A stretch of 64,000 bases of DNA from Candidatus Binatia bacterium (GCA_046757725.1 JBHHYU010000004.1:3312-67311), one strand, 5' to 3'; shown: positions 1-64,000, numbered from the stretch's first letter. Notes: generated by a model not told the origin, from the letters alone. Program-made: numbers and translations.

Positions 1-927
1 TTTGAGGTTTCGATAGAGCGACCATTGATTATTGTTGCGCCCTCCAGGAGCGGATCGACATTCTTGCATAAACTGCTTGCCTCCCATCCCGATGCGAGAT
101 CACCCAGGCTTTGGGAATTGCAAACGCCATGCCCACCACCACGACCCGACATAGATCAATCGGACCCGAGAATCCGGTCATGTCAAGAAAAATTTGACCG
201 TTTTTTTTCCCTCTTACCGGACTTCCGCAAAATTCACGATTTACAACCCTTGGAACCGGATGAGTGTATGCATATTTTTCGCGGCATATTTATGTGTAGA
301 CTGTCGTTTTCGGTGCCCTGCGATGTTCCGACCTATCAGGAATGGGTGGACCGGGCGGACTTTGACCCGGCGTACCGGTACTATAAAAAGGTGCTGCGAT
401 CTCTGAGTTTGAACTTTCCCGGCAAGAGAATGATTCTAAAAAGCCCAACGCATATCCTGACACTTGCCGAGTTAATAAATGTTTTTCCGGACGCTGGTAT
501 TGTCATGTTGCACCGGGATCCGCGCGTGACAGCCGCCTCTCGCTGCAGTCTCTGTGAAGCAGCGAGGATGTTCCTGACCAACGACTACGATTTAGAAGCA
601 ATCGGACATTTGTGGCGGTCCAACTGGGCACCTGCGCTAAACAGGGTTTCAGAAATCCGCTCGAACTTTTCCAAGACCTGGTTTTATGACGTTGATTACC
701 ACCGGCTCATCACCGACCCAGTGAAAACAGCCAGGGATATTTTTGAGACATTTGGTTTTCGTTACGACGGGGAAGTCGAAACCAGGTTGCGGAACTGGCT
801 GGTTGATCACCCCAAGGAAAAGTATGGCTCCCATCGTTACTCGCTGGAGCGGTACAGACTCAGCTCTAGAAAGGTTCTCGGGGCTGTTGAGCCGTATTTG
901 TCTGCGTTCGATCTGAAATACGATTGA
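1..927 (+). CDS. Sulfotransferase family protein, 5' truncated by window edge
   Basis: PAPS-binding-like motif APSRSGSTFLH, LKSPTH, HRDP; the frame is open from base 1. Confidence 0.85.
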   Translation, partial: FEVSIERPLIIVAPSRSGSTFLHKLLASHPDARSPRLWELQTPCPPPRPDIDQSDPRIRSCQEKFDRFFSLLPDFRKIHDLQPLEPDECMHIFRGIFMCRLSFSVPCDVPTYQEWVDRADFDPAYRYYKKVLRSLSLNFPGKRMILKSPTHILTLAELINVFPDAGIVMLHRDPRVTAASRCSLCEAARMFLTNDYDLEAIGHLWRSNWAPALNRVSEIRSNFSKTWFYDVDYHRLITDPVKTARDIFETFGFRYDGEVETRLRNWLVDHPKEKYGSHRYSLERYRLSSRKVLGAVEPYLSAFDLKYD

Positions 928-1077
928 GCGCTTTTTTAGGTTACCTGTCCCCAAACGTCCTCTGGCACTATTTCTTTCTTCCGTCTCATTTGACATTTCT
1001 GTGGGTGTTTGAAAATCTAATATAATCTGGTTTTGAAAAACAACCGGGTGTCAAATACTTCAGGGGAGAAGACTGAC

Positions 1078-1881
1078 ATGCTCGAACTTTATCATCACGA
1101 TTTGTCCGTATGTGCGCAGAAAGTGCGCTTGTGCCTGGAGGAGAAGGAGCTCAAGTGGGAAAGCCGTTACGTCGATCTCGGCAAGCGGGAACAGAAAAAG
1201 CCCGAATACCTCAGGCTCAATCCGAACGGCAACGTGCCTACGCTGGTTCATGACGGCACTGTTGTTTACGAATCCACCATTGTCAACGAATACCTTGATG
1301 ACGCTTTTCCGGAAAAGCCCTTACGGCCGGTTGATGCACTGGGCAAGGCACGGGTACGAAAATGGACGATTCAGCTTGACGTGAGCATCCATATGGCGAT
1401 GCGCACGTTGAACACTTCCATCGCTACGCGACATCGCGATATGGGGAATTACACACAGGAGCAGATTGAGGTAAAGCTCGGTACCATCGCGGACCCGGCC
1501 AAGCGCGAGCGCAAAATGACAAGCTTCCGTCAGGGAATCGAGTCTCCCTATGTACTGGAATCGCTGCAACGTTATGGGAAGCTCATCAAGGAGATGGAAT
1601 CCGAGCTTGCGGACGGCCGCCCCTGGCTGGTGGGCGAACAGTTTACGCTCGCCGATGTGGGATTTGCGTCTTACTTCACGATGATGGAAGCGTTGCAGAT
1701 CGGCTGGCTATGGGAAAAAAGCCCGCGATTTTGCGGTTGGTTCCAGAGACTGAAAGCGCGTCCTGCGTATGAGCGGGCGATCACCCGGTGGCTCAACTCA
1801 TCCAAAGAGTTGCCCCAGCGAATCAAAAGCGGCAAGGAATGTCGCGACCGACTGATACAAATCTTTAACGCGGCCGTATGA
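1078..1881 (+). CDS. Glutathione S-transferase family protein
   Basis: SVCAQKVRLCL, LNPNGNVPTL, ESTIVNEYLD, FTLADV motifs; GGGGAG RBS before ATG 1078. Confidence 0.9.
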   Translation: MLELYHHDLSVCAQKVRLCLEEKELKWESRYVDLGKREQKKPEYLRLNPNGNVPTLVHDGTVVYESTIVNEYLDDAFPEKPLRPVDALGKARVRKWTIQLDVSIHMAMRTLNTSIATRHRDMGNYTQEQIEVKLGTIADPAKRERKMTSFRQGIESPYVLESLQRYGKLIKEMESELADGRPWLVGEQFTLADVGFASYFTMMEALQIGWLWEKSPRFCGWFQRLKARPAYERAITRWLNSSKELPQRIKSGKECRDRLIQIFNAAV

Positions 1882-1899
1882 CGGGGTCGGATACGGGAT

Positions 1900-2015
1900 C
1901 GGAAGTCTTTTCTCCGAACCTTTGGTCTAGCCGCAAATAGTTTTCTTTTTTCTTTCCCTCGGCAGGTGGCATGATAGTAGCCATCGGCATAGTCAATTCG
2001 CAGCGGTCTGCCCAT
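1900..2015 (-). pseudogene. N-terminal remnant of a REP-associated (RAYT/IS200-like) Y1 transposase
   Basis: MGRPLRIDYADGYYHATCRGKEKRKLF resembles the MARPLRI..YH.TxRGN start of RAYT/Y1 transposases, then similarity is lost before the HUH motif. Confidence 0.6.
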
Positions 2016-2166
2016 GCCTTTTGCCTTTTCTATTCCTCCTTTGTTAGTATTCATTAGTGCCGATGTGGGATGTTGCCTAACCCGGTCTCGTTGAAACTTC
2101 ACGCACAAATCCTCCCGGCCATAGAGAATCAAAAGACCTCGGGTTCAGGAGTCGGAAGCGATCGCC

Positions 2167-4926
2167 ATGCCCACCCCCGAAAACCAAGCCAGGGAAAACA
2201 TCGACGCACTACTTGCCCAATGCGGCTGGATAGTGCAAGACAAGAAAGCTGCCAACTTATCCGCTGCTCGTGGCGTAGCCCTCCGGGAGTTATCATTTAA
2301 AACCGGCGAACCCGACTACACTTTGTTCGCCGACGGCAAGGCTGTCGGCACTGTGGAGGCCAAACCTGAAGGCCACTCCCTGATTGGCGTGGAGGAGCAG
2401 TCGGAGAAATACGTCAAAGCTGTTCCCTTCGGAATGCCCGCTTGGCGCTCGCCGCTTCCTTTCAGCTACGAGTCCACCGGTACGGAGACGCGCTTCACCA
2501 ACCGGCTCGATCCCGAGCCGCGCAGCCGTAACGTCTTTGCGTTTCATAAGCCGGAGACCTTGCTCAATTGGGCACGGGCCGACAAACAACTCAATCAATG
2601 TCTACGCGAGTTACCGCCGCTCGTTACCGACGGTCTCTGGAAGGCGCAGATCGAGGCGATCAACAACCTGGAAAAATCTTTTGCCGGCAACAAGCCGCGC
2701 GCCCTCATTCAGATGGCCACCGGCTCGGGAAAAACCTTCACGGCGGTCAATTTCAGCTACCGTCTGATTAAGAACGCCGGGGCTCGCCGCGTGCTCTTTC
2801 TCGTCGACCGCGGCAACTTGGGCGAGCAGACCTTCAAAGAGTTTGACCAGTTCGTCTCGCCGGTGAATAATTACAAATTTACCGAGGAGTTTATCGTTCA
2901 GCATCTTAAACGCAATGTGCTCGACGATTCCTCCCGCGTGGTGATCAGCACGGTCCAGCGCCTCTACTCCATGCTCAAAGGCGAGGCCGAGCCGCCGCCC
3001 GACCTGGACGACCTACGCATCGATGCCGCCGAGTCGCTGTACAAAGAACCCCTGCCCGTGGAGTACAACCCCAGCCTTCCCATTGAGACCTTCGATTTTA
3101 TCATCACCGACGAGTGCCACCGCTCGATTTACAACCTTTGGCGCCAGGTGCTGGAATACTTCGACGCCTATCTAATCGGCCTCACTGCCACGCCATCCAA
3201 GCAGGCCTTCGGCTTTTTCGACCAGAATCTGGTCATGGAATACAACCACGAGAAGGCCGTCGCCGACGGCGTCAACGTGAACTACGACGTGTACCGCATA
3301 GACACGGAAATTACGTCGAAAGGCTCAAAGATCGACGCCGGTTTCTACGTCGACAAACGTGATCGTCAGACACGCAAGAAACGTTGGGAGCAGCTCGATG
3401 ACGAGTTTCAATACGAAGCCGGCCAGCTCGACCGCGAGGTGGTGGCGAAAGACCAGATCCGCACTGTCCTGCAAACTTTCCGCGACAATCTGTTCACCGA
3501 CATTTTTCCCGGACGCGCCGACATGCCCAAAACGCTGATCTTTGCCAAGGACGACTCCCATGCCGAGGATATTGTCGACATCTGCCGCGAGGTGTTCGAC
3601 AAGGGCAACGACTTTTGCCAGAAGATTACCTACAAGACCACCGGAACGGACCCAAAGACGCTGATTCAGAGATTCCGCAATAGCTACAATCCACGGATCG
3701 CCGTCACTGTCGATATGATCGCTACCGGCACCGACGTCAAACCTTTGGAAGTTGTTTTTTTCATGCGCTCGGTGAAATCGCGGGGCTTCTTCGAGCAGAT
3801 GAAGGGCCGGGGCGTGCGAGTGATCTCTGAGACGGAGATGGAGCAGGTGAACCCCGGCGTCAAGCGCAAGAGCCGTTTCGTGATCGTCGATGCCGTCGGA
3901 GTCTGCGAGCGCGACATGACCGACTCCCACCCGCTAGAACGGAAGCGCAACGTGACGTTCGACAAACTGCTCGACGCCATTGCCCTTGGCAACCGGGAAC
4001 CCGAAGCGCTGGAAAGCCTTGCCGGTAGACTCGTTCGTTTGGAAAAGCGTTTCGACGAAGCCCTTGCGGGTGAAGTCCGCACAACCGCAAATGGCCAGAT
4101 ACTCTCTGAGATCGCGCAGACTTTACTTGCTTCGACAAATCTAGACAATATCGAAGCCAAAGCCAGGGAAGGAAAAGAACCCTACTATCAACCGACGGAC
4201 ACGGACTTACAAAGCTCGCAAGCCAAACTCATGCAGGAAGCCGTCGCGCCGCTGGCTAAGAACCCCGCGCTGCGCCAGCTCTTGATCAGAATCCATCAGG
4301 CCAGCGAACAGGTCATTGACATCATCTCCCGCGACCGTGTGCTGTTCGCCGGCGCATCTCAGCAAACCACGCAGAACGCCGAGCAGGTCACGAAATCGTT
4401 TCGCGATTACATCGAAAAACACAAAGCCGAGATCACCGCGCTTCAGCTACTCTACGGTCGCCCCTATCGTCACCGGCTTACGGAGCCGATGCTCAAAGAG
4501 TTGGAGAAAAAGCTCCGTGAAGAACATGCAGCCTGGACCGAAGACCGGTTATGGGATTCCTTTGCCGCCGTCGCACCGAAAAAGGTTAAGGGTCGATCCC
4601 AAGCCGGACGCTTCGCTGATCTTGTGGCCCTTGTTCGCTTCGCGCTCGAACGCGAGCAGGTTCTTCGGCCTTTTACCGACACCGTGAATCAGCGCTTCAT
4701 CGAGTGGAACGAAAGAAATATCTCGAAGGATATTGTTTTCACCCCCGAACAACGTGCCTGGCTCGAACTCATCCGCGACCATATCGCTACCAGCTTGAGC
4801 ATCGAAACCGAACACTTCAACTATGCTCCCTTCAGCCAGCGCGGCGGATTGGGGAGGGCTCATCTGCTTTTTGGCAACGATCTGCCGAAACTGTTGGATG
4901 AACTGAATGAGGTGTTAGCGGCATGA
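2167..4926 (+). CDS. hsdR: Type I restriction enzyme R subunit (EcoEI-like)
   Basis: PDY..VEAK nuclease motif, QMATGSGKT Walker A, DECH box, LTATP, QMKGRG, and EcoEI-R-like C-terminus PFSQRGG. Confidence 0.95.
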   Translation: MPTPENQARENIDALLAQCGWIVQDKKAANLSAARGVALRELSFKTGEPDYTLFADGKAVGTVEAKPEGHSLIGVEEQSEKYVKAVPFGMPAWRSPLPFSYESTGTETRFTNRLDPEPRSRNVFAFHKPETLLNWARADKQLNQCLRELPPLVTDGLWKAQIEAINNLEKSFAGNKPRALIQMATGSGKTFTAVNFSYRLIKNAGARRVLFLVDRGNLGEQTFKEFDQFVSPVNNYKFTEEFIVQHLKRNVLDDSSRVVISTVQRLYSMLKGEAEPPPDLDDLRIDAAESLYKEPLPVEYNPSLPIETFDFIITDECHRSIYNLWRQVLEYFDAYLIGLTATPSKQAFGFFDQNLVMEYNHEKAVADGVNVNYDVYRIDTEITSKGSKIDAGFYVDKRDRQTRKKRWEQLDDEFQYEAGQLDREVVAKDQIRTVLQTFRDNLFTDIFPGRADMPKTLIFAKDDSHAEDIVDICREVFDKGNDFCQKITYKTTGTDPKTLIQRFRNSYNPRIAVTVDMIATGTDVKPLEVVFFMRSVKSRGFFEQMKGRGVRVISETEMEQVNPGVKRKSRFVIVDAVGVCERDMTDSHPLERKRNVTFDKLLDAIALGNREPEALESLAGRLVRLEKRFDEALAGEVRTTANGQILSEIAQTLLASTNLDNIEAKAREGKEPYYQPTDTDLQSSQAKLMQEAVAPLAKNPALRQLLIRIHQASEQVIDIISRDRVLFAGASQQTTQNAEQVTKSFRDYIEKHKAEITALQLLYGRPYRHRLTEPMLKELEKKLREEHAAWTEDRLWDSFAAVAPKKVKGRSQAGRFADLVALVRFALEREQVLRPFTDTVNQRFIEWNERNISKDIVFTPEQRAWLELIRDHIATSLSIETEHFNYAPFSQRGGLGRAHLLFGNDLPKLLDELNEVLAA

Positions 4927-5622
4927 CTCTTAGAACTGAACCCTTGCGAGACCTCCTCCAGGCTTTTGAGTCAGGTAGCCGTCCGAAAGGCGGCGTGACA
5001 GGAATTCGTGACGGGATTCCAAGTCTCGGGGGTGAACATCTCAATCGTGACGGTGGCTTCAAATTCAACAAAATTAAATTTGTTCCGGAGACCTTTGCAC
5101 GAGCTATGACGCGCGGTCACGTGGAACCAGAAGATATTCTTGTCGTTAAGGATGGGGCGACCACAGGAAAGGTGTCATTAATTCGTAGTGATTTTCCGTT
5201 TGCCCAAGCAGTAATTAACGAGCACGTGTTTCGCCTAAAGCTAAAAGACGATTATAACTCAGCTTACGTGTTCTATTTTTTATATTCGCTCGCCGGTCAG
5301 CAACAGATTTTGTCCGATTTTCGAGGCGCTGCTCAGGGCGGTATCAGCCAAGCGTTTGTCGACAAGGTATTTGTCCCTGTACGACCTCTCGATGAACAGC
5401 AACAGATCCCTCTCTGCGCAACCTCAATTGCCGATTCGTGACTTCAAGACATTCACTGTCGCCTTTCCATCAAAATCTGAACAGGGAAGAGTTGTCCAAG
5501 AAATTGAGCGCCACTTAAACATAGTTGATGGGCTGGAAGTAGTCGTGAACACGAACCTCCTGCGTGCTACCCGCCTCCGCCAGTCGATCCTACAGCGGGC
5601 GTTTGAGGGGAAGCTCTGCTAA
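4923..5622 (+). pseudogene. hsdS: Type I specificity subunit, internally deleted and frameshifted near 5408-5413
   Basis: TRD1 ends at PLDEQQQI; the +1 frame continues SAQPQL..PSKSEQGRVV..RLRQSILQRAFEGKL. About 700 bp in total, too short for a two-TRD HsdS. Confidence 0.8.
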
Positions 5623-5682
5623 ATGGTAAGAGTTACATACGACAAGTAGATCGTCAAACGTGGTCAGTTCCTAAAACGGGAG

Positions 5683-8181
5683 TTGGTTATGACCCAGAAC
5701 TTGCTCGGAACAACGGATATCGAGTCTGGACTTAAGGCATTGAATGAACTCGTAGACACAATCGAATGCAATCGTCCAGACTGGAATGAAGCGGATACGC
5801 GCTTCCAATTTATAGACCCCTTTGTGACCACGTGTCTGGGATGGCCAAAAAGCGAGATGCGATTAGAACAACGGCTCGAACGCACGTACACCGATTACGA
5901 ACTTGCAATTCCAAGGGCAATAATAATTGAGGCTAAACGGGAGGGTGACTATTTCGAATTGCCCGCAAATCCCGAACAACGGCTAATAGTTTCGTTGAAA
6001 TCAGTCATGGAGTTGGACAAGCGAGCAGACAACGCCATCCGGCAAGTACAAGCATATTGCAGTGGTAGGGGTACGCCGATTGCCATTGTTTGTAATGGGC
6101 ACCAGCTAATCGCCTTCTTGGCCAGTCGCCAGGATGGTCAACCGCCTTTAGAAGGTAAGTGTCTTCTAATAAACGGGCATGAGCAATTTTTAAAACAGTT
6201 TCCTCTTTTGTGGCAAAATTTGTCTCCCGCCGGCACTAGAGAACGGCGAATATTTCGGCTACTTACGACGGGAGCCGAAACGGGTATACCAAAAAAATTT
6301 TCCTCTTATTTGGTCAATTATCCCTCGTTTCGATATAAAAGCGCAATTCAAGCTAATCTTCGGACTGTTGCAGAACTATTGATAGAGGACATTGTAAAAA
6401 CACCGGAGATTGAGTCGCGTTTTTACAAGGTATGCTATTGTGAGAGCGGTGCGTTAGCACACAACGCCCTTTTAAGCCGCAAAATCTTGCTCGCGCGCTA
6501 TTCTGCGTTATTTCGACCAAGTGATGCTGCATCTAACGTAAGATCGGTAAAACCGGACAAAGACACCCTCGCCTTAACACCTGAGATCATGGCGGAGGCG
6601 TTATCCCATCGACCAATAGTGTTAATTGGTGACGTTGGTGTCGGTAAAACTTCCTTTTTAAAACATCTCATGTACGTTAGCGCTTTCGAGGAATTTCAAC
6701 GCGCAATCTACGTGTATATCGATCTTGGGAGCCAGGCAGCTTTGGAGTTAGATCTGCGTGATTTTGTCTTGTCGGAAATAGAGAGACAACTTATCGATAG
6801 ATACAAGGTCAATGTTAGGGAAGCGACCTTTGTTCGTGGCGTATACTATCGCGAAATCGAACTCTTTCGCGCGGGAATTTACGGAAGTCTTTACGCAACA
6901 AATCGATCCGAGTATGAAAATAAGCTTCTGGAATTTTTAGAAAAAAAGGTAGAGAGTAGCGCACAACATCTTCAGCAATCGGTGCAACACCTAGTCGCGG
7001 CGCGCACAAAACAAGTGATCATAATGATAGACAACGCCGATCAACGAAGCTTAGAGGTTCAACAGGAAGCGTTTCTGATAGCGCAGAACATTGCTCAGCA
7101 ATGGCGAGCTGCCGTGTTCGTTACACTAAGACCTCAGACGTTTCATCAATCTAAGCAGGCGGGAACATTTTCGGCCTATCCACAGAAGATTTTTTCCATC
7201 TCTCCACCACGGGCAGATCTGGTCGTTGAAAAGCGATTAGCCTTTGCCCTCGAGGTTGCAGAAGGAAGGCTTCCTGTTGATCAATTTCAAGGCATTGGAC
7301 TTAATTTTAAGAGCCTAGCGCTGTTTTTGAAAGCGCTTCTTTACTCTTTAAAAAACAATAAGGATTTAATCGAACTGATTTCTAATATTACTGGCGGCAA
7401 TATACGAGAAATCATAGATTTAACAACTAAATCTATAGGTAGTCCTAATGTGGATGCTGGTAAGATCATCGGTATTATGGAAAAAACTGATAAGTATCTT
7501 GTGGCCGTTCACGAGTTTTCCAAATCCGCACTTCTAGGGGAATATTCCCACTATCACGCCGATTCGTCACTTGCACTTAACATGTTTGACGTTCGGTTTC
7601 CGGATGAGCGGGAGCATTTTTTGGGTCCCATGATAGCGGCCTTTTTGAATTATGACGGTTCACATAGGAATCGTGAGGGCTTTGTTAAGGCTGATAACGT
7701 TATTATCGAAATGCAGTCTTGGGGGTATACGCCGCAACAGTCGGAGGCGGCTCTCAGACGAATGACCAATAAGCGGCTAATTGAAACAACTGAACGGATT
7801 ACGTTTGCCGAAGATGTAACCGGGCTGATCGGAGATATGCCTGCTGCGTTTCGTATTACCACCGTGGGGGTTTATCATTTGTTAAAATGGGCACCGTCTT
7901 TTGCCTACCTGGATGCGATGGTTTTTGATACGCCGATTTTTGACGAGGCAGTCCTAGACGAACTAGCAAAAGAGGCTGCGTCTTTTGAAATTGGCAAAAG
8001 GTATCTGCGAGCAAAAGCTTTTCTTACATATCTTAACACCGTGTGGCACAAGTCGGGCCTTGGAGCGCCATACTTCAGTTGGTCGGGACTAGTTCCGGCA
8101 GGCGAGGCTGAATTTGAAAGCGTCGAGCGCGTAATTGCTAGGCAATCCCTACCTGACAGAAATCAAAATAGGGGACGGTAA
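5683..8181 (+). CDS. PD-(D/E)xK (HsdR_N-like) nuclease fused to a P-loop NTPase; putative defence protein
   Basis: NEADTR..IDP..LGW, DY..IIIEAKR, AIRQ..Y in the N-terminus; Walker A GDVGVGKT; Walker B IIMIDNAD. Confidence 0.75.
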   Translation: MVMTQNLLGTTDIESGLKALNELVDTIECNRPDWNEADTRFQFIDPFVTTCLGWPKSEMRLEQRLERTYTDYELAIPRAIIIEAKREGDYFELPANPEQRLIVSLKSVMELDKRADNAIRQVQAYCSGRGTPIAIVCNGHQLIAFLASRQDGQPPLEGKCLLINGHEQFLKQFPLLWQNLSPAGTRERRIFRLLTTGAETGIPKKFSSYLVNYPSFRYKSAIQANLRTVAELLIEDIVKTPEIESRFYKVCYCESGALAHNALLSRKILLARYSALFRPSDAASNVRSVKPDKDTLALTPEIMAEALSHRPIVLIGDVGVGKTSFLKHLMYVSAFEEFQRAIYVYIDLGSQAALELDLRDFVLSEIERQLIDRYKVNVREATFVRGVYYREIELFRAGIYGSLYATNRSEYENKLLEFLEKKVESSAQHLQQSVQHLVAARTKQVIIMIDNADQRSLEVQQEAFLIAQNIAQQWRAAVFVTLRPQTFHQSKQAGTFSAYPQKIFSISPPRADLVVEKRLAFALEVAEGRLPVDQFQGIGLNFKSLALFLKALLYSLKNNKDLIELISNITGGNIREIIDLTTKSIGSPNVDAGKIIGIMEKTDKYLVAVHEFSKSALLGEYSHYHADSSLALNMFDVRFPDEREHFLGPMIAAFLNYDGSHRNREGFVKADNVIIEMQSWGYTPQQSEAALRRMTNKRLIETTERITFAEDVTGLIGDMPAAFRITTVGVYHLLKWAPSFAYLDAMVFDTPIFDEAVLDELAKEAASFEIGKRYLRAKAFLTYLNTVWHKSGLGAPYFSWSGLVPAGEAEFESVERVIARQSLPDRNQNRGR

Positions 8182-8283
8182 ATCGGCGCGAACATGGAAG
8201 AGGCGGCGAGCGGACTCGTTCAGAAACTCTGGAACTACTGCAACATCATGCCTGCCTTCGGCGCACGTAAACCTGCGGGATGA

Positions 8284-8340
8284 CCTGTCTGCGCCTGCCT
8301 GCCACTGCGTGGTGGTAGGCAGGTGCAACACACAGGCAGG
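8284..8340. repeat. Nested mini palindromic element: 27-nt CCTGTCTGCG/TGCAACACACAGGCAGG containing a 30-nt CCTGCCTGCCAC..GTGGTAGGCAGG insert
   Basis: Absent from intact hsdM at the aligned position; CCTGYCTG...AGGCAGG terminal inverted repeats. Confidence 0.75.
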
Positions 8341-8392
8341 CGGCCTGTCGTATGGCGACTACGTTGAGCAGTTGACGTTTCTGCTCTTCCTC

Positions 8393-8419
8393 TGTACCTG
8401 CGCATACAATGCAGGCAGG
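8393..8419. repeat. 27-nt mini element ending GCAGGCAGG inserted in the hsdM remnant
   Basis: Insertion between the CTC and AAG codons relative to intact hsdM. Confidence 0.65.
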
Positions 8420-8666
8420 AAGATGGCGGATGAGCAGAGCAAGCTGTTATTCAACAAGTTATCGCCGAGCAACAAAGCGTCGTCGCTGAAGTGGAGCACC
8501 GCTTGAGTGTGGTAGGAGGGACTGGAAGCACTCGTGAAAGCCGAGTTCCAGCGTGGTACCCGCCTCCGCCAGTCAATCCTACAACGACCTTTTCTGGGCA
8601 GTTAGTCTAATTTAACTATATTCTGTAGGTGATTATTCGTATTATGTGTGAATTTTAGCACAGCTA

Positions 8667-8706
8667 ATATACTATAGTTGCATTGACTTAGTATATGTAA
8701 TATGAT
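8667..8706 (+). promoter_or_regulatory. sigma70-type promoter with overlapping inverted repeat (candidate AbiEi operator)
   Basis: TTGCAT(8678)-17 bp-TATGAT(8701); ATATACTA(8667)/TAGTATAT(8689) inverted repeat straddles the -35 box. Confidence 0.55.
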
Positions 8707-8748
8707 GTAGTTCAACTATTAAGGGAATAACTGCTTAGAAAATATACT

Positions 8749-9561
8749 ATGGACACAGTGTCTGGACTCGGAAGACTCGACAGGGAAAGACTTGCGTTGG
8801 TTCTACGCGGAACGACGGGGACCATCTCAGTCGAGGACACCTCTAAAATCCTTTCCATTCCCGCCAATACTGCTGGGAAGATGTTGTCGAGATGGCGAAA
8901 GAACGGATGGCTTTCACGTGTGCGTCGAGGCTTGTATGTCCCAGTACCGCTGGAATCTCAAACCGCTGATGTTCCTCTCGAAGATCCATGGATAGTTGCG
9001 GATAGGTTGTTTTCTCCTTGCTACATCGGTGGATGGAGTGCGGCAGAGCATTGGGGCCTCACGGAGCAAATCTTTAGAACTATTGTCGTCATGACAACAC
9101 GGACACCAAGGGACCAGTCGCCAAAACTTAAAGGAACAAGTTTTTTGCTGCGAACGATTTTGAAGAAAGCCTTGTTCGGGCTGAAGCCGGTCTGGCGGGG
9201 AAGAGTCAAAGTATCAGTCTCTGATCCAACCCGCACGGTGTTGGACATGTTACATACACCGCGGCTTGGAGGAGGGATTCGTTCGACAGTCGATATTTTG
9301 ATTAGTTATTTGAAGTCTGACAGCAAGAACACAAGCCAGTTACTCGAATACGCCGAACGACTAGATAACGGTGCAGTTTATAAACGGTTAGGTTTCCTTC
9401 TAGAACGGTTTGTGTCGGAAGAAACGGAACTCATTGGCGAGTGTCATTGTCGGCTGACGAAAGGAAACGCAAAGGTCGATCCCTCCCTGTCTGCCGATAG
9501 GCTTGTCACAAAGTGGCGGCTCTGGGTTCCGGAACATTGGGTGACAGGAACACCTAAATGA
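8749..9561 (+). CDS. Type IV toxin-antitoxin AbiEi-like antitoxin
   Basis: N-terminal wHTH with RVRRGLY, YIGGWSAAEHWGLTEQ, VSDPTRTVLD, KRLGFLLE; ATGA-type overlap with the next gene. Confidence 0.85.
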   Translation: MDTVSGLGRLDRERLALVLRGTTGTISVEDTSKILSIPANTAGKMLSRWRKNGWLSRVRRGLYVPVPLESQTADVPLEDPWIVADRLFSPCYIGGWSAAEHWGLTEQIFRTIVVMTTRTPRDQSPKLKGTSFLLRTILKKALFGLKPVWRGRVKVSVSDPTRTVLDMLHTPRLGGGIRSTVDILISYLKSDSKNTSQLLEYAERLDNGAVYKRLGFLLERFVSEETELIGECHCRLTKGNAKVDPSLSADRLVTKWRLWVPEHWVTGTPK

Positions 9562-10865
9562 TCGATAAAAGAGAAGTGCTCGATTTTTCCCGAGAACTCG
9601 GTTTAGCACCGAATGTGGTCGAAAAGGATTACGTGCTAGGCTGGCTCTTGGCTGGGATCGGTCATCATGAAGAATTGAGCGTAAGCTGGTTCTTCAAGGG
9701 TGGCACGTGTCTGAAAAAGTGCTTTTTCGAGACGCACCGTTTCTCTGAAGACTTGGACTTTACCACCACGGATTCAAATCAGCTAAACAAGGAGTTTCTT
9801 ACTAAAGCGTTCACAGAGATTTCCACGTGGATCTACGAAGTGGTTGGTATCGAGCTTCAAACGGAATTGATTCGTTTCGACGTTGTTCAAAACCCACGGG
9901 GAGGGACTTCAATTGAGGGGCGAATAGCCTTCCGGGGGCCGATGGGAATGGGTGGAGATTTACCACGGGTCAGACTAGACCTAACGGCCGATGAGGTGCT
10001 GGTCCTAGAACCTGTGATGCGTAAAGTCCACCATCCCTATTCCGACAATCCAGGGGATGGTATCGAGATTTTGTGTTATGCCTTTGAAGAGGTCTTTGCC
10101 GAAAAGACGCGAGCTCTGAAGGAACGACTCAGGCCGCGCGATCTGTACGACGTTGTGCACTTGTATCGACACGAAACATTCCGGCCGGAGCGGCAAACCA
10201 TGATCGATACACTTTCAAAAAAGTGCAAGTTTACGGGAATATCTTTACCCACCATAGAAGAATTTACGGAGCATCAAGGCCGTAAGGAGTTAGAAGCTGA
10301 ATGGGAAAACATGCTTAGACGCCAGCTGCCGGCGCTACCGCCTTTTGATCAATTTTGGAGTGAACTCCCGGCTGTATTTCAGTGGCTCTACGGGGTGGCT
10401 GAACGGATCGAACGACCAGCAATCCCCACAATGGGCACTGGAATCGATGAGAGTTGGCGCCCACCAGTCATGGCCCAGACGTGGAGTTCATCGGTTCCGC
10501 TTGAAATCATTAGATTTGCAGCATCAAACCGTTTATGTGTGAATCTTTCCTACCAGGGCACCACAAGGCTTATTGAGCCGTATTCTTTGCGGCGGACTCG
10601 CAATGGTCATCTATTACTGTATGCTATAAGGCATAACACAGGTGAGGATAGGTCTTACCGAGTAGATCGGATACAAGGAGCCAAAGCTTCTTCAGTATCC
10701 TTCGCCCCACGATATCTCGTCGAACTCGCGGCCTCAGGCCCGATTTCTACGCCACCAATTGAGCGCAGTTCGTGTGTGATTCCAAGGGTTAGGAAGCCGA
10801 GAAGAAGGCATACAATGTGGAACAGGCTCGGACCAACATACGTATATGAATGCAATTATTGCTGA
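9558..10865 (+). CDS. AbiEii-like nucleotidyltransferase toxin with C-terminal WYL domain; frame continues past TGA to 10973
   Basis: VEKDY, FKGGTCL, RFSEDLDF, AEK..RPRDLYD; WYL-like RLIEPYSL..RSYRVDRI. Confidence 0.85.
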   Translation: MIDKREVLDFSRELGLAPNVVEKDYVLGWLLAGIGHHEELSVSWFFKGGTCLKKCFFETHRFSEDLDFTTTDSNQLNKEFLTKAFTEISTWIYEVVGIELQTELIRFDVVQNPRGGTSIEGRIAFRGPMGMGGDLPRVRLDLTADEVLVLEPVMRKVHHPYSDNPGDGIEILCYAFEEVFAEKTRALKERLRPRDLYDVVHLYRHETFRPERQTMIDTLSKKCKFTGISLPTIEEFTEHQGRKELEAEWENMLRRQLPALPPFDQFWSELPAVFQWLYGVAERIERPAIPTMGTGIDESWRPPVMAQTWSSSVPLEIIRFAASNRLCVNLSYQGTTRLIEPYSLRRTRNGHLLLYAIRHNTGEDRSYRVDRIQGAKASSVSFAPRYLVELAASGPISTPPIERSSCVIPRVRKPRRRHTMWNRLGPTYVYECNYC

Positions 10866-10981
10866 AAAAAATTCTACCGGAAAAAGCATGACTCTGCTCT
10901 GCGGGATCACAAAGATATGCACGGATACAGATGTTCCGGCCGTAGAGGGTATTTAGTAGACACGAGGTATTAAAGCACTCG

Positions 10982-12469
10982 ATGGAATCTTCAACGATCG
11001 TTCAAAAACTTTGGAACTACTGCAACATCCTGCGGGATGACGGGCTCTCGTATGGCGACTACGTCGAGCAGTTGACGTTTCTGCTGTTCCTCAAAATGGC
11101 GGATGAGCAGAGCAAACCGCCGTTTGATAAGCCGTCGCCGATTCCGAAGGACTTCGACTGGCAAAGCCTCTTGAAACGCGACGGCGATGAGCTGGAGACG
11201 CACTATCGCCATGGTCTTGAATCGCTGGGCAAAAAAAAGGGCATGCTCGGCGTTATATTTCGCAAGGCGCAGAATAAGATCCAGGACCCGGCGAAGCTCC
11301 GGCGGCTGATCGTCGATCTCATCGACAAGGAACAGTGGTCGTCGTTATCCGCTGACGTGAAGGGCGACGCTTACGAGGGTCTACTTCAGAAGAACGCCGA
11401 GGACGTGAAGGGTGGGGCGGGACAGTACTTTACACCTCGTCCGCTGATCGTTGCTATGGTCGACGTGATGCGGCCGGAACCGAAGATGACGATCTGCGAT
11501 CCGGCGTGCGGCACGGGTGGCTTCCTGCTGGCAGCCTACACTCATCTTTCCGATCCGAAACGTTATCAGCTCGACCGTGAGGAGAAGAAACGCCTCGCCC
11601 TTGGCACCCTCTGGGGTGTGGAGCTGGTGGATGGTGTGGCCCGGCTTTGCTGCATGAACATGCTGCTCCACGGCATCAGCGGCGACGGGGCAGAAGAAGT
11701 GCCGGTGGAGATCCGCGACGCTCTTAGCAGCCACGGCGGGAAGTACTACGAGATGGTGATGACCAATCCGCCTTTCGGCAAAAAGAGCAGCGTGACCATC
11801 GTGAACGAAGAAGGCAAGGCGGAAAAGGAAAGCCTAACGATTCACCGGGACGACTTCTGGGCGTCCACCAGCAACAAGCAGCTCAACTTTCTCCAGCATG
11901 TCTTCACGATCCTCAAACAACATGGCCGGGCGTCCATCGTGGTGCCGGACAACGTGCTGTTTGAAGGCGGAGCGGGGGAAACGGTTCGCCGCGAAATTCT
12001 CAAGCAGGCAGACGTGCATACGCTTCTGCGTCTGCCCACGGGCATCTTCTACGCCCAGGGCGTTAAGGCGAACGTTCTTTTCTTCGACCGCAAGCCCGCA
12101 CAGGAAAAACCCTGGACAGAAAAGCTCTGGATCTACGATCTTCGGACCAACAAGCACTTCACATTGAAGGAAAACCAGCTCAAGCGCTCCGACCTGGACG
12201 ACTTCGTCGCCTGCTACCACGCCGAGAACCGCCATAAACGAAAGGAGACGGAGCGATTCAAGTGCTTCGCCTACGAAGACCTCACCAAACGGGACAAGGT
12301 CAATTTAGACATCTTCTGGCTCAAAGATGAATCCCTCGAAGAATCGGCGAACCTCCCGGCTCCCGGCATCATCGCCGCTAACATTACGGAAGACCTCGAA
12401 GCCGCCCTAGAACAGTTTCACGAAATCGTTGGCGATTTGGGAACGGGAGAAGGGGGCGGAAAGAACTGA
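10982..12469 (+). CDS. hsdM: Type I restriction-modification N6-adenine methyltransferase
   Basis: GQYFTPR, DPACGTGGFL, NPPF motifs. Confidence 0.95.
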   Translation: MESSTIVQKLWNYCNILRDDGLSYGDYVEQLTFLLFLKMADEQSKPPFDKPSPIPKDFDWQSLLKRDGDELETHYRHGLESLGKKKGMLGVIFRKAQNKIQDPAKLRRLIVDLIDKEQWSSLSADVKGDAYEGLLQKNAEDVKGGAGQYFTPRPLIVAMVDVMRPEPKMTICDPACGTGGFLLAAYTHLSDPKRYQLDREEKKRLALGTLWGVELVDGVARLCCMNMLLHGISGDGAEEVPVEIRDALSSHGGKYYEMVMTNPPFGKKSSVTIVNEEGKAEKESLTIHRDDFWASTSNKQLNFLQHVFTILKQHGRASIVVPDNVLFEGGAGETVRREILKQADVHTLLRLPTGIFYAQGVKANVLFFDRKPAQEKPWTEKLWIYDLRTNKHFTLKENQLKRSDLDDFVACYHAENRHKRKETERFKCFAYEDLTKRDKVNLDIFWLKDESLEESANLPAPGIIAANITEDLEAALEQFHEIVGDLGTGEGGGKN

Positions 12470-12574
12470 CCACCTGAGATAATTTAGAGCCAAAGCCGGA
12501 ACGGGATCGGGAGGCCGTACGCCTGCCGTATGTAAAGTAGGTGCTTGCGAGGAGATAATTCGGGACAATAAAAC

Positions 12575-13605
12575 ATGGATTTGGTTGCCGAACCGCAATT
12601 GATATCTGACGGGGTTATTGGACACAGCCCAACCATGGTCAGGATTTACAAACTGGCCGAGAAGCTGTCGAAAATAACAACCAGCGCATTGATTTTTGGG
12701 GAAAGCGGTACAGGCAAGGAAAACCTTGCAAGGACCATCCATACTAACAGCCCACGCAGAAACGAACCATTCGTAGTAGTCGACTGTTCGGGACTCTCGG
12801 AAGTATTGGCCGAAAGTGAACTGTTCGGTCATGCTAGAGGTGCTTTTACAGATGCGGTTGCTTCCCGTGATGGACTAATCAAGCGTGCTACTAAGGGAAC
12901 GCTATTCTTAAAATCAGTGGAGACACTACCCAAACAGCTCCAAGGAAAGATGCTTGAGGTGCTTGAACATAAAATGCTGACACCACTCGGCGGAACTGAG
13001 GAAATCAAACTAGATCTTAGAGTAATATCAGCATCGACTAAGAGTCTCAAAGAGACGGTTTCTATGGGGCAATGCAGAGAAGATCTCTATCACCGGCTGA
13101 GTGTCATCGAGATAAGTTTACCCCCTCTGCGCAACAGAAAAGAGGATATCCCGCTGTTTATCAGACACTGTATTCGGAAGCACGCGGATTCCATGAAAAA
13201 ACAGGTCACAACGATTAGAAGTGACGCACAAGATTGTCTTATAGACTACCCATATACAGGGAACATTGCAGAACTAGAAAAAATCGTTGAGTATGCCGTC
13301 GCGCTCACTGATAGAGATACTATAGGGACTGATGATTTGCCTCTAAGCGTTAGGAAAAGTACGACCCAAGATGAGCTGGAAGTTTTTGAACACACAGATC
13401 CGGCTGAGGCGAAATTATTCACAACAAGGGCAACTCTCTGGATGAAGAACTAGCTATCCACGAAAGATCACTCCTTTTGGCTGCCTTAAAAAAGGCTAAC
13501 TGGGTACAGAAGAGAGCGGCGGAACTCCTGGGAATTGAGTACCGGTCACTTAGACACCGGCTAGAAAAATATGGCCTCCTGAAATTTCCACTGCGCGAGG
13601 AATGA
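12575..13605 (+). pseudogene. sigma54-interacting AAA+ domain with Fis-type HTH; frameshifted at ~13406-13450, no sensory domain
   Basis: GESGTGKE, ESELFGH, GAFTDA; the HTH (AALKKANWVQKRAAELLGIEYRSLRHRLEKYG) lies in another frame and ends at 13605. Confidence 0.75.
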
Positions 13606-13665
13606 TTGAAAACGTTGTGGACTTGAGTGGGAAAAGAGAACGGAGCGTAAAGGAGGTAACATCCA

Positions 13666-14358
13666 TTGGCTAAACGAGCTCAGCTAGTCTGCCAGCATCT
13701 TGAGAACATTTCTTCGGAAGCATTGGACAAGTACCAGGATGTCGTTCGCAGTTACGTTCGCGGTCGAACAGGAATCTATGCACTGTACCGGCGAAACAAG
13801 CTTTACTACGTGGGGTTAGCGAGTAATTTAAGGACTCGGCTCAAGCAGCATTTACGCGATCGGCATAAGGGAATTTGGGACCGATTCAGCGTCTACCTTA
13901 CGATCGGCGACAGCCACCTCAAAGAACTGGAATCCCTTATCTTGAGAACGGTCAAGCCGGGAGGTAATACACAGACCGGCAAATTTATTAAGTCTGAAAA
14001 TCTGCGAGGCCGACTGGCCCGCGATCTTAGAAGAAAACAGCGAGAGGAAATCAACTGGCTCATTGGCCGTACGACCACCCCCACAGTTAAACGCTCCAGC
14101 AAGAAAAAGCGCGTAAAAGGCGAGCCGATCCTCGCAGGTTACTTTAACCAGTCAACCAGACTAAGGGCCGTGTATAGAGGTAAACCAGTCGGGGCACGCG
14201 TCCGAAAAAACGGGCTAATCCGGTACAAGAACAAAGATTTCAAATCTCCCTCTCTGGCTGGACACGCGGTTGTTAAGCGTTCCTGCAATGGCTGGACATT
14301 TTGGAGGTATGAACGGGCTCCCGGCGATTGGGTTCCCTTGGATGAACTAAGACGCTGA
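13666..14358 (+). CDS. GIY-YIG nuclease with C-terminal RAMA/DUF4357-like domain
   Basis: GIYAL..YYVG..LRTRLKQH; C-terminal FKSPSLAG..NGWTFW. Confidence 0.75.
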   Translation: MAKRAQLVCQHLENISSEALDKYQDVVRSYVRGRTGIYALYRRNKLYYVGLASNLRTRLKQHLRDRHKGIWDRFSVYLTIGDSHLKELESLILRTVKPGGNTQTGKFIKSENLRGRLARDLRRKQREEINWLIGRTTTPTVKRSSKKKRVKGEPILAGYFNQSTRLRAVYRGKPVGARVRKNGLIRYKNKDFKSPSLAGHAVVKRSCNGWTFWRYERAPGDWVPLDELRR

Positions 14359-14644
14359 GTTAAGAGCACAGCGGTCTAAGATCATGACAATGTGGTCGAA
14401 TCTCGACTTTTGCTTTTGCCGAAACCACGCCTGATACCTAACAAACGTTTCCTTTAAAAAACAAAAGGCACCGGAGGCCTGGTTAACCCGCCTTCTAAGC
14501 CCAGGGAAACTAACGTCCGCGAGCGCGAAGAGTCCTACGGATCACGCCGGTAAAGATAAATATATTGGAACGAGAGTTTTCTGTATCGAGGCTGGCTAGG
14601 ATCGGAATTCTCCAGATTCCGTGAGGGGACAAAGGCGGGCCGTG

Positions 14645-14827
14645 CTATTTTATCCCGCCACGCATGCGCTTTTGCTTGGTCAGATCAACAATTTGGCCGC
14701 CCTGCAGCACATAAACCGGTGTACTGGTCTGTAAACCAAGCCTCCTTGCCCGCCGGGCCGCTCGACGCAGGGCCTTCGCTGAGGCTCGAATATCAGGATC
14801 TTTTGAACCTATTGCTTGTTGCTTCAC
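14645..14827 (-). CDS. Small basic hypothetical protein, probable partner of the zeta-like ATPase
   Basis: GTGA overlap with the upstream ATPase gene; ALRRAARRARR..TPVYV..GQIV pattern. Confidence 0.55.
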   Translation of the reverse strand: MKQQAIGSKDPDIRASAKALRRAARRARRLGLQTSTPVYVLQGGQIVDLTKQKRMRGGIK

Positions 14828-15348
14828 GGATTATCTCCAGACGCTATTAGACGAGGGATGCTTCCTGAATTATCGTACAGTATCCAATGATCCACTAGTG
14901 CCTGATAGACATTATGAAAATTCCGTAGCCCGCTGTCAAACCGACGCCGTACTACGGACTCTGGCACATTGTGGCCCCCTTGTGCCACCCTCGCAGCCAC
15001 ACGGGCTAGAGCTAGGTCAGGTGTGGGCAGGTTGAGAAATATCAGTTTGACGTGATACCTCGCCGCACGCCAGCGAGGGATCATTCGTGAGTAACGGCGC
15101 CCGCTTAATGTGGTTTCAAAGGCAAAACTCTTTCCCTCACGAGTACGCCGCTTGATTTCCGCCAGCATTAGCCGACCCGCTCTTATAGCAGCTTGGTCCG
15201 GGTCAAAGGGAGAAAGCCCTGCGGCAATCAGGTCCACGTTGATAAAGTCAGGGCAGTCCGCCTCGCGCGGCAAGAACTCGAGGGCGAAAGTAGTCTTTCC
15301 CGCTCCGTTCGGCCCCGCAATTATAACGATCTTCTTCTCATTGGCCAT
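14824..15348 (-). CDS. Zeta-toxin-like P-loop ATPase/kinase
   Basis: IAGPNGAGKTT, FAFETTLSG, RVAQGGHNVP, YDNS. Confidence 0.85.
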   Translation of the reverse strand: MANEKKIVIIAGPNGAGKTTFALEFLPREADCPDFINVDLIAAGLSPFDPDQAAIRAGRLMLAEIKRRTREGKSFAFETTLSGRRYSRMIPRWRAARYHVKLIFLNLPTPDLALARVAARVAQGGHNVPESVVRRRFDSGLRNFHNVYQALVDHWILYDNSGSIPRLIASGDNP

Positions 15349-15461
15349 TTGTCAGTGAAAATTGCAAGGAAAACGAGGACATTCTCCTTTTTTTTGACCA
15401 TCAACAACTCCCCTTTTGTATTGGTGAGTTCAGCGTCTGCTCGTAGGCGGAGAGGAGCCGG

Positions 15462-15968
15462 TTATACAACCAGCCGGGTTCCGCACCGAGAACAGGTCCG
15501 AAGCTTTCCGTCGGCTTTAAGGACGTCATAGGCTTGCTTGACCGCGTCGGAGGGATCATTAAAGCTCAGGGACGTTTCGTAGATCTGCCCATTGCACTTC
15601 TCACAGTACCAGACAAACCGGTCCTGCTCTTCGGGGCGTCGCTTTCTTTCAACAACGAAGCTCCAGGAGCCTTCTCCTCTCCTTGGGGAGTGAGGGACGT
15701 TGGCCGGTAGGAGGAAGAGTTCTCCCGCTTTGATCACAGCAAGATCCCGTTTTCCTTCTTTGGTGATGTAATGAAGGTTCAGTTCCCCCTCAAGCTGGTA
15801 GAAGATCTCATCACCGGGATCGATGTGGAAGTCGCTACGGCTATTCGGCCCGCGAGTGACAAATGCGATAAAGTCTGAGTCTTCCCATATTCTTCTCCGT
15901 TGCCCCCAGTCCTGCCGGTTTTCTTCGATCCACTCTTTCAGATTGAAGTTTTTTAAGTGCGGAAACAT
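15462..15968 (-). CDS. nbaC: 3-hydroxyanthranilate 3,4-dioxygenase-like cupin
   Basis: GPNSRSDFHIDPGDEIFYQLEG, LLPANVPHSP, and rubredoxin-like CEKC/CSRC. Confidence 0.8.
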   Translation of the reverse strand: MFPHLKNFNLKEWIEENRQDWGQRRRIWEDSDFIAFVTRGPNSRSDFHIDPGDEIFYQLEGELNLHYITKEGKRDLAVIKAGELFLLPANVPHSPRRGEGSWSFVVERKRRPEEQDRFVWYCEKCNGQIYETSLSFNDPSDAVKQAYDVLKADGKLRTCSRCGTRLVV

Positions 15969-16059
15969 GATCCCTCCTATCTCTGCCAGGATGAAGTAGA
16001 AATGAGAAGACAGTAGTGAGGCTGATGACGGCAGTCGATGAAACGGATAGGGTTCTCCA

Positions 16060-18858
16060 TTATTTCTGTAAGCTATCTTGCGACATTTCTTGTTTTGCCG
16101 CTATGGTCCTATCTGCTTTTTCCACACGGGCGGCACAGAACTTGAACTCGGGAATCTTGCCGACGGGGTCGAGTGCCGGGTTGGTCAGTACGTTAGCCGC
16201 CGCCTCCGCGTAACAGAAGGGGATGAAGACGCAGCCCTCGGGGATGGCAGCATCCATACGGGATTTGAGCTCGATAACTCCGCGGCGGGTAGTTACCCGA
16301 ACGGGTTCGCCGGGCGAAACTCCTAATCGCCTCAATTCCTTGGAACACAGGCTGGCGACGGCCTCGGGCTCAATCTTGTCCAGCACCCTCGCCCGTCGCG
16401 TAATCGCCCCGGTATGCCAGTGCTCAAGCTGGCGGCCGGTTGTGAGGATCATCGGATACTTCTCGTCCGGCTGCTCGTCCGGCGGGATTATGCCGGCGGG
16501 CACCAACTTACCGCGTCCATTTGCGGTTGGGAAGCCGTTACCGAAGACGATGTCCTGGCCGGGCCGGGTCGGCCCGCTACACGGGTAGGTGATCGAGCTC
16601 TCGCGCTCCAGCCGATCCCAGGTGATATGGCTAAGCGACGGCATGACCTGGGCCATCTCCGCAAACACATCACTCGGGCTCTCATAACTCCAGTTTAGAC
16701 CCATTCGGCGTGCGAGTTCTTGGATGATCCACCAGTCCTGGCGCGCCTCACCCGGGATCTTAAGTGCGACTCGGCCCATCTGTACCTGGCGGTTGGAGTT
16801 GGTGACGGTGCCGGCTTTCTCCGGCCACGCAGAGGCCGGTAGCACCACATCGGCATGAAACGCGGTCTCGGTTAAAAAGATGTCCTGCACCACCAGATGC
16901 TCCAGTTTGGCAAGCGCCTCACGGGCGTGCCGCACGTCCGGGTCCGACATCGCCGGGTTCTCCCCCATAATGTACATGCCCTTGATCTGATCGGCGTGTA
17001 CGGCGTCCATGATCTCGACCACGGTAAGACCCTTCTTGGGATCGAGTGTGGTGCCCCACACATCTTCGAAGTGTTTTTTGATATTCGCCGCCTCGACCGA
17101 CTGGTAGTCGGGATAGACCATGGGGATCAGCCCTGCGTCGGAGGCCCCCTGAACATTGTTCTGGCCGCGAAGGGGGTGCAGGCCAGTGCCGGGCCGGCCT
17201 ACCTGCCCGGTGATCAGAGAGAGTGCAATCAAGCAGCGGGCGTTGTCGGTGCCGTAAACGTGTTGTGAGACGCCCATGCCCCAGAAGATGATGCCGGCCT
17301 CCGCGAGGGCATAGGTGCGGGCCACGGTGCGGATCTTCTCCGCGTCGATACCGCAGATTTCAGCCATGGCCTCGGGTGTGAAGTCTTCAATGTGCCGCTT
17401 GAAGTTTTCGAAGCCCTCCGTATTCGCCTCCACGTACCGTCGGTTGTAGAGTTCTTCCGTTACGATCACGTTGAGCATGGCGTTGAGCAGCGCCACATCA
17501 GTGCCCGCCCTGAACTGCAGCATGTGAGTGGAGTGCCGTTTCAAGGCCTGCCCGCGTGGATCCATCACGATGAGCGTCTTTCCATTCTTGGCAGCCTGCT
17601 TGAAGAAGGTGGCCGCGACCGGGTGGTTTTCGGTGGAGTTGGAACCGATGACGACGATCACATCCGACTGCTCACAGGCGGTGAACGGCGCGGTTACGGC
17701 ACCCGAGCCGATCCCCTCCATCAGCGCTGCCACGGAGGACGCATGACACAGTCTCGTGCAGTGATCCACGTTGTTGGTGCCGAAACCGGCGCGCACGAGC
17801 TTCTGCACCAGGTACGCATCCTCGTTTGAGCCCTTCGCTGATCCAAAGCCGGCCAATGCCTGGCCGCCGTCACGGTCTCGGATCTTCTTGAGTCCGGCAG
17901 CAGCGGCATCGAGGGCCTCTTCCCAGCTCGCCTCGCGGAAATGGCTGTAAGGATTGGTGGGGTCCACTTCCCCGTCGGCGACCTTGGGTACGTCCTCGCG
18001 ACGAATGAGCGGGCTGGTCAGACGGTCCGGGTGATGGACATAGTCGAAGCCAAATCGACCCTTGACGCACAGCCGGTTTCGGTTGGCAGGACCGTTTCGA
18101 CCCTGCACCGCAACGATGGCATTGTCCTTGAGCTGGTAGGTGATCTGGCAACCCACGCCGCAATAGGGGCAAACGCTTGCTACCTCGGTGAGCGGATCGG
18201 TCTTGCCGATACCCTTATCGTCAACCAACGAGGCCTCCATGAGTGCACCGGTGGGGCAGGCCTGTACGCATTCGCCGCAGGCCACGCAGGTGCTTTCGCC
18301 CATGGGATCGTCGAAGTCGAAGACAATCTTGGAACGGTGGCCACGATAGGCCATGCCGATTACATCGTTCACCTGTACCTCACGACAGGCGCGCACGCAC
18401 AAGTTACAGTGGATACACGCGTCCAGCTGGACGCGCATGGCCGTATGACTCGAATCAGCTACCCGTGGCTCGCGGCCAGGAAAACGGCTGTTGGTGACGC
18501 CCATGCTGCCGGCCCACTGCCACAGGCGCGAGTTCTGGTCGTGGGCCAATTCCCGCTTCGGCTGATCGGCCATCAAAAGCTCCATCACCAAGCGGCGCGT
18601 GGTCTTTGCGCGTTCGTTGTCCGTGATCACGTTCATGCCGGCAGTAGGCCTGCGAATGCATGCTGCGGCGAGCACCCGCTCGCCCTCGACCTCCACCATG
18701 CAGGCGCGGCAATTGCCGTCAGGGCGGTATCCGGGCTCAGGCGCATAGCACAGATGCGGAATGACCGTCCCGTGACGTCGGGCCACCTCCCAGATGGTTT
18801 CGCCAAACTGGGCCTCCACTTCTCGGCCGTCCAGCGTGAAGTGGATTGGGTCGCTCAT
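16060..18858 (-). CDS. NAD-dependent formate dehydrogenase alpha subunit (Cys ligand)
   Basis: N-terminal 2Fe-2S and 4Fe-4S motifs, CPYCGVGC, DHCTRLCH, PLRGQNNVQG; start at MSDP overlaps the upstream stop. Confidence 0.92.
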   Translation of the reverse strand: MSDPIHFTLDGREVEAQFGETIWEVARRHGTVIPHLCYAPEPGYRPDGNCRACMVEVEGERVLAAACIRRPTAGMNVITDNERAKTTRRLVMELLMADQPKRELAHDQNSRLWQWAGSMGVTNSRFPGREPRVADSSHTAMRVQLDACIHCNLCVRACREVQVNDVIGMAYRGHRSKIVFDFDDPMGESTCVACGECVQACPTGALMEASLVDDKGIGKTDPLTEVASVCPYCGVGCQITYQLKDNAIVAVQGRNGPANRNRLCVKGRFGFDYVHHPDRLTSPLIRREDVPKVADGEVDPTNPYSHFREASWEEALDAAAAGLKKIRDRDGGQALAGFGSAKGSNEDAYLVQKLVRAGFGTNNVDHCTRLCHASSVAALMEGIGSGAVTAPFTACEQSDVIVVIGSNSTENHPVAATFFKQAAKNGKTLIVMDPRGQALKRHSTHMLQFRAGTDVALLNAMLNVIVTEELYNRRYVEANTEGFENFKRHIEDFTPEAMAEICGIDAEKIRTVARTYALAEAGIIFWGMGVSQHVYGTDNARCLIALSLITGQVGRPGTGLHPLRGQNNVQGASDAGLIPMVYPDYQSVEAANIKKHFEDVWGTTLDPKKGLTVVEIMDAVHADQIKGMYIMGENPAMSDPDVRHAREALAKLEHLVVQDIFLTETAFHADVVLPASAWPEKAGTVTNSNRQVQMGRVALKIPGEARQDWWIIQELARRMGLNWSYESPSDVFAEMAQVMPSLSHITWDRLERESSITYPCSGPTRPGQDIVFGNGFPTANGRGKLVPAGIIPPDEQPDEKYPMILTTGRQLEHWHTGAITRRARVLDKIEPEAVASLCSKELRRLGVSPGEPVRVTTRRGVIELKSRMDAAIPEGCVFIPFCYAEAAANVLTNPALDPVGKIPEFKFCAARVEKADRTIAAKQEMSQDSLQK

Positions 18859-20549
18859 GACAGCTCCTTGCGGAAGTGCTTGAACAGGCAACGTAGCGAA
18901 TTGGAAGCGCTCTGTCCCAGACCGCAAATAGAGCCATCCGCCATGGCGCAGCTCAATTCCTGTAGCAACAGCTCATCCCAGGAAGATCGCTCCATGAGTT
19001 TTACTGCTTTTTCGGTGCCGACACGGCAAGGTGTACATTGGCCACAGCTCTCGTCCTCAAAGAAGCGCATCAGGTTGAGGGCCGCATCCTTCACATTATC
19101 CTTGTCGCTCAAAATCACCACTGCATGGGAGCCGACAAAACAACCGTGCTTCTCCAGCGATCCGAACTCGAGCGGCAGGTGAGCCATGCTGGCGGGTAAG
19201 ATCCCCCCCGAAGCGCCGCCTGGAAGATAGCCCTTGAAGCTATGACCATCCTGCATGCCGCCACAATACTCATCTATCAACTCGTGCACCGTGATTCCGG
19301 CTGGCGCGAGCTTGACGCCAGGTTTTTTCACTCTACCGGAGACCGAGTAATTGCGAAGACCCTGACCGCCATTGCGACCATGGCCTGCGAACCATTCCGG
19401 TCCCTTTCGGATGATGTCTGGAACCCAGTACAGGGTCTCCACGTTCTGCACGAGCGTGGGCCGACCGAATAATCCAACCTCAGCGACGTAAGGCGGCCGG
19501 TGACGGGGCAAACCGCGCTTACCCTCGATGCTCTCTAGCATTGCCGATTCTTCACCGCAGATATAGCCCCCCGCCCCGCGGCGCAGAAAGATTTTTGTCC
19601 GGGGGGCAAGACCCGCGGCTTCCACTTTGGGGATCTCCCGCAGCAGGATTTCGCGTACGGACGGGTACTCATCGCGCAGATAGATGTAAACTGACTTGGC
19701 TTGGACGGCCCATGCAGCGATTAACGTGCCCTCAAGAAACCGATGGGGGTTGCTCTCCATCAGGGCACGGTCCTTGAAGGTGCCGGGCTCCCCCTCGTCC
19801 GCATTGACGGCCATCAGTCGAGGGCCGGCATAGCTGCGTACGATGCGCCATTTTCTGCCGGTAAGGAAACCGGCGCCACCGAGACCCCGCAGCCCCGAGT
19901 CCTCGATGATGCTAACAACGTTATCAGCGTTTCTTTTGCCGTCGAGGCACTCCCGGAGGTGTTGATAACCGCCGGCTAATGCATAGGCATCGTAACCAAG
20001 GGTTTCAGGGATCTCGGGTTCAAAGTCACCGATTTCGACTGTCCTCGCTACTTTGTCTAGGCTCGCCTGCTCCACAAAGCGATGGCCGACAAGGGCGACG
20101 GGGGCACGATCACAGCCGCCCATACAAGGTGCGCGAACGACTCGTACGTCACGACCCATTCTCTTGGACAGGTTGGCGAGAAGATTTTGTGCCCCCATCA
20201 TCGCGCAAGTGAGACTGTCGCACACTCGCACCGTGATTTTGGGCGGTGGAGCCTCGCCTTCCTTGACGATATCAAAATGGGCATAGAACGTTGCGACCTC
20301 GAAGACCTCAGACAGCGCCATGCGCATCTCCGCTGCCAGAGCCGCCAGATGCGGTCCCGAAAGGCAGTGGTAACGGTCCTGTATAAGATGCAGGTGTTCG
20401 ACCAAGAGGTCGCGTCGTCGAGGCCGTTCGCCCAACAAGAAACGTATTTCTTCCAGCACTTCGGGGTCTACCTGCCGGCCTTTCGGATGGGCTAAGGAGC
20501 GGTACCGACCCGACCCAGGGTGCCTGTGTTTCCAGACCTGTTTAGTCAC
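18855..20549 (-). CDS. Formate dehydrogenase beta subunit (NuoE-NuoF fusion, FDH1-beta-like)
   Basis: ATFYAHF, CDSLTC, GLRGLGGAGF, NADEGEPGTFKDR, YICGEES, ESCGQCTPCR. Confidence 0.9.
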   Translation of the reverse strand: MTKQVWKHRHPGSGRYRSLAHPKGRQVDPEVLEEIRFLLGERPRRRDLLVEHLHLIQDRYHCLSGPHLAALAAEMRMALSEVFEVATFYAHFDIVKEGEAPPPKITVRVCDSLTCAMMGAQNLLANLSKRMGRDVRVVRAPCMGGCDRAPVALVGHRFVEQASLDKVARTVEIGDFEPEIPETLGYDAYALAGGYQHLRECLDGKRNADNVVSIIEDSGLRGLGGAGFLTGRKWRIVRSYAGPRLMAVNADEGEPGTFKDRALMESNPHRFLEGTLIAAWAVQAKSVYIYLRDEYPSVREILLREIPKVEAAGLAPRTKIFLRRGAGGYICGEESAMLESIEGKRGLPRHRPPYVAEVGLFGRPTLVQNVETLYWVPDIIRKGPEWFAGHGRNGGQGLRNYSVSGRVKKPGVKLAPAGITVHELIDEYCGGMQDGHSFKGYLPGGASGGILPASMAHLPLEFGSLEKHGCFVGSHAVVILSDKDNVKDAALNLMRFFEDESCGQCTPCRVGTEKAVKLMERSSWDELLLQELSCAMADGSICGLGQSASNSLRCLFKHFRKELS

Positions 20550-20716
20550 GTTATGTGTCTCATCAGATCCCTAATGTTAATGCAAGACTAGTCCCGCCAA
20601 CCCCGTAAAACCTTCCAATTCAGGAGAGTCGAAACCAAAAAAAAGATCGGATCTTCGGAGGCCTCAACGCGCCTGAATGACGGGGTCCAAACTGGAACTG
20701 CGGAAGTTGCTGTAAT

Positions 20717-21796
20717 CTAGGTCACCCTTCCACCCGGAATATTGACAAAGGCTCCCATCTCGTGAGATGGGGTCACGGCTTCCGCCTTGCAAACATCGGA
20801 TGGGCTGAGCTGGTCGACACGGGTCACCCCGAGTAGGCCCATGGTCGTGGTGATCTCCTCTTGGAGAAGCTGAAGAACTCTGAGGAGCCCTGCCTGTCCA
20901 GCCGCTGTTAATCCCCATCCCTGGAGCTTGCCGATGGCAACGGCTCTGGCTCCAAGCGCGATCGCCTTCAAGACATCAGTACCGCGCAGGATGCCGCCAT
21001 CCATCACGATCTCTGCCTTACCACCCACGGCGGCAACGATCTCCGGAAGCATATCGATCGTGGCCCGGTTGTGGTCTAGTTGACGCCCCCCGTGATTGGA
21101 AACATAGATAACGTCTACTCCATGCTCGACGGCAGTTGCGGCATCCTTGGCAGTCGCTACCCCTTTTAGAATAAAAGGGAGCCCACCTATCGTCTTGATG
21201 GCGTCCATGGTATCCCAGGTAAGCGCCGCTCTATGTCGATAACGTTCAGGACGGTCACGGCGGCTTGGGGGGAGCCAGCGGTCCATCATCTGGCGCTCCC
21301 GCCTGCCATAGTCGGCTGTATCCACTGTCAGGCAGAGCGCCACATAACCGGCTTTTTTTACACGCCCGAGCAACTCCTCTACCCACTTTAGATCTCCTTG
21401 CACGTAAAGCTGGAAGATTTTCGGGGCTTGACTACTTGCTGCCACCTCCTCCAGGCTGGGCTGAGCGACGGTACTCAAAAAGTTTATAGTGCCAAATTCC
21501 GCTGCGGCCCTGGCCACCGCCACACCACCCTCGGGGACCAGCATCTGGAGCGAGCCAATGGGAGCCAGCATCACCGGGATTCTGAGTTTATGTCCGAGAA
21601 ACGTCGTGGACGTGTCGACTTTTGATACGTCCACGAGGACCCGCGGACGAAAGGCCAGACTATCCAGGCTGTGGCGGTTCCGGCGCATGCTGGTTTCCGA
21701 CTCGGCACCGCCGGTTATGTAGTCCCAGACATTTTGGTTTACGTTCTTCCGCGCTTCAATAATAATCTCTTGGCTGGTGACAAAATCGGCGCTCAT
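20717..21796 (-). CDS. FMN-dependent alpha-hydroxy acid dehydrogenase/oxidase
   Basis: FRPRVL, LTVDT, ILKG, VSNHGGRQLD, DGGILRGTD. Confidence 0.9.
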   Translation of the reverse strand: MSADFVTSQEIIIEARKNVNQNVWDYITGGAESETSMRRNRHSLDSLAFRPRVLVDVSKVDTSTTFLGHKLRIPVMLAPIGSLQMLVPEGGVAVARAAAEFGTINFLSTVAQPSLEEVAASSQAPKIFQLYVQGDLKWVEELLGRVKKAGYVALCLTVDTADYGRRERQMMDRWLPPSRRDRPERYRHRAALTWDTMDAIKTIGGLPFILKGVATAKDAATAVEHGVDVIYVSNHGGRQLDHNRATIDMLPEIVAAVGGKAEIVMDGGILRGTDVLKAIALGARAVAIGKLQGWGLTAAGQAGLLRVLQLLQEEITTTMGLLGVTRVDQLSPSDVCKAEAVTPSHEMGAFVNIPGGRVT

Positions 21797-21981
21797 CTTC
21801 TAACCTCCTTAACTTGGTTGTTGCCGAATAGAATGTGACTATCTCCGGCGTTTCCAGTTTCATGCCACAGGTTTTACGGTACCACAACAGATCGACTTGT
21901 CCATCGGTTGACGTTGCCGATTTTCTTCTCCTTTGATTGAATGCTATTGATCTAGTAGCCGGCCTCGGGCGAGGGTGATAG

Positions 21982-22212
21982 GTGACGAGAGTGAAAAAGA
22001 AAAGACGATGCCCACACTGTGGGTCTTGCGAAATCCTACCCATAGTTCATGGCTTATCCGGTCCCAAAGCTGTAAAGGCGTTGAAGGAGGGCCGGGCGAT
22101 ACTTTCCAGCCGTGAGGACTGGGAGGGCTTGGCCGAGTGGCATTGCAAAGAGTGCGATTGCGAATGGCGTGGTGGTTGGCAAGTATTCAAAAGACACACG
22201 GAAAATCGATAA
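21982..22212 (+). CDS. Small Zn-ribbon hypothetical protein
   Basis: CPHC..ILPIVHG..WHCKEC. Confidence 0.55.
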   Translation: MTRVKKKRRCPHCGSCEILPIVHGLSGPKAVKALKEGRAILSSREDWEGLAEWHCKECDCEWRGGWQVFKRHTENR

Positions 22213-22334
22213 CCGCAGGCCGCCTCAAGGGAAAACCGCCAACACCGCAGATATTGGCTTTCAGCAACGGAAAAGCCGAGAAGCGTGTCGGATCTGAAAA
22301 AAAAGCCATCTGCCCTATGGTTTGAAAGGACTTC

Positions 22335-22787
22335 TTATATCCGTCTCAGGGGTGGGCCGGTTAAGGTGTGGCGCTCATTCAGCTCGATGGTGTACCCGTC
22401 GGGGTCCTGAATAATTGCAACGAAATCCGGGCTACCAGGCCGGTTGGGTTGGGGCTCCCGAATAAACGTTACTCCCTCCGCCTTCAATGCCTCGCACAGC
22501 CTGTAAAGGTTTGAGACCATGATGGCCACGTGTCCCGGCCAAGCCGGCATGGGCGCGTGTTCACTTGCTCCGCCGGTCTGGATCAGCTCAAGCCCCGGTC
22601 CGTCATCCTCGCTGCCATAGCCCAGATAACCCACCCGTATCTTCTGTTCCGGTTGATCGCGTAGGCGCATGATGTCCATGCCGAGAAGCCGCGTGTAGAA
22701 ATCCATGGTACGCTCAAGATCACTTACCGGCAGCATCGTGTGCCGGATTCGGAACTTCATGTCGCCTACAAGGCTTTCTCCCGTCAT
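22335..22787 (-). CDS. VOC family / lactoylglutathione lyase-like protein
   Basis: HTMLPVSDLE..FY..LGM, GHVAI, DPDGYTIEL. Confidence 0.85.
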   Translation of the reverse strand: MTGESLVGDMKFRIRHTMLPVSDLERTMDFYTRLLGMDIMRLRDQPEQKIRVGYLGYGSEDDGPGLELIQTGGASEHAPMPAWPGHVAIMVSNLYRLCEALKAEGVTFIREPQPNRPGSPDFVAIIQDPDGYTIELNERHTLTGPPLRRI

Positions 22788-22971
22788 ATTCTCTCCTCAT
22801 GGTAAGTCTCCTGCCAACTCTGGAAGTAAAAATTTACGACTAGAGTCCTGGGTGCCCTATTTTTAAACCTATCAAAAACCCCTCTGAGCACTCCAGTTCC
22901 GTGCCCTGCCCCTTTACTTGGCTGACGTCCCGAACAACCACCGGTTTCCGCTCTGTTGCGCCAAGTGTTGT

Positions 22972-23379
22972 TTAAAGCACCTTTTTTTCCTCGCGTTCCT
23001 TGGTAAAGTAATCCTTGTTGCTCATCTTTTCCTTTCCATAGACAACAATGCGATCCGCGGGTTTTTTTACCTGGTAGAGCACGACCGGCTCGTCCGTCTC
23101 ATTGTGCATCTGGTAGTACTCCCCACCGGGGATCAGTATGCTGTCGCCCTGACTGCAAGTATGTTCGCTAAGCACACCATCCTTCATGGTACGAACCGTG
23201 CAGGCTCCTTTGAGAACCAGAAAACTTTGGCTGGTACCCTCGTGATAGTGCAGTTCGTTTTGCGCTCCCGGCTGATAGCAGTTCAGGGCGATCATCAAGT
23301 CAGGTTCCTTCGCAAGCAAAACACGTCTCCTGTGACGTGAAAACTCGGTGGAGTTCCAAACATTTGTCTTATGGGCCAT
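22972..23379 (-). CDS. Cupin domain protein
   Basis: LHYH..FLVLKG, GD..LIPGGEYY; GGAG RBS. Confidence 0.7.
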   Translation of the reverse strand: MAHKTNVWNSTEFSRHRRRVLLAKEPDLMIALNCYQPGAQNELHYHEGTSQSFLVLKGACTVRTMKDGVLSEHTCSQGDSILIPGGEYYQMHNETDEPVVLYQVKKPADRIVVYGKEKMSNKDYFTKEREEKKVL

Positions 23380-23558
23380 GGTATCCTCCCTGCGAGATCT
23401 TTATGGGGGAGGTCTGGTTGTTCCCTCCCCTCGCTTTCAGAATCGGATCTTAAAGAACCACCCAAGGGTTTGTCAATGTGCGGAAAAAACGTAGGTCCGT
23501 TGGACAAAACCAGGTGCCGGGAAAAGAACGCAAGCGGACCTTCATGAGCAAGCGCTGC

Positions 23559-24404
23559 TTAACCGGTACGGCCGTCGCCATCGGCGCCTTCGGGCAAGGT
23601 GCCGGTCTTGATGTGTAATGTCCGCTGTGGGTATGGGATCGTGATCCCCTGCTCGTCCAACGCTAGCTTAATGTGCTCGGTCAATTTGAACCGTACGTCC
23701 CAGTAATCCTCCGGCTTAACCCAGGGACGGACCACGAAGTCCACACTGCTGTTCCCAAGCTCCGAAACGGCGACCTGTGGCACCGGCTCCTTGAGTACTC
23801 CGGTCTGCTCCGTCACCACCCTTTCAAGGACCTGTTTTGCCTTGACCAGGTCATCCTCGTACGAGATGCCGACGACAAGGTCCACCCTCCGACTCTCGAC
23901 TGCTGAAAAATTGGTAATGACCCCACCCAAAATCTGTGCGTTGGGTACAAACTGTTTCCGATTGTCGGGGTGAGCAAGGACGGTGTTGAAGATTTGTGTT
24001 TCCAGTACGGTTCCCATCGTCCCGCCGGCCTGAATAAAGTCACCCACCTTAAACGGGCGGAAAAGGATAATCAGCACCCCGGCAGCAAAGTTGGAGAGTG
24101 CGCCCTGGAGTGCCAGGCCGACGGCCAGACCGGCGGCACCGATCACAGCGATGAAGGAAGTGGTCTGCACACCTAGCTTGCTGACCGCCGCGATGATAAC
24201 GAAAGTCATCATCGCAATGTAGCTAAAGTTCTTTACGAATTTCGCTAGTGTTGGGTCGGTCTGGGTTTTGGCCAGGCCACGCTCGATCAATCGGGCGAAC
24301 ACGCCGGCTATCCATTTTCCCACGATGAAAATGGCAGCCGCTGCAAGCACGCTCAGGCCGTATGTTGTCAGAACTTCTAAGAGCTTACTCCCGGTTTCTT
24401 CCAT
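23559..24404 (-). CDS. mscS: Small-conductance mechanosensitive channel
   Basis: GAAGLAVGLALQGALSNFAAG, PFKVGD, IPYPQR; start at MEETG after GGAGG. Confidence 0.9.
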   Translation of the reverse strand: MEETGSKLLEVLTTYGLSVLAAAAIFIVGKWIAGVFARLIERGLAKTQTDPTLAKFVKNFSYIAMMTFVIIAAVSKLGVQTTSFIAVIGAAGLAVGLALQGALSNFAAGVLIILFRPFKVGDFIQAGGTMGTVLETQIFNTVLAHPDNRKQFVPNAQILGGVITNFSAVESRRVDLVVGISYEDDLVKAKQVLERVVTEQTGVLKEPVPQVAVSELGNSSVDFVVRPWVKPEDYWDVRFKLTEHIKLALDEQGITIPYPQRTLHIKTGTLPEGADGDGRTG

Positions 24405-24657
24405 GAACTTTGCCTCCTTACTCAATGTCTTGTTGAACCCTTGGGAACGGCGGTGAAGGGTTCTAACAGACCCGTCATTTATCTCTTCGCCTAATGCCAG
24501 AAAATCCAGCTGGAAGCAAGAACTTGCTTGTTTCACCCTGACGCTGGAGGAGTTCGAAACCTTGAGCCTTGGTGGCGGGCTGGAGGGTCATGGCGTTTGT
24601 TTATTATCTCTGTCGGAAGAAAGTTGAAACCAAGGGAGCAAAAAGAGTCGGAACAAG

Positions 24658-25524
24658 TCACCCAATCAAAACCGCTGTGGTCCCGGCGACAACCATGAAG
24701 GTCCCTATGACGGTTCGAATACCAATACGCTCGATATCGCGTAAAAGGATTCGTGTTCCCAGCAAGACCCACAGCGGAAACGCAGCTACAATGGGTATGA
24801 CGTGAACGACGGGTCCAATGCTAAGGGCAATATTGATTAACAAGAATCCTATCGTTTGAAACAGGCCGGCTACGATAAAGGACTTGATGGCTCGCCTGTT
24901 CCAAATGGGCCTCTGAGTCGTACTCTGAAATGCCAGCCAGCCCGACAGCGTAAAGAGAGAAACGATGCCTACAAGGGCAGCAAGGAAAACAGGATAATTT
25001 GATAATTCCAGCGCATATCGCCTGATCGGATGAACAACGCCTGCCAGGAGCGCCGCGATCAAAGAGACCGAGACATGCCACCAGCGAAAAGATGGCGGCC
25101 TAATGGTCGGCTGCCAGGAGGTAAGAATGATCCCCATAACGATCAGAGCTGTCCCTCCAAGGATCGGGATGGAAGCCTCTTCACCGAGAAAGGCTATTGC
25201 AACGAGCACGCTGAATAACGGGAAGGTCGATCTCAGAGCGCCGGCGCGGGCAGCGCCAATTTTTTCTACGCCGGTGAAGCTCAGCAACCGAATGACCGCC
25301 ATCAGTATCCCTACGACAATGAATAAGAGGATTGCCACGGGCTCGACGTCTGGAATCCCCTCGGTCAGAAAAACCACCGGCCACAGGGCAACCGTATGCA
25401 CTATCTGTGCTACCAGAGTTACGGTGATAGAGTTGGAGTACTGCAACCCTCTCCGTGCCGTAATAAAATTGCCGGCAAAGAATATGGATGCGATAAGAGC
25501 AACGAGTTGGGGAAGCATTTCCAT
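24658..25524 (-). CDS. DMT/EamA family transporter
   Basis: About 10 hydrophobic segments; FLGEE and LLRD repeat-end motifs. Confidence 0.8.
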   Translation of the reverse strand: MEMLPQLVALIASIFFAGNFITARRGLQYSNSITVTLVAQIVHTVALWPVVFLTEGIPDVEPVAILLFIVVGILMAVIRLLSFTGVEKIGAARAGALRSTFPLFSVLVAIAFLGEEASIPILGGTALIVMGIILTSWQPTIRPPSFRWWHVSVSLIAALLAGVVHPIRRYALELSNYPVFLAALVGIVSLFTLSGWLAFQSTTQRPIWNRRAIKSFIVAGLFQTIGFLLINIALSIGPVVHVIPIVAAFPLWVLLGTRILLRDIERIGIRTVIGTFMVVAGTTAVLIG

Positions 25525-25845
25525 CTCTTCAGCTACAACGATACGGAGATCCAGTTCAACGCGCTACCATCACCAAGGGGGGGAACGGTGGGGAAGGAGG
25601 CGTTTCCAGGAACGTAACCGGTTAGCTTAAACGGTAGAAGAGGCAGCAGGGTTTCAGGCTGGATCATTTAGGGATCCACAGCCGGAATTTCGACACCGAG
25701 CTCCAAAAGCTCCAGGCCGGTGACGCGAGACCATACCCGCCATCCGACATGGGTGTGCGGAAAAATTTTCTGGTGAAGCCATGCCCCAGCCGATCCCTCG
25801 TAAGGATTCAGACTGGAATACGCGTAGCTCCCATCATACCATGCC

Positions 25846-27456
25846 TCACGCCTTCACTCTGCGTTTTGCCAGCTTCTCACCTGTCTCGTAATGGCGTCCC
25901 TCTACGGCTAACTGTGCTTCTTTGTCCAGTTCTTCATCCCACTGACCGAGCGAATATCCGAACCATGGCATCTCTGGCTTCAGTTTTGGCAGGCCGAGCT
26001 CTTCCCATAGCTCCCGTGCGTGTTCCATATACTCGCGTTTTGGCAGGGAGATCGGTGGAAACGGTTCTTTCTGAATCGCGTTGCACAGCATCGCCGATTC
26101 GTCGGCAGGCAGATGGTACGAAACTACATCTGTACCCCGGACATCGTCGTTGTAGAGAAACGGTGGCGCATGGCCTTTTTCCATACCGCCGACGATGTGG
26201 ACATCTCGGTGCGGTTTCATCCGGTAACACATGGCCCAGAACACGGCCGCCTCGTTCGAGGGGTCAATATCTTCGTCCACCGCTACGACGATTTTCCCGA
26301 CACCGGGATGGAGTGAACACGCCGCATGCAGCGCGCGCCACACCTCCGCTTCGCTTGGCCGTCGCATCTGGATGATTACGAGTTTGTAGGTATTCGTCAG
26401 TGGCTCGTGCATTTCCACACGTAGCACACTCTGGATGCGGCACTGGTCACGCAGGTGCACCAGCATCAGGCGATCGTAGCCGATTTTTCGAATGACGGAG
26501 GACTCACTCGGCGTGAGCTGGCTGAGCCATGAGACATAGATGGCATCTTTGCGATGGGTAATCGCCGTCACCTCCATGAACGGATTTAGCTGTCGAGGAT
26601 GCATATATCCGTGGGACTCGCCGAAAGGCCCCTCCGGTTCGATCCACTCTGTGTTTAAGAATCCTTCAACCACGATTTCGGATTCGGCGGGCACAACAAG
26701 ATCTACGGTCTTGCATTTGACTACCGGAATAGGTTCGCCTGCCAACGCGCCTGCAATCGCTATTTCGTCTGATCCATACGGGATTTTTTGTACTGCGACG
26801 TAGGAAACGACGGGTGGCGCGCCTATCACCAGCGCCGCTGGGAGTGGTTCGCCTCTCGCTTGCGCATTTTTCCAGTGAACATAGATATCCTGGCCTAGCC
26901 CGGAAGGAAAGACCCCGATGCGCGTGCGAGCCTTGATCTGTCCCCTGTAGTTTCCAATGTTCTGGATACCGGTCTCCGGATCTTTGGTAATCCAATGGGA
27001 GCACGTCGTGTAGGGCCCGTTATCGAAGCCGGGTGTTGAGATGGGCACGGGAAATTCTTCCAATCCCAATCCTTCGCGCTGCAACTCGTCACCCGAATGC
27101 ATTTCTTCCTGGCAGATCGCCTCCTTCACTAAGACAGGCGGAATCGGTTGTGAAAGGGCGCGCCTCCATTTCTCGTCCATTTCTTCAGCGGTCTTGCAGC
27201 CCATCCCGAGAAAATAGATAGCCCGGTTTCCTGCAAGCGCGCCGACAACCACCGGAAAATTGAAGCGCCGCCCCTTTGAATCGGTGACGTTCTCGAACAG
27301 CCAGGCCTTACGGTCTTCTTCAAGAATACCGCCACGATATTGCCAGCGGACGAGCGGATGCAGCTCGGTATCTTTATTGATCACTCTCTGAATACGGCGG
27401 AGATAACCGGAAGCCTCGAGTGTTTTGAGATGGTCGTGCAGATCAGAATGCGCCAT
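25846..27456 (-). CDS. UbiD family (de)carboxylase
   Basis: NIGNYR, VPAESEIVVEG, EGPFGE, VDEDID. Confidence 0.9.
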   Translation of the reverse strand: MAHSDLHDHLKTLEASGYLRRIQRVINKDTELHPLVRWQYRGGILEEDRKAWLFENVTDSKGRRFNFPVVVGALAGNRAIYFLGMGCKTAEEMDEKWRRALSQPIPPVLVKEAICQEEMHSGDELQREGLGLEEFPVPISTPGFDNGPYTTCSHWITKDPETGIQNIGNYRGQIKARTRIGVFPSGLGQDIYVHWKNAQARGEPLPAALVIGAPPVVSYVAVQKIPYGSDEIAIAGALAGEPIPVVKCKTVDLVVPAESEIVVEGFLNTEWIEPEGPFGESHGYMHPRQLNPFMEVTAITHRKDAIYVSWLSQLTPSESSVIRKIGYDRLMLVHLRDQCRIQSVLRVEMHEPLTNTYKLVIIQMRRPSEAEVWRALHAACSLHPGVGKIVVAVDEDIDPSNEAAVFWAMCYRMKPHRDVHIVGGMEKGHAPPFLYNDDVRGTDVVSYHLPADESAMLCNAIQKEPFPPISLPKREYMEHARELWEELGLPKLKPEMPWFGYSLGQWDEELDKEAQLAVEGRHYETGEKLAKRRVKA

Positions 27457-27860
27457 GGTGTTTATACCTCCTGAGCGAGTTTATATACCCTGGGTTAAAA
27501 TTATTCCACGGGGCACTTCCCGATCACCCCTTTGAACCAACCTCTGGCGGGAGTTCTAAAACTTCAGGTGGCCGTCAAGGAGCAGGGCAAACCCCCGGAT
27601 GGAAAATCCTGTTAGAAACTATCCGCTAAAGTCTTATGCTGTCAAACTGAGCAAACCTTCGTAACGAGGAAACACACGTAAACACCAGGAGTTGGTCGTT
27701 AGGGGTCAAGGGTAGGAGGACCGTCGATAGCGACACGGAGCCCCTTCTTAGACGTGCGGAGAGAAAAACCAAGATGCGCTTGAGCGGACGTCCTTGCTAG
27801 CGTTAGAACCAGTGGCGCCGGTGACTAGCCGGTTTTAATCCCAGATAAGGCGTGGCCCGT

Positions 27861-28046
27861 TTACTGAATACCAATAGATCTATACGCTTGTTCAAGGGCT
27901 CGTTTTCTACTCTCATGGTACTCTAGATGAGCCTTGAGGGAACTGATTGGATAAACTTTCGTCCCGCACTGTTTACAGATTGCCGCGCGGAATTCCATGT
28001 TGTTGACACGTAGCTTACCAAAGACAAAGGCGATCAGCATTCTCAT
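27861..28046 (-). CDS. 61-aa C2H2-like Zn-finger microprotein
   Basis: CKQC-x12-HLEYH; GGGAG RBS before ATG 28046; upstream sigma54 motif. Confidence 0.55.
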   Translation of the reverse strand: MRMLIAFVFGKLRVNNMEFRAAICKQCGTKVYPISSLKAHLEYHESRKRALEQAYRSIGIQ

Positions 28047-28084
28047 AAGATACTCCCTTCTGAACAATTGTTTCTATTCTTTGG

Positions 28085-28101
28085 AGCAAGTGTTATGCCA
28101 A
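28085..28101 (-). promoter_or_regulatory. sigma54 -24/-12 promoter
   Basis: Minus strand reads TTGGCAT-AACAC-TTGCT, matching TGGCAC-N5-TTGC spacing. Confidence 0.65.
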
Positions 28102-28437
28102 GCGCCAAAGAGTTCTTTCAACTGCCTGGAAGGGCGTGAAATCCCAAAGCATATTTGTGGTTTGGGAGCTGGTTAAGGTATGACCTGGGCTCATGGTTTG
28201 GTGGCCAAATGTGGCCAATCGTTATCAAATTGTCCCTTATTTCCTTACGACACGGCACCCACGGGCCGTACCCGGGTTTTTGTCGGGTGAGTTTAGGAGT
28301 TTTGCCGCTGTGCCACTCGGAATAATATTGTGAGTTATCTATTAACTGGTCCGGGACCGATGTGACCAGTCCCTTGGGTCCGCATGTCCCATCTCCAAGG
28401 GACGAGATGAAGCGATTCTTGGCCCGGAAGCTGGCGT

Positions 28438-28866
28438 TTACTTCTGCAGCAATCTGCTAATCTCATCTTCCGCTCCTCGACGCAGAGCGTAGTCAAGCGC
28501 TGTGCGGCCCCATTGGTCCTTGATCGTTCGATCAGCCCCATGGTCCAGAAGGAATTTAGCGATGGCCACGTGCCCCCTAAAGGAAGCGAGAATTAACGGT
28601 GTGACGCCTTCCCCATCAACCCAGTTTACTGTCGCACCACTGTGGATCAGTGCTTCTACGATTTCGAGGTGACCGTCTCGACAGGCAAAGATGAGAGCTG
28701 TGTTATGGGCTGCGTCATGAACGTCGGGATTGACACCGGCCTGCAGCAGGTTCTTTACGGTCTTAAGGTCGTCGTGCTTGGTAGCGGTCAAGAGCGGTTG
28801 TTCATCCGCTCCACGGGCCAAGGAGGGTCCCATGGCCACCAAGAGGCCAAGGACGACCTGTATCAT
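28438..28866 (-). CDS. Ankyrin repeat protein with probable signal peptide (start uncertain)
   Basis: TALIFA..GH, TPLILAS..GH, GRTALDYA repeats. Confidence 0.85.
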   Translation of the reverse strand: MIQVVLGLLVAMGPSLARGADEQPLLTATKHDDLKTVKNLLQAGVNPDVHDAAHNTALIFACRDGHLEIVEALIHSGATVNWVDGEGVTPLILASFRGHVAIAKFLLDHGADRTIKDQWGRTALDYALRRGAEDEISRLLQK

Positions 28867-29084
28867 GAGTTTAAGCAATATACCTCTTCCCCAGGTTGTA
28901 AAGCCTCTGGGTATCAACTTTTCAGCAGTGGTGGCCCGAAGTGTGAGACCGTTGGGTTTAACGTTAAACGGCATTCTCCTGCCCTTTTCCAGTGCATAAT
29001 GCTTATCAGACCAAGCATAAAAAGGCACCCAATCGTCGATCTGGTCCTGTTAAATCATTAGTAAACCCCGTGGTTAAGATAATA

Positions 29085-29250
29085 AAAAGCCGTCTTGAAC
29101 CCCATGGGGGGGCTCCCTCCTCCGATGGTTGGCGTCAAAACGCTCCCATTGCAGCTCCGTAGGCTCTATCGTACAAAGAGTGGTTCCTCAGGAGAAAACC
29201 TTCCGGCCTGAGTCAATAAGTCTGTGCCTCGACGGCCACCCTCCCGTCCC
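29085..29250 (-). ncRNA. Candidate structured RNA (6S-like or unknown)
   Basis: Closing stem GCCGTC/GACGGC followed by a T-run; internal hairpins; no ORF >=60 aa in the track. Confidence 0.3.
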
Positions 29251-29322
29251 CTTCGGATGAGCTCTCCAACGGCCTGCGCCTAACTGGAGCACCACTCTCT
29301 TTAACGGAGAGTCAGCTCCGTA

Positions 29323-29350
29323 TTGACAAAAAAGGCAATGGTGTTATAGA
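29323..29350 (+). promoter_or_regulatory. sigma70-type promoter
   Basis: TTGACA-16 bp-TATAGA with an extended -10 TG. Confidence 0.55.
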
Positions 29351-29519
29351 AGCAGCCTTATTATGAGTAGAGGTTACTGGGGACCGGGACCTGGTGAGCA
29401 TCCTTTGGTGGGGAGGAGCGTAGCACGGGATGCAGTGTGCTATTGATACTCGTATCCCGGTATTTAAAAGTCGACTTCACCTCTGGAAATGCAGGTGAGC
29501 ATTTTCTAGAGAAAGAGAG

Positions 29520-30092
29520 GTGACCATGGCAGAGCTAAATTTAGACCTATTGATCGAGGACGCAATGAGGCTTCATGAGAAGCCCATTAATGAGCTTTAC
29601 TCAACGCTGGGGCTGCAGTTGGTTGCCGGCAACCTCCCCACGGGTGCGGCTGGAATTATGAGTTATCTTTCCGCTTTTCAAGGGGCTTACAAGGCGAAGG
29701 AGGGCTACCACGCTTGGCCTTGGCCACCGGCCTTGAGTGAATGGATGAACGGATTGGAGATCATCCACGAAGGGCTGAAACGACAAGGTATCCGCTTCCT
29801 GATTGAGCATAAAGAGGGGCTCCGAAAGGGATTGATTCGCAAACAGGCTTTTCTTATTGCCAACGGGATTAATCACAAGATTCTCCGGAGCATCGTTCCG
29901 GCAGTGAGGGAATCTTTAACTCTACCGCGGGAGTTTGAACCCGTCGCGGCTACAGTCACAGTCATCATCTTTAAGCTGGGATTGCGAGGCTTTTTTTCTC
30001 AATTTAATAATCCTCAGCCATTTTCACAAATCATAGAGTTGCGGGAGCATGCGGTGGATAAAAGACGTTCCATTGGGGGAGCGAAAGACTAA
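29520..30092 (+). CDS. Hypothetical protein
   Basis: 190-aa ORF with GAGG RBS, downstream of the promoter. Confidence 0.6.
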   Translation: MTMAELNLDLLIEDAMRLHEKPINELYSTLGLQLVAGNLPTGAAGIMSYLSAFQGAYKAKEGYHAWPWPPALSEWMNGLEIIHEGLKRQGIRFLIEHKEGLRKGLIRKQAFLIANGINHKILRSIVPAVRESLTLPREFEPVAATVTVIIFKLGLRGFFSQFNNPQPFSQIIELREHAVDKRRSIGGAKD

Positions 30093-30176
30093 GAACGAGC
30101 CGGTAGGTTGCCTACGGTAGCCCTTCGGAAATAGTCGGCGAAACGGTGGCGGCGAGACAATGAAAAGGAGGCGCTC

Positions 30177-30467
30177 GTGGAGAGCCTAAAAAAACATCTC
30201 GATGAAATCAGTCGTAGCTATCAGCAAATAGATGCCAAGTTCTCTGAGAATGGGAACGTAGGCAACCTGAATGTCGTATTTGGACTTCAGGGAAAGCTTC
30301 GTGAGTCCCTAAAAGGGGTCAGTAACAGTGAACTCGATGTGTTGCTTAACGAGATTCATTTAGCAAGGGAATCCCTCAGCCGTCTTCAAGACCAGGTGCT
30401 GGAGCTGCGTGCGTTGAAGGAATGCTTCAGTGCAGCGCAATCTCGGGTTGCCCCATCGGGTCGGTAG
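30177..30467 (+). CDS. Hypothetical coiled-coil protein
   Basis: AGGAGG RBS; heptad-like Leu pattern. Confidence 0.65.
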   Translation: MESLKKHLDEISRSYQQIDAKFSENGNVGNLNVVFGLQGKLRESLKGVSNSELDVLLNEIHLARESLSRLQDQVLELRALKECFSAAQSRVAPSGR

Positions 30468-30583
30468 AGTTAATCATCCCTCGTGGACTCGGCGGGCCAC
30501 GGGTTGGGTTACAGCTGTTAACCTGAGTTTCCGTTGGCTAGGTTGATCAAGGTGGAACGATAATCAGTCTAGGAACTTACGAA

Positions 30584-31831
30584 GTGGCGAACGCAGAAAT
30601 CGTTGCCATAGGATCTGAGCTGCTCTTGGGTCAGATCGTAGATACCAATTCCGCATGGATGGCCCAGCGGCTAACTGCGGTCGGCGTCAACCTATTTTAT
30701 AAAACGATCGTTGGAGACAATCCGGGGCGTATGAGGGAGGTTCTAGCACAGGCCTTGGACCGTTCGGATGTCGTCATTACGAGCGGCGGACTTGGCCCCA
30801 CGCAGGATGACCTGACACGAGAAGTCGTGGCCGAGATCACGCACCGAAAATTACTTCTGGATCCAGAACTCTTGGAACAGATGGAGCAACGGTTTCGCCG
30901 CCATGGAAGGGCTATGACCCCCAACAATGATCGGCAGGCCTATATACCAAGAGGGGCGATCCCCGTTGAAAATCCTAACGGGACTGCCCCTTCTTTTATC
31001 GTAGAGGATCCCCGTGGTGTTGTCTTTGCCCTGCCGGGAGTACCGCATGAGCTGAAATGGCTCTTTGCTCACGAAGTCATCCCCTATCTGCAGAAAAAGT
31101 TTAACCTCACTGAGGTCATCACCTCCAAGGTGCTAAAAGTAGCCGGTGTTGGTGAAAGTGGTGTGGATGACCGGATTGGTTACCTCATCGCCAACTCATC
31201 AAATCCCACTGTCGGCGTGCTGGCTCAAACAGGACAGGTTGTCGTCCGTATCACTGCCAAGGCGGCCAGTAAAGAAGAAGCCATGAGGTTGATTGAGCCT
31301 GTTGAAGTCAAGATTCGGGAGCTTCTCGGACGCCATGTTTTTGCAACTGACGAAGAAACCATGGAGGATGTCGTCGGCCAATTATTACGGGAAAAAAAGA
31401 AGACGGTAGCAGTTTTTGAGGACCAGACCGGAGGTCTGGTGACGGAACAACTGCAACAAGCCGGCCCGGAACAGGTGGCGGAGGCGATGGTAGCAACAAA
31501 TAAAGCGTCCATGTGCCGTCTCCTGGCCCTTTCACGTCAACCCCGTCACCTAGAGGAACTGTTCCAAGACCCCACGAAACTAACCGATGAACTTGCTTGG
31601 GCTATCCGACTTCAGACCAAAAGTGACTACGGCCTGGCATTGCATGCTGAGGCAGACTCTGAAGACCCGGCGCAGAACCTGGCCAGCGGGAAGACTTTTA
31701 TCTCGGTGACGAATGGCAAGACTTTTAAGAACCGTCTCTACCCTCGCGTTGGGCGTGGCCGCCCGGAACGCACACGGGCGAGTCTGAACGCTATGGAGCT
31801 ATTACGGCTGGCCCTTTTAGAGGGGATGTAA
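30584..31831 (+). CDS. cinA: CinA family protein (MoCF/COG1058 domain plus degenerate PncC domain)
   Basis: IGSELLLG..DTN, GGLGPTQDDLT, NGTAP, LPGVPHE. Confidence 0.85.
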   Translation: MANAEIVAIGSELLLGQIVDTNSAWMAQRLTAVGVNLFYKTIVGDNPGRMREVLAQALDRSDVVITSGGLGPTQDDLTREVVAEITHRKLLLDPELLEQMEQRFRRHGRAMTPNNDRQAYIPRGAIPVENPNGTAPSFIVEDPRGVVFALPGVPHELKWLFAHEVIPYLQKKFNLTEVITSKVLKVAGVGESGVDDRIGYLIANSSNPTVGVLAQTGQVVVRITAKAASKEEAMRLIEPVEVKIRELLGRHVFATDEETMEDVVGQLLREKKKTVAVFEDQTGGLVTEQLQQAGPEQVAEAMVATNKASMCRLLALSRQPRHLEELFQDPTKLTDELAWAIRLQTKSDYGLALHAEADSEDPAQNLASGKTFISVTNGKTFKNRLYPRVGRGRPERTRASLNAMELLRLALLEGM

Positions 31832-31919
31832 CTCAGTGTAGGCAAGCCTTAGAGGTCATCGGATGCTGGCAAGGAAAAACGGGCAGTTTATCCGTACCGT
31901 ATGAGTGAGGAGGCGAGCT

Positions 31920-32639
31920 ATGGCTAAACGGGTGTGGGATCGTTTTCTTAGCGAACAGGACCGGGCGCATGTGGTTCTGAAACCGCCTCGGGCGATTGGT
32001 TTTGGAAAAAAACCTGCGCTGCTTCTTATTGACCTTTACCGGTGGGTTTTTGGAGACAAACCGGAACCCGTATTGGAGGCCATTAAAACCTGGCCGGGTA
32101 GCTGCGGGCTCGCGGCATGGAATGCTATCCCGCATATCCAGACGTTGCTCCGAACGGCTCGCGAGGCGGGTATTCCCATTATTCACATGACAGGCCTGGC
32201 GGGGGCCGGTGTTGATGAATGGTCCTTCAGACGGGATAATGCCGCCAACCAACGAAACCCAGAGCTTCAGGAACGTCGCAGACACAAATTCGAGATTATT
32301 GGTGAGGTAGAGCCTCTTGGGGGTGAGGCGGTCCTGCGCAAATTATCTCCGAGCGCCTTCTGGGGCACCCCGCTAGTGGGGCACCTGAACCAGTTGGGCA
32401 TTGATACCGTTATCACCTGTGGTGAGAGCACCAGTGGTTGTGTACGCGCAAGCGTAGTCGACGGCTGCACCTATCGTTTCCGGATGATTGTGGTGGAGGA
32501 CTGCGTATTTGACCGCCACGAGGCATGTCATGCGATCAATCTCTTCGACATGAATCAAAAATACGCCGACGTGTTGCCGCTGAACGAAGTCTTGCATTAT
32601 CTTCACTCATGGCAAGCTGAACACCCTATCGGGACTTGA
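31920..32639 (+). CDS. Isochorismatase-family cysteine hydrolase
   Basis: PALLLID, K..SAFWGT, STSGCVRASVVD. Confidence 0.88.
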   Translation: MAKRVWDRFLSEQDRAHVVLKPPRAIGFGKKPALLLIDLYRWVFGDKPEPVLEAIKTWPGSCGLAAWNAIPHIQTLLRTAREAGIPIIHMTGLAGAGVDEWSFRRDNAANQRNPELQERRRHKFEIIGEVEPLGGEAVLRKLSPSAFWGTPLVGHLNQLGIDTVITCGESTSGCVRASVVDGCTYRFRMIVVEDCVFDRHEACHAINLFDMNQKYADVLPLNEVLHYLHSWQAEHPIGT

Positions 32640-32707
32640 AGAGGCGTGAGTAACTCTATACGGGATCTCTCAAGTAGGCTCCACTCATTAATCTCAATTG
32701 CTTCTTT

Positions 32708-33124
32708 TTATCTTTGGAGTTCCTTGTCCTTGAAGATCTCATCGATGACGAATAGCCCCGTCAGCAGCGCACGTAAGTGAATCCAGGCATTCAGATTATC
32801 CACCAGCTGGGAGCTGATCGAGCTCTGCGCGAGTACCAGTTGGATAGCGGTTTGAGCTTTGTGATCGTCCCGTTCCAAGACCTTGATGAAAGCGCGATAC
32901 GGTTCGGGCGGCTCCAGCTTTTCTGCATCAACCAGTGCCAAAAGAAGATCGGGTAGGCCTTCCAGGGAAGCATTACAGCGTTCGAGGGAGTCCCGAATCT
33001 GTGCTCCCGAATCACCCTCTTCATCTCCAGAAAGCCCCTGCGCTGCAAAGGCGAGCATGAACTCGTAACTCTCTTCTATAATTTCGATTCTTTCCTTTAG
33101 CATGCCTTTTTCGTGACGGCTCAT
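32708..33124 (-). CDS. Hypothetical helical protein
   Basis: 138-aa ORF, co-oriented at the end of the molybdoenzyme operon. Confidence 0.65.
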   Translation of the reverse strand: MSRHEKGMLKERIEIIEESYEFMLAFAAQGLSGDEEGDSGAQIRDSLERCNASLEGLPDLLLALVDAEKLEPPEPYRAFIKVLERDDHKAQTAIQLVLAQSSISSQLVDNLNAWIHLRALLTGLFVIDEIFKDKELQR

Positions 33125-33149
33125 CGAGGGGCTCCCCGAACGACAGGTT

Positions 33150-34022
33150 TTAACTATCCTTATGATTAGAGGTAGGTTCCGGGTCCGGTAGCCGAGTAAC
33201 TGGCCAGCGTTGGAGGTCGTAGTGGTTCACGTAGCGGTAGCGTGGGATCCAACCCACAATCATGGAAAACGTAAGCCAGCGCTTTTCAGGTCGAACCGCA
33301 AAGTAGAAATGGACCATAATCAATGTAATGAAGGCCACGCTTACCGCCCCGTGTACAACATAGATCACTCCCCAGGTAGTGTCAGCTAGAAGGTAGGGAT
33401 CGCGTGTCCAGAATGGGGTATCCACCTTTGCCATCATCAACACGCCCGTAACAATACCGCCCAATGTAACGATGCTGGTAACATGATGGAAGAGCTTGTT
33501 CTCGAATGGGTTCTTCCCCGGCTTGCCTGGGGTCGGCTCGCTCAGCCGCACGATTTGCTTCAGGGTCAACCACCCATCTCGGAGATCTTGGTAACTAATC
33601 CACATCAAGCCGAGCCCTTTCCAGAACGAAGCATGAATCACGTGGAACAGGATCACTGCGGTGAGCGTAAGCCCGGCTATCCAATGAGGCGTTACCCAGG
33701 AGAATTTAAAACCCAAAATAGGAAGAAATCCAGTGAAGAGCAGCGCGAGCACAGAGGTGGCCGTAACCCAATGAACAAGCCTTGATGCAAGGGAATGCCG
33801 GGGTACTCGCTCGGGCACCCGTGTCGGCCCGCTTTCTAGGTCTATGGTCTCGGTTTCGCCCTCGTTCGGGGAAGTTCTTGGCTGCCATCGCCAGAAATAT
33901 AGCAGCGCGTGCAGTACGGCAAACAGCACGCCAGCAGCAATGGCAAGCCACACGACATCCCAGGAAAGGCCTCTTAGGATTTCTTGGCCCCAGGGATTTT
34001 GCTGCCATCGGAACCATTCCAT
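33150..34022 (-). CDS. Di-heme cytochrome b (FdnI/HyaC-like)
   Basis: RH..SRLVHW, PHW, GK.NPFENKLFH, YVVHG, MVHFY His ligands in transmembrane helices. Confidence 0.8.
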   Translation of the reverse strand: MEWFRWQQNPWGQEILRGLSWDVVWLAIAAGVLFAVLHALLYFWRWQPRTSPNEGETETIDLESGPTRVPERVPRHSLASRLVHWVTATSVLALLFTGFLPILGFKFSWVTPHWIAGLTLTAVILFHVIHASFWKGLGLMWISYQDLRDGWLTLKQIVRLSEPTPGKPGKNPFENKLFHHVTSIVTLGGIVTGVLMMAKVDTPFWTRDPYLLADTTWGVIYVVHGAVSVAFITLIMVHFYFAVRPEKRWLTFSMIVGWIPRYRYVNHYDLQRWPVTRLPDPEPTSNHKDS

Positions 34023-34031
34023 GGACGCAAC

Positions 34032-35027
34032 CTATGTCCCCCGGATGGCTCTTTTAACCAAATTTTTCAAGAGGGGTATTTTGAAGTGGTTGTAGTTCAA
34101 GGGTCTGGCGCCCCATATCGCCGTCTTTCCGGCCAGCTCCGCAGTGGCCTTGCTCAGCGGTTCTCCACGGACACTGTCCTCCACGGCCTTCAATCTGAGT
34201 GGGCGGGCAGCCACTCCGGCCACTGCAATACGCACTTGTTTGATAACCCCACCCTTGACCTGCATGGCTGAAGCGACATTGACGATGGGAAAGTCCCATG
34301 CCTCGCGATCGCTTACCTTCTCGAAATAGAAGCGGCTTCCCGCCCACGTATTTGGGATGCGGATGGCCGTCAGCAGATCCCCAGGCTTAAGAATCGTCAT
34401 CCGTGTGATATCCACCGATGGCCCAATGAAGTAATCTTCTGCGTCCACGACCCGCTCACCTTTCCCGTGGCGGATTACGAACTTGGCATCCAGGGCAATC
34501 AAAGCCGGGCCAGTGTCAGAAGGACTCACGGCCACACAACGGTCTGCCTCGAACAGGCAGTGTTCTCTGTTCATTGCTGTCGGTGTGTCCGCGTAGCAGG
34601 TGTTTCCCCCGGAACGATAGCAGGGCATGCCACTCCTGTAATACCAGCAACGGGTATCCTGGCTTACGTTGCCTCCGAGAGTTCCCTGATTACGGATCTG
34701 CGGCGTAGCTACCCTCGCCGCAGAGCGGGCCAACAACCCGTACTGGGACTGAATCATCCGGTGCCCGGCGATCTCAGTTAAGGTTGTCATCGATCCGATT
34801 TCGACACCGTTTGCTTGTGCGCGGATTCCCTTAAGCTCTTGAATCTGGCTTAGATCAATAACGGCCTTCGGTCGCTTGATACGGTCTTTGAACCAGTCGA
34901 GGCTGTCCATCCCTCCTGCCATAACCCAGGCGCCCGTCCGGTGCCTGTCCAAGAGGATCAGGGCGTCAGGAATTCTGGATGGTTGGTATAGCTCAAACGC
35001 CTGCATCGTATCTCGAACTAAAGCCAT
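34032..35027 (-). CDS. Xanthine dehydrogenase family FAD-binding subunit
   Basis: AGGMD, QIRNQGTLGGN, RCWYYR..C..C 4Fe-4S insert as in PaoB/HcrB. Confidence 0.88.
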   Translation of the reverse strand: MALVRDTMQAFELYQPSRIPDALILLDRHRTGAWVMAGGMDSLDWFKDRIKRPKAVIDLSQIQELKGIRAQANGVEIGSMTTLTEIAGHRMIQSQYGLLARSAARVATPQIRNQGTLGGNVSQDTRCWYYRSGMPCYRSGGNTCYADTPTAMNREHCLFEADRCVAVSPSDTGPALIALDAKFVIRHGKGERVVDAEDYFIGPSVDITRMTILKPGDLLTAIRIPNTWAGSRFYFEKVSDREAWDFPIVNVASAMQVKGGVIKQVRIAVAGVAARPLRLKAVEDSVRGEPLSKATAELAGKTAIWGARPLNYNHFKIPLLKNLVKRAIRGT

Positions 35028-35042
35028 GGCTTGAGTCTCCCT

Positions 35043-37445
35043 TCAAACATTGACTTCGAGGGGTTTGTAAGATTGTGGCTGCCCCTCGAGCGCATTCAGG
35101 ATCATGTCAATGCTCACGGGTATGCGATTGAAATAGACACCGCCCAGGGCATCTGAAACGGCACACACGACCGCGGCTGCCGCCGATCCCAGAGGTGGCT
35201 CGCCGATCCCCTTTGAGCCAATCGGGCTGTACGGATCGGGTTGGTTGACCGCATCCCACTGCATTTTGAGGGGCACGTCAAGATAGGTTACCGGTTTAGC
35301 CGTATAGAGTCCCTTCGTACCGGATAAACCAAACTTCGGGTCAAAGATATGTTTTTCCTTGAGTGCTAGACCAAATCCCTGGACCGCTCCTCCTTTGATC
35401 TGATTGCTGAGACTCTTGGGGTGAATGACCGTGCCACAGTCCGCCACTCCCAGGGACTCCAGGATCTCAACACGACCGGTTTCCACGTCAACCTCGACCC
35501 GCACGAATGTAGCACAGAAGGCCGGCACTGTGCCCCTACGCTTGAGTGTATCCTTGGCTACCCCCACTAACCCCTGGCCCGCAATGCTCTCTGCCGAGCG
35601 AACCGTCATCGAATTCAGACCGGGCGGTAGTTCTTTGCCGCTGTATTTACCTCCCAACCCTATAGCGCGGCGAGCCGCCTCGGCGAAGCTGAGACCCTTT
35701 GAAGGATTTGACTTGAGGTAAACTCGCTCGTTGCCGACTTCGAACTGGTTTGCATTACCACCGAATGCCTTAGCGGCGATCTCATGGAGCTTGTTTTTCG
35801 CGTCCACCGCGGCGACATAATTCGTCCGAGTCATCGTGAAGGAACTGTTACTGCCAAACTGGCCCAGGTTCCAGGGCAGATGCCTGCTGGAATTGCCATA
35901 GACGATTTCACATCGCTCCCATGGCATGCGAAGGGTTTCCGCGGCCGTTCGCGCGGTCCCGGCATAAGAATAGGTCCCCAGGTTTCCCGGGCCGTTGTGA
36001 ATGTAGAGTTTTCCATCTGGTTTGATCACAACCAGGCCGTCGAAACCACTGCGTCCAGCCGAATGGAACGCCACACCAACTCCAACCCCCGTTACCTTTG
36101 TTCCCTTGCGCTGTCCACTTAACCTGGTCTTCTTGGGCCAGTTGAATCGGGCTGCCCCCTTGTCGAGGGCCTCTCGCAGATAAGAGCTTGTAATCGGTCT
36201 CTGTTTGCCCCCGATCTTCCCGTCATGGCCCGGGGCATTGATCCGGCGTATCGCGACCCGGTCGATCCCAAGCTTACGTGCGGCCTTATCCAGGAAAGGC
36301 TCGATCGCGGCGGCAATCTGATTTTGGCCTGGGCCCCGTTGGGGGCTCCGAGGTGGCGTGTTGGTCAATACCGAGATGCCCCGCCAGCGCATGGCCACGG
36401 GCTGATAGACAAGCGAGACGGCGCCGCCTGCGGCTCTATAATCCCAGAAACCGGTGTAGGGCCCGTTGCTGTGGATGATATATAAGTCAAGCGCAATGAC
36501 CCGGCCATCTTTCCGAAACCCGAATTTGACCCACCCCTGGAAGCCCGCTCGCGATCTCCCAAAGCAAAACTCTTCCTCCCGCGTAACTCGTAGCATGACG
36601 GGGCGCTTGGTCTTTTTGGCAAGTAAGGCGGGGATGCCCCACTGTGGATAGCCTGTGCCTTTGCTCCCAAAACCACCGCCGCAATTTTCTCCGATAAAAA
36701 CCAGTTGGGAAGGTTTGATCCCAAGCAACCTTGCTGCGCGCGGAACAACGAAAGACACGCTCTGGCTCGATCCGTGCAGGTAGAGTTTGCCATTCTGCCA
36801 GTAGGCCAGTGCTGAGCGGGGCTCCATGGTATGATGGGAGAGTGCCTGGGTAACGAAGGTTTCCTCCAGGATCAAGTCGGCCTTCGCGAAACCGTCTTGC
36901 AAGTTGCCATACTGCCATTCATCGGATGGCTTGCCCATCGGTAGCCTGTCCTTGCCTGCCGCAGCAAAATCCCGCGCCTTCCACTTGATGGTTTGCAAGG
37001 GGAGTTTCCTATTTGCGACGTTGCCATCGGAGCGGGCATTGGGTCCTCTTGGCCGAAGGCTATCGAGGGGATCAATAGCGAACGGAAGTGGTTGCAAATC
37101 AATACGGATCCTTTCCAGGGCTTCAGCGGCGGTTGTTTCATCCACCGCTGCGACAGCCAATATTGGCTCACCGGCATAAAGCGGCTCATTGGTTAGCATC
37201 GGTTCCCTCGGGGGGCGAACTTTGGGCGCGTCGTCGGCAGTCACAACGGCGGCCACACCCTTCATGGCCAGCGCCCTACTCGTGTCGATCCGCCGCACCT
37301 TGGCATGGGGCATGGGGCTCAGGAGGAGCTTGGCGAAGAGCATTCCTTCCACGCGGAAGTCTTCGGCATACTTGGCCATCCCGGTTACCTTACCGACCAG
37401 GTCGGGGGGAGTAAAATCTTTTCCGATCAGCTTATAATGAACCAT
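35043..37445 (-). CDS. Xanthine dehydrogenase family molybdopterin-binding subunit
   Basis: KVTG.AKY, GGGFG, QIKGGAVQG, KGIGEP. Confidence 0.9.
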   Translation of the reverse strand: MVHYKLIGKDFTPPDLVGKVTGMAKYAEDFRVEGMLFAKLLLSPMPHAKVRRIDTSRALAMKGVAAVVTADDAPKVRPPREPMLTNEPLYAGEPILAVAAVDETTAAEALERIRIDLQPLPFAIDPLDSLRPRGPNARSDGNVANRKLPLQTIKWKARDFAAAGKDRLPMGKPSDEWQYGNLQDGFAKADLILEETFVTQALSHHTMEPRSALAYWQNGKLYLHGSSQSVSFVVPRAARLLGIKPSQLVFIGENCGGGFGSKGTGYPQWGIPALLAKKTKRPVMLRVTREEEFCFGRSRAGFQGWVKFGFRKDGRVIALDLYIIHSNGPYTGFWDYRAAGGAVSLVYQPVAMRWRGISVLTNTPPRSPQRGPGQNQIAAAIEPFLDKAARKLGIDRVAIRRINAPGHDGKIGGKQRPITSSYLREALDKGAARFNWPKKTRLSGQRKGTKVTGVGVGVAFHSAGRSGFDGLVVIKPDGKLYIHNGPGNLGTYSYAGTARTAAETLRMPWERCEIVYGNSSRHLPWNLGQFGSNSSFTMTRTNYVAAVDAKNKLHEIAAKAFGGNANQFEVGNERVYLKSNPSKGLSFAEAARRAIGLGGKYSGKELPPGLNSMTVRSAESIAGQGLVGVAKDTLKRRGTVPAFCATFVRVEVDVETGRVEILESLGVADCGTVIHPKSLSNQIKGGAVQGFGLALKEKHIFDPKFGLSGTKGLYTAKPVTYLDVPLKMQWDAVNQPDPYSPIGSKGIGEPPLGSAAAAVVCAVSDALGGVYFNRIPVSIDMILNALEGQPQSYKPLEVNV

Positions 37446-37446
37446 C

Positions 37447-38076
37447 TCAGATCCCCCTTTTTACAGCCGACATGACGGCATTCAGGTAGTGGTCGTAAGC
37501 GCCGCAACGGCATAGGTTGCCGGACAGTGCTTCAGCTGCCTCAGCCCGCGTGGGCCGTGGATTGACCGAGAGAAGTCCCACGGTGGACATGATCTGGCCG
37601 GGCGTACAGAAGCCACACTGGGGTCCAAGTTCTTTTATAAACGCCTCCTGAACGGGATGGAGTCTCCCGGAAGGGCTGGCCAGGCCTTCAATGGTAGTGA
37701 TTTTCGAATTGCGCACGGTGTAGGTCAATACCGAGCAGGCATAGCGAGGAACTCCATCAATCAACACGGAGCAATTCCCGCACTCACCGCGGTCGCACCC
37801 GAGCTTGGTCCCCGTTAGCCCGAGCTTGTAGCGAAGCGTCATTACCAGCGTTTCCTGCTTCATGACGTCTGCCCTCCGTTTACGACCGTTCACCGTAAGT
37901 GTCACTAAGTGCTCAACGGCGCCGGGGTGACCCGGTCTGGCGAAGACGAAATCGGCCCCCCGGAAAAGGTAGGCGACCGAGGAGGCCGCTGACCCCGCAG
38001 CAATGATCCCTTTGATAAAATCTCGCCGAGAGATGTGGCGCGGCGTGTTTACTATTAATTCCGGCTCTTCCATCAT
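37447..38076 (-). CDS. 2Fe-2S subunit with Tat signal
   Basis: SRRDFIK; GCDRGECGNC, QCGFCTPG, NLCRC; GGAGG RBS before 38076. Confidence 0.88.
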   Translation of the reverse strand: MMEEPELIVNTPRHISRRDFIKGIIAAGSAASSVAYLFRGADFVFARPGHPGAVEHLVTLTVNGRKRRADVMKQETLVMTLRYKLGLTGTKLGCDRGECGNCSVLIDGVPRYACSVLTYTVRNSKITTIEGLASPSGRLHPVQEAFIKELGPQCGFCTPGQIMSTVGLLSVNPRPTRAEAAEALSGNLCRCGAYDHYLNAVMSAVKRGI

Positions 38077-38545
38077 TTCCTCCGTGGATGAGATGTCAGC
38101 TATCTGTAAAAAAAGCGGTATCAATATTAAGGCAGCAATCGTCAAGTGACCCAGCTGTCCACAGCTTCCTTCATTGCATCCATAAAAGTGGTCGTGGTGA
38201 CCGACAGGTCCCCAGCACTTAGGGCTGAGATTCGGAAAAAGGCCAAAAGAATAAGAAAACTGACATGGTGGCTTGTGTTTCTGTAGTGGCTCAATTACAT
38301 TCCTATACAGACAGTAGGCTAACCAAAACATTATATTCCGACCTCTTCCATGTCAATGTAAAAACTTACTTCGGGGTTGCTAGCGGATTATAGGGTCGGA
38401 TCTAGGATACGTCGCTGCGGAAAAGTTGATCCGGTAGAATTTAAAGTCAGGGTTTTTATTCGTCCCCAATGGTTTGGATGACGCTTAACCCTTTTTCTTC
38501 CTTTTAGCGCCTTACCGGTAAGACGCAACTCAGGTAAAGCAACTG

Positions 38546-39421
38546 ATGAGCGAAATGTCGGAAATCGCTCTGCGTGTCGCTCAAACTCGGGCCCGCGCCG
38601 AGGAGTGGGCTCTAGTCCTAACTGCTGAGGGCATGTCTCCAAGTGTCCGACCCGGGAGCCACGGCTTTATCCTTGGCGTTCCACCTCAAGAGTTTAAGCG
38701 GGCAACTGCAGTCCTTGTGGCCTACGAAAGCGAAAATCCAGAGCAGCCGCTGGAAAAGGACGAGCCATTGCGCTCAGCATCCCTGCTTGTGGGGATCGCC
38801 GTTGCAGGGGTGCTTCTTGTGTTTTTCTTCGTCACGATCAAAACGAACCCGAGCGCCCATTGGTTCGAGCGCGGCAGTGCGGATGCTGAGCAGATCCTTC
38901 TGGGCGAGTACTGGCGTGCGGTGACCGCACTCACCCTGCATAGTAATCTTCCGCACATTTTGGCTAACGCCGCCACCGGGGCATTTTTCCTGACCGCTGT
39001 TAGTCGCATGCTGGGTGGCGGGCTTGGTAGCGCTCTTGTACTGCTTGCAGGGGTCGGAGGAAACCTTGCTAACGCCGTTTTCTATAGATACCTGCACGTT
39101 TCGTTGGGGGCCTCAACAGCTGTTTTCGGTGCGGTCGGTATCCTGTGCGCGCTTGCCGTGGCGAGACACCACCGGAAGGGGGTGCCGTGGCGTCGTGCTT
39201 GGGTACCCCTAGGTGCCGGATTGGCTCTTCTCGCGATGTTGGGGACTGGGGGACAGCGTGTTGACCTCTGGGCTCACCTCTTCGGGCTCCTGGCCGGTGG
39301 GGTACTGGGGATTCCCGTCGCTGTCTTCTTACCCCGGCCACCAGCACCTCAGTTTCAATGGATGCTCGGTGGCTCGGCGCTAATCGTGGTTATTGTCAGC
39401 TGGATCCTCGCCCTACGCTAA
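38546..39421 (+). CDS. Rhomboid family intramembrane serine protease
   Basis: WR..TALTLH..HILAN, GASTAVFG, AHLFG. Confidence 0.88.
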   Translation: MSEMSEIALRVAQTRARAEEWALVLTAEGMSPSVRPGSHGFILGVPPQEFKRATAVLVAYESENPEQPLEKDEPLRSASLLVGIAVAGVLLVFFFVTIKTNPSAHWFERGSADAEQILLGEYWRAVTALTLHSNLPHILANAATGAFFLTAVSRMLGGGLGSALVLLAGVGGNLANAVFYRYLHVSLGASTAVFGAVGILCALAVARHHRKGVPWRRAWVPLGAGLALLAMLGTGGQRVDLWAHLFGLLAGGVLGIPVAVFLPRPPAPQFQWMLGGSALIVVIVSWILALR

Positions 39422-39471
39422 AATGCTTTGGCGCCGATGGGATGCGGGACAGGTTGATAGCTTTTTGCACG

Positions 39472-40710
39472 TCACAGTCTTGGTACCTTGAGTATCTGGC
39501 CGATGTTAATGAGGTGAACACGCCGTATCCCGTTGAGATCTCGTATCTTGCGCACCGAGGTCCGATAACGCCTGGCAATCTCAGAAAGTGTTTCCCCTGC
39601 CGTCACCCGGTGACGCATTATAGGGGTCTGCGTAAACTCACGGTAAGCCGTAGCCAGCGATGGTAATTCTTCTTGAGGAGCCTTCACTCGATACCCACGC
39701 GGAATAATCCTAATCCTAGGAGACAAGGCCGGGTTCCATTCCAGAAAGCGCTTACGGGGAATGTCGGTTCCCCTCAGCAGGGTTGCAACGGATATGGCCT
39801 CTCCGGTCTCAAACTCTTCCAAGCGAAACGGACGGTGGTATTTGAGTTCAGGAAAATATTCCTCAGCTCCTTCTGCTACCTCCACGGCAGCCAGAAACTC
39901 AGCATAGAAATTTTTTGAGGCAAAGCCAAAGGAACGGCTCTCGTAGCGCCGAATGATCTCTGCTAGATCCTTGGAGGCCAGCTTTGCTATAGCGCGAGAG
40001 ATTCCGCTCCTGCCGTGGTTGTAGGCAGTAATGGCTAGGGGCCAGTTGCCGAAGAGTTCATAGTTTTCTTTGAGTAACCACGCGGCAGCCCGGGTGGATT
40101 CCAAAGGATCCCTCCTTTCATCCACCCGACGATTGATACGGAGATACCGTCTGCCCGTAGATCGCATAAACTGCCAAATTCCCACGGCCCCTGCATGCGA
40201 GCGCGCTCGAGTATTAAAGGATGACTCTACCAGCGGCAGATAGGCCAATTCGATGGGAAGGCCCTCCTCTTGGAAAATCCGTTGCATCTGTTCCAGGTAG
40301 CTGCGAGATCGCTCGAGACCCAATGCAAATTGCTCTTTTACACCCCGTTGGACCCTCACCCTATTTTTGTCTATCCCGCGCTCGGAGTATATCTTCTTGC
40401 GCTCTCTCCTTATCAGCCGACGAGTCCTTCTGGCGCTTCCTGCATCCAGGACTTTGTAGATAGTCGTTGGATCAAGCGGGTCGAAAAATATCAGTTCGGA
40501 GGAGCTGTACTGGGTAAAGACAAGCTTCCAGAATTCCACCGAATCCTCAAGATCGGGAAAGCGCGGGAATGGGGAGTCACTCCTAGGGACTTCCCTGCCG
40601 GCTAGATGACCGGGGGTGGAAACAAACAAAAAGATTAAAAATATGGCTAAAAGCCTGGCCAAAAATTTCATAGTCTTCAAGAGCAAAGACTTGACTATGG
40701 CAAGGCTCAT
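39472..40710 (-). CDS. Lytic transglycosylase with LysM domain (MltD-like)
   Basis: LVESSF, AVGIWQFM, AYNHG, C-terminal LysM GETLSEIARRY. Confidence 0.88.
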   Translation of the reverse strand: MSLAIVKSLLLKTMKFLARLLAIFLIFLFVSTPGHLAGREVPRSDSPFPRFPDLEDSVEFWKLVFTQYSSSELIFFDPLDPTTIYKVLDAGSARRTRRLIRRERKKIYSERGIDKNRVRVQRGVKEQFALGLERSRSYLEQMQRIFQEEGLPIELAYLPLVESSFNTRARSHAGAVGIWQFMRSTGRRYLRINRRVDERRDPLESTRAAAWLLKENYELFGNWPLAITAYNHGRSGISRAIAKLASKDLAEIIRRYESRSFGFASKNFYAEFLAAVEVAEGAEEYFPELKYHRPFRLEEFETGEAISVATLLRGTDIPRKRFLEWNPALSPRIRIIPRGYRVKAPQEELPSLATAYREFTQTPIMRHRVTAGETLSEIARRYRTSVRKIRDLNGIRRVHLINIGQILKVPRL

Positions 40711-41071
40711 GCCAAGCCAATGGAACTAGATAACTATTTGATTTCATGGGATTTTCCTAGAGAAGCCATGTAGCCTTCCTCCTTTTTAGGGACAAAAATG
40801 GGCAACAATGGACAAATTGAACGTTTAGAGGCAATCCTAAGGATGGATACTGAACACTACCACTTCGTTTCTAGGCAAGACCGGGTCGGTCGCCGCTTAG
40901 TTTGGTAACCGAACAAGCGTGCATGCCGTGCAACCAGGAGTCGAAAGCATCAGGGGTGCTTGAGGGCTTTTTGAAGTGGGCGTGGAGGGAGAGATTTACC
41001 AAAGGTATGATCTCTTGATAGCTGGCTGTTTTGGGAAAACGCATCGCTCCGAGTCGATGCCTCGGGTTCGT

Positions 41072-41440
41072 TTAGGGAACCGGAGTGAAATCGGTCTCGG
41101 ACCAATGGCCGGGTTCTAGAATCAAAACACCGAATGCGCTCTCGATCCACCGTGGGGGGACATAGGTTTTTTTTGTCAACTTGACGGAAGATTTTTGATC
41201 TCGGGGAGTGGGCGTGGGAGAGTGCTGGATCGTCTGGGATATACTAATGTCTCTGCTGACAGAACCGGAGAAATGGTGAAACGGATGATGGAAATGGTCT
41301 AAAGCGCTGCCGCGGCGCATGGGAGCGCGCTTTGCGGGCCGGATACGGGGGGCTTCTCCACCGAAGGCCAAATGCGAGGTCGGCAAAAGCCAAACGAGAA
41401 TTGCGAAACCACCTAGAATCTCGGCGATCCTTGACTTCAT
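41072..41440 (-). CDS. Hypothetical secreted protein
   Basis: GGAGG RBS, signal-like N-terminus, YVPPRW..PGHW. Confidence 0.5.
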   Translation of the reverse strand: MKSRIAEILGGFAILVWLLPTSHLAFGGEAPRIRPAKRAPMRRGSALDHFHHPFHHFSGSVSRDISISQTIQHSPTPTPRDQKSSVKLTKKTYVPPRWIESAFGVLILEPGHWSETDFTPVP

Positions 41441-41665
41441 ACCTCCTCACCTTCTACCCGTTTCTGTTACAAAGGTCAACGGATCCGCCCGTTGTGAGGC
41501 CATCGAAGGACAGACTTATTGGCTCCGGCCGGAAGGTTTTCTCCTAAGGAAACACGGGTTTTGACGTAGAGCCCCATTTGGCTTGACGGCATCAATCTCG
41601 GTGTGCAAAGATCTGCGCGAACCAGATTATATAGTAAACTTCCCAATTAGAAGGAGGTAAAAGCA

Positions 41666-42202
41666 ATGCGCGTCATTCCAGAGCTTGTCAAGGTGGTGAA
41701 AGATCAGAATCAACCACGCACCGGCACAAGGCCTAGCGTAGGAACCATTCGTGTGGATATCAAGCATCAGGAGCAAAAGACCTTTGACGTGGTCTTTAAG
41801 ACGGAGGATAAGGCATTTGAGGTGTTGATCGATGAACCTGCCGTACGAGGAGGACAGAGCCGAGGTCCGACCCCTCTGGGTTATTTTGTGACAGGAGCGG
41901 GTGGTTGACTGATGATGCAATATGCCAGTGTGGCAATGAAAAAGGGAGTTCCCATCGATACCATGAAGATGACAGTGCGCGGCCACCACTCACGCGAGTC
42001 AAGGGCCTTCAAGGACATGATCTTTGAGATTCGTCTGGAGGGCAGTGCTTCAACGGAACAGGCAGAAGGCTTGGCGCGCGAGGCAAGCGCTCGCTGTTTT
42101 GTTGAGAACACCTTAGCGAAGGCGATTCCTCTTACTACTGAAGTTTACCTGAACGGGAGTAAATTTCTGACTCTAGCACGGGGTCCGGAGGCAGTGCCGT
42201 AA
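41666..42202 (+). CDS. OsmC-like protein with in-frame UGA (41906-41908), probable selenoprotein, 178 aa
   Basis: DEP..GG..GPTPLGYF..GAGG-UGA-LMMQ continues in frame to ARCFVENTL; hairpin 3' of the UGA. Confidence 0.8.
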
Positions 42203-42504
42203 GAATCCTGATTTCTTACAGGGCTGCGCTCTATAAGAACTCGAATGATTTTTCAGTGCGCCATGGCTCTGTTCTGAAACCCACATCATCCGAACTGGGC
42301 CTCGATCCTGGAGCTATCGGGATCAGATGTCCGGAAATCATTCCTCCTTTGCTTTTGCCCTTTCTCCAGTAAAAGAATCATCCTTCCATGCCCTGATGTA
42401 AACCCCCTTCCTGGGCCAGTGACATGGCTGGTTGCATTCCACATTTGAGTTCTATAGCATCTCACCAACTCAACTCGGAGAGTTGACGGATCAAGGGGGG
42501 TAAG

Positions 42505-45240
42505 ATGAAACGTTTCACGACCTTGTTATTCTTCATAGTCTTGTTTCTTTTCGTATTTCTCGGCCAAGCGGTCTCGCTTTACACGGACTGGCTCTGGTTC
42601 GAGGCGGTCGGCTTCACGCAAGTCTTTACTACCACACTGACCTTCAAGGTTGTCTTGGCAGTGGTCTTCGGTGGGCTTTTTTTCATGGTGCTCTATTTGA
42701 ACGTCAAGCTGGCGGCCCAAGCACCATCGGAGGTTCGTTTTGCGGATGAGGAAAATGCCATTGAGCTACCCAGTCCGGAACTCATCGATCCGTTAGTCCG
42801 GCGGTTGCTCTTGCCGGCAACTATTCTTCTGGGACTTTTTGCCGCACCCCAGGCAGCCGGCCACTGGTCATCCTTGCTCCTTTTCTTCAACTCGGTTCCC
42901 TTTGGGCAACTGGATCCTCTCTTCGGCCACGATATCAGCTTCTATGTTTTTCGCTTGCCGGCTCTGACGGCGCTCTACAATTGGCTTACCGTGACCCTGG
43001 GGTTTACCTTTTTAGCCACAGCTTTCGCTTATTTGCTTTACCGGGGTCTCCAGTACACGCAAAAAGGACTCTTCCTCAACGAAAGGGCACGAACTCATCT
43101 TTTCAGTTTGGTTGCCGCCATTCTGCTGACAAAGGCTTTTGGCTACTTCTTGGACACCTTTGGCCTTCTCTATTCACCGCGGGGGGCTGCCTTCGGGGCC
43201 AGCTATGTGGATGTCTACGCCTCCCTACCCGTTTTGCGAATTTTGACTTTTTTGGCCGTGATTGCTGCCGTCCTCTGCCTGGTCCAGATTTCTCGCCCGG
43301 GGTTTAAGTACCTTTTTGCAGGCCTAGGGGCCTTGATTGTGGTTCATCTCGTAGGGTTGAATTTCTACCCATCTCTTCTCCAGCGCTTTCGGGTAGTACC
43401 TAATGAAATCGTTGCAGAAACGCCGTTCATCAAGCGTAATATTAAATTCACACGGCAAGCCTATGGTTTGGATAAGGTCGAGGTCAAAGATTTCCCCGCG
43501 GAGGAAGAACTCACCGCTGCCGAGCTGCAGAGCAACGAAATGACCATTAAAAACGTCAGGCTCTGGGAGCGCCGCCCCTTGTTGGCGACTTACGGCCAGC
43601 TCCAGGAGATCCGCACCTATTACAATTTTGTCGATGTCGACAAGGACCGCTACCGGATCGATGGTACCTACCGTCAGGTCATGCTTTCGGCGCGAGAGCT
43701 CTCTCACGAGCATCTGCCGAACCGCAACTGGATCAATGAACATCTCACCTACACACACGGCTTCGGTGCAGTTGTCGGACCTGTCAACGAGGTTACGCCG
43801 GAGGGTTTGCCGGAATTCTTTGTCAAGGACATCCCGCCGGTATCGATTGGGCCTATGAAGATCACCCGCCCCGAGATCTACTATGGGGAGAAGGCCAACG
43901 ATTATGTTTTCGTAAAGACCAAAGCCAAGGAACTCGACTACCCCTCAGGGGATCAGAATATTTATACCACGTACAAAGGCACGGGAGGTGTCTCTCTTCA
44001 CTCGTTCTGGCGAAAGGTCCTCTTCTCCATCCGCTATACAACTCTGAGAATCGCCCTTTCCGATGATATTACCAGCGAAAGCCGTATTCTCTACTACCGC
44101 CAGATGGAAGAGAGAGTCAAAAAAATCGCACCTTTTATCACCTTCGATCGGGATCCTTATCTCGTTATTGCTCGGGGTGGTCGGCTTTTCTGGATCATCG
44201 ACGGATATACAACATCGAGGCGCTACCCTTACTCTGAACCGACCGAGAGACTCGGAAGCTACATTCGCAACTCCGTCAAGACCGTTGTCGACGCCTATAA
44301 TGGAACCGTGAGATTTTACCTTAGCGATCCGGATGATCCTATCATCCGGGTTTATGCCAAGATCTTTCCAAACCTCTTTAAACCTCTGGATACGATGCCG
44401 GCTGGTCTCCGGGCTCATATCCGCTATCCCCAAGATCTCTTTGCGATCCAGGCACGTATGTACGCCACTTACCACATGCAGGATCCGCAAGTTTTCTACA
44501 ATAAGGAAGATCTGCTGAGTATCCCGCGTAGGACCGCGGCTACGCGGCAACAGCAAGGTGGCCCCCTCATAGGACAGGTGAGGGAGCCGGTGGTGGAGCA
44601 GGAGATCAATCCTTACTACATTATCATGCGCCTTCCCGGTGAAAAAAAAGAGGAGTTCATTCTCCTGCTTCCATTTACTCCCAACAAGAAAGACAACATG
44701 CGGGCCTGGCTAGCGGCGAGAAGTGATCCGCCTCATTACGGCAAGCTCATTGCGCTGGAGTTTCCCAAGGCGAAATTGATTTACGGACCGAAACAGATCG
44801 ATGCCCGGATCGACCAGGATGCCTTCATATCCCAGCAGCTCAGCCTTTGGGGCCAACGGGGCTCGCAAGTGATCCGAGGGACCGTCCTGGCAATCCCGAT
44901 TGAGAAGTCGCTCCTCTATGTGCAGCCCCTCTACCTGGAGGCAGAGAAAGGATCCCTGCCGGAATTAAAAAGAGTAATCACGGCCTTCGGTAACCGGATC
45001 GCTATGGCCAAGACCCTGGAAGCATCTCTCAAGAAGCTCTTCGGGGGTGGGGCGGTTAAGGAGAGGCCCCAGGTGGCAGCCCTTCATGAAACGGCCAAAG
45101 GGGCGAAAGGCCTGGCTGGCCGTGCCCTGGAACACTACTTACAATCTCAGGGGTTTCTGCGCCAGGGGGAGTGGGCAAAGTTCGGTGAAGAACTGAAGAA
45201 GATGGAAGCGATCCTCAAGGAGATGCAGAAAAATCCCTGA
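42505..45240 (+). CDS. UPF0182 family membrane protein
   Basis: YTDWLWF, DPLFG.DISFY.F.LP, YTHG, YIRNSVK, YVQPLYL. Confidence 0.9.
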   Translation: MKRFTTLLFFIVLFLFVFLGQAVSLYTDWLWFEAVGFTQVFTTTLTFKVVLAVVFGGLFFMVLYLNVKLAAQAPSEVRFADEENAIELPSPELIDPLVRRLLLPATILLGLFAAPQAAGHWSSLLLFFNSVPFGQLDPLFGHDISFYVFRLPALTALYNWLTVTLGFTFLATAFAYLLYRGLQYTQKGLFLNERARTHLFSLVAAILLTKAFGYFLDTFGLLYSPRGAAFGASYVDVYASLPVLRILTFLAVIAAVLCLVQISRPGFKYLFAGLGALIVVHLVGLNFYPSLLQRFRVVPNEIVAETPFIKRNIKFTRQAYGLDKVEVKDFPAEEELTAAELQSNEMTIKNVRLWERRPLLATYGQLQEIRTYYNFVDVDKDRYRIDGTYRQVMLSARELSHEHLPNRNWINEHLTYTHGFGAVVGPVNEVTPEGLPEFFVKDIPPVSIGPMKITRPEIYYGEKANDYVFVKTKAKELDYPSGDQNIYTTYKGTGGVSLHSFWRKVLFSIRYTTLRIALSDDITSESRILYYRQMEERVKKIAPFITFDRDPYLVIARGGRLFWIIDGYTTSRRYPYSEPTERLGSYIRNSVKTVVDAYNGTVRFYLSDPDDPIIRVYAKIFPNLFKPLDTMPAGLRAHIRYPQDLFAIQARMYATYHMQDPQVFYNKEDLLSIPRRTAATRQQQGGPLIGQVREPVVEQEINPYYIIMRLPGEKKEEFILLLPFTPNKKDNMRAWLAARSDPPHYGKLIALEFPKAKLIYGPKQIDARIDQDAFISQQLSLWGQRGSQVIRGTVLAIPIEKSLLYVQPLYLEAEKGSLPELKRVITAFGNRIAMAKTLEASLKKLFGGGAVKERPQVAALHETAKGAKGLAGRALEHYLQSQGFLRQGEWAKFGEELKKMEAILKEMQKNP

Positions 45241-45333
45241 TGGCCTTCATAGCCATCCAGTCTCTAAGACGAAGAACGAGGCAGCTCCTATAAAACTAAC
45301 CGTGCCCTTTGGCATGAGTCTTTACGTGGATAC

Positions 45334-47370
45334 CTACTTTACAGCCGATGACCGGCTTGACGAATTTCCCTCCTTGCCGGTTGTGTATTGACCCGTCTTG
45401 AGAAGGTGTTCGGCCATCTGGAGTAAGGCCACGGCGTCTCTGCTGTAGTTGGCCTGTTCGGAGGTTAAAGGGGCCGGATTCCATGATGGCTCTCCCTGGA
45501 TGCGCTTGTAGGCCGTCTCCATGCCGGTTTCGGTAAATACGGTGAGGTGTGGGCCAAATATCACGCCGTAGCGTTTTTTATTGTAGATCATGATCGCAAG
45601 GCTTTCTTGCGCTCCCGGGCTGAGTACGTCGTTACCGAGAAACGGACTGCGATACTCTCCCCCAAGAATGCCCATGATTGTTGGAGGAAGGTCTATCTGG
45701 CTGGTCACGCGCTGAATCCGTTTCGGCTTGAGAAATCTTGGGGCGAAAAAGAGTGCGGGGACACGATATTCCTCGACCGGGATAAGATCACGTCCGCGAA
45801 GGTGTACCCCGTGATCTCCCACAAAAACGAATAGGGTATCCTCAAAATAGGATGCCCCCTTTGCCTCACGCATGAAACGCCCGAGTGCGTAATCGGCGTA
45901 GAGAAAATTGTTCAGCTCCTCGTATTTAAAGCCGGGGGGTACGGGTGTTTCCAGCGGGAGTGGGACGATGCGGCCTGCGGGATATTCCCACGGCGAGTGT
46001 AACGAGACGGTGAGGATCGTTGCGAAGAAGGGTTGTCTCTGATTTGCAAGCTGTCGGAACTCCTGATTGGCCCGGCGGAACAAATCTTCGTCGGAGACGC
46101 CCCAGGGGCTACGGTACTCGACATTGTCAAAGTCTTTCTCTTCGATGAAAGTGTCGAAGCCGTTTCCTAGAAAAAAGGCCCGCATGCGGTCGAAAATTCC
46201 CTGGCCTCCGTAGAGAAATAGGGTGGAATAGTCGCGTTCCTTTAAGATAGTCGCTAGTGTGCTAAAACCCCGATGGGCTTGAGGACGATTGACGACACCG
46301 TGGCCGGGGAGGGGCGGGAATGATGATACGGCCGCTTCCAGTGCTTGTATCGTACGCTCGCCCGTGGCATAGCAGCATTCGAGAAGCGCTCCCTCTGCGG
46401 ACAAACGGTCCAATTCGGGGGAGAGGGCCGGTGTGCCGCCCAGGGCACCAATGAGACGGCTCGTAAAGCTTTCCATGACCACAAGAACGACATTGACCGG
46501 ATGATGCCCACCATAGCCTCGGACCCGACGAACCAAGGGGTTGGGCGAGTCGTGCGTCAGTGGTCCTCGTATGGAAAGATAGGTGCCTGCCCGGCGGAGG
46601 GCTTCATTAGATGGAAGAAGCCTTATTACCGATTTCAAGTCCGTTTGATCCCGCCGAGACCGGCGGCTCCATTCGTAGAGAACGTTAAAAATTCCGCAGG
46701 ATGCAATTTCGTTGGCTACGCGGTTCGATGTTACCATCGCTGCGCTCGGGTTGAGAGGGCGATGGTCCAAGGTCCCACGTGCAGCGAGCGCTGCAAGCAA
46801 GCAACAAAAAACTGTTCCCAATTGATCTAAAAACCAAGGAAAAGGGCCATAAAACGATTCCGTCCCCTCTAAAGATAACCCCTTGATCTCCGCGACTAAG
46901 GAAACAACACCGGCCGTTCCGGCCGCGCTTAGAAACAACATCCACGCGATAGGGTAGGCCTTTGCGATGGTTCGAAGCACCTCTAGGTCCAATCCATGCT
47001 CAAGGACAAGGTAGTTGGGGCGGAGATCGTAATAGCGAAAGAAATAGACTCCGGCTATTTCCGCCAGAAACAACCCAAAGAAGAGGATTCCAGCATAGAC
47101 CAGCAGTGCCGACTGGACTATTTCTAGCCACTCCTCGACCGAGAAAAGCAGGGCCACAATGAGTATTAAAAAGCCCTTGCCAACAACGGTCCCGTCGAGG
47201 CGAAAACCGATCCAAAATAGCCTGAGACGTTCCACCAAAGAGAGATCAGTAAGATCGGAGGCCCGTTCGTAATAGAGCCATAGCCGAAACCCTGAAAGAA
47301 TCGCCATGGCCGTCAAGACGACTGAGATAGAGAAAACGGTTCGGGGCATGGCATACAAAAGGTTAGACAT
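45334..47370 (-). CDS. LTA synthase / phosphoglycerol transferase family (membrane anchor plus sulfatase-fold domain)
   Basis: About 5 TM segments then VVMES, candidate catalytic Thr in GERT, TVSLHSP, GDHG. Confidence 0.85.
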   Translation of the reverse strand: MSNLLYAMPRTVFSISVVLTAMAILSGFRLWLYYERASDLTDLSLVERLRLFWIGFRLDGTVVGKGFLILIVALLFSVEEWLEIVQSALLVYAGILFFGLFLAEIAGVYFFRYYDLRPNYLVLEHGLDLEVLRTIAKAYPIAWMLFLSAAGTAGVVSLVAEIKGLSLEGTESFYGPFPWFLDQLGTVFCCLLAALAARGTLDHRPLNPSAAMVTSNRVANEIASCGIFNVLYEWSRRSRRDQTDLKSVIRLLPSNEALRRAGTYLSIRGPLTHDSPNPLVRRVRGYGGHHPVNVVLVVMESFTSRLIGALGGTPALSPELDRLSAEGALLECCYATGERTIQALEAAVSSFPPLPGHGVVNRPQAHRGFSTLATILKERDYSTLFLYGGQGIFDRMRAFFLGNGFDTFIEEKDFDNVEYRSPWGVSDEDLFRRANQEFRQLANQRQPFFATILTVSLHSPWEYPAGRIVPLPLETPVPPGFKYEELNNFLYADYALGRFMREAKGASYFEDTLFVFVGDHGVHLRGRDLIPVEEYRVPALFFAPRFLKPKRIQRVTSQIDLPPTIMGILGGEYRSPFLGNDVLSPGAQESLAIMIYNKKRYGVIFGPHLTVFTETGMETAYKRIQGEPSWNPAPLTSEQANYSRDAVALLQMAEHLLKTGQYTTGKEGNSSSRSSAVK

Positions 47371-47647
47371 GGCTATATCAGCTATACGAAATCAAATGAG
47401 TTCGACCACGAGGTTAGAAACCCGATCCGTCGAGGTACCTGCCGCAAGCCGGGGCGTAGCTAGTAATGAATGAGTTCGTCGGAACAGAATACCAAGCCCT
47501 ACCCATTTTCTAGTCGTTGATCGCCGGATCTGTAAAATGGACCGTAAATCTTGGGTTCATCGGCTCATTCGTATTGCCCTGTATGTATTACGTCTCCTGT
47601 AATCGGTGTGATGAGCTGGCGACGCAAAATGGAAGCGCCGCCATGGG

Positions 47648-49045
47648 CTAGAGGCCGAAAAGGGAAAGGAAAAATACGGCCTGTTCTGGCATTGTCACAC
47701 TGGCTTTAAGATTCCAGAAATTGATCAGGCTGAAAAAGGTCCAGACCCCTGTTATCTTCCTGACCCGGCGGAATCTCGCGACCCCCGGGGTTATAGCATG
47801 GGGCTTCCCTCTCTGCTTCTGTTGACGGAGCATGGAAACGGAGACCCCGACAGCGAGACAAAAACAGTAAACAAAGCGAGGCCCTAGAATGTGCCAGATC
47901 CTGTCGAGGTCCCCGGCGACGAGAGGATTTTTGGCCTGTATCAGGTGGTAATACATGTTGCCTACCAAAGCGGCGGCGAAGATCGCGGTGATCATTCGCA
48001 GTCGGGGCGATTTTCGAAAGTGTCGCAGGTAGGTGGGGAAAAAGAAAAACTCTACCAACAACTCCTTAAAATAATAGTAATACCTGTTCCAAAAATCAAC
48101 GATGGACTCCGCCAGCAGAGGTTTATAAGTGTTGCGAAAGACGTTGAAGCCAAAAAGTCGCAACATTCCGATCCATAGGTGACCCCGGGCTGCGAGTTTT
48201 AGAGTGGCCCATATCAAATCGAAGTACAAGCTGACCCAGGTGGTCAATAGAGAAACCGTTACAGTCCCATTGACGATCGATTTCATTCGAGGGATCTCCA
48301 GACTGTAACCTCCCAGGAGGCTCGTCAGTGGATTTTTTGGATTACCATAGACGAGGCTGCCCATAAGAAGGAGCAGCAGTTTCCACAACAGGGCCAGAAG
48401 AAGCAGTTTAAGTCCCGCTAACAGGGAGCGAGCGTACGCTTCAGGGGATCGGGCTTCACACTCGGACAGGTAATCAAGACCCTTCCCTGCCGGGGTGTTT
48501 GTGCCGTCCCAGATGGGAAAGAGATAGAACAAGTGATCACGAAATCCGGTACCGCTTACCTTCCCGCGCTGGCCTGAGATTACCATGTAGCCGCACCGCC
48601 AAAGGAGATACGGGAGAGAGACACCCATGAGGGTTATCACTTCCTTCCACAGCCCTCCATCATCGGGTGTAACCCAGATGATCACCACTGTTGCCCAGAA
48701 AAAAACGTGAAGTGAGGTTTGCGGGCGGCGTTTAATACCGGCTGGCAGCCTGCTGAAGCGTGTTGCCGCAAGGTAAAGCAGGTAGACCAGTCCGAAAATG
48801 AGAGGCACTACGACCAAAGGCGCAAGCCAGGTTGTTACTGCACGGTAGTCAGCCCACTGAGCATGCCTGTGAAGGAGACCCAGGACACCGGCCATAATCG
48901 CGCCTAGGAACAGAACTTGCCTTCGAATTTTCGGTGTCAACAGGATGGTCCACCAACGGGTTTGCACCCAAGCAATGATCCGTTTGTTCTCGTGAAACTG
49001 GGAAATGGCCCGGTAGGCTTCACAAAAGTTCTTGATCTTCGTCAT
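47648..49045 (-). CDS. MBOAT family membrane-bound acyltransferase
   Basis: N.YKP..AESIVDFWNRY, candidate catalytic His in GNMYYH; multiple TM segments. Confidence 0.7.
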   Translation of the reverse strand: MTKIKNFCEAYRAISQFHENKRIIAWVQTRWWTILLTPKIRRQVLFLGAIMAGVLGLLHRHAQWADYRAVTTWLAPLVVVPLIFGLVYLLYLAATRFSRLPAGIKRRPQTSLHVFFWATVVIIWVTPDDGGLWKEVITLMGVSLPYLLWRCGYMVISGQRGKVSGTGFRDHLFYLFPIWDGTNTPAGKGLDYLSECEARSPEAYARSLLAGLKLLLLALLWKLLLLLMGSLVYGNPKNPLTSLLGGYSLEIPRMKSIVNGTVTVSLLTTWVSLYFDLIWATLKLAARGHLWIGMLRLFGFNVFRNTYKPLLAESIVDFWNRYYYYFKELLVEFFFFPTYLRHFRKSPRLRMITAIFAAALVGNMYYHLIQAKNPLVAGDLDRIWHILGPRFVYCFCLAVGVSVSMLRQQKQRGKPHAITPGVARFRRVRKITGVWTFFSLINFWNLKASVTMPEQAVFFLSLFGL

Positions 49046-49296
49046 GTTGTTTCACGTTGAATCAGATCAAGAATAGTCGTGACCGAGTGGAGTTCCCCGG
49101 GATCGATGCCTTTTTCGCGGAAGTCGATGTTGTAGGTCTCCTCGAGGTAAACAACGATTTGCAGCACAGCCAGAGAATCGATGAGACCAGATTGAATCAA
49201 ACTCTGGGTCTCATCGATGTCGCCGATCGGGTGATCCGGTCTCTGGATTGTCCGGAGGAATCGAATCAAGTCGGCTTTGCGCTGTGATTGATCCAT
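49042..49296 (-). CDS. Acyl carrier protein
   Basis: GLIDSL phosphopantetheine site; acidic, 84 aa; overlaps the MBOAT start. Confidence 0.85.
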   Translation of the reverse strand: MDQSQRKADLIRFLRTIQRPDHPIGDIDETQSLIQSGLIDSLAVLQIVVYLEETYNIDFREKGIDPGELHSVTTILDLIQRETT

Positions 49297-49386
49297 TGTC
49301 GACTTATCCTGCTAACCGGCATACCGCGAGGATGTGTTAGAAAATAGGGCACGGAAGTAGCGATGATTCTTGCGCCGGCACCACAT

Positions 49387-50952
49387 TTACAACGGCCGCT
49401 CCCTTAGATCACGGACGACATTTTGTAGGTCCACCGGTGGTAGTCCTGCACATTGCTTCATGACTGCGCTTCGGTTGGTTTTACCCCGTGAGGACCGTGG
49501 GATGGAATCCATCAAATACCACCGGACTGGGATCTTGAATTCTGCCAGGTGGCTTTTCATCCACCAATAGAGTTCCCGGATCGTTGTGGTCTCCGTGTCT
49601 TTGAGTACGACTGCCATTCCGACGTTCTGACCGCATAGCTGGTCATCAAACCCGAACGTACAGACATCTACTGTTCGCTCAAATTGCTCCGCCACCGCGT
49701 CGATATCGGCGGGATATATTTTAATGCCACTCTTGTTAATCTCTTCCCGTTCTCTCCCCTTCAGGAAAAAGACCCCGTGCTCGTCGAAAACTCCGATGTC
49801 TCCGGTTAGAAACCAACCCTTACGAATCACTTGGCCCGTCAAATGGTCCTGGTTGAGATAACCCCTCATCAAGGCAGGCGTGTTGATCCAAACATAGCCG
49901 GACTTACCAGGCGCGCATTCCATACCCGGATCCCACAAAGTGGACGTGTCGCAGGTTTTCAGAATTTTTATCACAGCCCCCCAGGGCTTGCCCACCAACC
50001 CGTCCATGGGGGTGAAATCGGCCAACGTAGTCCCGGCCACCCAGCTAGCGGTCTCGGTAATCCCATAGGCGTTGAAGACAGCTTTTGTAGAAGCCCAGGA
50101 TTGAATCTCTTGCCACAAGTGGGCGGACAGGGGGGCGGATCCACAGTGGACACGTTCCAATGTTTGGGCCTTCGGTGACCGGCTCGTCTTGAGTGCAAGT
50201 TGCCAGAGCGATGGCACGGATGACAGAAAAGTGATCTTGTGCTCGTCAATGAGTGATCCCAAACGCATGATCAGTTCAGGGTGGTAGGGCGGAGCGATAA
50301 AAAGGTCCTGCCCAAAGAGCCAAGGGAAGAGACAATTGCAAATCAGGCCGTGGCCGAAATGGGTCGGAAGTAAACAGAGGGTGCGGCGATAGGAAGACAG
50401 CCCGAGACTCTCGCGCAATGCCAACCAGCGGGCCCGGAGAGAACCGTGTGTGTGAACAACGCCCTTGGGAGTTCCCGTAGAGCCTGAGGTAAACAGTATC
50501 AGGGCATCGTCCTCTAATTTCGCGGGGCTTTCCACAAAATTGCTGTCCGGTACGGCTCCCGCATCGGTCTCGACATCCAGAGTGTTCATGACCCTGACGC
50601 TCCCGGAAGAGACGCCTTCGATAGTCGATGGGTCCGTTTTCTCATCTATGATGGAAAAACGTGGATCCGCTGCCCGTGCCAGGGTCAGGACTTCAAAGGC
50701 CGTCAGGCGGCCATCCACGGGTATGGCCACGGCGCCGAGTTTCCAAATGGCTAGGAGATCGGCGAAAAACTCTAATCGGTTGCCAAAATGAAGAAAGACT
50801 CGGTCCCCGGCAGCCATGCCTTCATAACGATAGCGCCGGATACGCCCAGCCACCTGGCGGAATATTTCCCCTGGATGCCAGCGGTTCCCGCTAACGACTT
50901 CGATGAGACTGCCGACCTCCAAGTCAAAAAACATGCCGAGTTGCCCTTTCAA
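49387..50952 (-). CDS. Class I adenylate-forming enzyme
   Basis: FTSGSTGTPKG, YGITET, TGDIG, PRSSRGK. Confidence 0.9.
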   Translation of the reverse strand: MKGQLGMFFDLEVGSLIEVVSGNRWHPGEIFRQVAGRIRRYRYEGMAAGDRVFLHFGNRLEFFADLLAIWKLGAVAIPVDGRLTAFEVLTLARAADPRFSIIDEKTDPSTIEGVSSGSVRVMNTLDVETDAGAVPDSNFVESPAKLEDDALILFTSGSTGTPKGVVHTHGSLRARWLALRESLGLSSYRRTLCLLPTHFGHGLICNCLFPWLFGQDLFIAPPYHPELIMRLGSLIDEHKITFLSSVPSLWQLALKTSRSPKAQTLERVHCGSAPLSAHLWQEIQSWASTKAVFNAYGITETASWVAGTTLADFTPMDGLVGKPWGAVIKILKTCDTSTLWDPGMECAPGKSGYVWINTPALMRGYLNQDHLTGQVIRKGWFLTGDIGVFDEHGVFFLKGREREEINKSGIKIYPADIDAVAEQFERTVDVCTFGFDDQLCGQNVGMAVVLKDTETTTIRELYWWMKSHLAEFKIPVRWYLMDSIPRSSRGKTNRSAVMKQCAGLPPVDLQNVVRDLRERPL

Positions 50953-51125
50953 TGGTGAGCATAGTATTACCTATGACCTCAGGGGGAAGCAAGATAAAGA
51001 ATCTACCTACTTATCTGGAACCGCAAGCTTGAGCTTTCAGGCGCGTGGAAAAGTTGAGCCTAAGAAAAAGGTGATTGATTTGGGAATATGTGGTAAGCGA
51101 TAGCAGTTGCGATTCCAATAGGCTC

Positions 51126-51818
51126 ATGGTCGATATCTCAGCAAACTATCGAACGGTCGTAGAAAATATCCGTGCGGCAGCGAAGCGTTCCGGGAGAGAT
51201 CCGACTAAGGTCAAAGTGCTCGCTGCCTCTAAATCTCAAGGAATATCCGAGGTGCGTGCTGCAGTAGAGGCAGGAATCCGGCTCTTTGGTGAAAATTATG
51301 TCCAGGAGGCTGTAGCCAAAAAGGAAGCCCTTGACCAGGCCCTAGAATGGCATATGATCGGTCACCTCCAGCGCAACAAGGTCAAGACAGCCGTGGATCT
51401 CTTTGACCTGATCCAATCTTTAGACGGCTTAGAGCTTGCCAGGGAGTTGGACAAGGAAGCTCATAAGAGAGGGCGTGTGGTCCGGGCTTTTGTTGAGGTC
51501 AATTTGGGAGGTGAAGAGACAAAGAGCGGAATTCCCAAAGACAAGGTCGCATCGCTATTGCGGGAGGTAGGTACGCTCTCACATCTCGGCATAGAAGGCT
51601 TGATGGTGATTCCCCCGTTCAGAGAGGAACCCGAATCCATGCGCCCCTACTTTCGTGCCCTAAGGGAACTGCAAACGGAGCTAAGGGAGTTGAAGATTCC
51701 GAATGTGAATCTTCAAGAGCTTTCCATGGGCATGACCCATGACTATCCGGTGGCGGTGGAAGAGGGGGCCACGTTAGTACGAATCGGAACAGCTATTTTC
51801 GGTGCAAGGAGGTCATGA
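51126..51818 (+). CDS. yggS: PLP homeostasis protein
   Basis: FGENYVQE, WHMIGHLQRNK, LSMGM, VRIGTAIFG. Confidence 0.93.
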   Translation: MVDISANYRTVVENIRAAAKRSGRDPTKVKVLAASKSQGISEVRAAVEAGIRLFGENYVQEAVAKKEALDQALEWHMIGHLQRNKVKTAVDLFDLIQSLDGLELARELDKEAHKRGRVVRAFVEVNLGGEETKSGIPKDKVASLLREVGTLSHLGIEGLMVIPPFREEPESMRPYFRALRELQTELRELKIPNVNLQELSMGMTHDYPVAVEEGATLVRIGTAIFGARRS

Positions 51819-51827
51819 ATTCAAAGG

Positions 51828-52136
51828 ATGTTTGTCTTGGCAAATCTTTTGACAGCCGTCGCTCAGGTGTTGGATTATATCTTGTGGGCGTACATGTGGA
51901 TCATCATTGCCCGGGCACTGATTTCCTGGGTGAATCCCGATCCATACAACCCCATCGTGAGCTTTCTCAACAACGCTACGGAGCCGGTCCTTTCACGGGT
52001 ACGTCGGTCCTTCCCCTTTTTTGCTGGAGGTATTGATTTCTCTCCCCTTATTGTTTTTATGGTCATCATTTTTCTTCAGGCATTTCTAGTTCGCTCGCTC
52101 TTTGACCTGGCGCGATCACTGCGTTTTGCGGGATAG
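51828..52136 (+). CDS. yggT: YggT family membrane protein
   Basis: SWVNPDPYNP..TEP, IDFSP. Confidence 0.9.
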   Translation: MFVLANLLTAVAQVLDYILWAYMWIIIARALISWVNPDPYNPIVSFLNNATEPVLSRVRRSFPFFAGGIDFSPLIVFMVIIFLQAFLVRSLFDLARSLRFAG

Positions 52137-52225
52137 ATGAGGGACTACAATGCCTAAGGGCAAGCGGGAGGTTGCAGCAAGCCATGTAGGTGTGAAAACA
52201 ATTGGAAACGAGGAGGTCCTTATCT

Positions 52226-53638
52226 ATGAAGTTATTTATGGAAGGGGCATGGGTCGAGAAGTCAAGAAAAATTGAAGTCCGAAACCCTTATGATAACTCA
52301 GTGATCGACACGGTCCCGAAGGCTGATAGGGGCGACGTAGATCGGGCCCTAAACTTTGCAGAGCGTGGGGCAAAGGTCATGGCGAAACTCCCCGGCTATG
52401 ACCGCTGGCGGATTCTGAGAAAGGCTGCTGACCTTATGGCTTCTCGCAACGAGGAACTGGGGCGTCTTATCTCGGCGGAGGAGGGAAAGGTTATTGCAGA
52501 GGGTCGGGGAGAAGCGGGCCGTGCCGTGGAGACCCTAATGGGCTCAGCGGAGGAAGCGAAGCGCATTCATGGAGAAACGGTCCCGTTAGATGGAGACCCG
52601 GGTGGTCATAGAAAACTCGGGTTTACTCTGCGTGTTCCCTGTGGCGTGGTCGTGGCCATCAGTCCTTTTAACTTTCCGCTTAATCTGGTCTGCCATAAAG
52701 TCGGCCCCGCCCTAGCTGCAGGTAACTCGGTGATCATCAAACCGGCCACGGATACGCCTCTTTCGGCGCTAAGGCTCACGGAGATTCTCCTGGAAGCCGG
52801 GCTTCCACCGGAGGGGGTGCAGTGTCTAACAGGTTCCGGGGGGGAAATCGGAGATACCCTCATCTCCGACCGCCGAGTGCGTAAAATTACCTTCACCGGA
52901 AGTCGGGACGTGGGAGAACGAATCTGCCGTCTCGCTGGAATTAAAAAGGTTACCATGGAACTGGGATCCAACTGTCCCTTGATTGTTATGTCGGATGCGG
53001 ACTTGGATAAAGTGGCGGCAGCTGTGGTCACCACCGGGTACGCCAATGCGGGTCAGGTGTGCATCTCCACCCAACGAGTGCTGACCTCCCGCAAGGTATA
53101 TAACGATTTTCTGAGTGTATTGATTCCGAAGGTGCAAGCCCTTACCACGGGCAGCCAGCTTGATGAAAAGACTAAGGTCGGTCCTATGATACGGGAGGAT
53201 GACGCGGTCCGTATCCAGCAATGGGTGCAAGAGTCCGTCGGTGGGGGTGCGCGGCTTGTGGTGGGGGGCAAAAGGCAAAATGCGGTCTATGCTCCTACGG
53301 TGGTAGCTGATGTGAAACCTGAGATGCGGATCTCCCGTGACGAAATGTTCGGCCCGGCAGTTGCCGTCACGCCCTTTAATTCCATGGATGAAGCGATTGC
53401 ACTCGCGAATCAAACCGTTTATGGTCTATCCGCTGGTGTTTTCACTGAGAACCTGGGTTGGGCCATGAGGTTTGCTCGCGAGGTGGAGTCGGGTAACCTA
53501 AACGTGAACTGGGGCCCCCAATGGCGAGCCGACCTTATGCCCTATGGAGGGCTCAAGGAGTCGGGGTTTGGAAAAGAGGGACCACGTTACGCCGTGGAAG
53601 AAATGACCGAGCTTAAAATGGTCGTTTTTCATCTGTAG
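52226..53638 (+). CDS. Aldehyde dehydrogenase
   Basis: PFNFP, FTGS, MELG, GQVC, EMFGP. Confidence 0.92.
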   Translation: MKLFMEGAWVEKSRKIEVRNPYDNSVIDTVPKADRGDVDRALNFAERGAKVMAKLPGYDRWRILRKAADLMASRNEELGRLISAEEGKVIAEGRGEAGRAVETLMGSAEEAKRIHGETVPLDGDPGGHRKLGFTLRVPCGVVVAISPFNFPLNLVCHKVGPALAAGNSVIIKPATDTPLSALRLTEILLEAGLPPEGVQCLTGSGGEIGDTLISDRRVRKITFTGSRDVGERICRLAGIKKVTMELGSNCPLIVMSDADLDKVAAAVVTTGYANAGQVCISTQRVLTSRKVYNDFLSVLIPKVQALTTGSQLDEKTKVGPMIREDDAVRIQQWVQESVGGGARLVVGGKRQNAVYAPTVVADVKPEMRISRDEMFGPAVAVTPFNSMDEAIALANQTVYGLSAGVFTENLGWAMRFAREVESGNLNVNWGPQWRADLMPYGGLKESGFGKEGPRYAVEEMTELKMVVFHL

Positions 53639-53760
53639 TAGAGAAGAAGGCTCGCTAAAAGAATAGAGAAAAACTTCGGAGGCAATTGAAGCGTTCATGA
53701 AGGAGGTAGAGTTAGTCTTCGTCAACATGAGAACCTATTGATATGAAAGGAGGGCAAATT

Positions 53761-54942
53761 ATGGTCGAGAAAAAGGAACATGCGCAACCGGAGGGCCAAA
53801 AGGTCTCCCGGAGAAGGTTTCTGAGGACGGCGGCGGTTGCGGGTAGTGCGACGGTTGCAGCCGGCTTGCTAGCCAGCTGTGAGAAGGCCAAGGAAAAACC
53901 CAAGGAAAAACCCAAGGCACCGAGTGTCCCGAAGGCCAAGACCATAACGTGGAGGATCCAGACCTCTTGGCCTGGGGGCATTGGGCTGAAAATTTTCAAA
54001 GACTGGTGCAACACTATCGTTGAAAAAACAGGAGGTGAGCTCGCTTTCAAGCCCTTTGGTGCCAAGGAGGTTGTCGGTGAATTTCAGTTATTCGACGCTG
54101 TGAAGCAGGGTGTGATCGAGGCCATGAACCCATTCACCCTCTACTGGGCGGGGCGAATGCCTGCCGCCGTTTTCTTGAGTTCCTATCCGCTGGGCCTGCG
54201 GTACCCGCATGAGTGGGACGTGTTCTACTATGCCCTTGGAGGCCGTGAGATTGCCCGCAAGCTGTTTGCGAAATTTGACATGTACTATGTGAACCACATA
54301 CAGCACGGCCCGAACATCATCCACTCCAAAGTGCCGATCCGCTCTATCGAGGACTTCAAGGGTCGCAAGATGCGTCTGCCCGGCGGCATTGTGGCTCAGC
54401 TCTTTCAGGATGCGGGCGCCAAGACCACGCTTCTGCCGGGTTCGGAGATCTTCCCTGCGTTGGAGAAGGGCACCATCGACGTGGCGGACTACGTGGGTCC
54501 GGCAATCAACTACGCCCTGGGCTTTCAGCAAGTGACGAAGTACATCTCCATGGGCCCGCCGGGCTTCATGTCGATTTACCAGCCGGTCGACTTGATGGAC
54601 CTTACCGTCGGCATGAAGGCATGGAACGCGCTTTCGCCCAAGATGAAACAGTTTGTCGAGGATGAGGTGCAGATCTACTCCAACATTCACCATGCGGGTA
54701 TCCAGAAGGCCGACCAGGAGGCCTGGAAGAAGTTCAAAGAAGCAGGGACCGTTGTTACCCGTCTTAATGCAGATGACGTCGAAAAGTTCACTAAGCTGGC
54801 GGTACCCCGTTGGTTTGAGTGGGCGAACAAGGACAAGGATGCCGCCCGAATCTTCAAGATCCAGCTCGACTATATGATGTCGGGTAGCCTCGGGTACGTG
54901 ACTCCGGACACGATCAAGGGTCAGAGTCTTAAGTGGTCGTGA
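53761..54942 (+). CDS. TRAP transporter substrate-binding protein DctP (Tat lipoprotein; lactate/glycolate-binding type)
   Basis: SRRRFL and LLASC; WRIQTSW, KMRLPG, ALEKGTIDVAD. Confidence 0.88.
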   Translation: MVEKKEHAQPEGQKVSRRRFLRTAAVAGSATVAAGLLASCEKAKEKPKEKPKAPSVPKAKTITWRIQTSWPGGIGLKIFKDWCNTIVEKTGGELAFKPFGAKEVVGEFQLFDAVKQGVIEAMNPFTLYWAGRMPAAVFLSSYPLGLRYPHEWDVFYYALGGREIARKLFAKFDMYYVNHIQHGPNIIHSKVPIRSIEDFKGRKMRLPGGIVAQLFQDAGAKTTLLPGSEIFPALEKGTIDVADYVGPAINYALGFQQVTKYISMGPPGFMSIYQPVDLMDLTVGMKAWNALSPKMKQFVEDEVQIYSNIHHAGIQKADQEAWKKFKEAGTVVTRLNADDVEKFTKLAVPRWFEWANKDKDAARIFKIQLDYMMSGSLGYVTPDTIKGQSLKWS

Positions 54943-54983
54943 TGCCGGATCGAGCTGTTCCTTCGCGGTGACTACGATATAAA

Positions 54984-55023
54984 GCGGGACCGGGCCGCTG
55001 CATAAGCAGTGGGCTGGTCCCGC
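54984..55023 (+). other. Stable intercistronic hairpin after the substrate-binding protein gene
   Basis: GCGGGACC..CTGC-ATAA-GCAG..GGTCCCGC; no U-tract. Confidence 0.5.
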
Positions 55024-55070
55024 CCGGCTTATGAAAGGTTGTTCCTTTTGAAAGGACGAGACGTACCCCT

Positions 55071-56195
55071 ATGCCAAGCCTGACGTTTGTCCTGCCTCAC
55101 TGGCTGTACTGGTTGGGACTGATCTTGATCCCGTTGTTTGCTATGTATACTGTGCGGCGGCAAACAAAGACGGGGGCACCTCCCAGCGGTCTGTCCCTGG
55201 GAATTGGCTATATGCTCTGGGTGACGGGGGGCTTCCTAGGCCTTCACCGCTTTTATCTGCGTAGCGCCGTCGGGGCGATCTACATTCCGCTCTTCATTCT
55301 GATTCTCTATGGTAACGTGCAGGGTACGAAGGCCCGAGACGGAGTCTCACAGGCTAGCAATGCGGTGATCGGGGCCAGGTTCGAAGTTGACCGGGCAAAG
55401 GCCGCCGTGACCAAAAACATTGGCGGTGGTGACAGGAAGCTTGCCGGGGCGCAGGATGCCCTTATTGCCGCCAACGATCAAATGGCTGTCGCCAATGCAA
55501 ACTTCCATTTCTGGCACGCCTTTTCCGGGACCTCCGCCCTGGTCATTGGAGCCCTGCTGTTGGTCGACGCCTTCTTGCTTCCGGGGCTTGTCCGCCGCTG
55601 TGCCGAGCGCGAGACTTCCGCGCCGTCGCCGAAGCCTGCGACTTCCCGTCCGGTTACCCAGGAGACGGGCAGCATCAAAGGTTCGAACCGGACCGTGGTA
55701 GCGTGGTTCACAAACAGCGTCGATGGGCTCAATGGGTGGATCGGACACTTCGTATGTTTTTGGTCGTTGATCGCCGCTTTCGTCTATTACTATGAGGTCC
55801 TTGCCCGCTACGTTTTCAACTCACCCACGAACTGGGCCCATGAGGGCATGTTCCTGATGTTCGGCATGCAGTACCTGATCGCAGGTGCTTTCACGTTGCG
55901 TGAGCACGGTCACGTTCGAGTCGATGTTATCTACCGCCTACTGCCACAGCGAGCCAGGGCGGTCGTCGATATCCTGACTTCGGTCTTCTTCTTCCTTTTC
56001 ACCGGGGCCCTCCTGTGGACCGGTTGGAACTTTATGATGGACTCTATCAACGTGTGGGAGGTCTCCTTCACCGAGTGGGCGATCCAGTATTGGCCCGTGA
56101 AGAGTACCATGGTGATTGGGGCTTTACTCATTATCATGCAGGGGTTTGTAAAACTGACTAGGGATATCCTGAACCTGGTGGGGAGAGAGGTCTAG
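55071..56195 (+). CDS. TRAP small permease DctQ with N-terminal TM2-domain extension
   Basis: LW..GG.LGLHRFYL; EVLARYVFNSPTNWAHE, HVRVD. Confidence 0.85.
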   Translation: MPSLTFVLPHWLYWLGLILIPLFAMYTVRRQTKTGAPPSGLSLGIGYMLWVTGGFLGLHRFYLRSAVGAIYIPLFILILYGNVQGTKARDGVSQASNAVIGARFEVDRAKAAVTKNIGGGDRKLAGAQDALIAANDQMAVANANFHFWHAFSGTSALVIGALLLVDAFLLPGLVRRCAERETSAPSPKPATSRPVTQETGSIKGSNRTVVAWFTNSVDGLNGWIGHFVCFWSLIAAFVYYYEVLARYVFNSPTNWAHEGMFLMFGMQYLIAGAFTLREHGHVRVDVIYRLLPQRARAVVDILTSVFFFLFTGALLWTGWNFMMDSINVWEVSFTEWAIQYWPVKSTMVIGALLIIMQGFVKLTRDILNLVGREV

Positions 56196-56198
56196 CAC

Positions 56199-57566
56199 GT
56201 GGGCTTGGAGATTAGCATAGAGTGGCTCACCTTCCTCTTGTTCGGTTCTCTGGTGATCCTGCTGATGGCCGGGCTGCCGCTGGCGTTTGTGACGGGTGGG
56301 CTCGGGGTCCTCTTCCTGTATCTATTCGGCAACGTAGACATGCTCAACATCCTCCCGTCACGTATCTTCCCGTTCATGACGGATTATCAGCTTTCGGCTA
56401 TCCCCCTGTTCATCTTTATGGCTGCAATGCTCGAGCGTGCCGGGGTGATTGAAGAGCTATTCGACCTGGTCTACAAGGTCCTGGGGGGCATCCGAGGAAG
56501 CCTGGCCTCAGCCACGATCATCGCTTCGACTATCCTCGCCGCAATGGTCGGGGTGATCGGGGCTACCGAGGTGACAATGGGGATCATTGCACTACCGGCT
56601 ATGCTTAAGCGCAATTACAACCCCGAGCTCGCTTGCGGTTCTATCCTTGCCGGTGGCACTCTCGGAATCCTCATCCCGCCGTCGATCCTGGCCATCATTT
56701 TTGCCGTGGTGGCCCAGCAGTCGGTGGGAGAGCTTTTCATCGGTGCGGTCTTCCCGGGTCTCTTGCTATCCGGCATGTACATTTTTTACGTGACCATCCG
56801 CTGCTATGTGAACCCGTCCATGGGTCCTGCGGTGTTGCCAGAGGAGCGATTGGGCTGGCGCGAAAAAGTCCGGCTTCTACCGGGGATTGCCGCTCCAGTT
56901 TCACTGATCGTGCTGGTACTGGGAGTCATCTTCAGCGGCGTGGCTACACCTGTCGAGGCGGCGGGCATCGGCACCTTTGGCGCTCTGTTTGTTGCCTCCC
57001 TGCACCGGAAGCTGAGCTGGCAGACCATCCAGGATGCCGCGCTTACGACCCTTAAGGCCTCGGCGATGGTCCTATGGATTATCTTCGGGGCGAGCATTTT
57101 CGTTGGTTTTTACATTGTCCAAGGCGGCCAACAGTTTGTTGTCGATACCCTCGTCGGCACGGGGCTCGGTTCCTACGGTATCCTCCTGATCATGAATGTT
57201 GTTCTGGTCGTACTCGGGATGTTTGTAGATTGGGTCGGGATCTTATTCCTGGCGGTGCCCATTTTCGTTCCGTTAATGAAAACACTTCCCTGGGACGGGA
57301 TTTTCGGCCTTCCCGGAGTGGCTCCGAAAGATGTATCGCTCTGGTTCGGCGTCGTCTACATGGTTAACATGCAGATGTCGTTCCTGAGCCCGCCGTTCGG
57401 TTATGCCCTGTTTTACCTCAAGAGCGTGGCCCCGCCCCACATTACCATAGGAACCATCTTCCGCTCGGCACTCCCTTTTTTGTTGATCCAGGCGTTTGGG
57501 CTTTTTGTCTGCGTGCTCTTCCCTGAGATTATCCTCTGGTTGCCGCGAATCGTTTACGGTCGGTGA
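56199..57566 (+). CDS. TRAP large permease DctM
   Basis: AIPLFIFM, GTLGILIPPS, ATPVEAA, SPPFG. Confidence 0.92.
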   Translation: MGLEISIEWLTFLLFGSLVILLMAGLPLAFVTGGLGVLFLYLFGNVDMLNILPSRIFPFMTDYQLSAIPLFIFMAAMLERAGVIEELFDLVYKVLGGIRGSLASATIIASTILAAMVGVIGATEVTMGIIALPAMLKRNYNPELACGSILAGGTLGILIPPSILAIIFAVVAQQSVGELFIGAVFPGLLLSGMYIFYVTIRCYVNPSMGPAVLPEERLGWREKVRLLPGIAAPVSLIVLVLGVIFSGVATPVEAAGIGTFGALFVASLHRKLSWQTIQDAALTTLKASAMVLWIIFGASIFVGFYIVQGGQQFVVDTLVGTGLGSYGILLIMNVVLVVLGMFVDWVGILFLAVPIFVPLMKTLPWDGIFGLPGVAPKDVSLWFGVVYMVNMQMSFLSPPFGYALFYLKSVAPPHITIGTIFRSALPFLLIQAFGLFVCVLFPEIILWLPRIVYGR

Positions 57567-57672
57567 GTAAGTCGGAGGGGGCTTGGTAGCCGGGAGATCA
57601 TCGGCATGAGGATTATCCAAACCGTAATTGCCGACATGTCTGTAGAGAAATCCCGATAGCAGGTTTTAGCCC

Positions 57673-59124
57673 GTGAAGGATAAGGAGCGGATCGCAAAGG
57701 AACTGGTCGGGATCGTTGGGGCGGACGGTGTCATCGTCGATCCCGATGAGCTCAGAGTCTACGAGACGGATGGTTTGACCGTCTTTAAGGCGAAGCCGGA
57801 CATCGTCGTGCTGCCTCGCTCGGCGGAGCGAACGGCTGACGTGGTAAAGGTCTGTCACCGAAAAAAAATCCCTTTTGTCGTGAGAGGAACGGGAACAGGT
57901 CTCTCTGGGGGCGCCCTCCCATTGGACGGGGGCGTCTTGATCGGGCTCAACCGGCTCAATCAAATCCTGGAGATTGATTATGAGAACCAACGAGCCGTGG
58001 TGGAGCCCGGCATGGTGAATGTCTGGCTCTCGAACGCTCTCGCCGACACCGGCTACTACTACTCGCCTGACCCGGCCAGCCAGACAGCATGCAGCATTGG
58101 CGGGAACGTGGCAGAGAACTCCGGCGGTCCCCGTACGCCGAAGTACGGAGTCACGACAAATCATGTTCTTGGCTTGGAGGTGGTCCTCCCCCAGGGTGAG
58201 GTCGTCCAACTGGGGGGCAAGACGCTGGATACTCCAGGTTACGATCTCACGGGAATCTTCGTAGGCTCTGAAGGGACCTTTGGGATCGCCACCAGGGTCA
58301 TCGTGCGGATCATGCGCAAACCCGGGGCGGTCAAAACCTTGATGGGGGTCTTCGAGACCATTGAGGACGCTTCCAACACGGTTTCCGGAATTGTCGCACG
58401 AGGAATCATCCCTGCGGCGGTTGAGATGATGGACCGGTTGAGCATCGAAGCGGTGGAAAAGGGAGTGGCGGCAGGCTATCCCCTGGACGCAGGTGCGGTT
58501 CTCCTCATTGAACTCGACGGGCCTAAGGAAGAGGTTGAAGCATTAGTCGAACCCGTCATTGAAATCTGCCGAATTAACCATGTCCGGGAGGTGCGAGTCG
58601 CAAAAGATGATGAAGAACGTTTGCTTCTTTGGAAAGGGCGAAAGTCGGCTTTTGCTGCGATGGGACAGCTCAGCCCGGAGTACTATGTCCAGGACACTGT
58701 AATTCCTAGGACCCGGCTTCCTTCGATCATGAAATTTATCAACGAGCTATCAGAGAAATATGGCCTCCGGGTAGCCAACGTCTTTCACGCAGGTGACGGC
58801 AACCTCCATCCCCTCATGCTTTACGATTCTAGAAACGAGGGGGAGCTTCAAATAGCAGAAAAGATAGGCTCAGAAATCATTCAGGCCTGCATTGAGCAGG
58901 GTGGGAGTCTTACTGGTGAACATGGCATCGGCGTGGAGAAAAGGGATTACATGCCGCTAATGTACACCGGTGATGATCTAGGAGCGATGATGAAGATCAA
59001 GAAGGTCTTTAACCCTGATGGCCTCCTCAATCCGGGTAAGATCTTCCCGACAAATAAGCCGGACGCAGAGGCTGCACCAGAGAGGCAGAGTGACATTCTG
59101 GAAAAAGTACTCGGTCCTCCATAG
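57673..59124 (+). CDS. glcD: Glycolate oxidase FAD subunit
   Basis: RGTGTGLSGG, PDPAS, GSEGT, HAGDGNLHP, GEHGIG. Confidence 0.88.
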   Translation: MKDKERIAKELVGIVGADGVIVDPDELRVYETDGLTVFKAKPDIVVLPRSAERTADVVKVCHRKKIPFVVRGTGTGLSGGALPLDGGVLIGLNRLNQILEIDYENQRAVVEPGMVNVWLSNALADTGYYYSPDPASQTACSIGGNVAENSGGPRTPKYGVTTNHVLGLEVVLPQGEVVQLGGKTLDTPGYDLTGIFVGSEGTFGIATRVIVRIMRKPGAVKTLMGVFETIEDASNTVSGIVARGIIPAAVEMMDRLSIEAVEKGVAAGYPLDAGAVLLIELDGPKEEVEALVEPVIEICRINHVREVRVAKDDEERLLLWKGRKSAFAAMGQLSPEYYVQDTVIPRTRLPSIMKFINELSEKYGLRVANVFHAGDGNLHPLMLYDSRNEGELQIAEKIGSEIIQACIEQGGSLTGEHGIGVEKRDYMPLMYTGDDLGAMMKIKKVFNPDGLLNPGKIFPTNKPDAEAAPERQSDILEKVLGPP

Positions 59125-59133
59125 GAGGGTCCT

Positions 59134-60492
59134 TTGATCTCCGAAAAAGGTTTGATCCGATGCTTAGGTGGGCTTGTCGGCGGTGAACACGTGTTTGCCG
59201 GCGCTAAGGTTCAGGCTTATGCGGTCGATGAGAAGTTTCCGACAGCTGTTGTAACCCCGGGCTCGGTAGAGGAGGTCTCCGCGGTGATGGGGTTTGCGTC
59301 GGGCGAAGGACTGAAGGTCGCTCCTTGGGGAAGTGGAACGAAAATGGCGTTTGGCGGCGTCCCCGAGCGGCTCGATCTCGTCATCAGCCTTTCACGCCTG
59401 ACCGGTGTAGTAGATAACGAGCCGGCGGATATGACCGCTACCTTTCAGGCGGGAACATTGCTGAGGGAGGCCCAGGCGAGGTTAGGTCAAACCGGCCAGT
59501 TTATTGCCCTGGACCCCCCCCATTCACAACTGGCTACGATCGGTGGCATCCTGGCAACCAACTCGAGCGGTCCGCGAAGGCTGCGTTTCGGCTCCTCCCG
59601 AGATCTCTTGATTGCCATCCGCGTCGTTCACGCTGATGGCACGGTAACCAAAGGTGGGGCGAAAGTGGTCAAAAATGTTACGGGTTACGATATCAACAAA
59701 CTCTATCTAGGATCCCTCGGGACCTTGGGGATCATTGTCGAGGCAACCTTCAGACTTTTCCCTGTGCTTGCTGTTGAAAAAACGTTTCTCGCTCCCTTTG
59801 CTTCAGTCGAAGAGGTTGGGGGGGTCGTCGCCAAGATCCTAAACTCGCCGTTGGTCCCATCGGCCATCGAGCTTTTTAATCCAGAGGCTTCGCAACAACT
59901 TTGCGGCGAGACCCGGATACCGTGGCCTGAGGATAATTATGGCCTGGCCGTTGCCATAGGAAGTGTTCGCCGTGAAGCAGTCGATGCTCAGCTTGAGGCG
60001 GCGGGCCGCTATATTGGCGAGGCGGTCAGCCATGACAAGTGCATCTTGGAGGGCGAAACTCATGACGTGTTCTGGCAGCTAACACGTGACTTTGCCATTC
60101 ATAGAAATCTCCAAGCAATCCTTAAGGCAAGCGTCCTTTTCACTAAGGTAGCCGACGCAGTAAAGTTGGGAGACGAGATAGCTAAAAAGCAGGGCATGAG
60201 GATTGGAATTATATCTGAGGCGGGATCGGGAATTATCCGGTACTATCTCTCTGGTAGGAATGTTGCTCCCGAGAAATTCCACCGGGGGGTGGTGGAAGCA
60301 GTGAAGCAGCTTAGACAGTTTGCCGTAGCGGCCGATGGAAGCCTTGTTGTTTTGGAAGCACCGCCCGAAACGAAGCGGGAAGTAGATATCTGGGGGGCCG
60401 TAGGGAATGCCCTTCCTTTAATGAAAGGGCTGAAGGAGCAGTTCGATCCGGAGAGAATCTTAAATCCGGGAAGGTTCGTCGGAGGCATTTAG
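59134..60492 (+). CDS. glcE: Glycolate oxidase FAD-binding subunit
   Basis: GAKVVKNVTGYD, GSLGTLG, FDPERILNPGR. Confidence 0.85.
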   Translation: MISEKGLIRCLGGLVGGEHVFAGAKVQAYAVDEKFPTAVVTPGSVEEVSAVMGFASGEGLKVAPWGSGTKMAFGGVPERLDLVISLSRLTGVVDNEPADMTATFQAGTLLREAQARLGQTGQFIALDPPHSQLATIGGILATNSSGPRRLRFGSSRDLLIAIRVVHADGTVTKGGAKVVKNVTGYDINKLYLGSLGTLGIIVEATFRLFPVLAVEKTFLAPFASVEEVGGVVAKILNSPLVPSAIELFNPEASQQLCGETRIPWPEDNYGLAVAIGSVRREAVDAQLEAAGRYIGEAVSHDKCILEGETHDVFWQLTRDFAIHRNLQAILKASVLFTKVADAVKLGDEIAKKQGMRIGIISEAGSGIIRYYLSGRNVAPEKFHRGVVEAVKQLRQFAVAADGSLVVLEAPPETKREVDIWGAVGNALPLMKGLKEQFDPERILNPGRFVGGI

Positions 60493-60651
60493 CCCAGATC
60501 ATTCACCGTTGTAGGAAATTACGTGAACAAAATTTATCGCGCCAAGGCGCCAAGAGCGCAAAGAAAAAACTTTTTCTATTTCTCCGAACTTGGTGTCCTT
60601 TACCGTAAGCCTAAATCCATTTGAAAATTTCGAATATCTTTGGTTAGTGTT

Positions 60652-61983
60652 ATGAGTTTTCAGACGGAACCGGACAAGATCGTTAGAGGCGCCTTCAATC
60701 GGCTCAATCAGGCGGTTCCCGAACTTTACCTCGATTGTGTCCACTGCGGTTTTTGTCTCCCCACCTGCCCCACCTATGTCATACTCGGCAACGAGATGGA
60801 TAGCCCAAGGGGGAGGATTCACCTTATTCGTTCCGCTTCCGAGGGAAGGATCGGCATCACTGACAACTTTGTTAAGCACATGGATCTTTGCCTTCTCTGT
60901 CGGAACTGTGAAACAGTGTGTCCCTCGGGCGTCAAATTTGGCTTTCTCATGGAGGCGGCCAGAGGCCAAGTCCAGCGGCACTATGAATATTCCCCAGCCG
61001 ATCGGTGGTTCCGAGATTTTATCCTCTATACTTTCACCGACGTCGACCGCTTAAGCGTCATGAGCGGTCTGCTCCGCTTCTACCAGGGGTCTGGTCTCCA
61101 GAAACTGGTCAGAGGCTCAGGGATTCTGACGCTCTTCGGCCGTCTCGGGAAGATGGAGGCTCTCCTGCCGTCCGTTCCTGATCAGCGTCTGCGCAAGGAG
61201 CTGCCTGAGGTGATGCCAGCGAAAGGCAAGAAACGAGGGCGGGCGGGATTCCTTATCGGCTGCGTCCAGCGTTTTTTCTTCCCTCATGTGAATGGCGCGA
61301 CGGCTCGGGTCTTGAGCGAGAACGGTTACGAGGTGGTGATGCCGAAGGGACAAGGGTGCTGCGGCTCTTTTTTTGTGCACGAAGGGGAGAGGGAGCGGGG
61401 TAAGAAGCTAGCGAGGAAGACCATCGACGCGTTTGACCAAGCTGGCGTGGACTTCATTGTGGTCAATGCGGCGGGATGCGGCTCGGTCATGAAGGAGTAC
61501 TGGGAACTGCTCCGTAGTGACCCGGCCTATGGCAAAAAGGCTGAGGCCTTCAGCAAGAAGGTCCGAGATGTTTCACAAGTTCTGGCTGAGGTTCCCTTTG
61601 CAGCTCAGCTAAAGAAGCTCAACCTGGTAGTCACCTATCATGACGCTTGCCATCTCGCCCACGGCCAGAGGATCAGGCACGAACCCAGGGCGATTCTGAA
61701 GGCAATTCCCGGGGTTCGGTTTGTTGAACTTAAAGAATCGGACTTCTGTTGCGGAAGTGCGGGGGTCTACAATCTCCTTCATCCTGACCTGGCACAGCAG
61801 TTTCTGGATCGCAAGATCGAACGAATCAAGGAGACAGGGGCTCAGGTTGTAGTGAGCGGAAACCCAGGCTGCTCCCTTCAAATCGAGAAGGGGTTAAAGG
61901 CACAGGGGCTCAAAATTCGGGTTGTTCATCCCGCCGAGCTCCTGGACTGGTCCTATCGGGGCATGGAGCCCAACGATGTTTAA
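60652..61983 (+). CDS. glcF: Glycolate oxidase Fe-S subunit
   Basis: CVHCGFCLPTCP, CLLCRNCETVCP, two CCG domains. Confidence 0.88.
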   Translation: MSFQTEPDKIVRGAFNRLNQAVPELYLDCVHCGFCLPTCPTYVILGNEMDSPRGRIHLIRSASEGRIGITDNFVKHMDLCLLCRNCETVCPSGVKFGFLMEAARGQVQRHYEYSPADRWFRDFILYTFTDVDRLSVMSGLLRFYQGSGLQKLVRGSGILTLFGRLGKMEALLPSVPDQRLRKELPEVMPAKGKKRGRAGFLIGCVQRFFFPHVNGATARVLSENGYEVVMPKGQGCCGSFFVHEGERERGKKLARKTIDAFDQAGVDFIVVNAAGCGSVMKEYWELLRSDPAYGKKAEAFSKKVRDVSQVLAEVPFAAQLKKLNLVVTYHDACHLAHGQRIRHEPRAILKAIPGVRFVELKESDFCCGSAGVYNLLHPDLAQQFLDRKIERIKETGAQVVVSGNPGCSLQIEKGLKAQGLKIRVVHPAELLDWSYRGMEPNDV

Positions 61984-62254
61984 GGAGATTGATCTCTCTC
62001 GGGCTGTACCCCCAAATGCGGTGGCCGTCAGATTTAGGTACGAGATTACCGGCTCTGACAAGGATGTTTTGCTTGCTGCCAAAGTGGCGGATAATGCCGC
62101 CGGCCACCATCCGACCCTTCTGACCGGAAGATCGGGAGAGATTACCGTTCGCTTTAGGACTGCCCAAAAGCTTTACTACAGTCTTCAAGAGGCAGACCTA
62201 CACCTGAACCTGTGGATCGTTCAGGTTCAAGAGCTCGGAAAACATGCGTGTTAA
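61976..62254 (+). CDS. Hypothetical protein (92 aa)
   Basis: GGAG RBS, overlaps the glcF stop; beta-rich sequence. Confidence 0.5.
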   Translation: MFKEIDLSRAVPPNAVAVRFRYEITGSDKDVLLAAKVADNAAGHHPTLLTGRSGEITVRFRTAQKLYYSLQEADLHLNLWIVQVQELGKHAC

Positions 62255-62309
62255 ATTGTGCCCTTCGGAAAACGGGGAGCTCTATTTTAATACGGCCTGT
62301 TCAAAGACT

Positions 62310-63530
62310 CTAAATAACTTTGGCTTGCCGGAAAGTCGCGATGGCTGCGGCATCATAACCCAGCTCGTTTAAGATTTCCTCGCTGTGCTGTCCGGCGCTG
62401 GGGACCGGGTCCGTGCGTTGGGGCATCTCCGCCAGATTCATGGGGTGGTTGAGCATTTGGAAAGGATGACCGTTGACCTCCACCGCAGACCAGTGGGCTC
62501 TGGCCCGCAGTTGCGGATGGGCAGCCAGCCCGCTGATGTCGTTAACATCGCCCCAGGCGATCTCTGCCGTTTTGAGGCGTTCGATTAGGGTTGAGCGGGT
62601 AAAACCGTTAAAAATTCCTTCGATGATCGGCTCCAGCGTTTCGCGGTGGGCCAACCGCTCCTCGTTACGGGCAAAACGGGAGTCCTTAGCTAGCGCTGGG
62701 TGTTCAAGAACCAGCTCACAGAAGCGCAGCCATTCCCGCTCGTTCTGAATGGCTAGGTTGAGGTACTGGCCATCGCCGCAGCGATAGGGGCCATACGGGA
62801 CAATCAAGCTGTGACGCATGCCGGTTCGGGCCAAGCACTGCCCGGTCCCCAGATAGTAATAAAGTGGTGATCCCATCCATTCGGCAGCCGACTCTAGCAG
62901 GGAGATATCAATGCTAGTCCCTTGACCGGTGTTTCGGCGCCCTACTAAAGCACCTAAAGTGGCCATCGCTGCATACATGCCAGCGGAGATGTCACATAAC
63001 GAAACTCCGACTTTGGCCGGTTCTTGGGGGCTTCCTGTTGCTGCGAGCAGACCGCTTTCCCCCTGCAGGAGCAGGTCATATGCCTTGCGATCCCGATAGG
63101 GTCCGCCATCACCGTAGCCAGAGATGGTGCAGTAGATCAGTCGAGGCCGGTTGGCCTGCACGACCTCCTTAGACAATCCGCCCCGCTGGAGAGCGGCTAG
63201 GGTCAGGTTGGTGATAAAAACGTCGGTGCCGTCCAATAGTTTCTGCAAGATCTCTGTACCAGCAGGCTGTTTGAAATCCAGGGCGAGACTGCGCTTAGCT
63301 CGGTTTAGCCATGTAAAGTAAGAGCTGAGACCGTGCACGCTGCTATCGTAGCGGCGTGCGAAGTCTCCTTCACCGGGTCGCTCAATCTTAATCACATCGG
63401 CGCCCAGGTCAGCCAGATGACGCGAGGCAAGAGGAGCTGCTACAGCTTGCTCCAGGGCAATGACTCTGATGCCGGTTAGGGGGTAGGACTGGGTTTCCTT
63501 TTTCCCTACGGACGCGTGAAAATCTTTCAT
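62310..63530 (-). CDS. CaiB/BaiF family (class III) CoA transferase
   Basis: LADLGADVIKIE, NRAKRS, SGYG..GP. Confidence 0.9.
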   Translation of the reverse strand: MKDFHASVGKKETQSYPLTGIRVIALEQAVAAPLASRHLADLGADVIKIERPGEGDFARRYDSSVHGLSSYFTWLNRAKRSLALDFKQPAGTEILQKLLDGTDVFITNLTLAALQRGGLSKEVVQANRPRLIYCTISGYGDGGPYRDRKAYDLLLQGESGLLAATGSPQEPAKVGVSLCDISAGMYAAMATLGALVGRRNTGQGTSIDISLLESAAEWMGSPLYYYLGTGQCLARTGMRHSLIVPYGPYRCGDGQYLNLAIQNEREWLRFCELVLEHPALAKDSRFARNEERLAHRETLEPIIEGIFNGFTRSTLIERLKTAEIAWGDVNDISGLAAHPQLRARAHWSAVEVNGHPFQMLNHPMNLAEMPQRTDPVPSAGQHSEEILNELGYDAAAIATFRQAKVI

Positions 63531-63697
63531 GTCTTCCCCTTCACGGTACCCGGGCAACTGAAACCTCGTTCTCTGTTAAAACAGCGAGGCCTAAAAGCCG
63601 TGGACCCGTATAGCCATTATATACTAGAATTCTACCTGGTTGTGCTAATGGAAACGATGCTGGTAAGGCGGTATTTTATAAGGGGAGGGTTCCCTCC

Positions 63698-64000
63698 ATG
63701 TTTGAACGTTCTCTCACGGAACGTGTGTCGAGCTGGCTCATAGGGTGGCGCGATGCGGGGTTACCGGTTGATGTATTAGAGGTTGCTCGAGTGTATATGC
63801 TCGATTGGTTGGGGTCGGCACTGGCCGGCTTAGCCACGGTGCCGGGTGCCAAGCTGCGCGATTACGGACGAGTACAACCACCCGGGCAGGCCACGCTGGT
63901 TGGGCTTGAGCTGGGTCGTTCAGCAGAGGTCGCGGCACTCGTGAACGGAGGACTTTCCCACATCGTGGAGATGGACGACCTGGACAATGGGTCTGTGCTG
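63698..64000 (+). CDS. MmgE/PrpD family protein, 3' truncated by window edge
   Basis: Hand translation (not in the ORF track): LDWLGSALAG..AALVNGGLSHIVEMDD. Confidence 0.8.
   Translation, partial: MFERSLTERVSSWLIGWRDAGLPVDVLEVARVYMLDWLGSALAGLATVPGAKLRDYGRVQPPGQATLVGLELGRSAEVAALVNGGLSHIVEMDDLDNGSVL

What the first reader, a model, noticed from the sequence alone, without database searches (positions are those of the whole stretch)
4923..12469. Type I R-M locus acting as a tandem defence-cassette array, with an hsdM'::'hsdS scar between cassettes
Seen: the order is hsdS - [nuclease-NTPase] - hsdM 5' fragment fused to an hsdS 3' fragment - [AbiEi/AbiEii-WYL] - intact hsdM. Each cargo block therefore has an hsdS 3' end on its left (5568-5622 and 8557-8610 share TACCCGCCTCCGCCAGTC) and an hsdM 5' start on its right (8194 and 10982). 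The fusion falls at the EQQ start of the HsdS conserved helix. Inference: units of 'hsdS-cargo-hsdM' are gained or lost by recombination at conserved hsd ends. This would be an integrase-free way of stacking defence genes inside an R-M operon. No recombinase is visible in the window.
Basis: partly seen in the sequence, partly recalled or inferred. Interest (0 to 1): 0.78.

Follow-up and report, generated by a model that had tools for sequence, protein, structure and literature searches.

The report
Stacked defence genes inside a restriction operon
A restriction-modification operon carries two unrelated defence modules between its specificity and methylase genes, separated by a decayed fusion of pieces of those two genes, and similar fusions in unrelated bacteria suggest how such operons collect defence genes without a dedicated recombination enzyme.

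Summary
On the + strand lie hsdR, a truncated hsdS, an 832-aa P-loop NTPase, an hsdM 5' piece fused to an hsdS 3' piece, AbiEi/AbiEii-WYL and an intact hsdM. Contigs from two samples carry the joints, so a chimera is unlikely.

The order R-S-M is shared by this hsd family across phyla. Of 65 loci with both genes, 32 hold more than 1 kb between hsdS and hsdM. A Verrucomicrobia MAG has three cargo blocks separated by two further hsdM'::'hsdS fusions. No integrase, rve transposase or resolvase lies on the contig.

The window's joint is illegitimate (5-7 nt microhomology), frameshifted, and interrupted by three small insertions. hsdS is itself broken. No excision variant was seen. This is a fossil, not a working shuffling device.

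My best mechanism is inferred, not shown. A related 'hsdS-AbiE-hsdM segment recombined in by homology in hsdM on one side and an illegitimate joint on the other.

Embedding of defence genes in Type I operons is already known. The recurring scars are the new part.

The parts
2167..4926 (+). hsdR, intact (919 aa), EcoAI/EcoEI-like; its stop overlaps the hsdS start
   Evidence: Pfam ResIII, EcoEI_R_C, HSDR_N. Aligns over residues 3-919 with HsdR of many loci.
4923..5622 (+). hsdS remnant: TRD1 plus the start of the central conserved region (frame of 4923-5441), then the last about 68 codons in another frame (5416-5622)
   Evidence: Methylase_S 1.3e-6. Frames. Residues 7-162 match 8-164, and the tail matches 385-402, of a 402-aa HsdS of G004.
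5683..8181 (+). cargo 1: 832-aa P-loop NTPase with a Cdc6/NB-ARC-like ATPase core and a possible N-terminal PD-(D/E)XK domain
   Evidence: AAA_22. Foldseek Cdc6 2.5e-6 and NRC3 4.7e-6. D71/E83/K85 invariant. No PADLOC or NCBIfam hit. 1330 homologues at E<=1e-5.
8194..8468 (+). hsdM' : first about 56 codons of an hsdM, in four matching blocks, broken by stops
8285..8340 (+). 56-nt palindromic insertion in hsdM' (ends CTGTCTGC / CAGGCAGG); two further insertions lie at 8252-8271 and 8393-8419
   Evidence: The same ends and the same site occur in fragments of G021 and G099. There are 16 copies in G099 against 0 in the control, and only this one in G000.
8462..8470 (+). illegitimate joint: the last letters matching hsdM (as at 11135-11141) overlap the first hsdS-type codons (A-E-Q-Q)
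   Evidence: Read. The parents are not available, so the microhomology is inferred.
8470..8610 (+). 'hsdS: last about 47 codons of a second hsdS, with a 1-nt indel
   Evidence: Best DNA match is to hsdS of G023 (80% of 117 nt), not clearly to the window's own hsdS (82% of 67 nt).
8749..9561 (+). cargo 2a: AbiEi
   Evidence: Pfam AbiEi_4 and AbiEi_1. PADLOC AbiEi 5.1e-114.
9558..10865 (+). cargo 2b: AbiEii with a C-terminal WYL domain
   Evidence: Pfam. PADLOC AbiEii 3.6e-180.
10982..12469 (+). hsdM, intact (495 aa)
   Evidence: Pfam. PADLOC MTase_I 1.2e-193.
12575..13453 (+). RtcR/PspF-like AAA+ piece without CARF or HTH parts, downstream of hsdM
   Evidence: PADLOC RtcR_PspF2 profile positions 167-422 of 481. 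Sigma54_activat.
13666..14358 (+). GIY-YIG / RAMA protein (candidate defence family PDC-S14)
14824..15348 (-). zeta-toxin-like AAA_33 kinase; last island gene before 3-HAO (15462-15968)

Best explanation
The region is a Type I restriction-modification operon of a widespread family whose genes run hsdR-hsdS-hsdM. In this family the junction between hsdS and hsdM is a preferred place for embedded defence and toxin-antitoxin genes.

Shown: two unrelated cargo modules lie there, a P-loop NTPase and AbiEi/AbiEii-WYL. Between them lies a fossil joint. It consists of the first about 56 codons of an hsdM that once followed the NTPase gene, fused out of frame to the last about 47 codons of a second, divergent hsdS that once preceded AbiE.

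Inferred: a DNA segment 'hsdS-AbiE-hsdM from a related hsd locus was recombined in. On one side there was ordinary homologous exchange inside the conserved hsdM, which acted as the anchor. On the other side there was an illegitimate joint at a short microhomology. This is homology-facilitated illegitimate recombination. Such an event needs no integrase. It leaves hsdM whole and does not displace the older cargo, so cargo stacks. It leaves a short hsdM 5' stump, here joined to the incoming hsdS tail.

Inferred: the event is old and probably did not happen in this genome. The operon is now decaying, because hsdS is truncated and frameshifted. The cargo genes are intact.
For: The joint: the hsdM-like text ends in letters also found in the intact hsdM at 11135-11141, and these overlap the first hsdS-type codons.

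A second case with both parents on hand is L064 scar 2. There 7 letters (TGGCGGA) are shared by that locus's own hsdM and hsdS at the joint.

The two hsdS ends are no more alike (82% of 67 nt) than the scar is to hsdS of another genus (80% of 117 nt). This points to two alleles, not a fresh duplication.

The AbiEii-hsdM junction is collinear in G021 (78% over 185 nt) and G099 (84% over 74 nt). An hsdM 5' stump precedes AbiEi in G099 and G004 as well.

Stump ends vary (profile positions 20 to 67) in the 15 short 5' matches listed, of which at least two (L031, L024:9660) belong to whole genes. Site-specific recombination would not give this.

Other stumps sit left of other cargo: Fic in L071, L080 and G013, and DarTG in G013.

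Mirror-image 3' stumps lie right of cargo: hsdR 3' pieces in L087, L114 and L115, hsdS tails in L084 and L135, and hsdM 3' pieces in relatives.

No PF00589, PF00665 or PF00239 match lies on contig C4, and none of the 8 cargo proteins of L064 and L071 scanned is a recombinase.

None of 60 loci with at least 3 kb held downstream of hsdM has a second hsd gene there.

One 15,426-nt contig of run X1 spans 2000-14549. Contigs of run X2 span both joints.
Against: Donor and recipient are unknown, so the microhomology in the window rests on proxies.

Homology-facilitated illegitimate recombination is known to me only from naturally transformable laboratory bacteria. That knowledge is recalled, and no paper on it was read here. 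Competence of this organism is unknown.

In all three hsdM'::'hsdS joints the retained pieces are roughly the conserved blocks of the two genes: hsdM up to codon 41-56, and hsdS from the EQ helix or later. Random illegitimate joints do not predict this. It fits a homology-guided cassette process better.

The palindromic insertion in the scar belongs to a repeat family that has no other copy in this genome. The scar may therefore have arrived ready-made, and the event cannot be placed.

The contigs show no population variation at the joints. Contigs drop rare variants.
Confidence: 0.5

Rival explanations
1. Tandem systems followed by deletion. A second complete hsd system with AbiE lay directly behind the first. 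It got there by duplication, or by single-crossover integration of a circular element through hsdM homology. A later deletion then ran from codon 56 of the first hsdM to the last 47 codons of the second hsdS.
For: A single deletion at a microhomology gives exactly this out-of-frame fusion. L130 has two full hsdS genes in tandem, so partial tandem states exist.
Against: None of 60 loci with at least 3 kb downstream of hsdM shows a second hsdR, hsdS or hsdM. Three independent deletions (the window and two in L064) would each have had to end near the gene ends. The stumps without an hsdS tail (L071, G013, G021) each need a further deletion.
Confidence: 0.22
2. Units 'hsdS-cargo-hsdM' move as cassettes, perhaps as circles closed at an hsdM'::'hsdS joint. 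They enter and leave by RecA-dependent crossover in the conserved hsd ends, and the array is still active.
For: A single crossover of such a circle in the hsdM 5' block would give exactly the order seen. In the three known joints the retained pieces are about the conserved blocks. L064 has three blocks with two joints, and both joints are open in frame from the hsdM start to the hsdS stop.
Against: The first joint of each cassette still needs an illegitimate event. The three joints have three different breakpoints. The repeats in the window are short and only 76-92% alike. No joined form was seen in four runs. The scar is frameshifted and carries three insertions. Most cargo-bearing loci have no scar: 29 of the 32 with a gap over 1 kb show none at 12 bits or more, 30 if L080 is not one of the 32.
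Confidence: 0.18
3. A site-specific recombinase or transposase encoded elsewhere inserts cargo at hsd gene ends and duplicates them, as integrative islands do at tRNA genes.
For: Duplicated gene ends beside inserted DNA are typical of integrase-borne islands (general knowledge). The genome holds 10 PF00589 matches on other contigs.
Against: Breakpoints vary from stump to stump. No recombinase of three families lies on the contig or among the cargo proteins scanned. The hsdM 3' pieces do not fold as hairpins (z -0.26 to +1.07). No inverted or direct repeats other than the hsd pieces bound the blocks.
Confidence: 0.06
4. Assembly chimera of two strains joined at the conserved hsd pieces.
For: The genome is a 233-contig MAG. 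Conserved hsd blocks from other organisms are present in the same samples: a joint at 8244-8351 in run X3 carries 24 other letters.
Against: One contig of X1 spans 2000-14549 with 2 differences. In X2, from another sample, contigs 6299-8311 and 8282-11889 span the NTPase-hsdM' boundary and the fusion. Both samples may be sources of the MAG, so this support is not fully independent. Similar architectures occur in other genomes.
Confidence: 0.03

Closest known systems
Defence and toxin genes embedded in Type I R-M operons: PrrC in EcoprrI, DarTG2 between hsdS and hsdR in EPEC, rlo/mlo ORFs of Campylobacter jejuni hsd loci, and 'guilt by embedding'
   Same: Unrelated defence or TA genes lie on the same strand between two genes of one Type I system. 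The sources are passages of PMC12707154, PMC12255303, 10.1101/2024.01.29.577857 and PMC5183652, which cites Miller et al. 2005.
   Different: Those passages give no mechanism. The preprint has 0 occurrences of 'recombination'. The NAR paper only calls the site a potential recombination hotspot. Here two modules are stacked and separated by a gene-fragment scar, and the operon order is R-S-M.
Homology-facilitated illegitimate recombination in naturally transformable bacteria (recalled; no paper read here)
   Same: One homologous anchor plus one microhomology joint, no recombinase, and foreign DNA added next to the anchor.
   Different: Not demonstrated here. Donor, recipient and uptake route are unknown. 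No paper holding both this term and 'defense island' or 'restriction-modification' was among the 12 listed; each listed paper had 0 occurrences of the term.
Integron cassette arrays
   Same: Tandem promoter-poor cargo blocks in one orientation, separated by a recurring boundary element.
   Different: No tyrosine recombinase lies on the contig. The boundaries are pieces of hsd genes with variable ends, not attC hairpins.
Cassette-like replacement of restriction genes at the E. coli immigration control region (Sibley and Raleigh 2004; seen only as a reference entry and in the review text)
   Same: Alternative defence contents sit at one locus and are exchanged through flanking homology without a mobile element.
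   Different: There the flanks are core genes and contents replace each other. Here the flanks are the hsd genes themselves and contents accumulate.
Phase-variable hsdS shufflons
   Same: Repeated hsdS pieces lie within a Type I locus.
   Different: Those are inverted repeats acted on by an invertase to swap TRDs. Here the pieces are direct and decayed, no invertase is present, and no TRD is involved.

Membership tests
Type I restriction-modification system (EcoAI/EcoEI-like, order hsdR-hsdS-hsdM) | HsdR with helicase core and EcoEI-type C-terminal domain | tested here: met
   ResIII 1.1e-37, EcoEI_R_C 4.3e-36. The NCBIfam type I endonuclease models match at 7.4e-110 but below their equivalog cut-offs.
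Type I restriction-modification system (EcoAI/EcoEI-like, order hsdR-hsdS-hsdM) | HsdM with N6_Mtase and HsdM_N domains, full length | tested here: met
   It aligns over residues 1-491 with homologues.
Type I restriction-modification system (EcoAI/EcoEI-like, order hsdR-hsdS-hsdM) | Intact HsdS with two target-recognition domains and two conserved regions in one frame | tested here: not met
   There are two frames, about 160 codons are missing, and only TRD1 is present. The contigs of X1 and X2 show no indel there.
Type I restriction-modification system (EcoAI/EcoEI-like, order hsdR-hsdS-hsdM) | Gene order shared with the family | tested here: met
   In all 59 loci in which hsdR, hsdS and hsdM were detected they lie in the order R-S-M on one strand.
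AbiE (type IV toxin-antitoxin / abortive infection) | Adjacent AbiEi and AbiEii genes | tested here: met
   Pfam. PADLOC 5.1e-114 and 3.6e-180. The genes overlap by 4 nt. Activity was not tested.
Integron | IntI tyrosine recombinase beside the array | tested here: not met
   No PF00589 match on contig C4. All 10 matches lie on other contigs.
Integron | attC-type folded recombination sites between cassettes | tested here: not met
   The boundary elements are hsd gene pieces. Six hsdM 3' sequences (five fragments from relatives and the 3' end of the window's intact hsdM) fold no better than shuffles (z -0.26 to +1.07).
Product of homology-facilitated illegitimate recombination | Homologous anchor on one side of the inserted DNA | tested here: met
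   Conserved hsdM lies to the right of AbiE. The stump and the intact gene share blocks of 92%, 92% and 76% identity.
Product of homology-facilitated illegitimate recombination | Short microhomology at the other joint | tested here: inconclusive
   There is a 5-7 nt overlap in the window, judged against proxies. There is a 7-nt overlap in L064 scar 2, judged against that locus's own genes. L064 scar 1 is not clean.
Product of homology-facilitated illegitimate recombination | Identified donor and recipient; dependence on RecA and DNA uptake | not testable with these tools
   No parental sequences and no experiment.
STAND/Avs-like defence NTPase with nuclease effector | P-loop NTPase core of the Cdc6/NB-ARC type | tested here: met
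   AAA_22 is over its cut-off and NACHT is below. Foldseek gives Cdc6 2.5e-6 and NRC3 4.7e-6 on a model with mean pLDDT 76.9.
STAND/Avs-like defence NTPase with nuclease effector | N-terminal PD-(D/E)XK nuclease domain | tested here: inconclusive
   No Pfam match at E<=5. D71 and E83-x-K85 are invariant in 25 of 25. The best fold matches are BpuSI, DrdV and an HsdR fragment at E 0.02-0.03. None reaches E<=0.001. The two VIA libraries were not available.
STAND/Avs-like defence NTPase with nuclease effector | Match to a known Avs or other defence model | tested here: not met
   No PADLOC family at E<=0.001. Avs4 appears only at E 3.2e-3, probability 0.47.

The most novel reading that the evidence does not exclude
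Type I operons of the R-S-M family work as recombinase-free cassette platforms. Their conserved gene ends serve as portable homology arms. Defence and TA modules from any related locus can therefore be added beside existing ones. Short stumps (hsdM', 'hsdS, 'hsdR, 'hsdM) and hsdM'::'hsdS adaptors mark each addition. Arrays of three or more blocks build up this way, and the cargo outlives the restriction system that collected it. This would be an integron-like way of gathering defence genes that runs on general recombination alone.
Probability: 0.3. Interest if true: 0.75.

Novelty: new variant of a known kind. Interest (0 to 1): 0.5.

Why it matters
Defence genes are known to sit inside other defence operons, and this is already used to find new systems ('guilt by embedding'). 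How they get there, and how islands grow where no mobile element is visible, is open.

Gene-end stumps beside the cargo are molecular fossils of the insertion events. They record that an insertion took place and where its joints lie. They can be counted across genomes.

If the pattern holds, the question becomes testable. A census of breakpoints could be made, and a transformation experiment could be run in a competent laboratory strain.

The locus also shows the later fate. The restriction system decays (hsdS broken here; only hsdM stumps left in G099) while the cargo stays intact.

Tried and rejected
1. Arrays of hsdM 3' pieces in relatives as silent hsdS cassettes. A PF01420 search of 5 genomes found no Methylase_S match inside those arrays. 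Rejected.

2. Integron-like attC sites. The six hsdM 3' pieces fold no better than shuffles and no integrase lies on the contig. Rejected.

3. The three insertions in the scar as a repeat family of this genome. There is no enrichment and no second copy. The family is abundant only in G099.

4. Excision or alternative joints in public runs. None was seen at 5585/8574 or 8194/10982 in four runs of one study. These are contigs, which drop rare variants, so this is no evidence against excision. The single joint at 8244-8351 in X3 carries 24 other letters and reads as another organism's intact hsdM.

5. Promoter and terminator scan of 1900-15500. It gave fewer sites than shuffles (7 against 9.4, and 12 against 15.9). 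Nothing usable.

6. Origin of the hsdM stump by DNA identity. It is 89-94% identical to ten alleles, the window's own included. Uninformative.

7. Fic modules behind hsdM stumps in five loci share only the hsdM pieces at DNA level. These are independent events, not one travelling module.

8. Naming cargo 1. PADLOC, NCBIfam and Pfam on its N- and C-terminal thirds gave nothing. A whole-protein fold search found only the ATPase core.

9. Literature. Four searches found embedding in Type I operons. The listings and the passages I read held no description of hsdM'::'hsdS scars or of an insertion mechanism. Supplementary tables, for example those of the embedding preprint, were not open and may list such cassettes.

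Full report
WHAT IS THERE. Between a glutathione S-transferase gene (1033-1881) and a 3-hydroxyanthranilate dioxygenase gene (15462-15968, minus strand) lies an island of about 13 kb. On the + strand it holds the following:
- hsdR (2167-4926; ResIII, EcoEI_R_C)
- an hsdS remnant (4923-5622)
- an 832-aa P-loop NTPase (5683-8181)
- a non-coding stretch with hsd homology (8194-8610)
- AbiEi (8749-9561)
- AbiEii with a WYL domain (9558-10865)
- an intact hsdM (10982-12469)
- a piece of an RtcR/PspF-like AAA+ protein matching profile positions 167-422 of 481 (12575-13453)
- a GIY-YIG/RAMA protein (13666-14358)

A zeta-toxin-like kinase lies on the minus strand (14824-15348).

THE OBSERVATION.
- The hsdS 3' end (5527-5609) recurs at 8516-8598 (83 nt, 77%).
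- The hsdM 5' end recurs at 8216-8468 in four blocks. They are 36 nt at 92%, 13 nt at 100%, 52 nt at 92% and 49 nt at 76%.
- tblastn gives E 1e-12 for the hsdM piece and 5e-6 for the hsdS piece.
- Neither piece has another copy in the 3.53-Mb genome.

The hsdM-like text runs to about codon 56. It then passes, one frame off, into codons reading AEQQSVVAEVEH, which is the start of the distal conserved helix of HsdS. The last letters that still match hsdM (as at 11135-11141) overlap the first hsdS-type codons by 5-7 letters.

- hsdS itself is broken. TRD1 and the start of the central conserved region are in one frame and the last about 68 codons in another. Against a 402-aa HsdS of G004, residues 7-162 align to 8-164 (58% identity) and the tail aligns to 385-402. 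About 160 codons are therefore missing.
- The hsdM piece carries three insertions (8252-8271, 8285-8340, 8393-8419) and stops.
- The hsdS piece has a 1-nt indel.

IS IT AN ARTEFACT? The stretch is held by runs of one study of hydrothermal vent metagenomes. In X1 a single contig of 15,426 nt spans 2000-14549 with 2 differences. In X2, from another sample, contigs 6299-8311 and 8282-11889 span the NTPase-to-hsdM' boundary and the fusion. Both samples may be sources of the MAG, so the support is not fully independent. A chimera is still unlikely. No contig joins 5585 to 8574 or 8194 to 10982. The only joint at the scar (X3, 8244 to 8351, with 24 other letters) reads as another organism's intact hsdM.

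RELATIVES IN THE SAME ORDER. A search with HsdM in 41 genomes and mapping of the fetched loci show that the order hsdR-hsdS-hsdM is shared. They also show that the content between hsdS and hsdM varies:
- nothing in G027
- an Rpn-like (Transposase_31) gene in G040
- a 589-aa AlbA_2/HATPase_c_4 protein in G038
- pieces of both in G037, where hsdR and hsdS were not found
- a 324-aa protein plus a PIN protein in G023

The NTPase is rare. It was found in 3 of 123 genomes of the order, the own genome included. AbiEii-WYL at 70% identity or more occurs in two other genomes, G021 and G099. Three copies at about 50% identity in another family have no hsd neighbours.

The AbiE module keeps company with hsdM pieces.
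- In G099 the order is hsdM'(3-20), AbiEi, AbiEii, hsdM'(1-87), a DarT remnant, 'hsdM(438-488).
- In G004 an hsdM'(3-34) precedes AbiEi at a contig end.
- In G021 the order is AbiEi, AbiEii, hsdM'(1-65), an 850-nt block, hsdM.
- The AbiEii-hsdM spacer of the window is collinear with G021 (78% of 185 nt) and G099 (84% of 74 nt).

The AbiE-hsdM unit, and perhaps the stump before it, is therefore older than these genera.

THE INSERTIONS IN THE SCAR. The 56-nt insertion at 8285-8340 is an imperfect palindrome with the ends CTGTCTGC and CAGGCAGG. Insertions with the same ends sit at the same site (after the codons for LRDD) in the hsdM stumps of G099 and G021. The pattern has 16 copies in G099 against 0 for the reversed control. 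It has one copy each in G021 and G004 and none in G013. In the window's genome the scar's copy is the only one. It is a small dispersed palindromic repeat that is active in a related genus but not here. This suggests that the scar, or the whole island, came from such a genome.

THE FAMILY AT LARGE. A scan of one genome per species with an HsdM alignment found 596 relatives. The best 80 loci (60-80% identical) come from many bacterial phyla and from archaea.
- In all 59 loci where hsdR, hsdS and hsdM could be placed, the order is R-S-M.
- Of 65 loci with hsdS and hsdM, the gap is 150 bp or less in 25, 150-1000 bp in 8 and over 1000 bp in 32.
- Of 59 loci with hsdR and hsdS, the gap exceeds 1 kb in 10. 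The middle class of this second measure is unreliable, because TRD starts are poorly detected.
- Profile searches in six frames found extra hsdM 5' pieces in L064 (two), L071 and L080.
- They found extra hsdS tails before hsdM in L084 and L135.
- tblastn found hsdR 3' pieces between hsdR and hsdS in L087, L114 and L115.

L064 is a Verrucomicrobia MAG. It reads as follows:
- hsdS
- an nSTAND3 NTPase
- hsdM'(about 1-47)::'hsdS
- DUF5131 plus a 387-aa protein
- hsdM'(about 1-41, with internal loss)::'hsdS
- an HTH/M78 protein plus DUF4411
- hsdM

Its second joint lies in 7 letters shared by that locus's own hsdM and hsdS. L071 is a proteobacterial MAG and reads hsdS, SIR2, HerA, hsdM'(1-43), Fic, hsdM. 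None of the 8 cargo proteins scanned in these two loci is a recombinase. None of 60 loci with at least 3 kb held behind hsdM has a second hsd gene there.

WHAT THIS MEANS. The joints themselves are not crossovers between like sequences. All three have different breakpoints, and two show short overlaps.

Stumps also occur without an hsdS tail, and mirror-image 3' stumps occur to the right of cargo. Stump ends vary (profile positions 20-67 for the 5' pieces listed). One process explains all of these. A piece of a related locus enters, pairs with the resident operon inside a conserved hsd gene, and is joined at its other end illegitimately within a few hundred bases of the anchor. The anchor gene stays whole, the resident cargo stays, and a stump is left.

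This is my inference. It matches homology-facilitated illegitimate recombination as I recall it from work on transformable bacteria, which I did not read here. Two facts fit it less well. The retained pieces are close to the conserved blocks of the two genes, and both joints of L064 are open in frame. Both fit a homology-guided cassette process better, so I keep that as the main rival together with deletion in a tandem intermediate.

STATE OF THE LOCUS. With hsdS truncated and frameshifted, the system probably neither methylates nor restricts, unless the unrelated Type I system on contig C191 lends a subunit, which I did not test. The cargo ORFs are open. In G099 only hsdM stumps are left around AbiE, so the cargo can outlive the operon.

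CARGO 1. The 832-aa protein belongs to a large unnamed family: 1330 proteins at E<=1e-5 among 8000 scored candidates. The model has mean pLDDT 76.9 and an ATPase core like Cdc6/ORC and plant NB-ARC receptors. The N-terminal 255 residues model as an alpha-beta-beta-beta-alpha-beta core with invariant D71 and E83-x-K85. The best matches are to restriction-enzyme chains, but only at E 0.02-0.05. 'Nuclease-NTPase' is plausible but not shown.

WHAT IS KNOWN. Embedding in Type I operons is established. Examples are PrrC, DarTG2 between hsdS and hsdR with the remark that the site may be a recombination hotspot, thousands of genes embedded in BREX, DISARM and Type I systems, and the rlo and mlo ORFs of Campylobacter hsd loci. 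For all of these papers I saw passages only. In four searches I found no description of hsd-fragment scars between stacked cargo, nor of the mechanism. Supplements were not open.

VERDICT. The locus is a new variant of a known kind. It is a fossil of cargo stacking in a Type I operon. Its value is that the scars recur and can be counted.

Noticed in passing
L013 (G001:C131), L014 (G021:C294 28000-46000), L015 (G004:C78), L016 and L017 (G002), L019 (G013:C8): Short hsdM 3' pieces (last 35-80 codons) occur in arrays 0.9-4.5 kb apart in same-family genomes. From the rows there are 36 pieces in 12 of 41 genomes (33 in 11 of 40 without the unpublished G010). In G021 four to five of them follow the full hsdM. 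By eye the blocks between them are TA-like genes (HEPN/MNT, VapBC, HigBA, Fic, BrnT) but also substrate-binding proteins. The window's genome has none.
   Followed up: partly
window 8285-8340; G099 genome-wide: A small palindromic repeat with the ends CTGTCTGC and CAGGCAGG has 16 copies in G099 against 0 in the control, and a single copy in the window's genome, inside the scar. A second kind of hairpin insertion (starting CCTTCGG) sits after the codons for YGDY in the stumps of G099 and G004.
   Followed up: partly
L015:2538-2733 and 3668-3853, L019:4783-4905, L023:1660-1928, L013:10073-10309: Several hsdM 3' pieces in three or four genomes share a palindromic insertion at one and the same site. 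These copies therefore descend from one another and are not independent stumps.
   Followed up: no
L064:5739-5939 and 7970-8160: Both hsdM'::'hsdS fusions of the Verrucomicrobia locus are open in frame from the hsdM start codon to the hsdS stop (66 and 63 codons). They might keep translational coupling between stacked cargo genes. The chance of both being in frame is about 1 in 9, so this is only a hint.
   Followed up: no
L087:4174-4389, L114:1974-2063, L115:5595-5768: Pieces of the hsdR 3' end lie between hsdR and hsdS, to the right of inserted DNA, in three loci from different phyla. They mirror the hsdM 5' stumps.
   Followed up: partly
window 12575-13453: The sigma-54-type AAA+ ORF behind hsdM matches only the middle of RtcR/PspF-type CARF-AAA-HTH models (positions 167-422 of 481). 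It looks like a gene remnant.
   Followed up: no
L018 (G013:C362) 1887-3848: An hsdM 5' stump (codons 2-67) is followed directly by genes that look, by eye, like DarT and DarG. G099 keeps a DarT-like remnant between two hsdM pieces. No family search was run on them.
   Followed up: no
L031 (G023:C7) 983-10024: The closest hsd locus (HsdR 67-83%, HsdM 78-96% identical) reads through several frame changes in both genes. This may be decay or long-read indel error.
   Followed up: no
L130:7232-10001: Two full-length hsdS genes lie in tandem before hsdM in one MAG.
   Followed up: no
L018:6880-6905, L019:6110-6135, L053:4930-4955, L014 near 4894: A conserved motif of about 22 nt (GAGAAAAGGGGAT[AG]AGTCCAAT) precedes four hsdM 3' pieces in three genomes. 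It has no copy in the window's genome.
   Followed up: no
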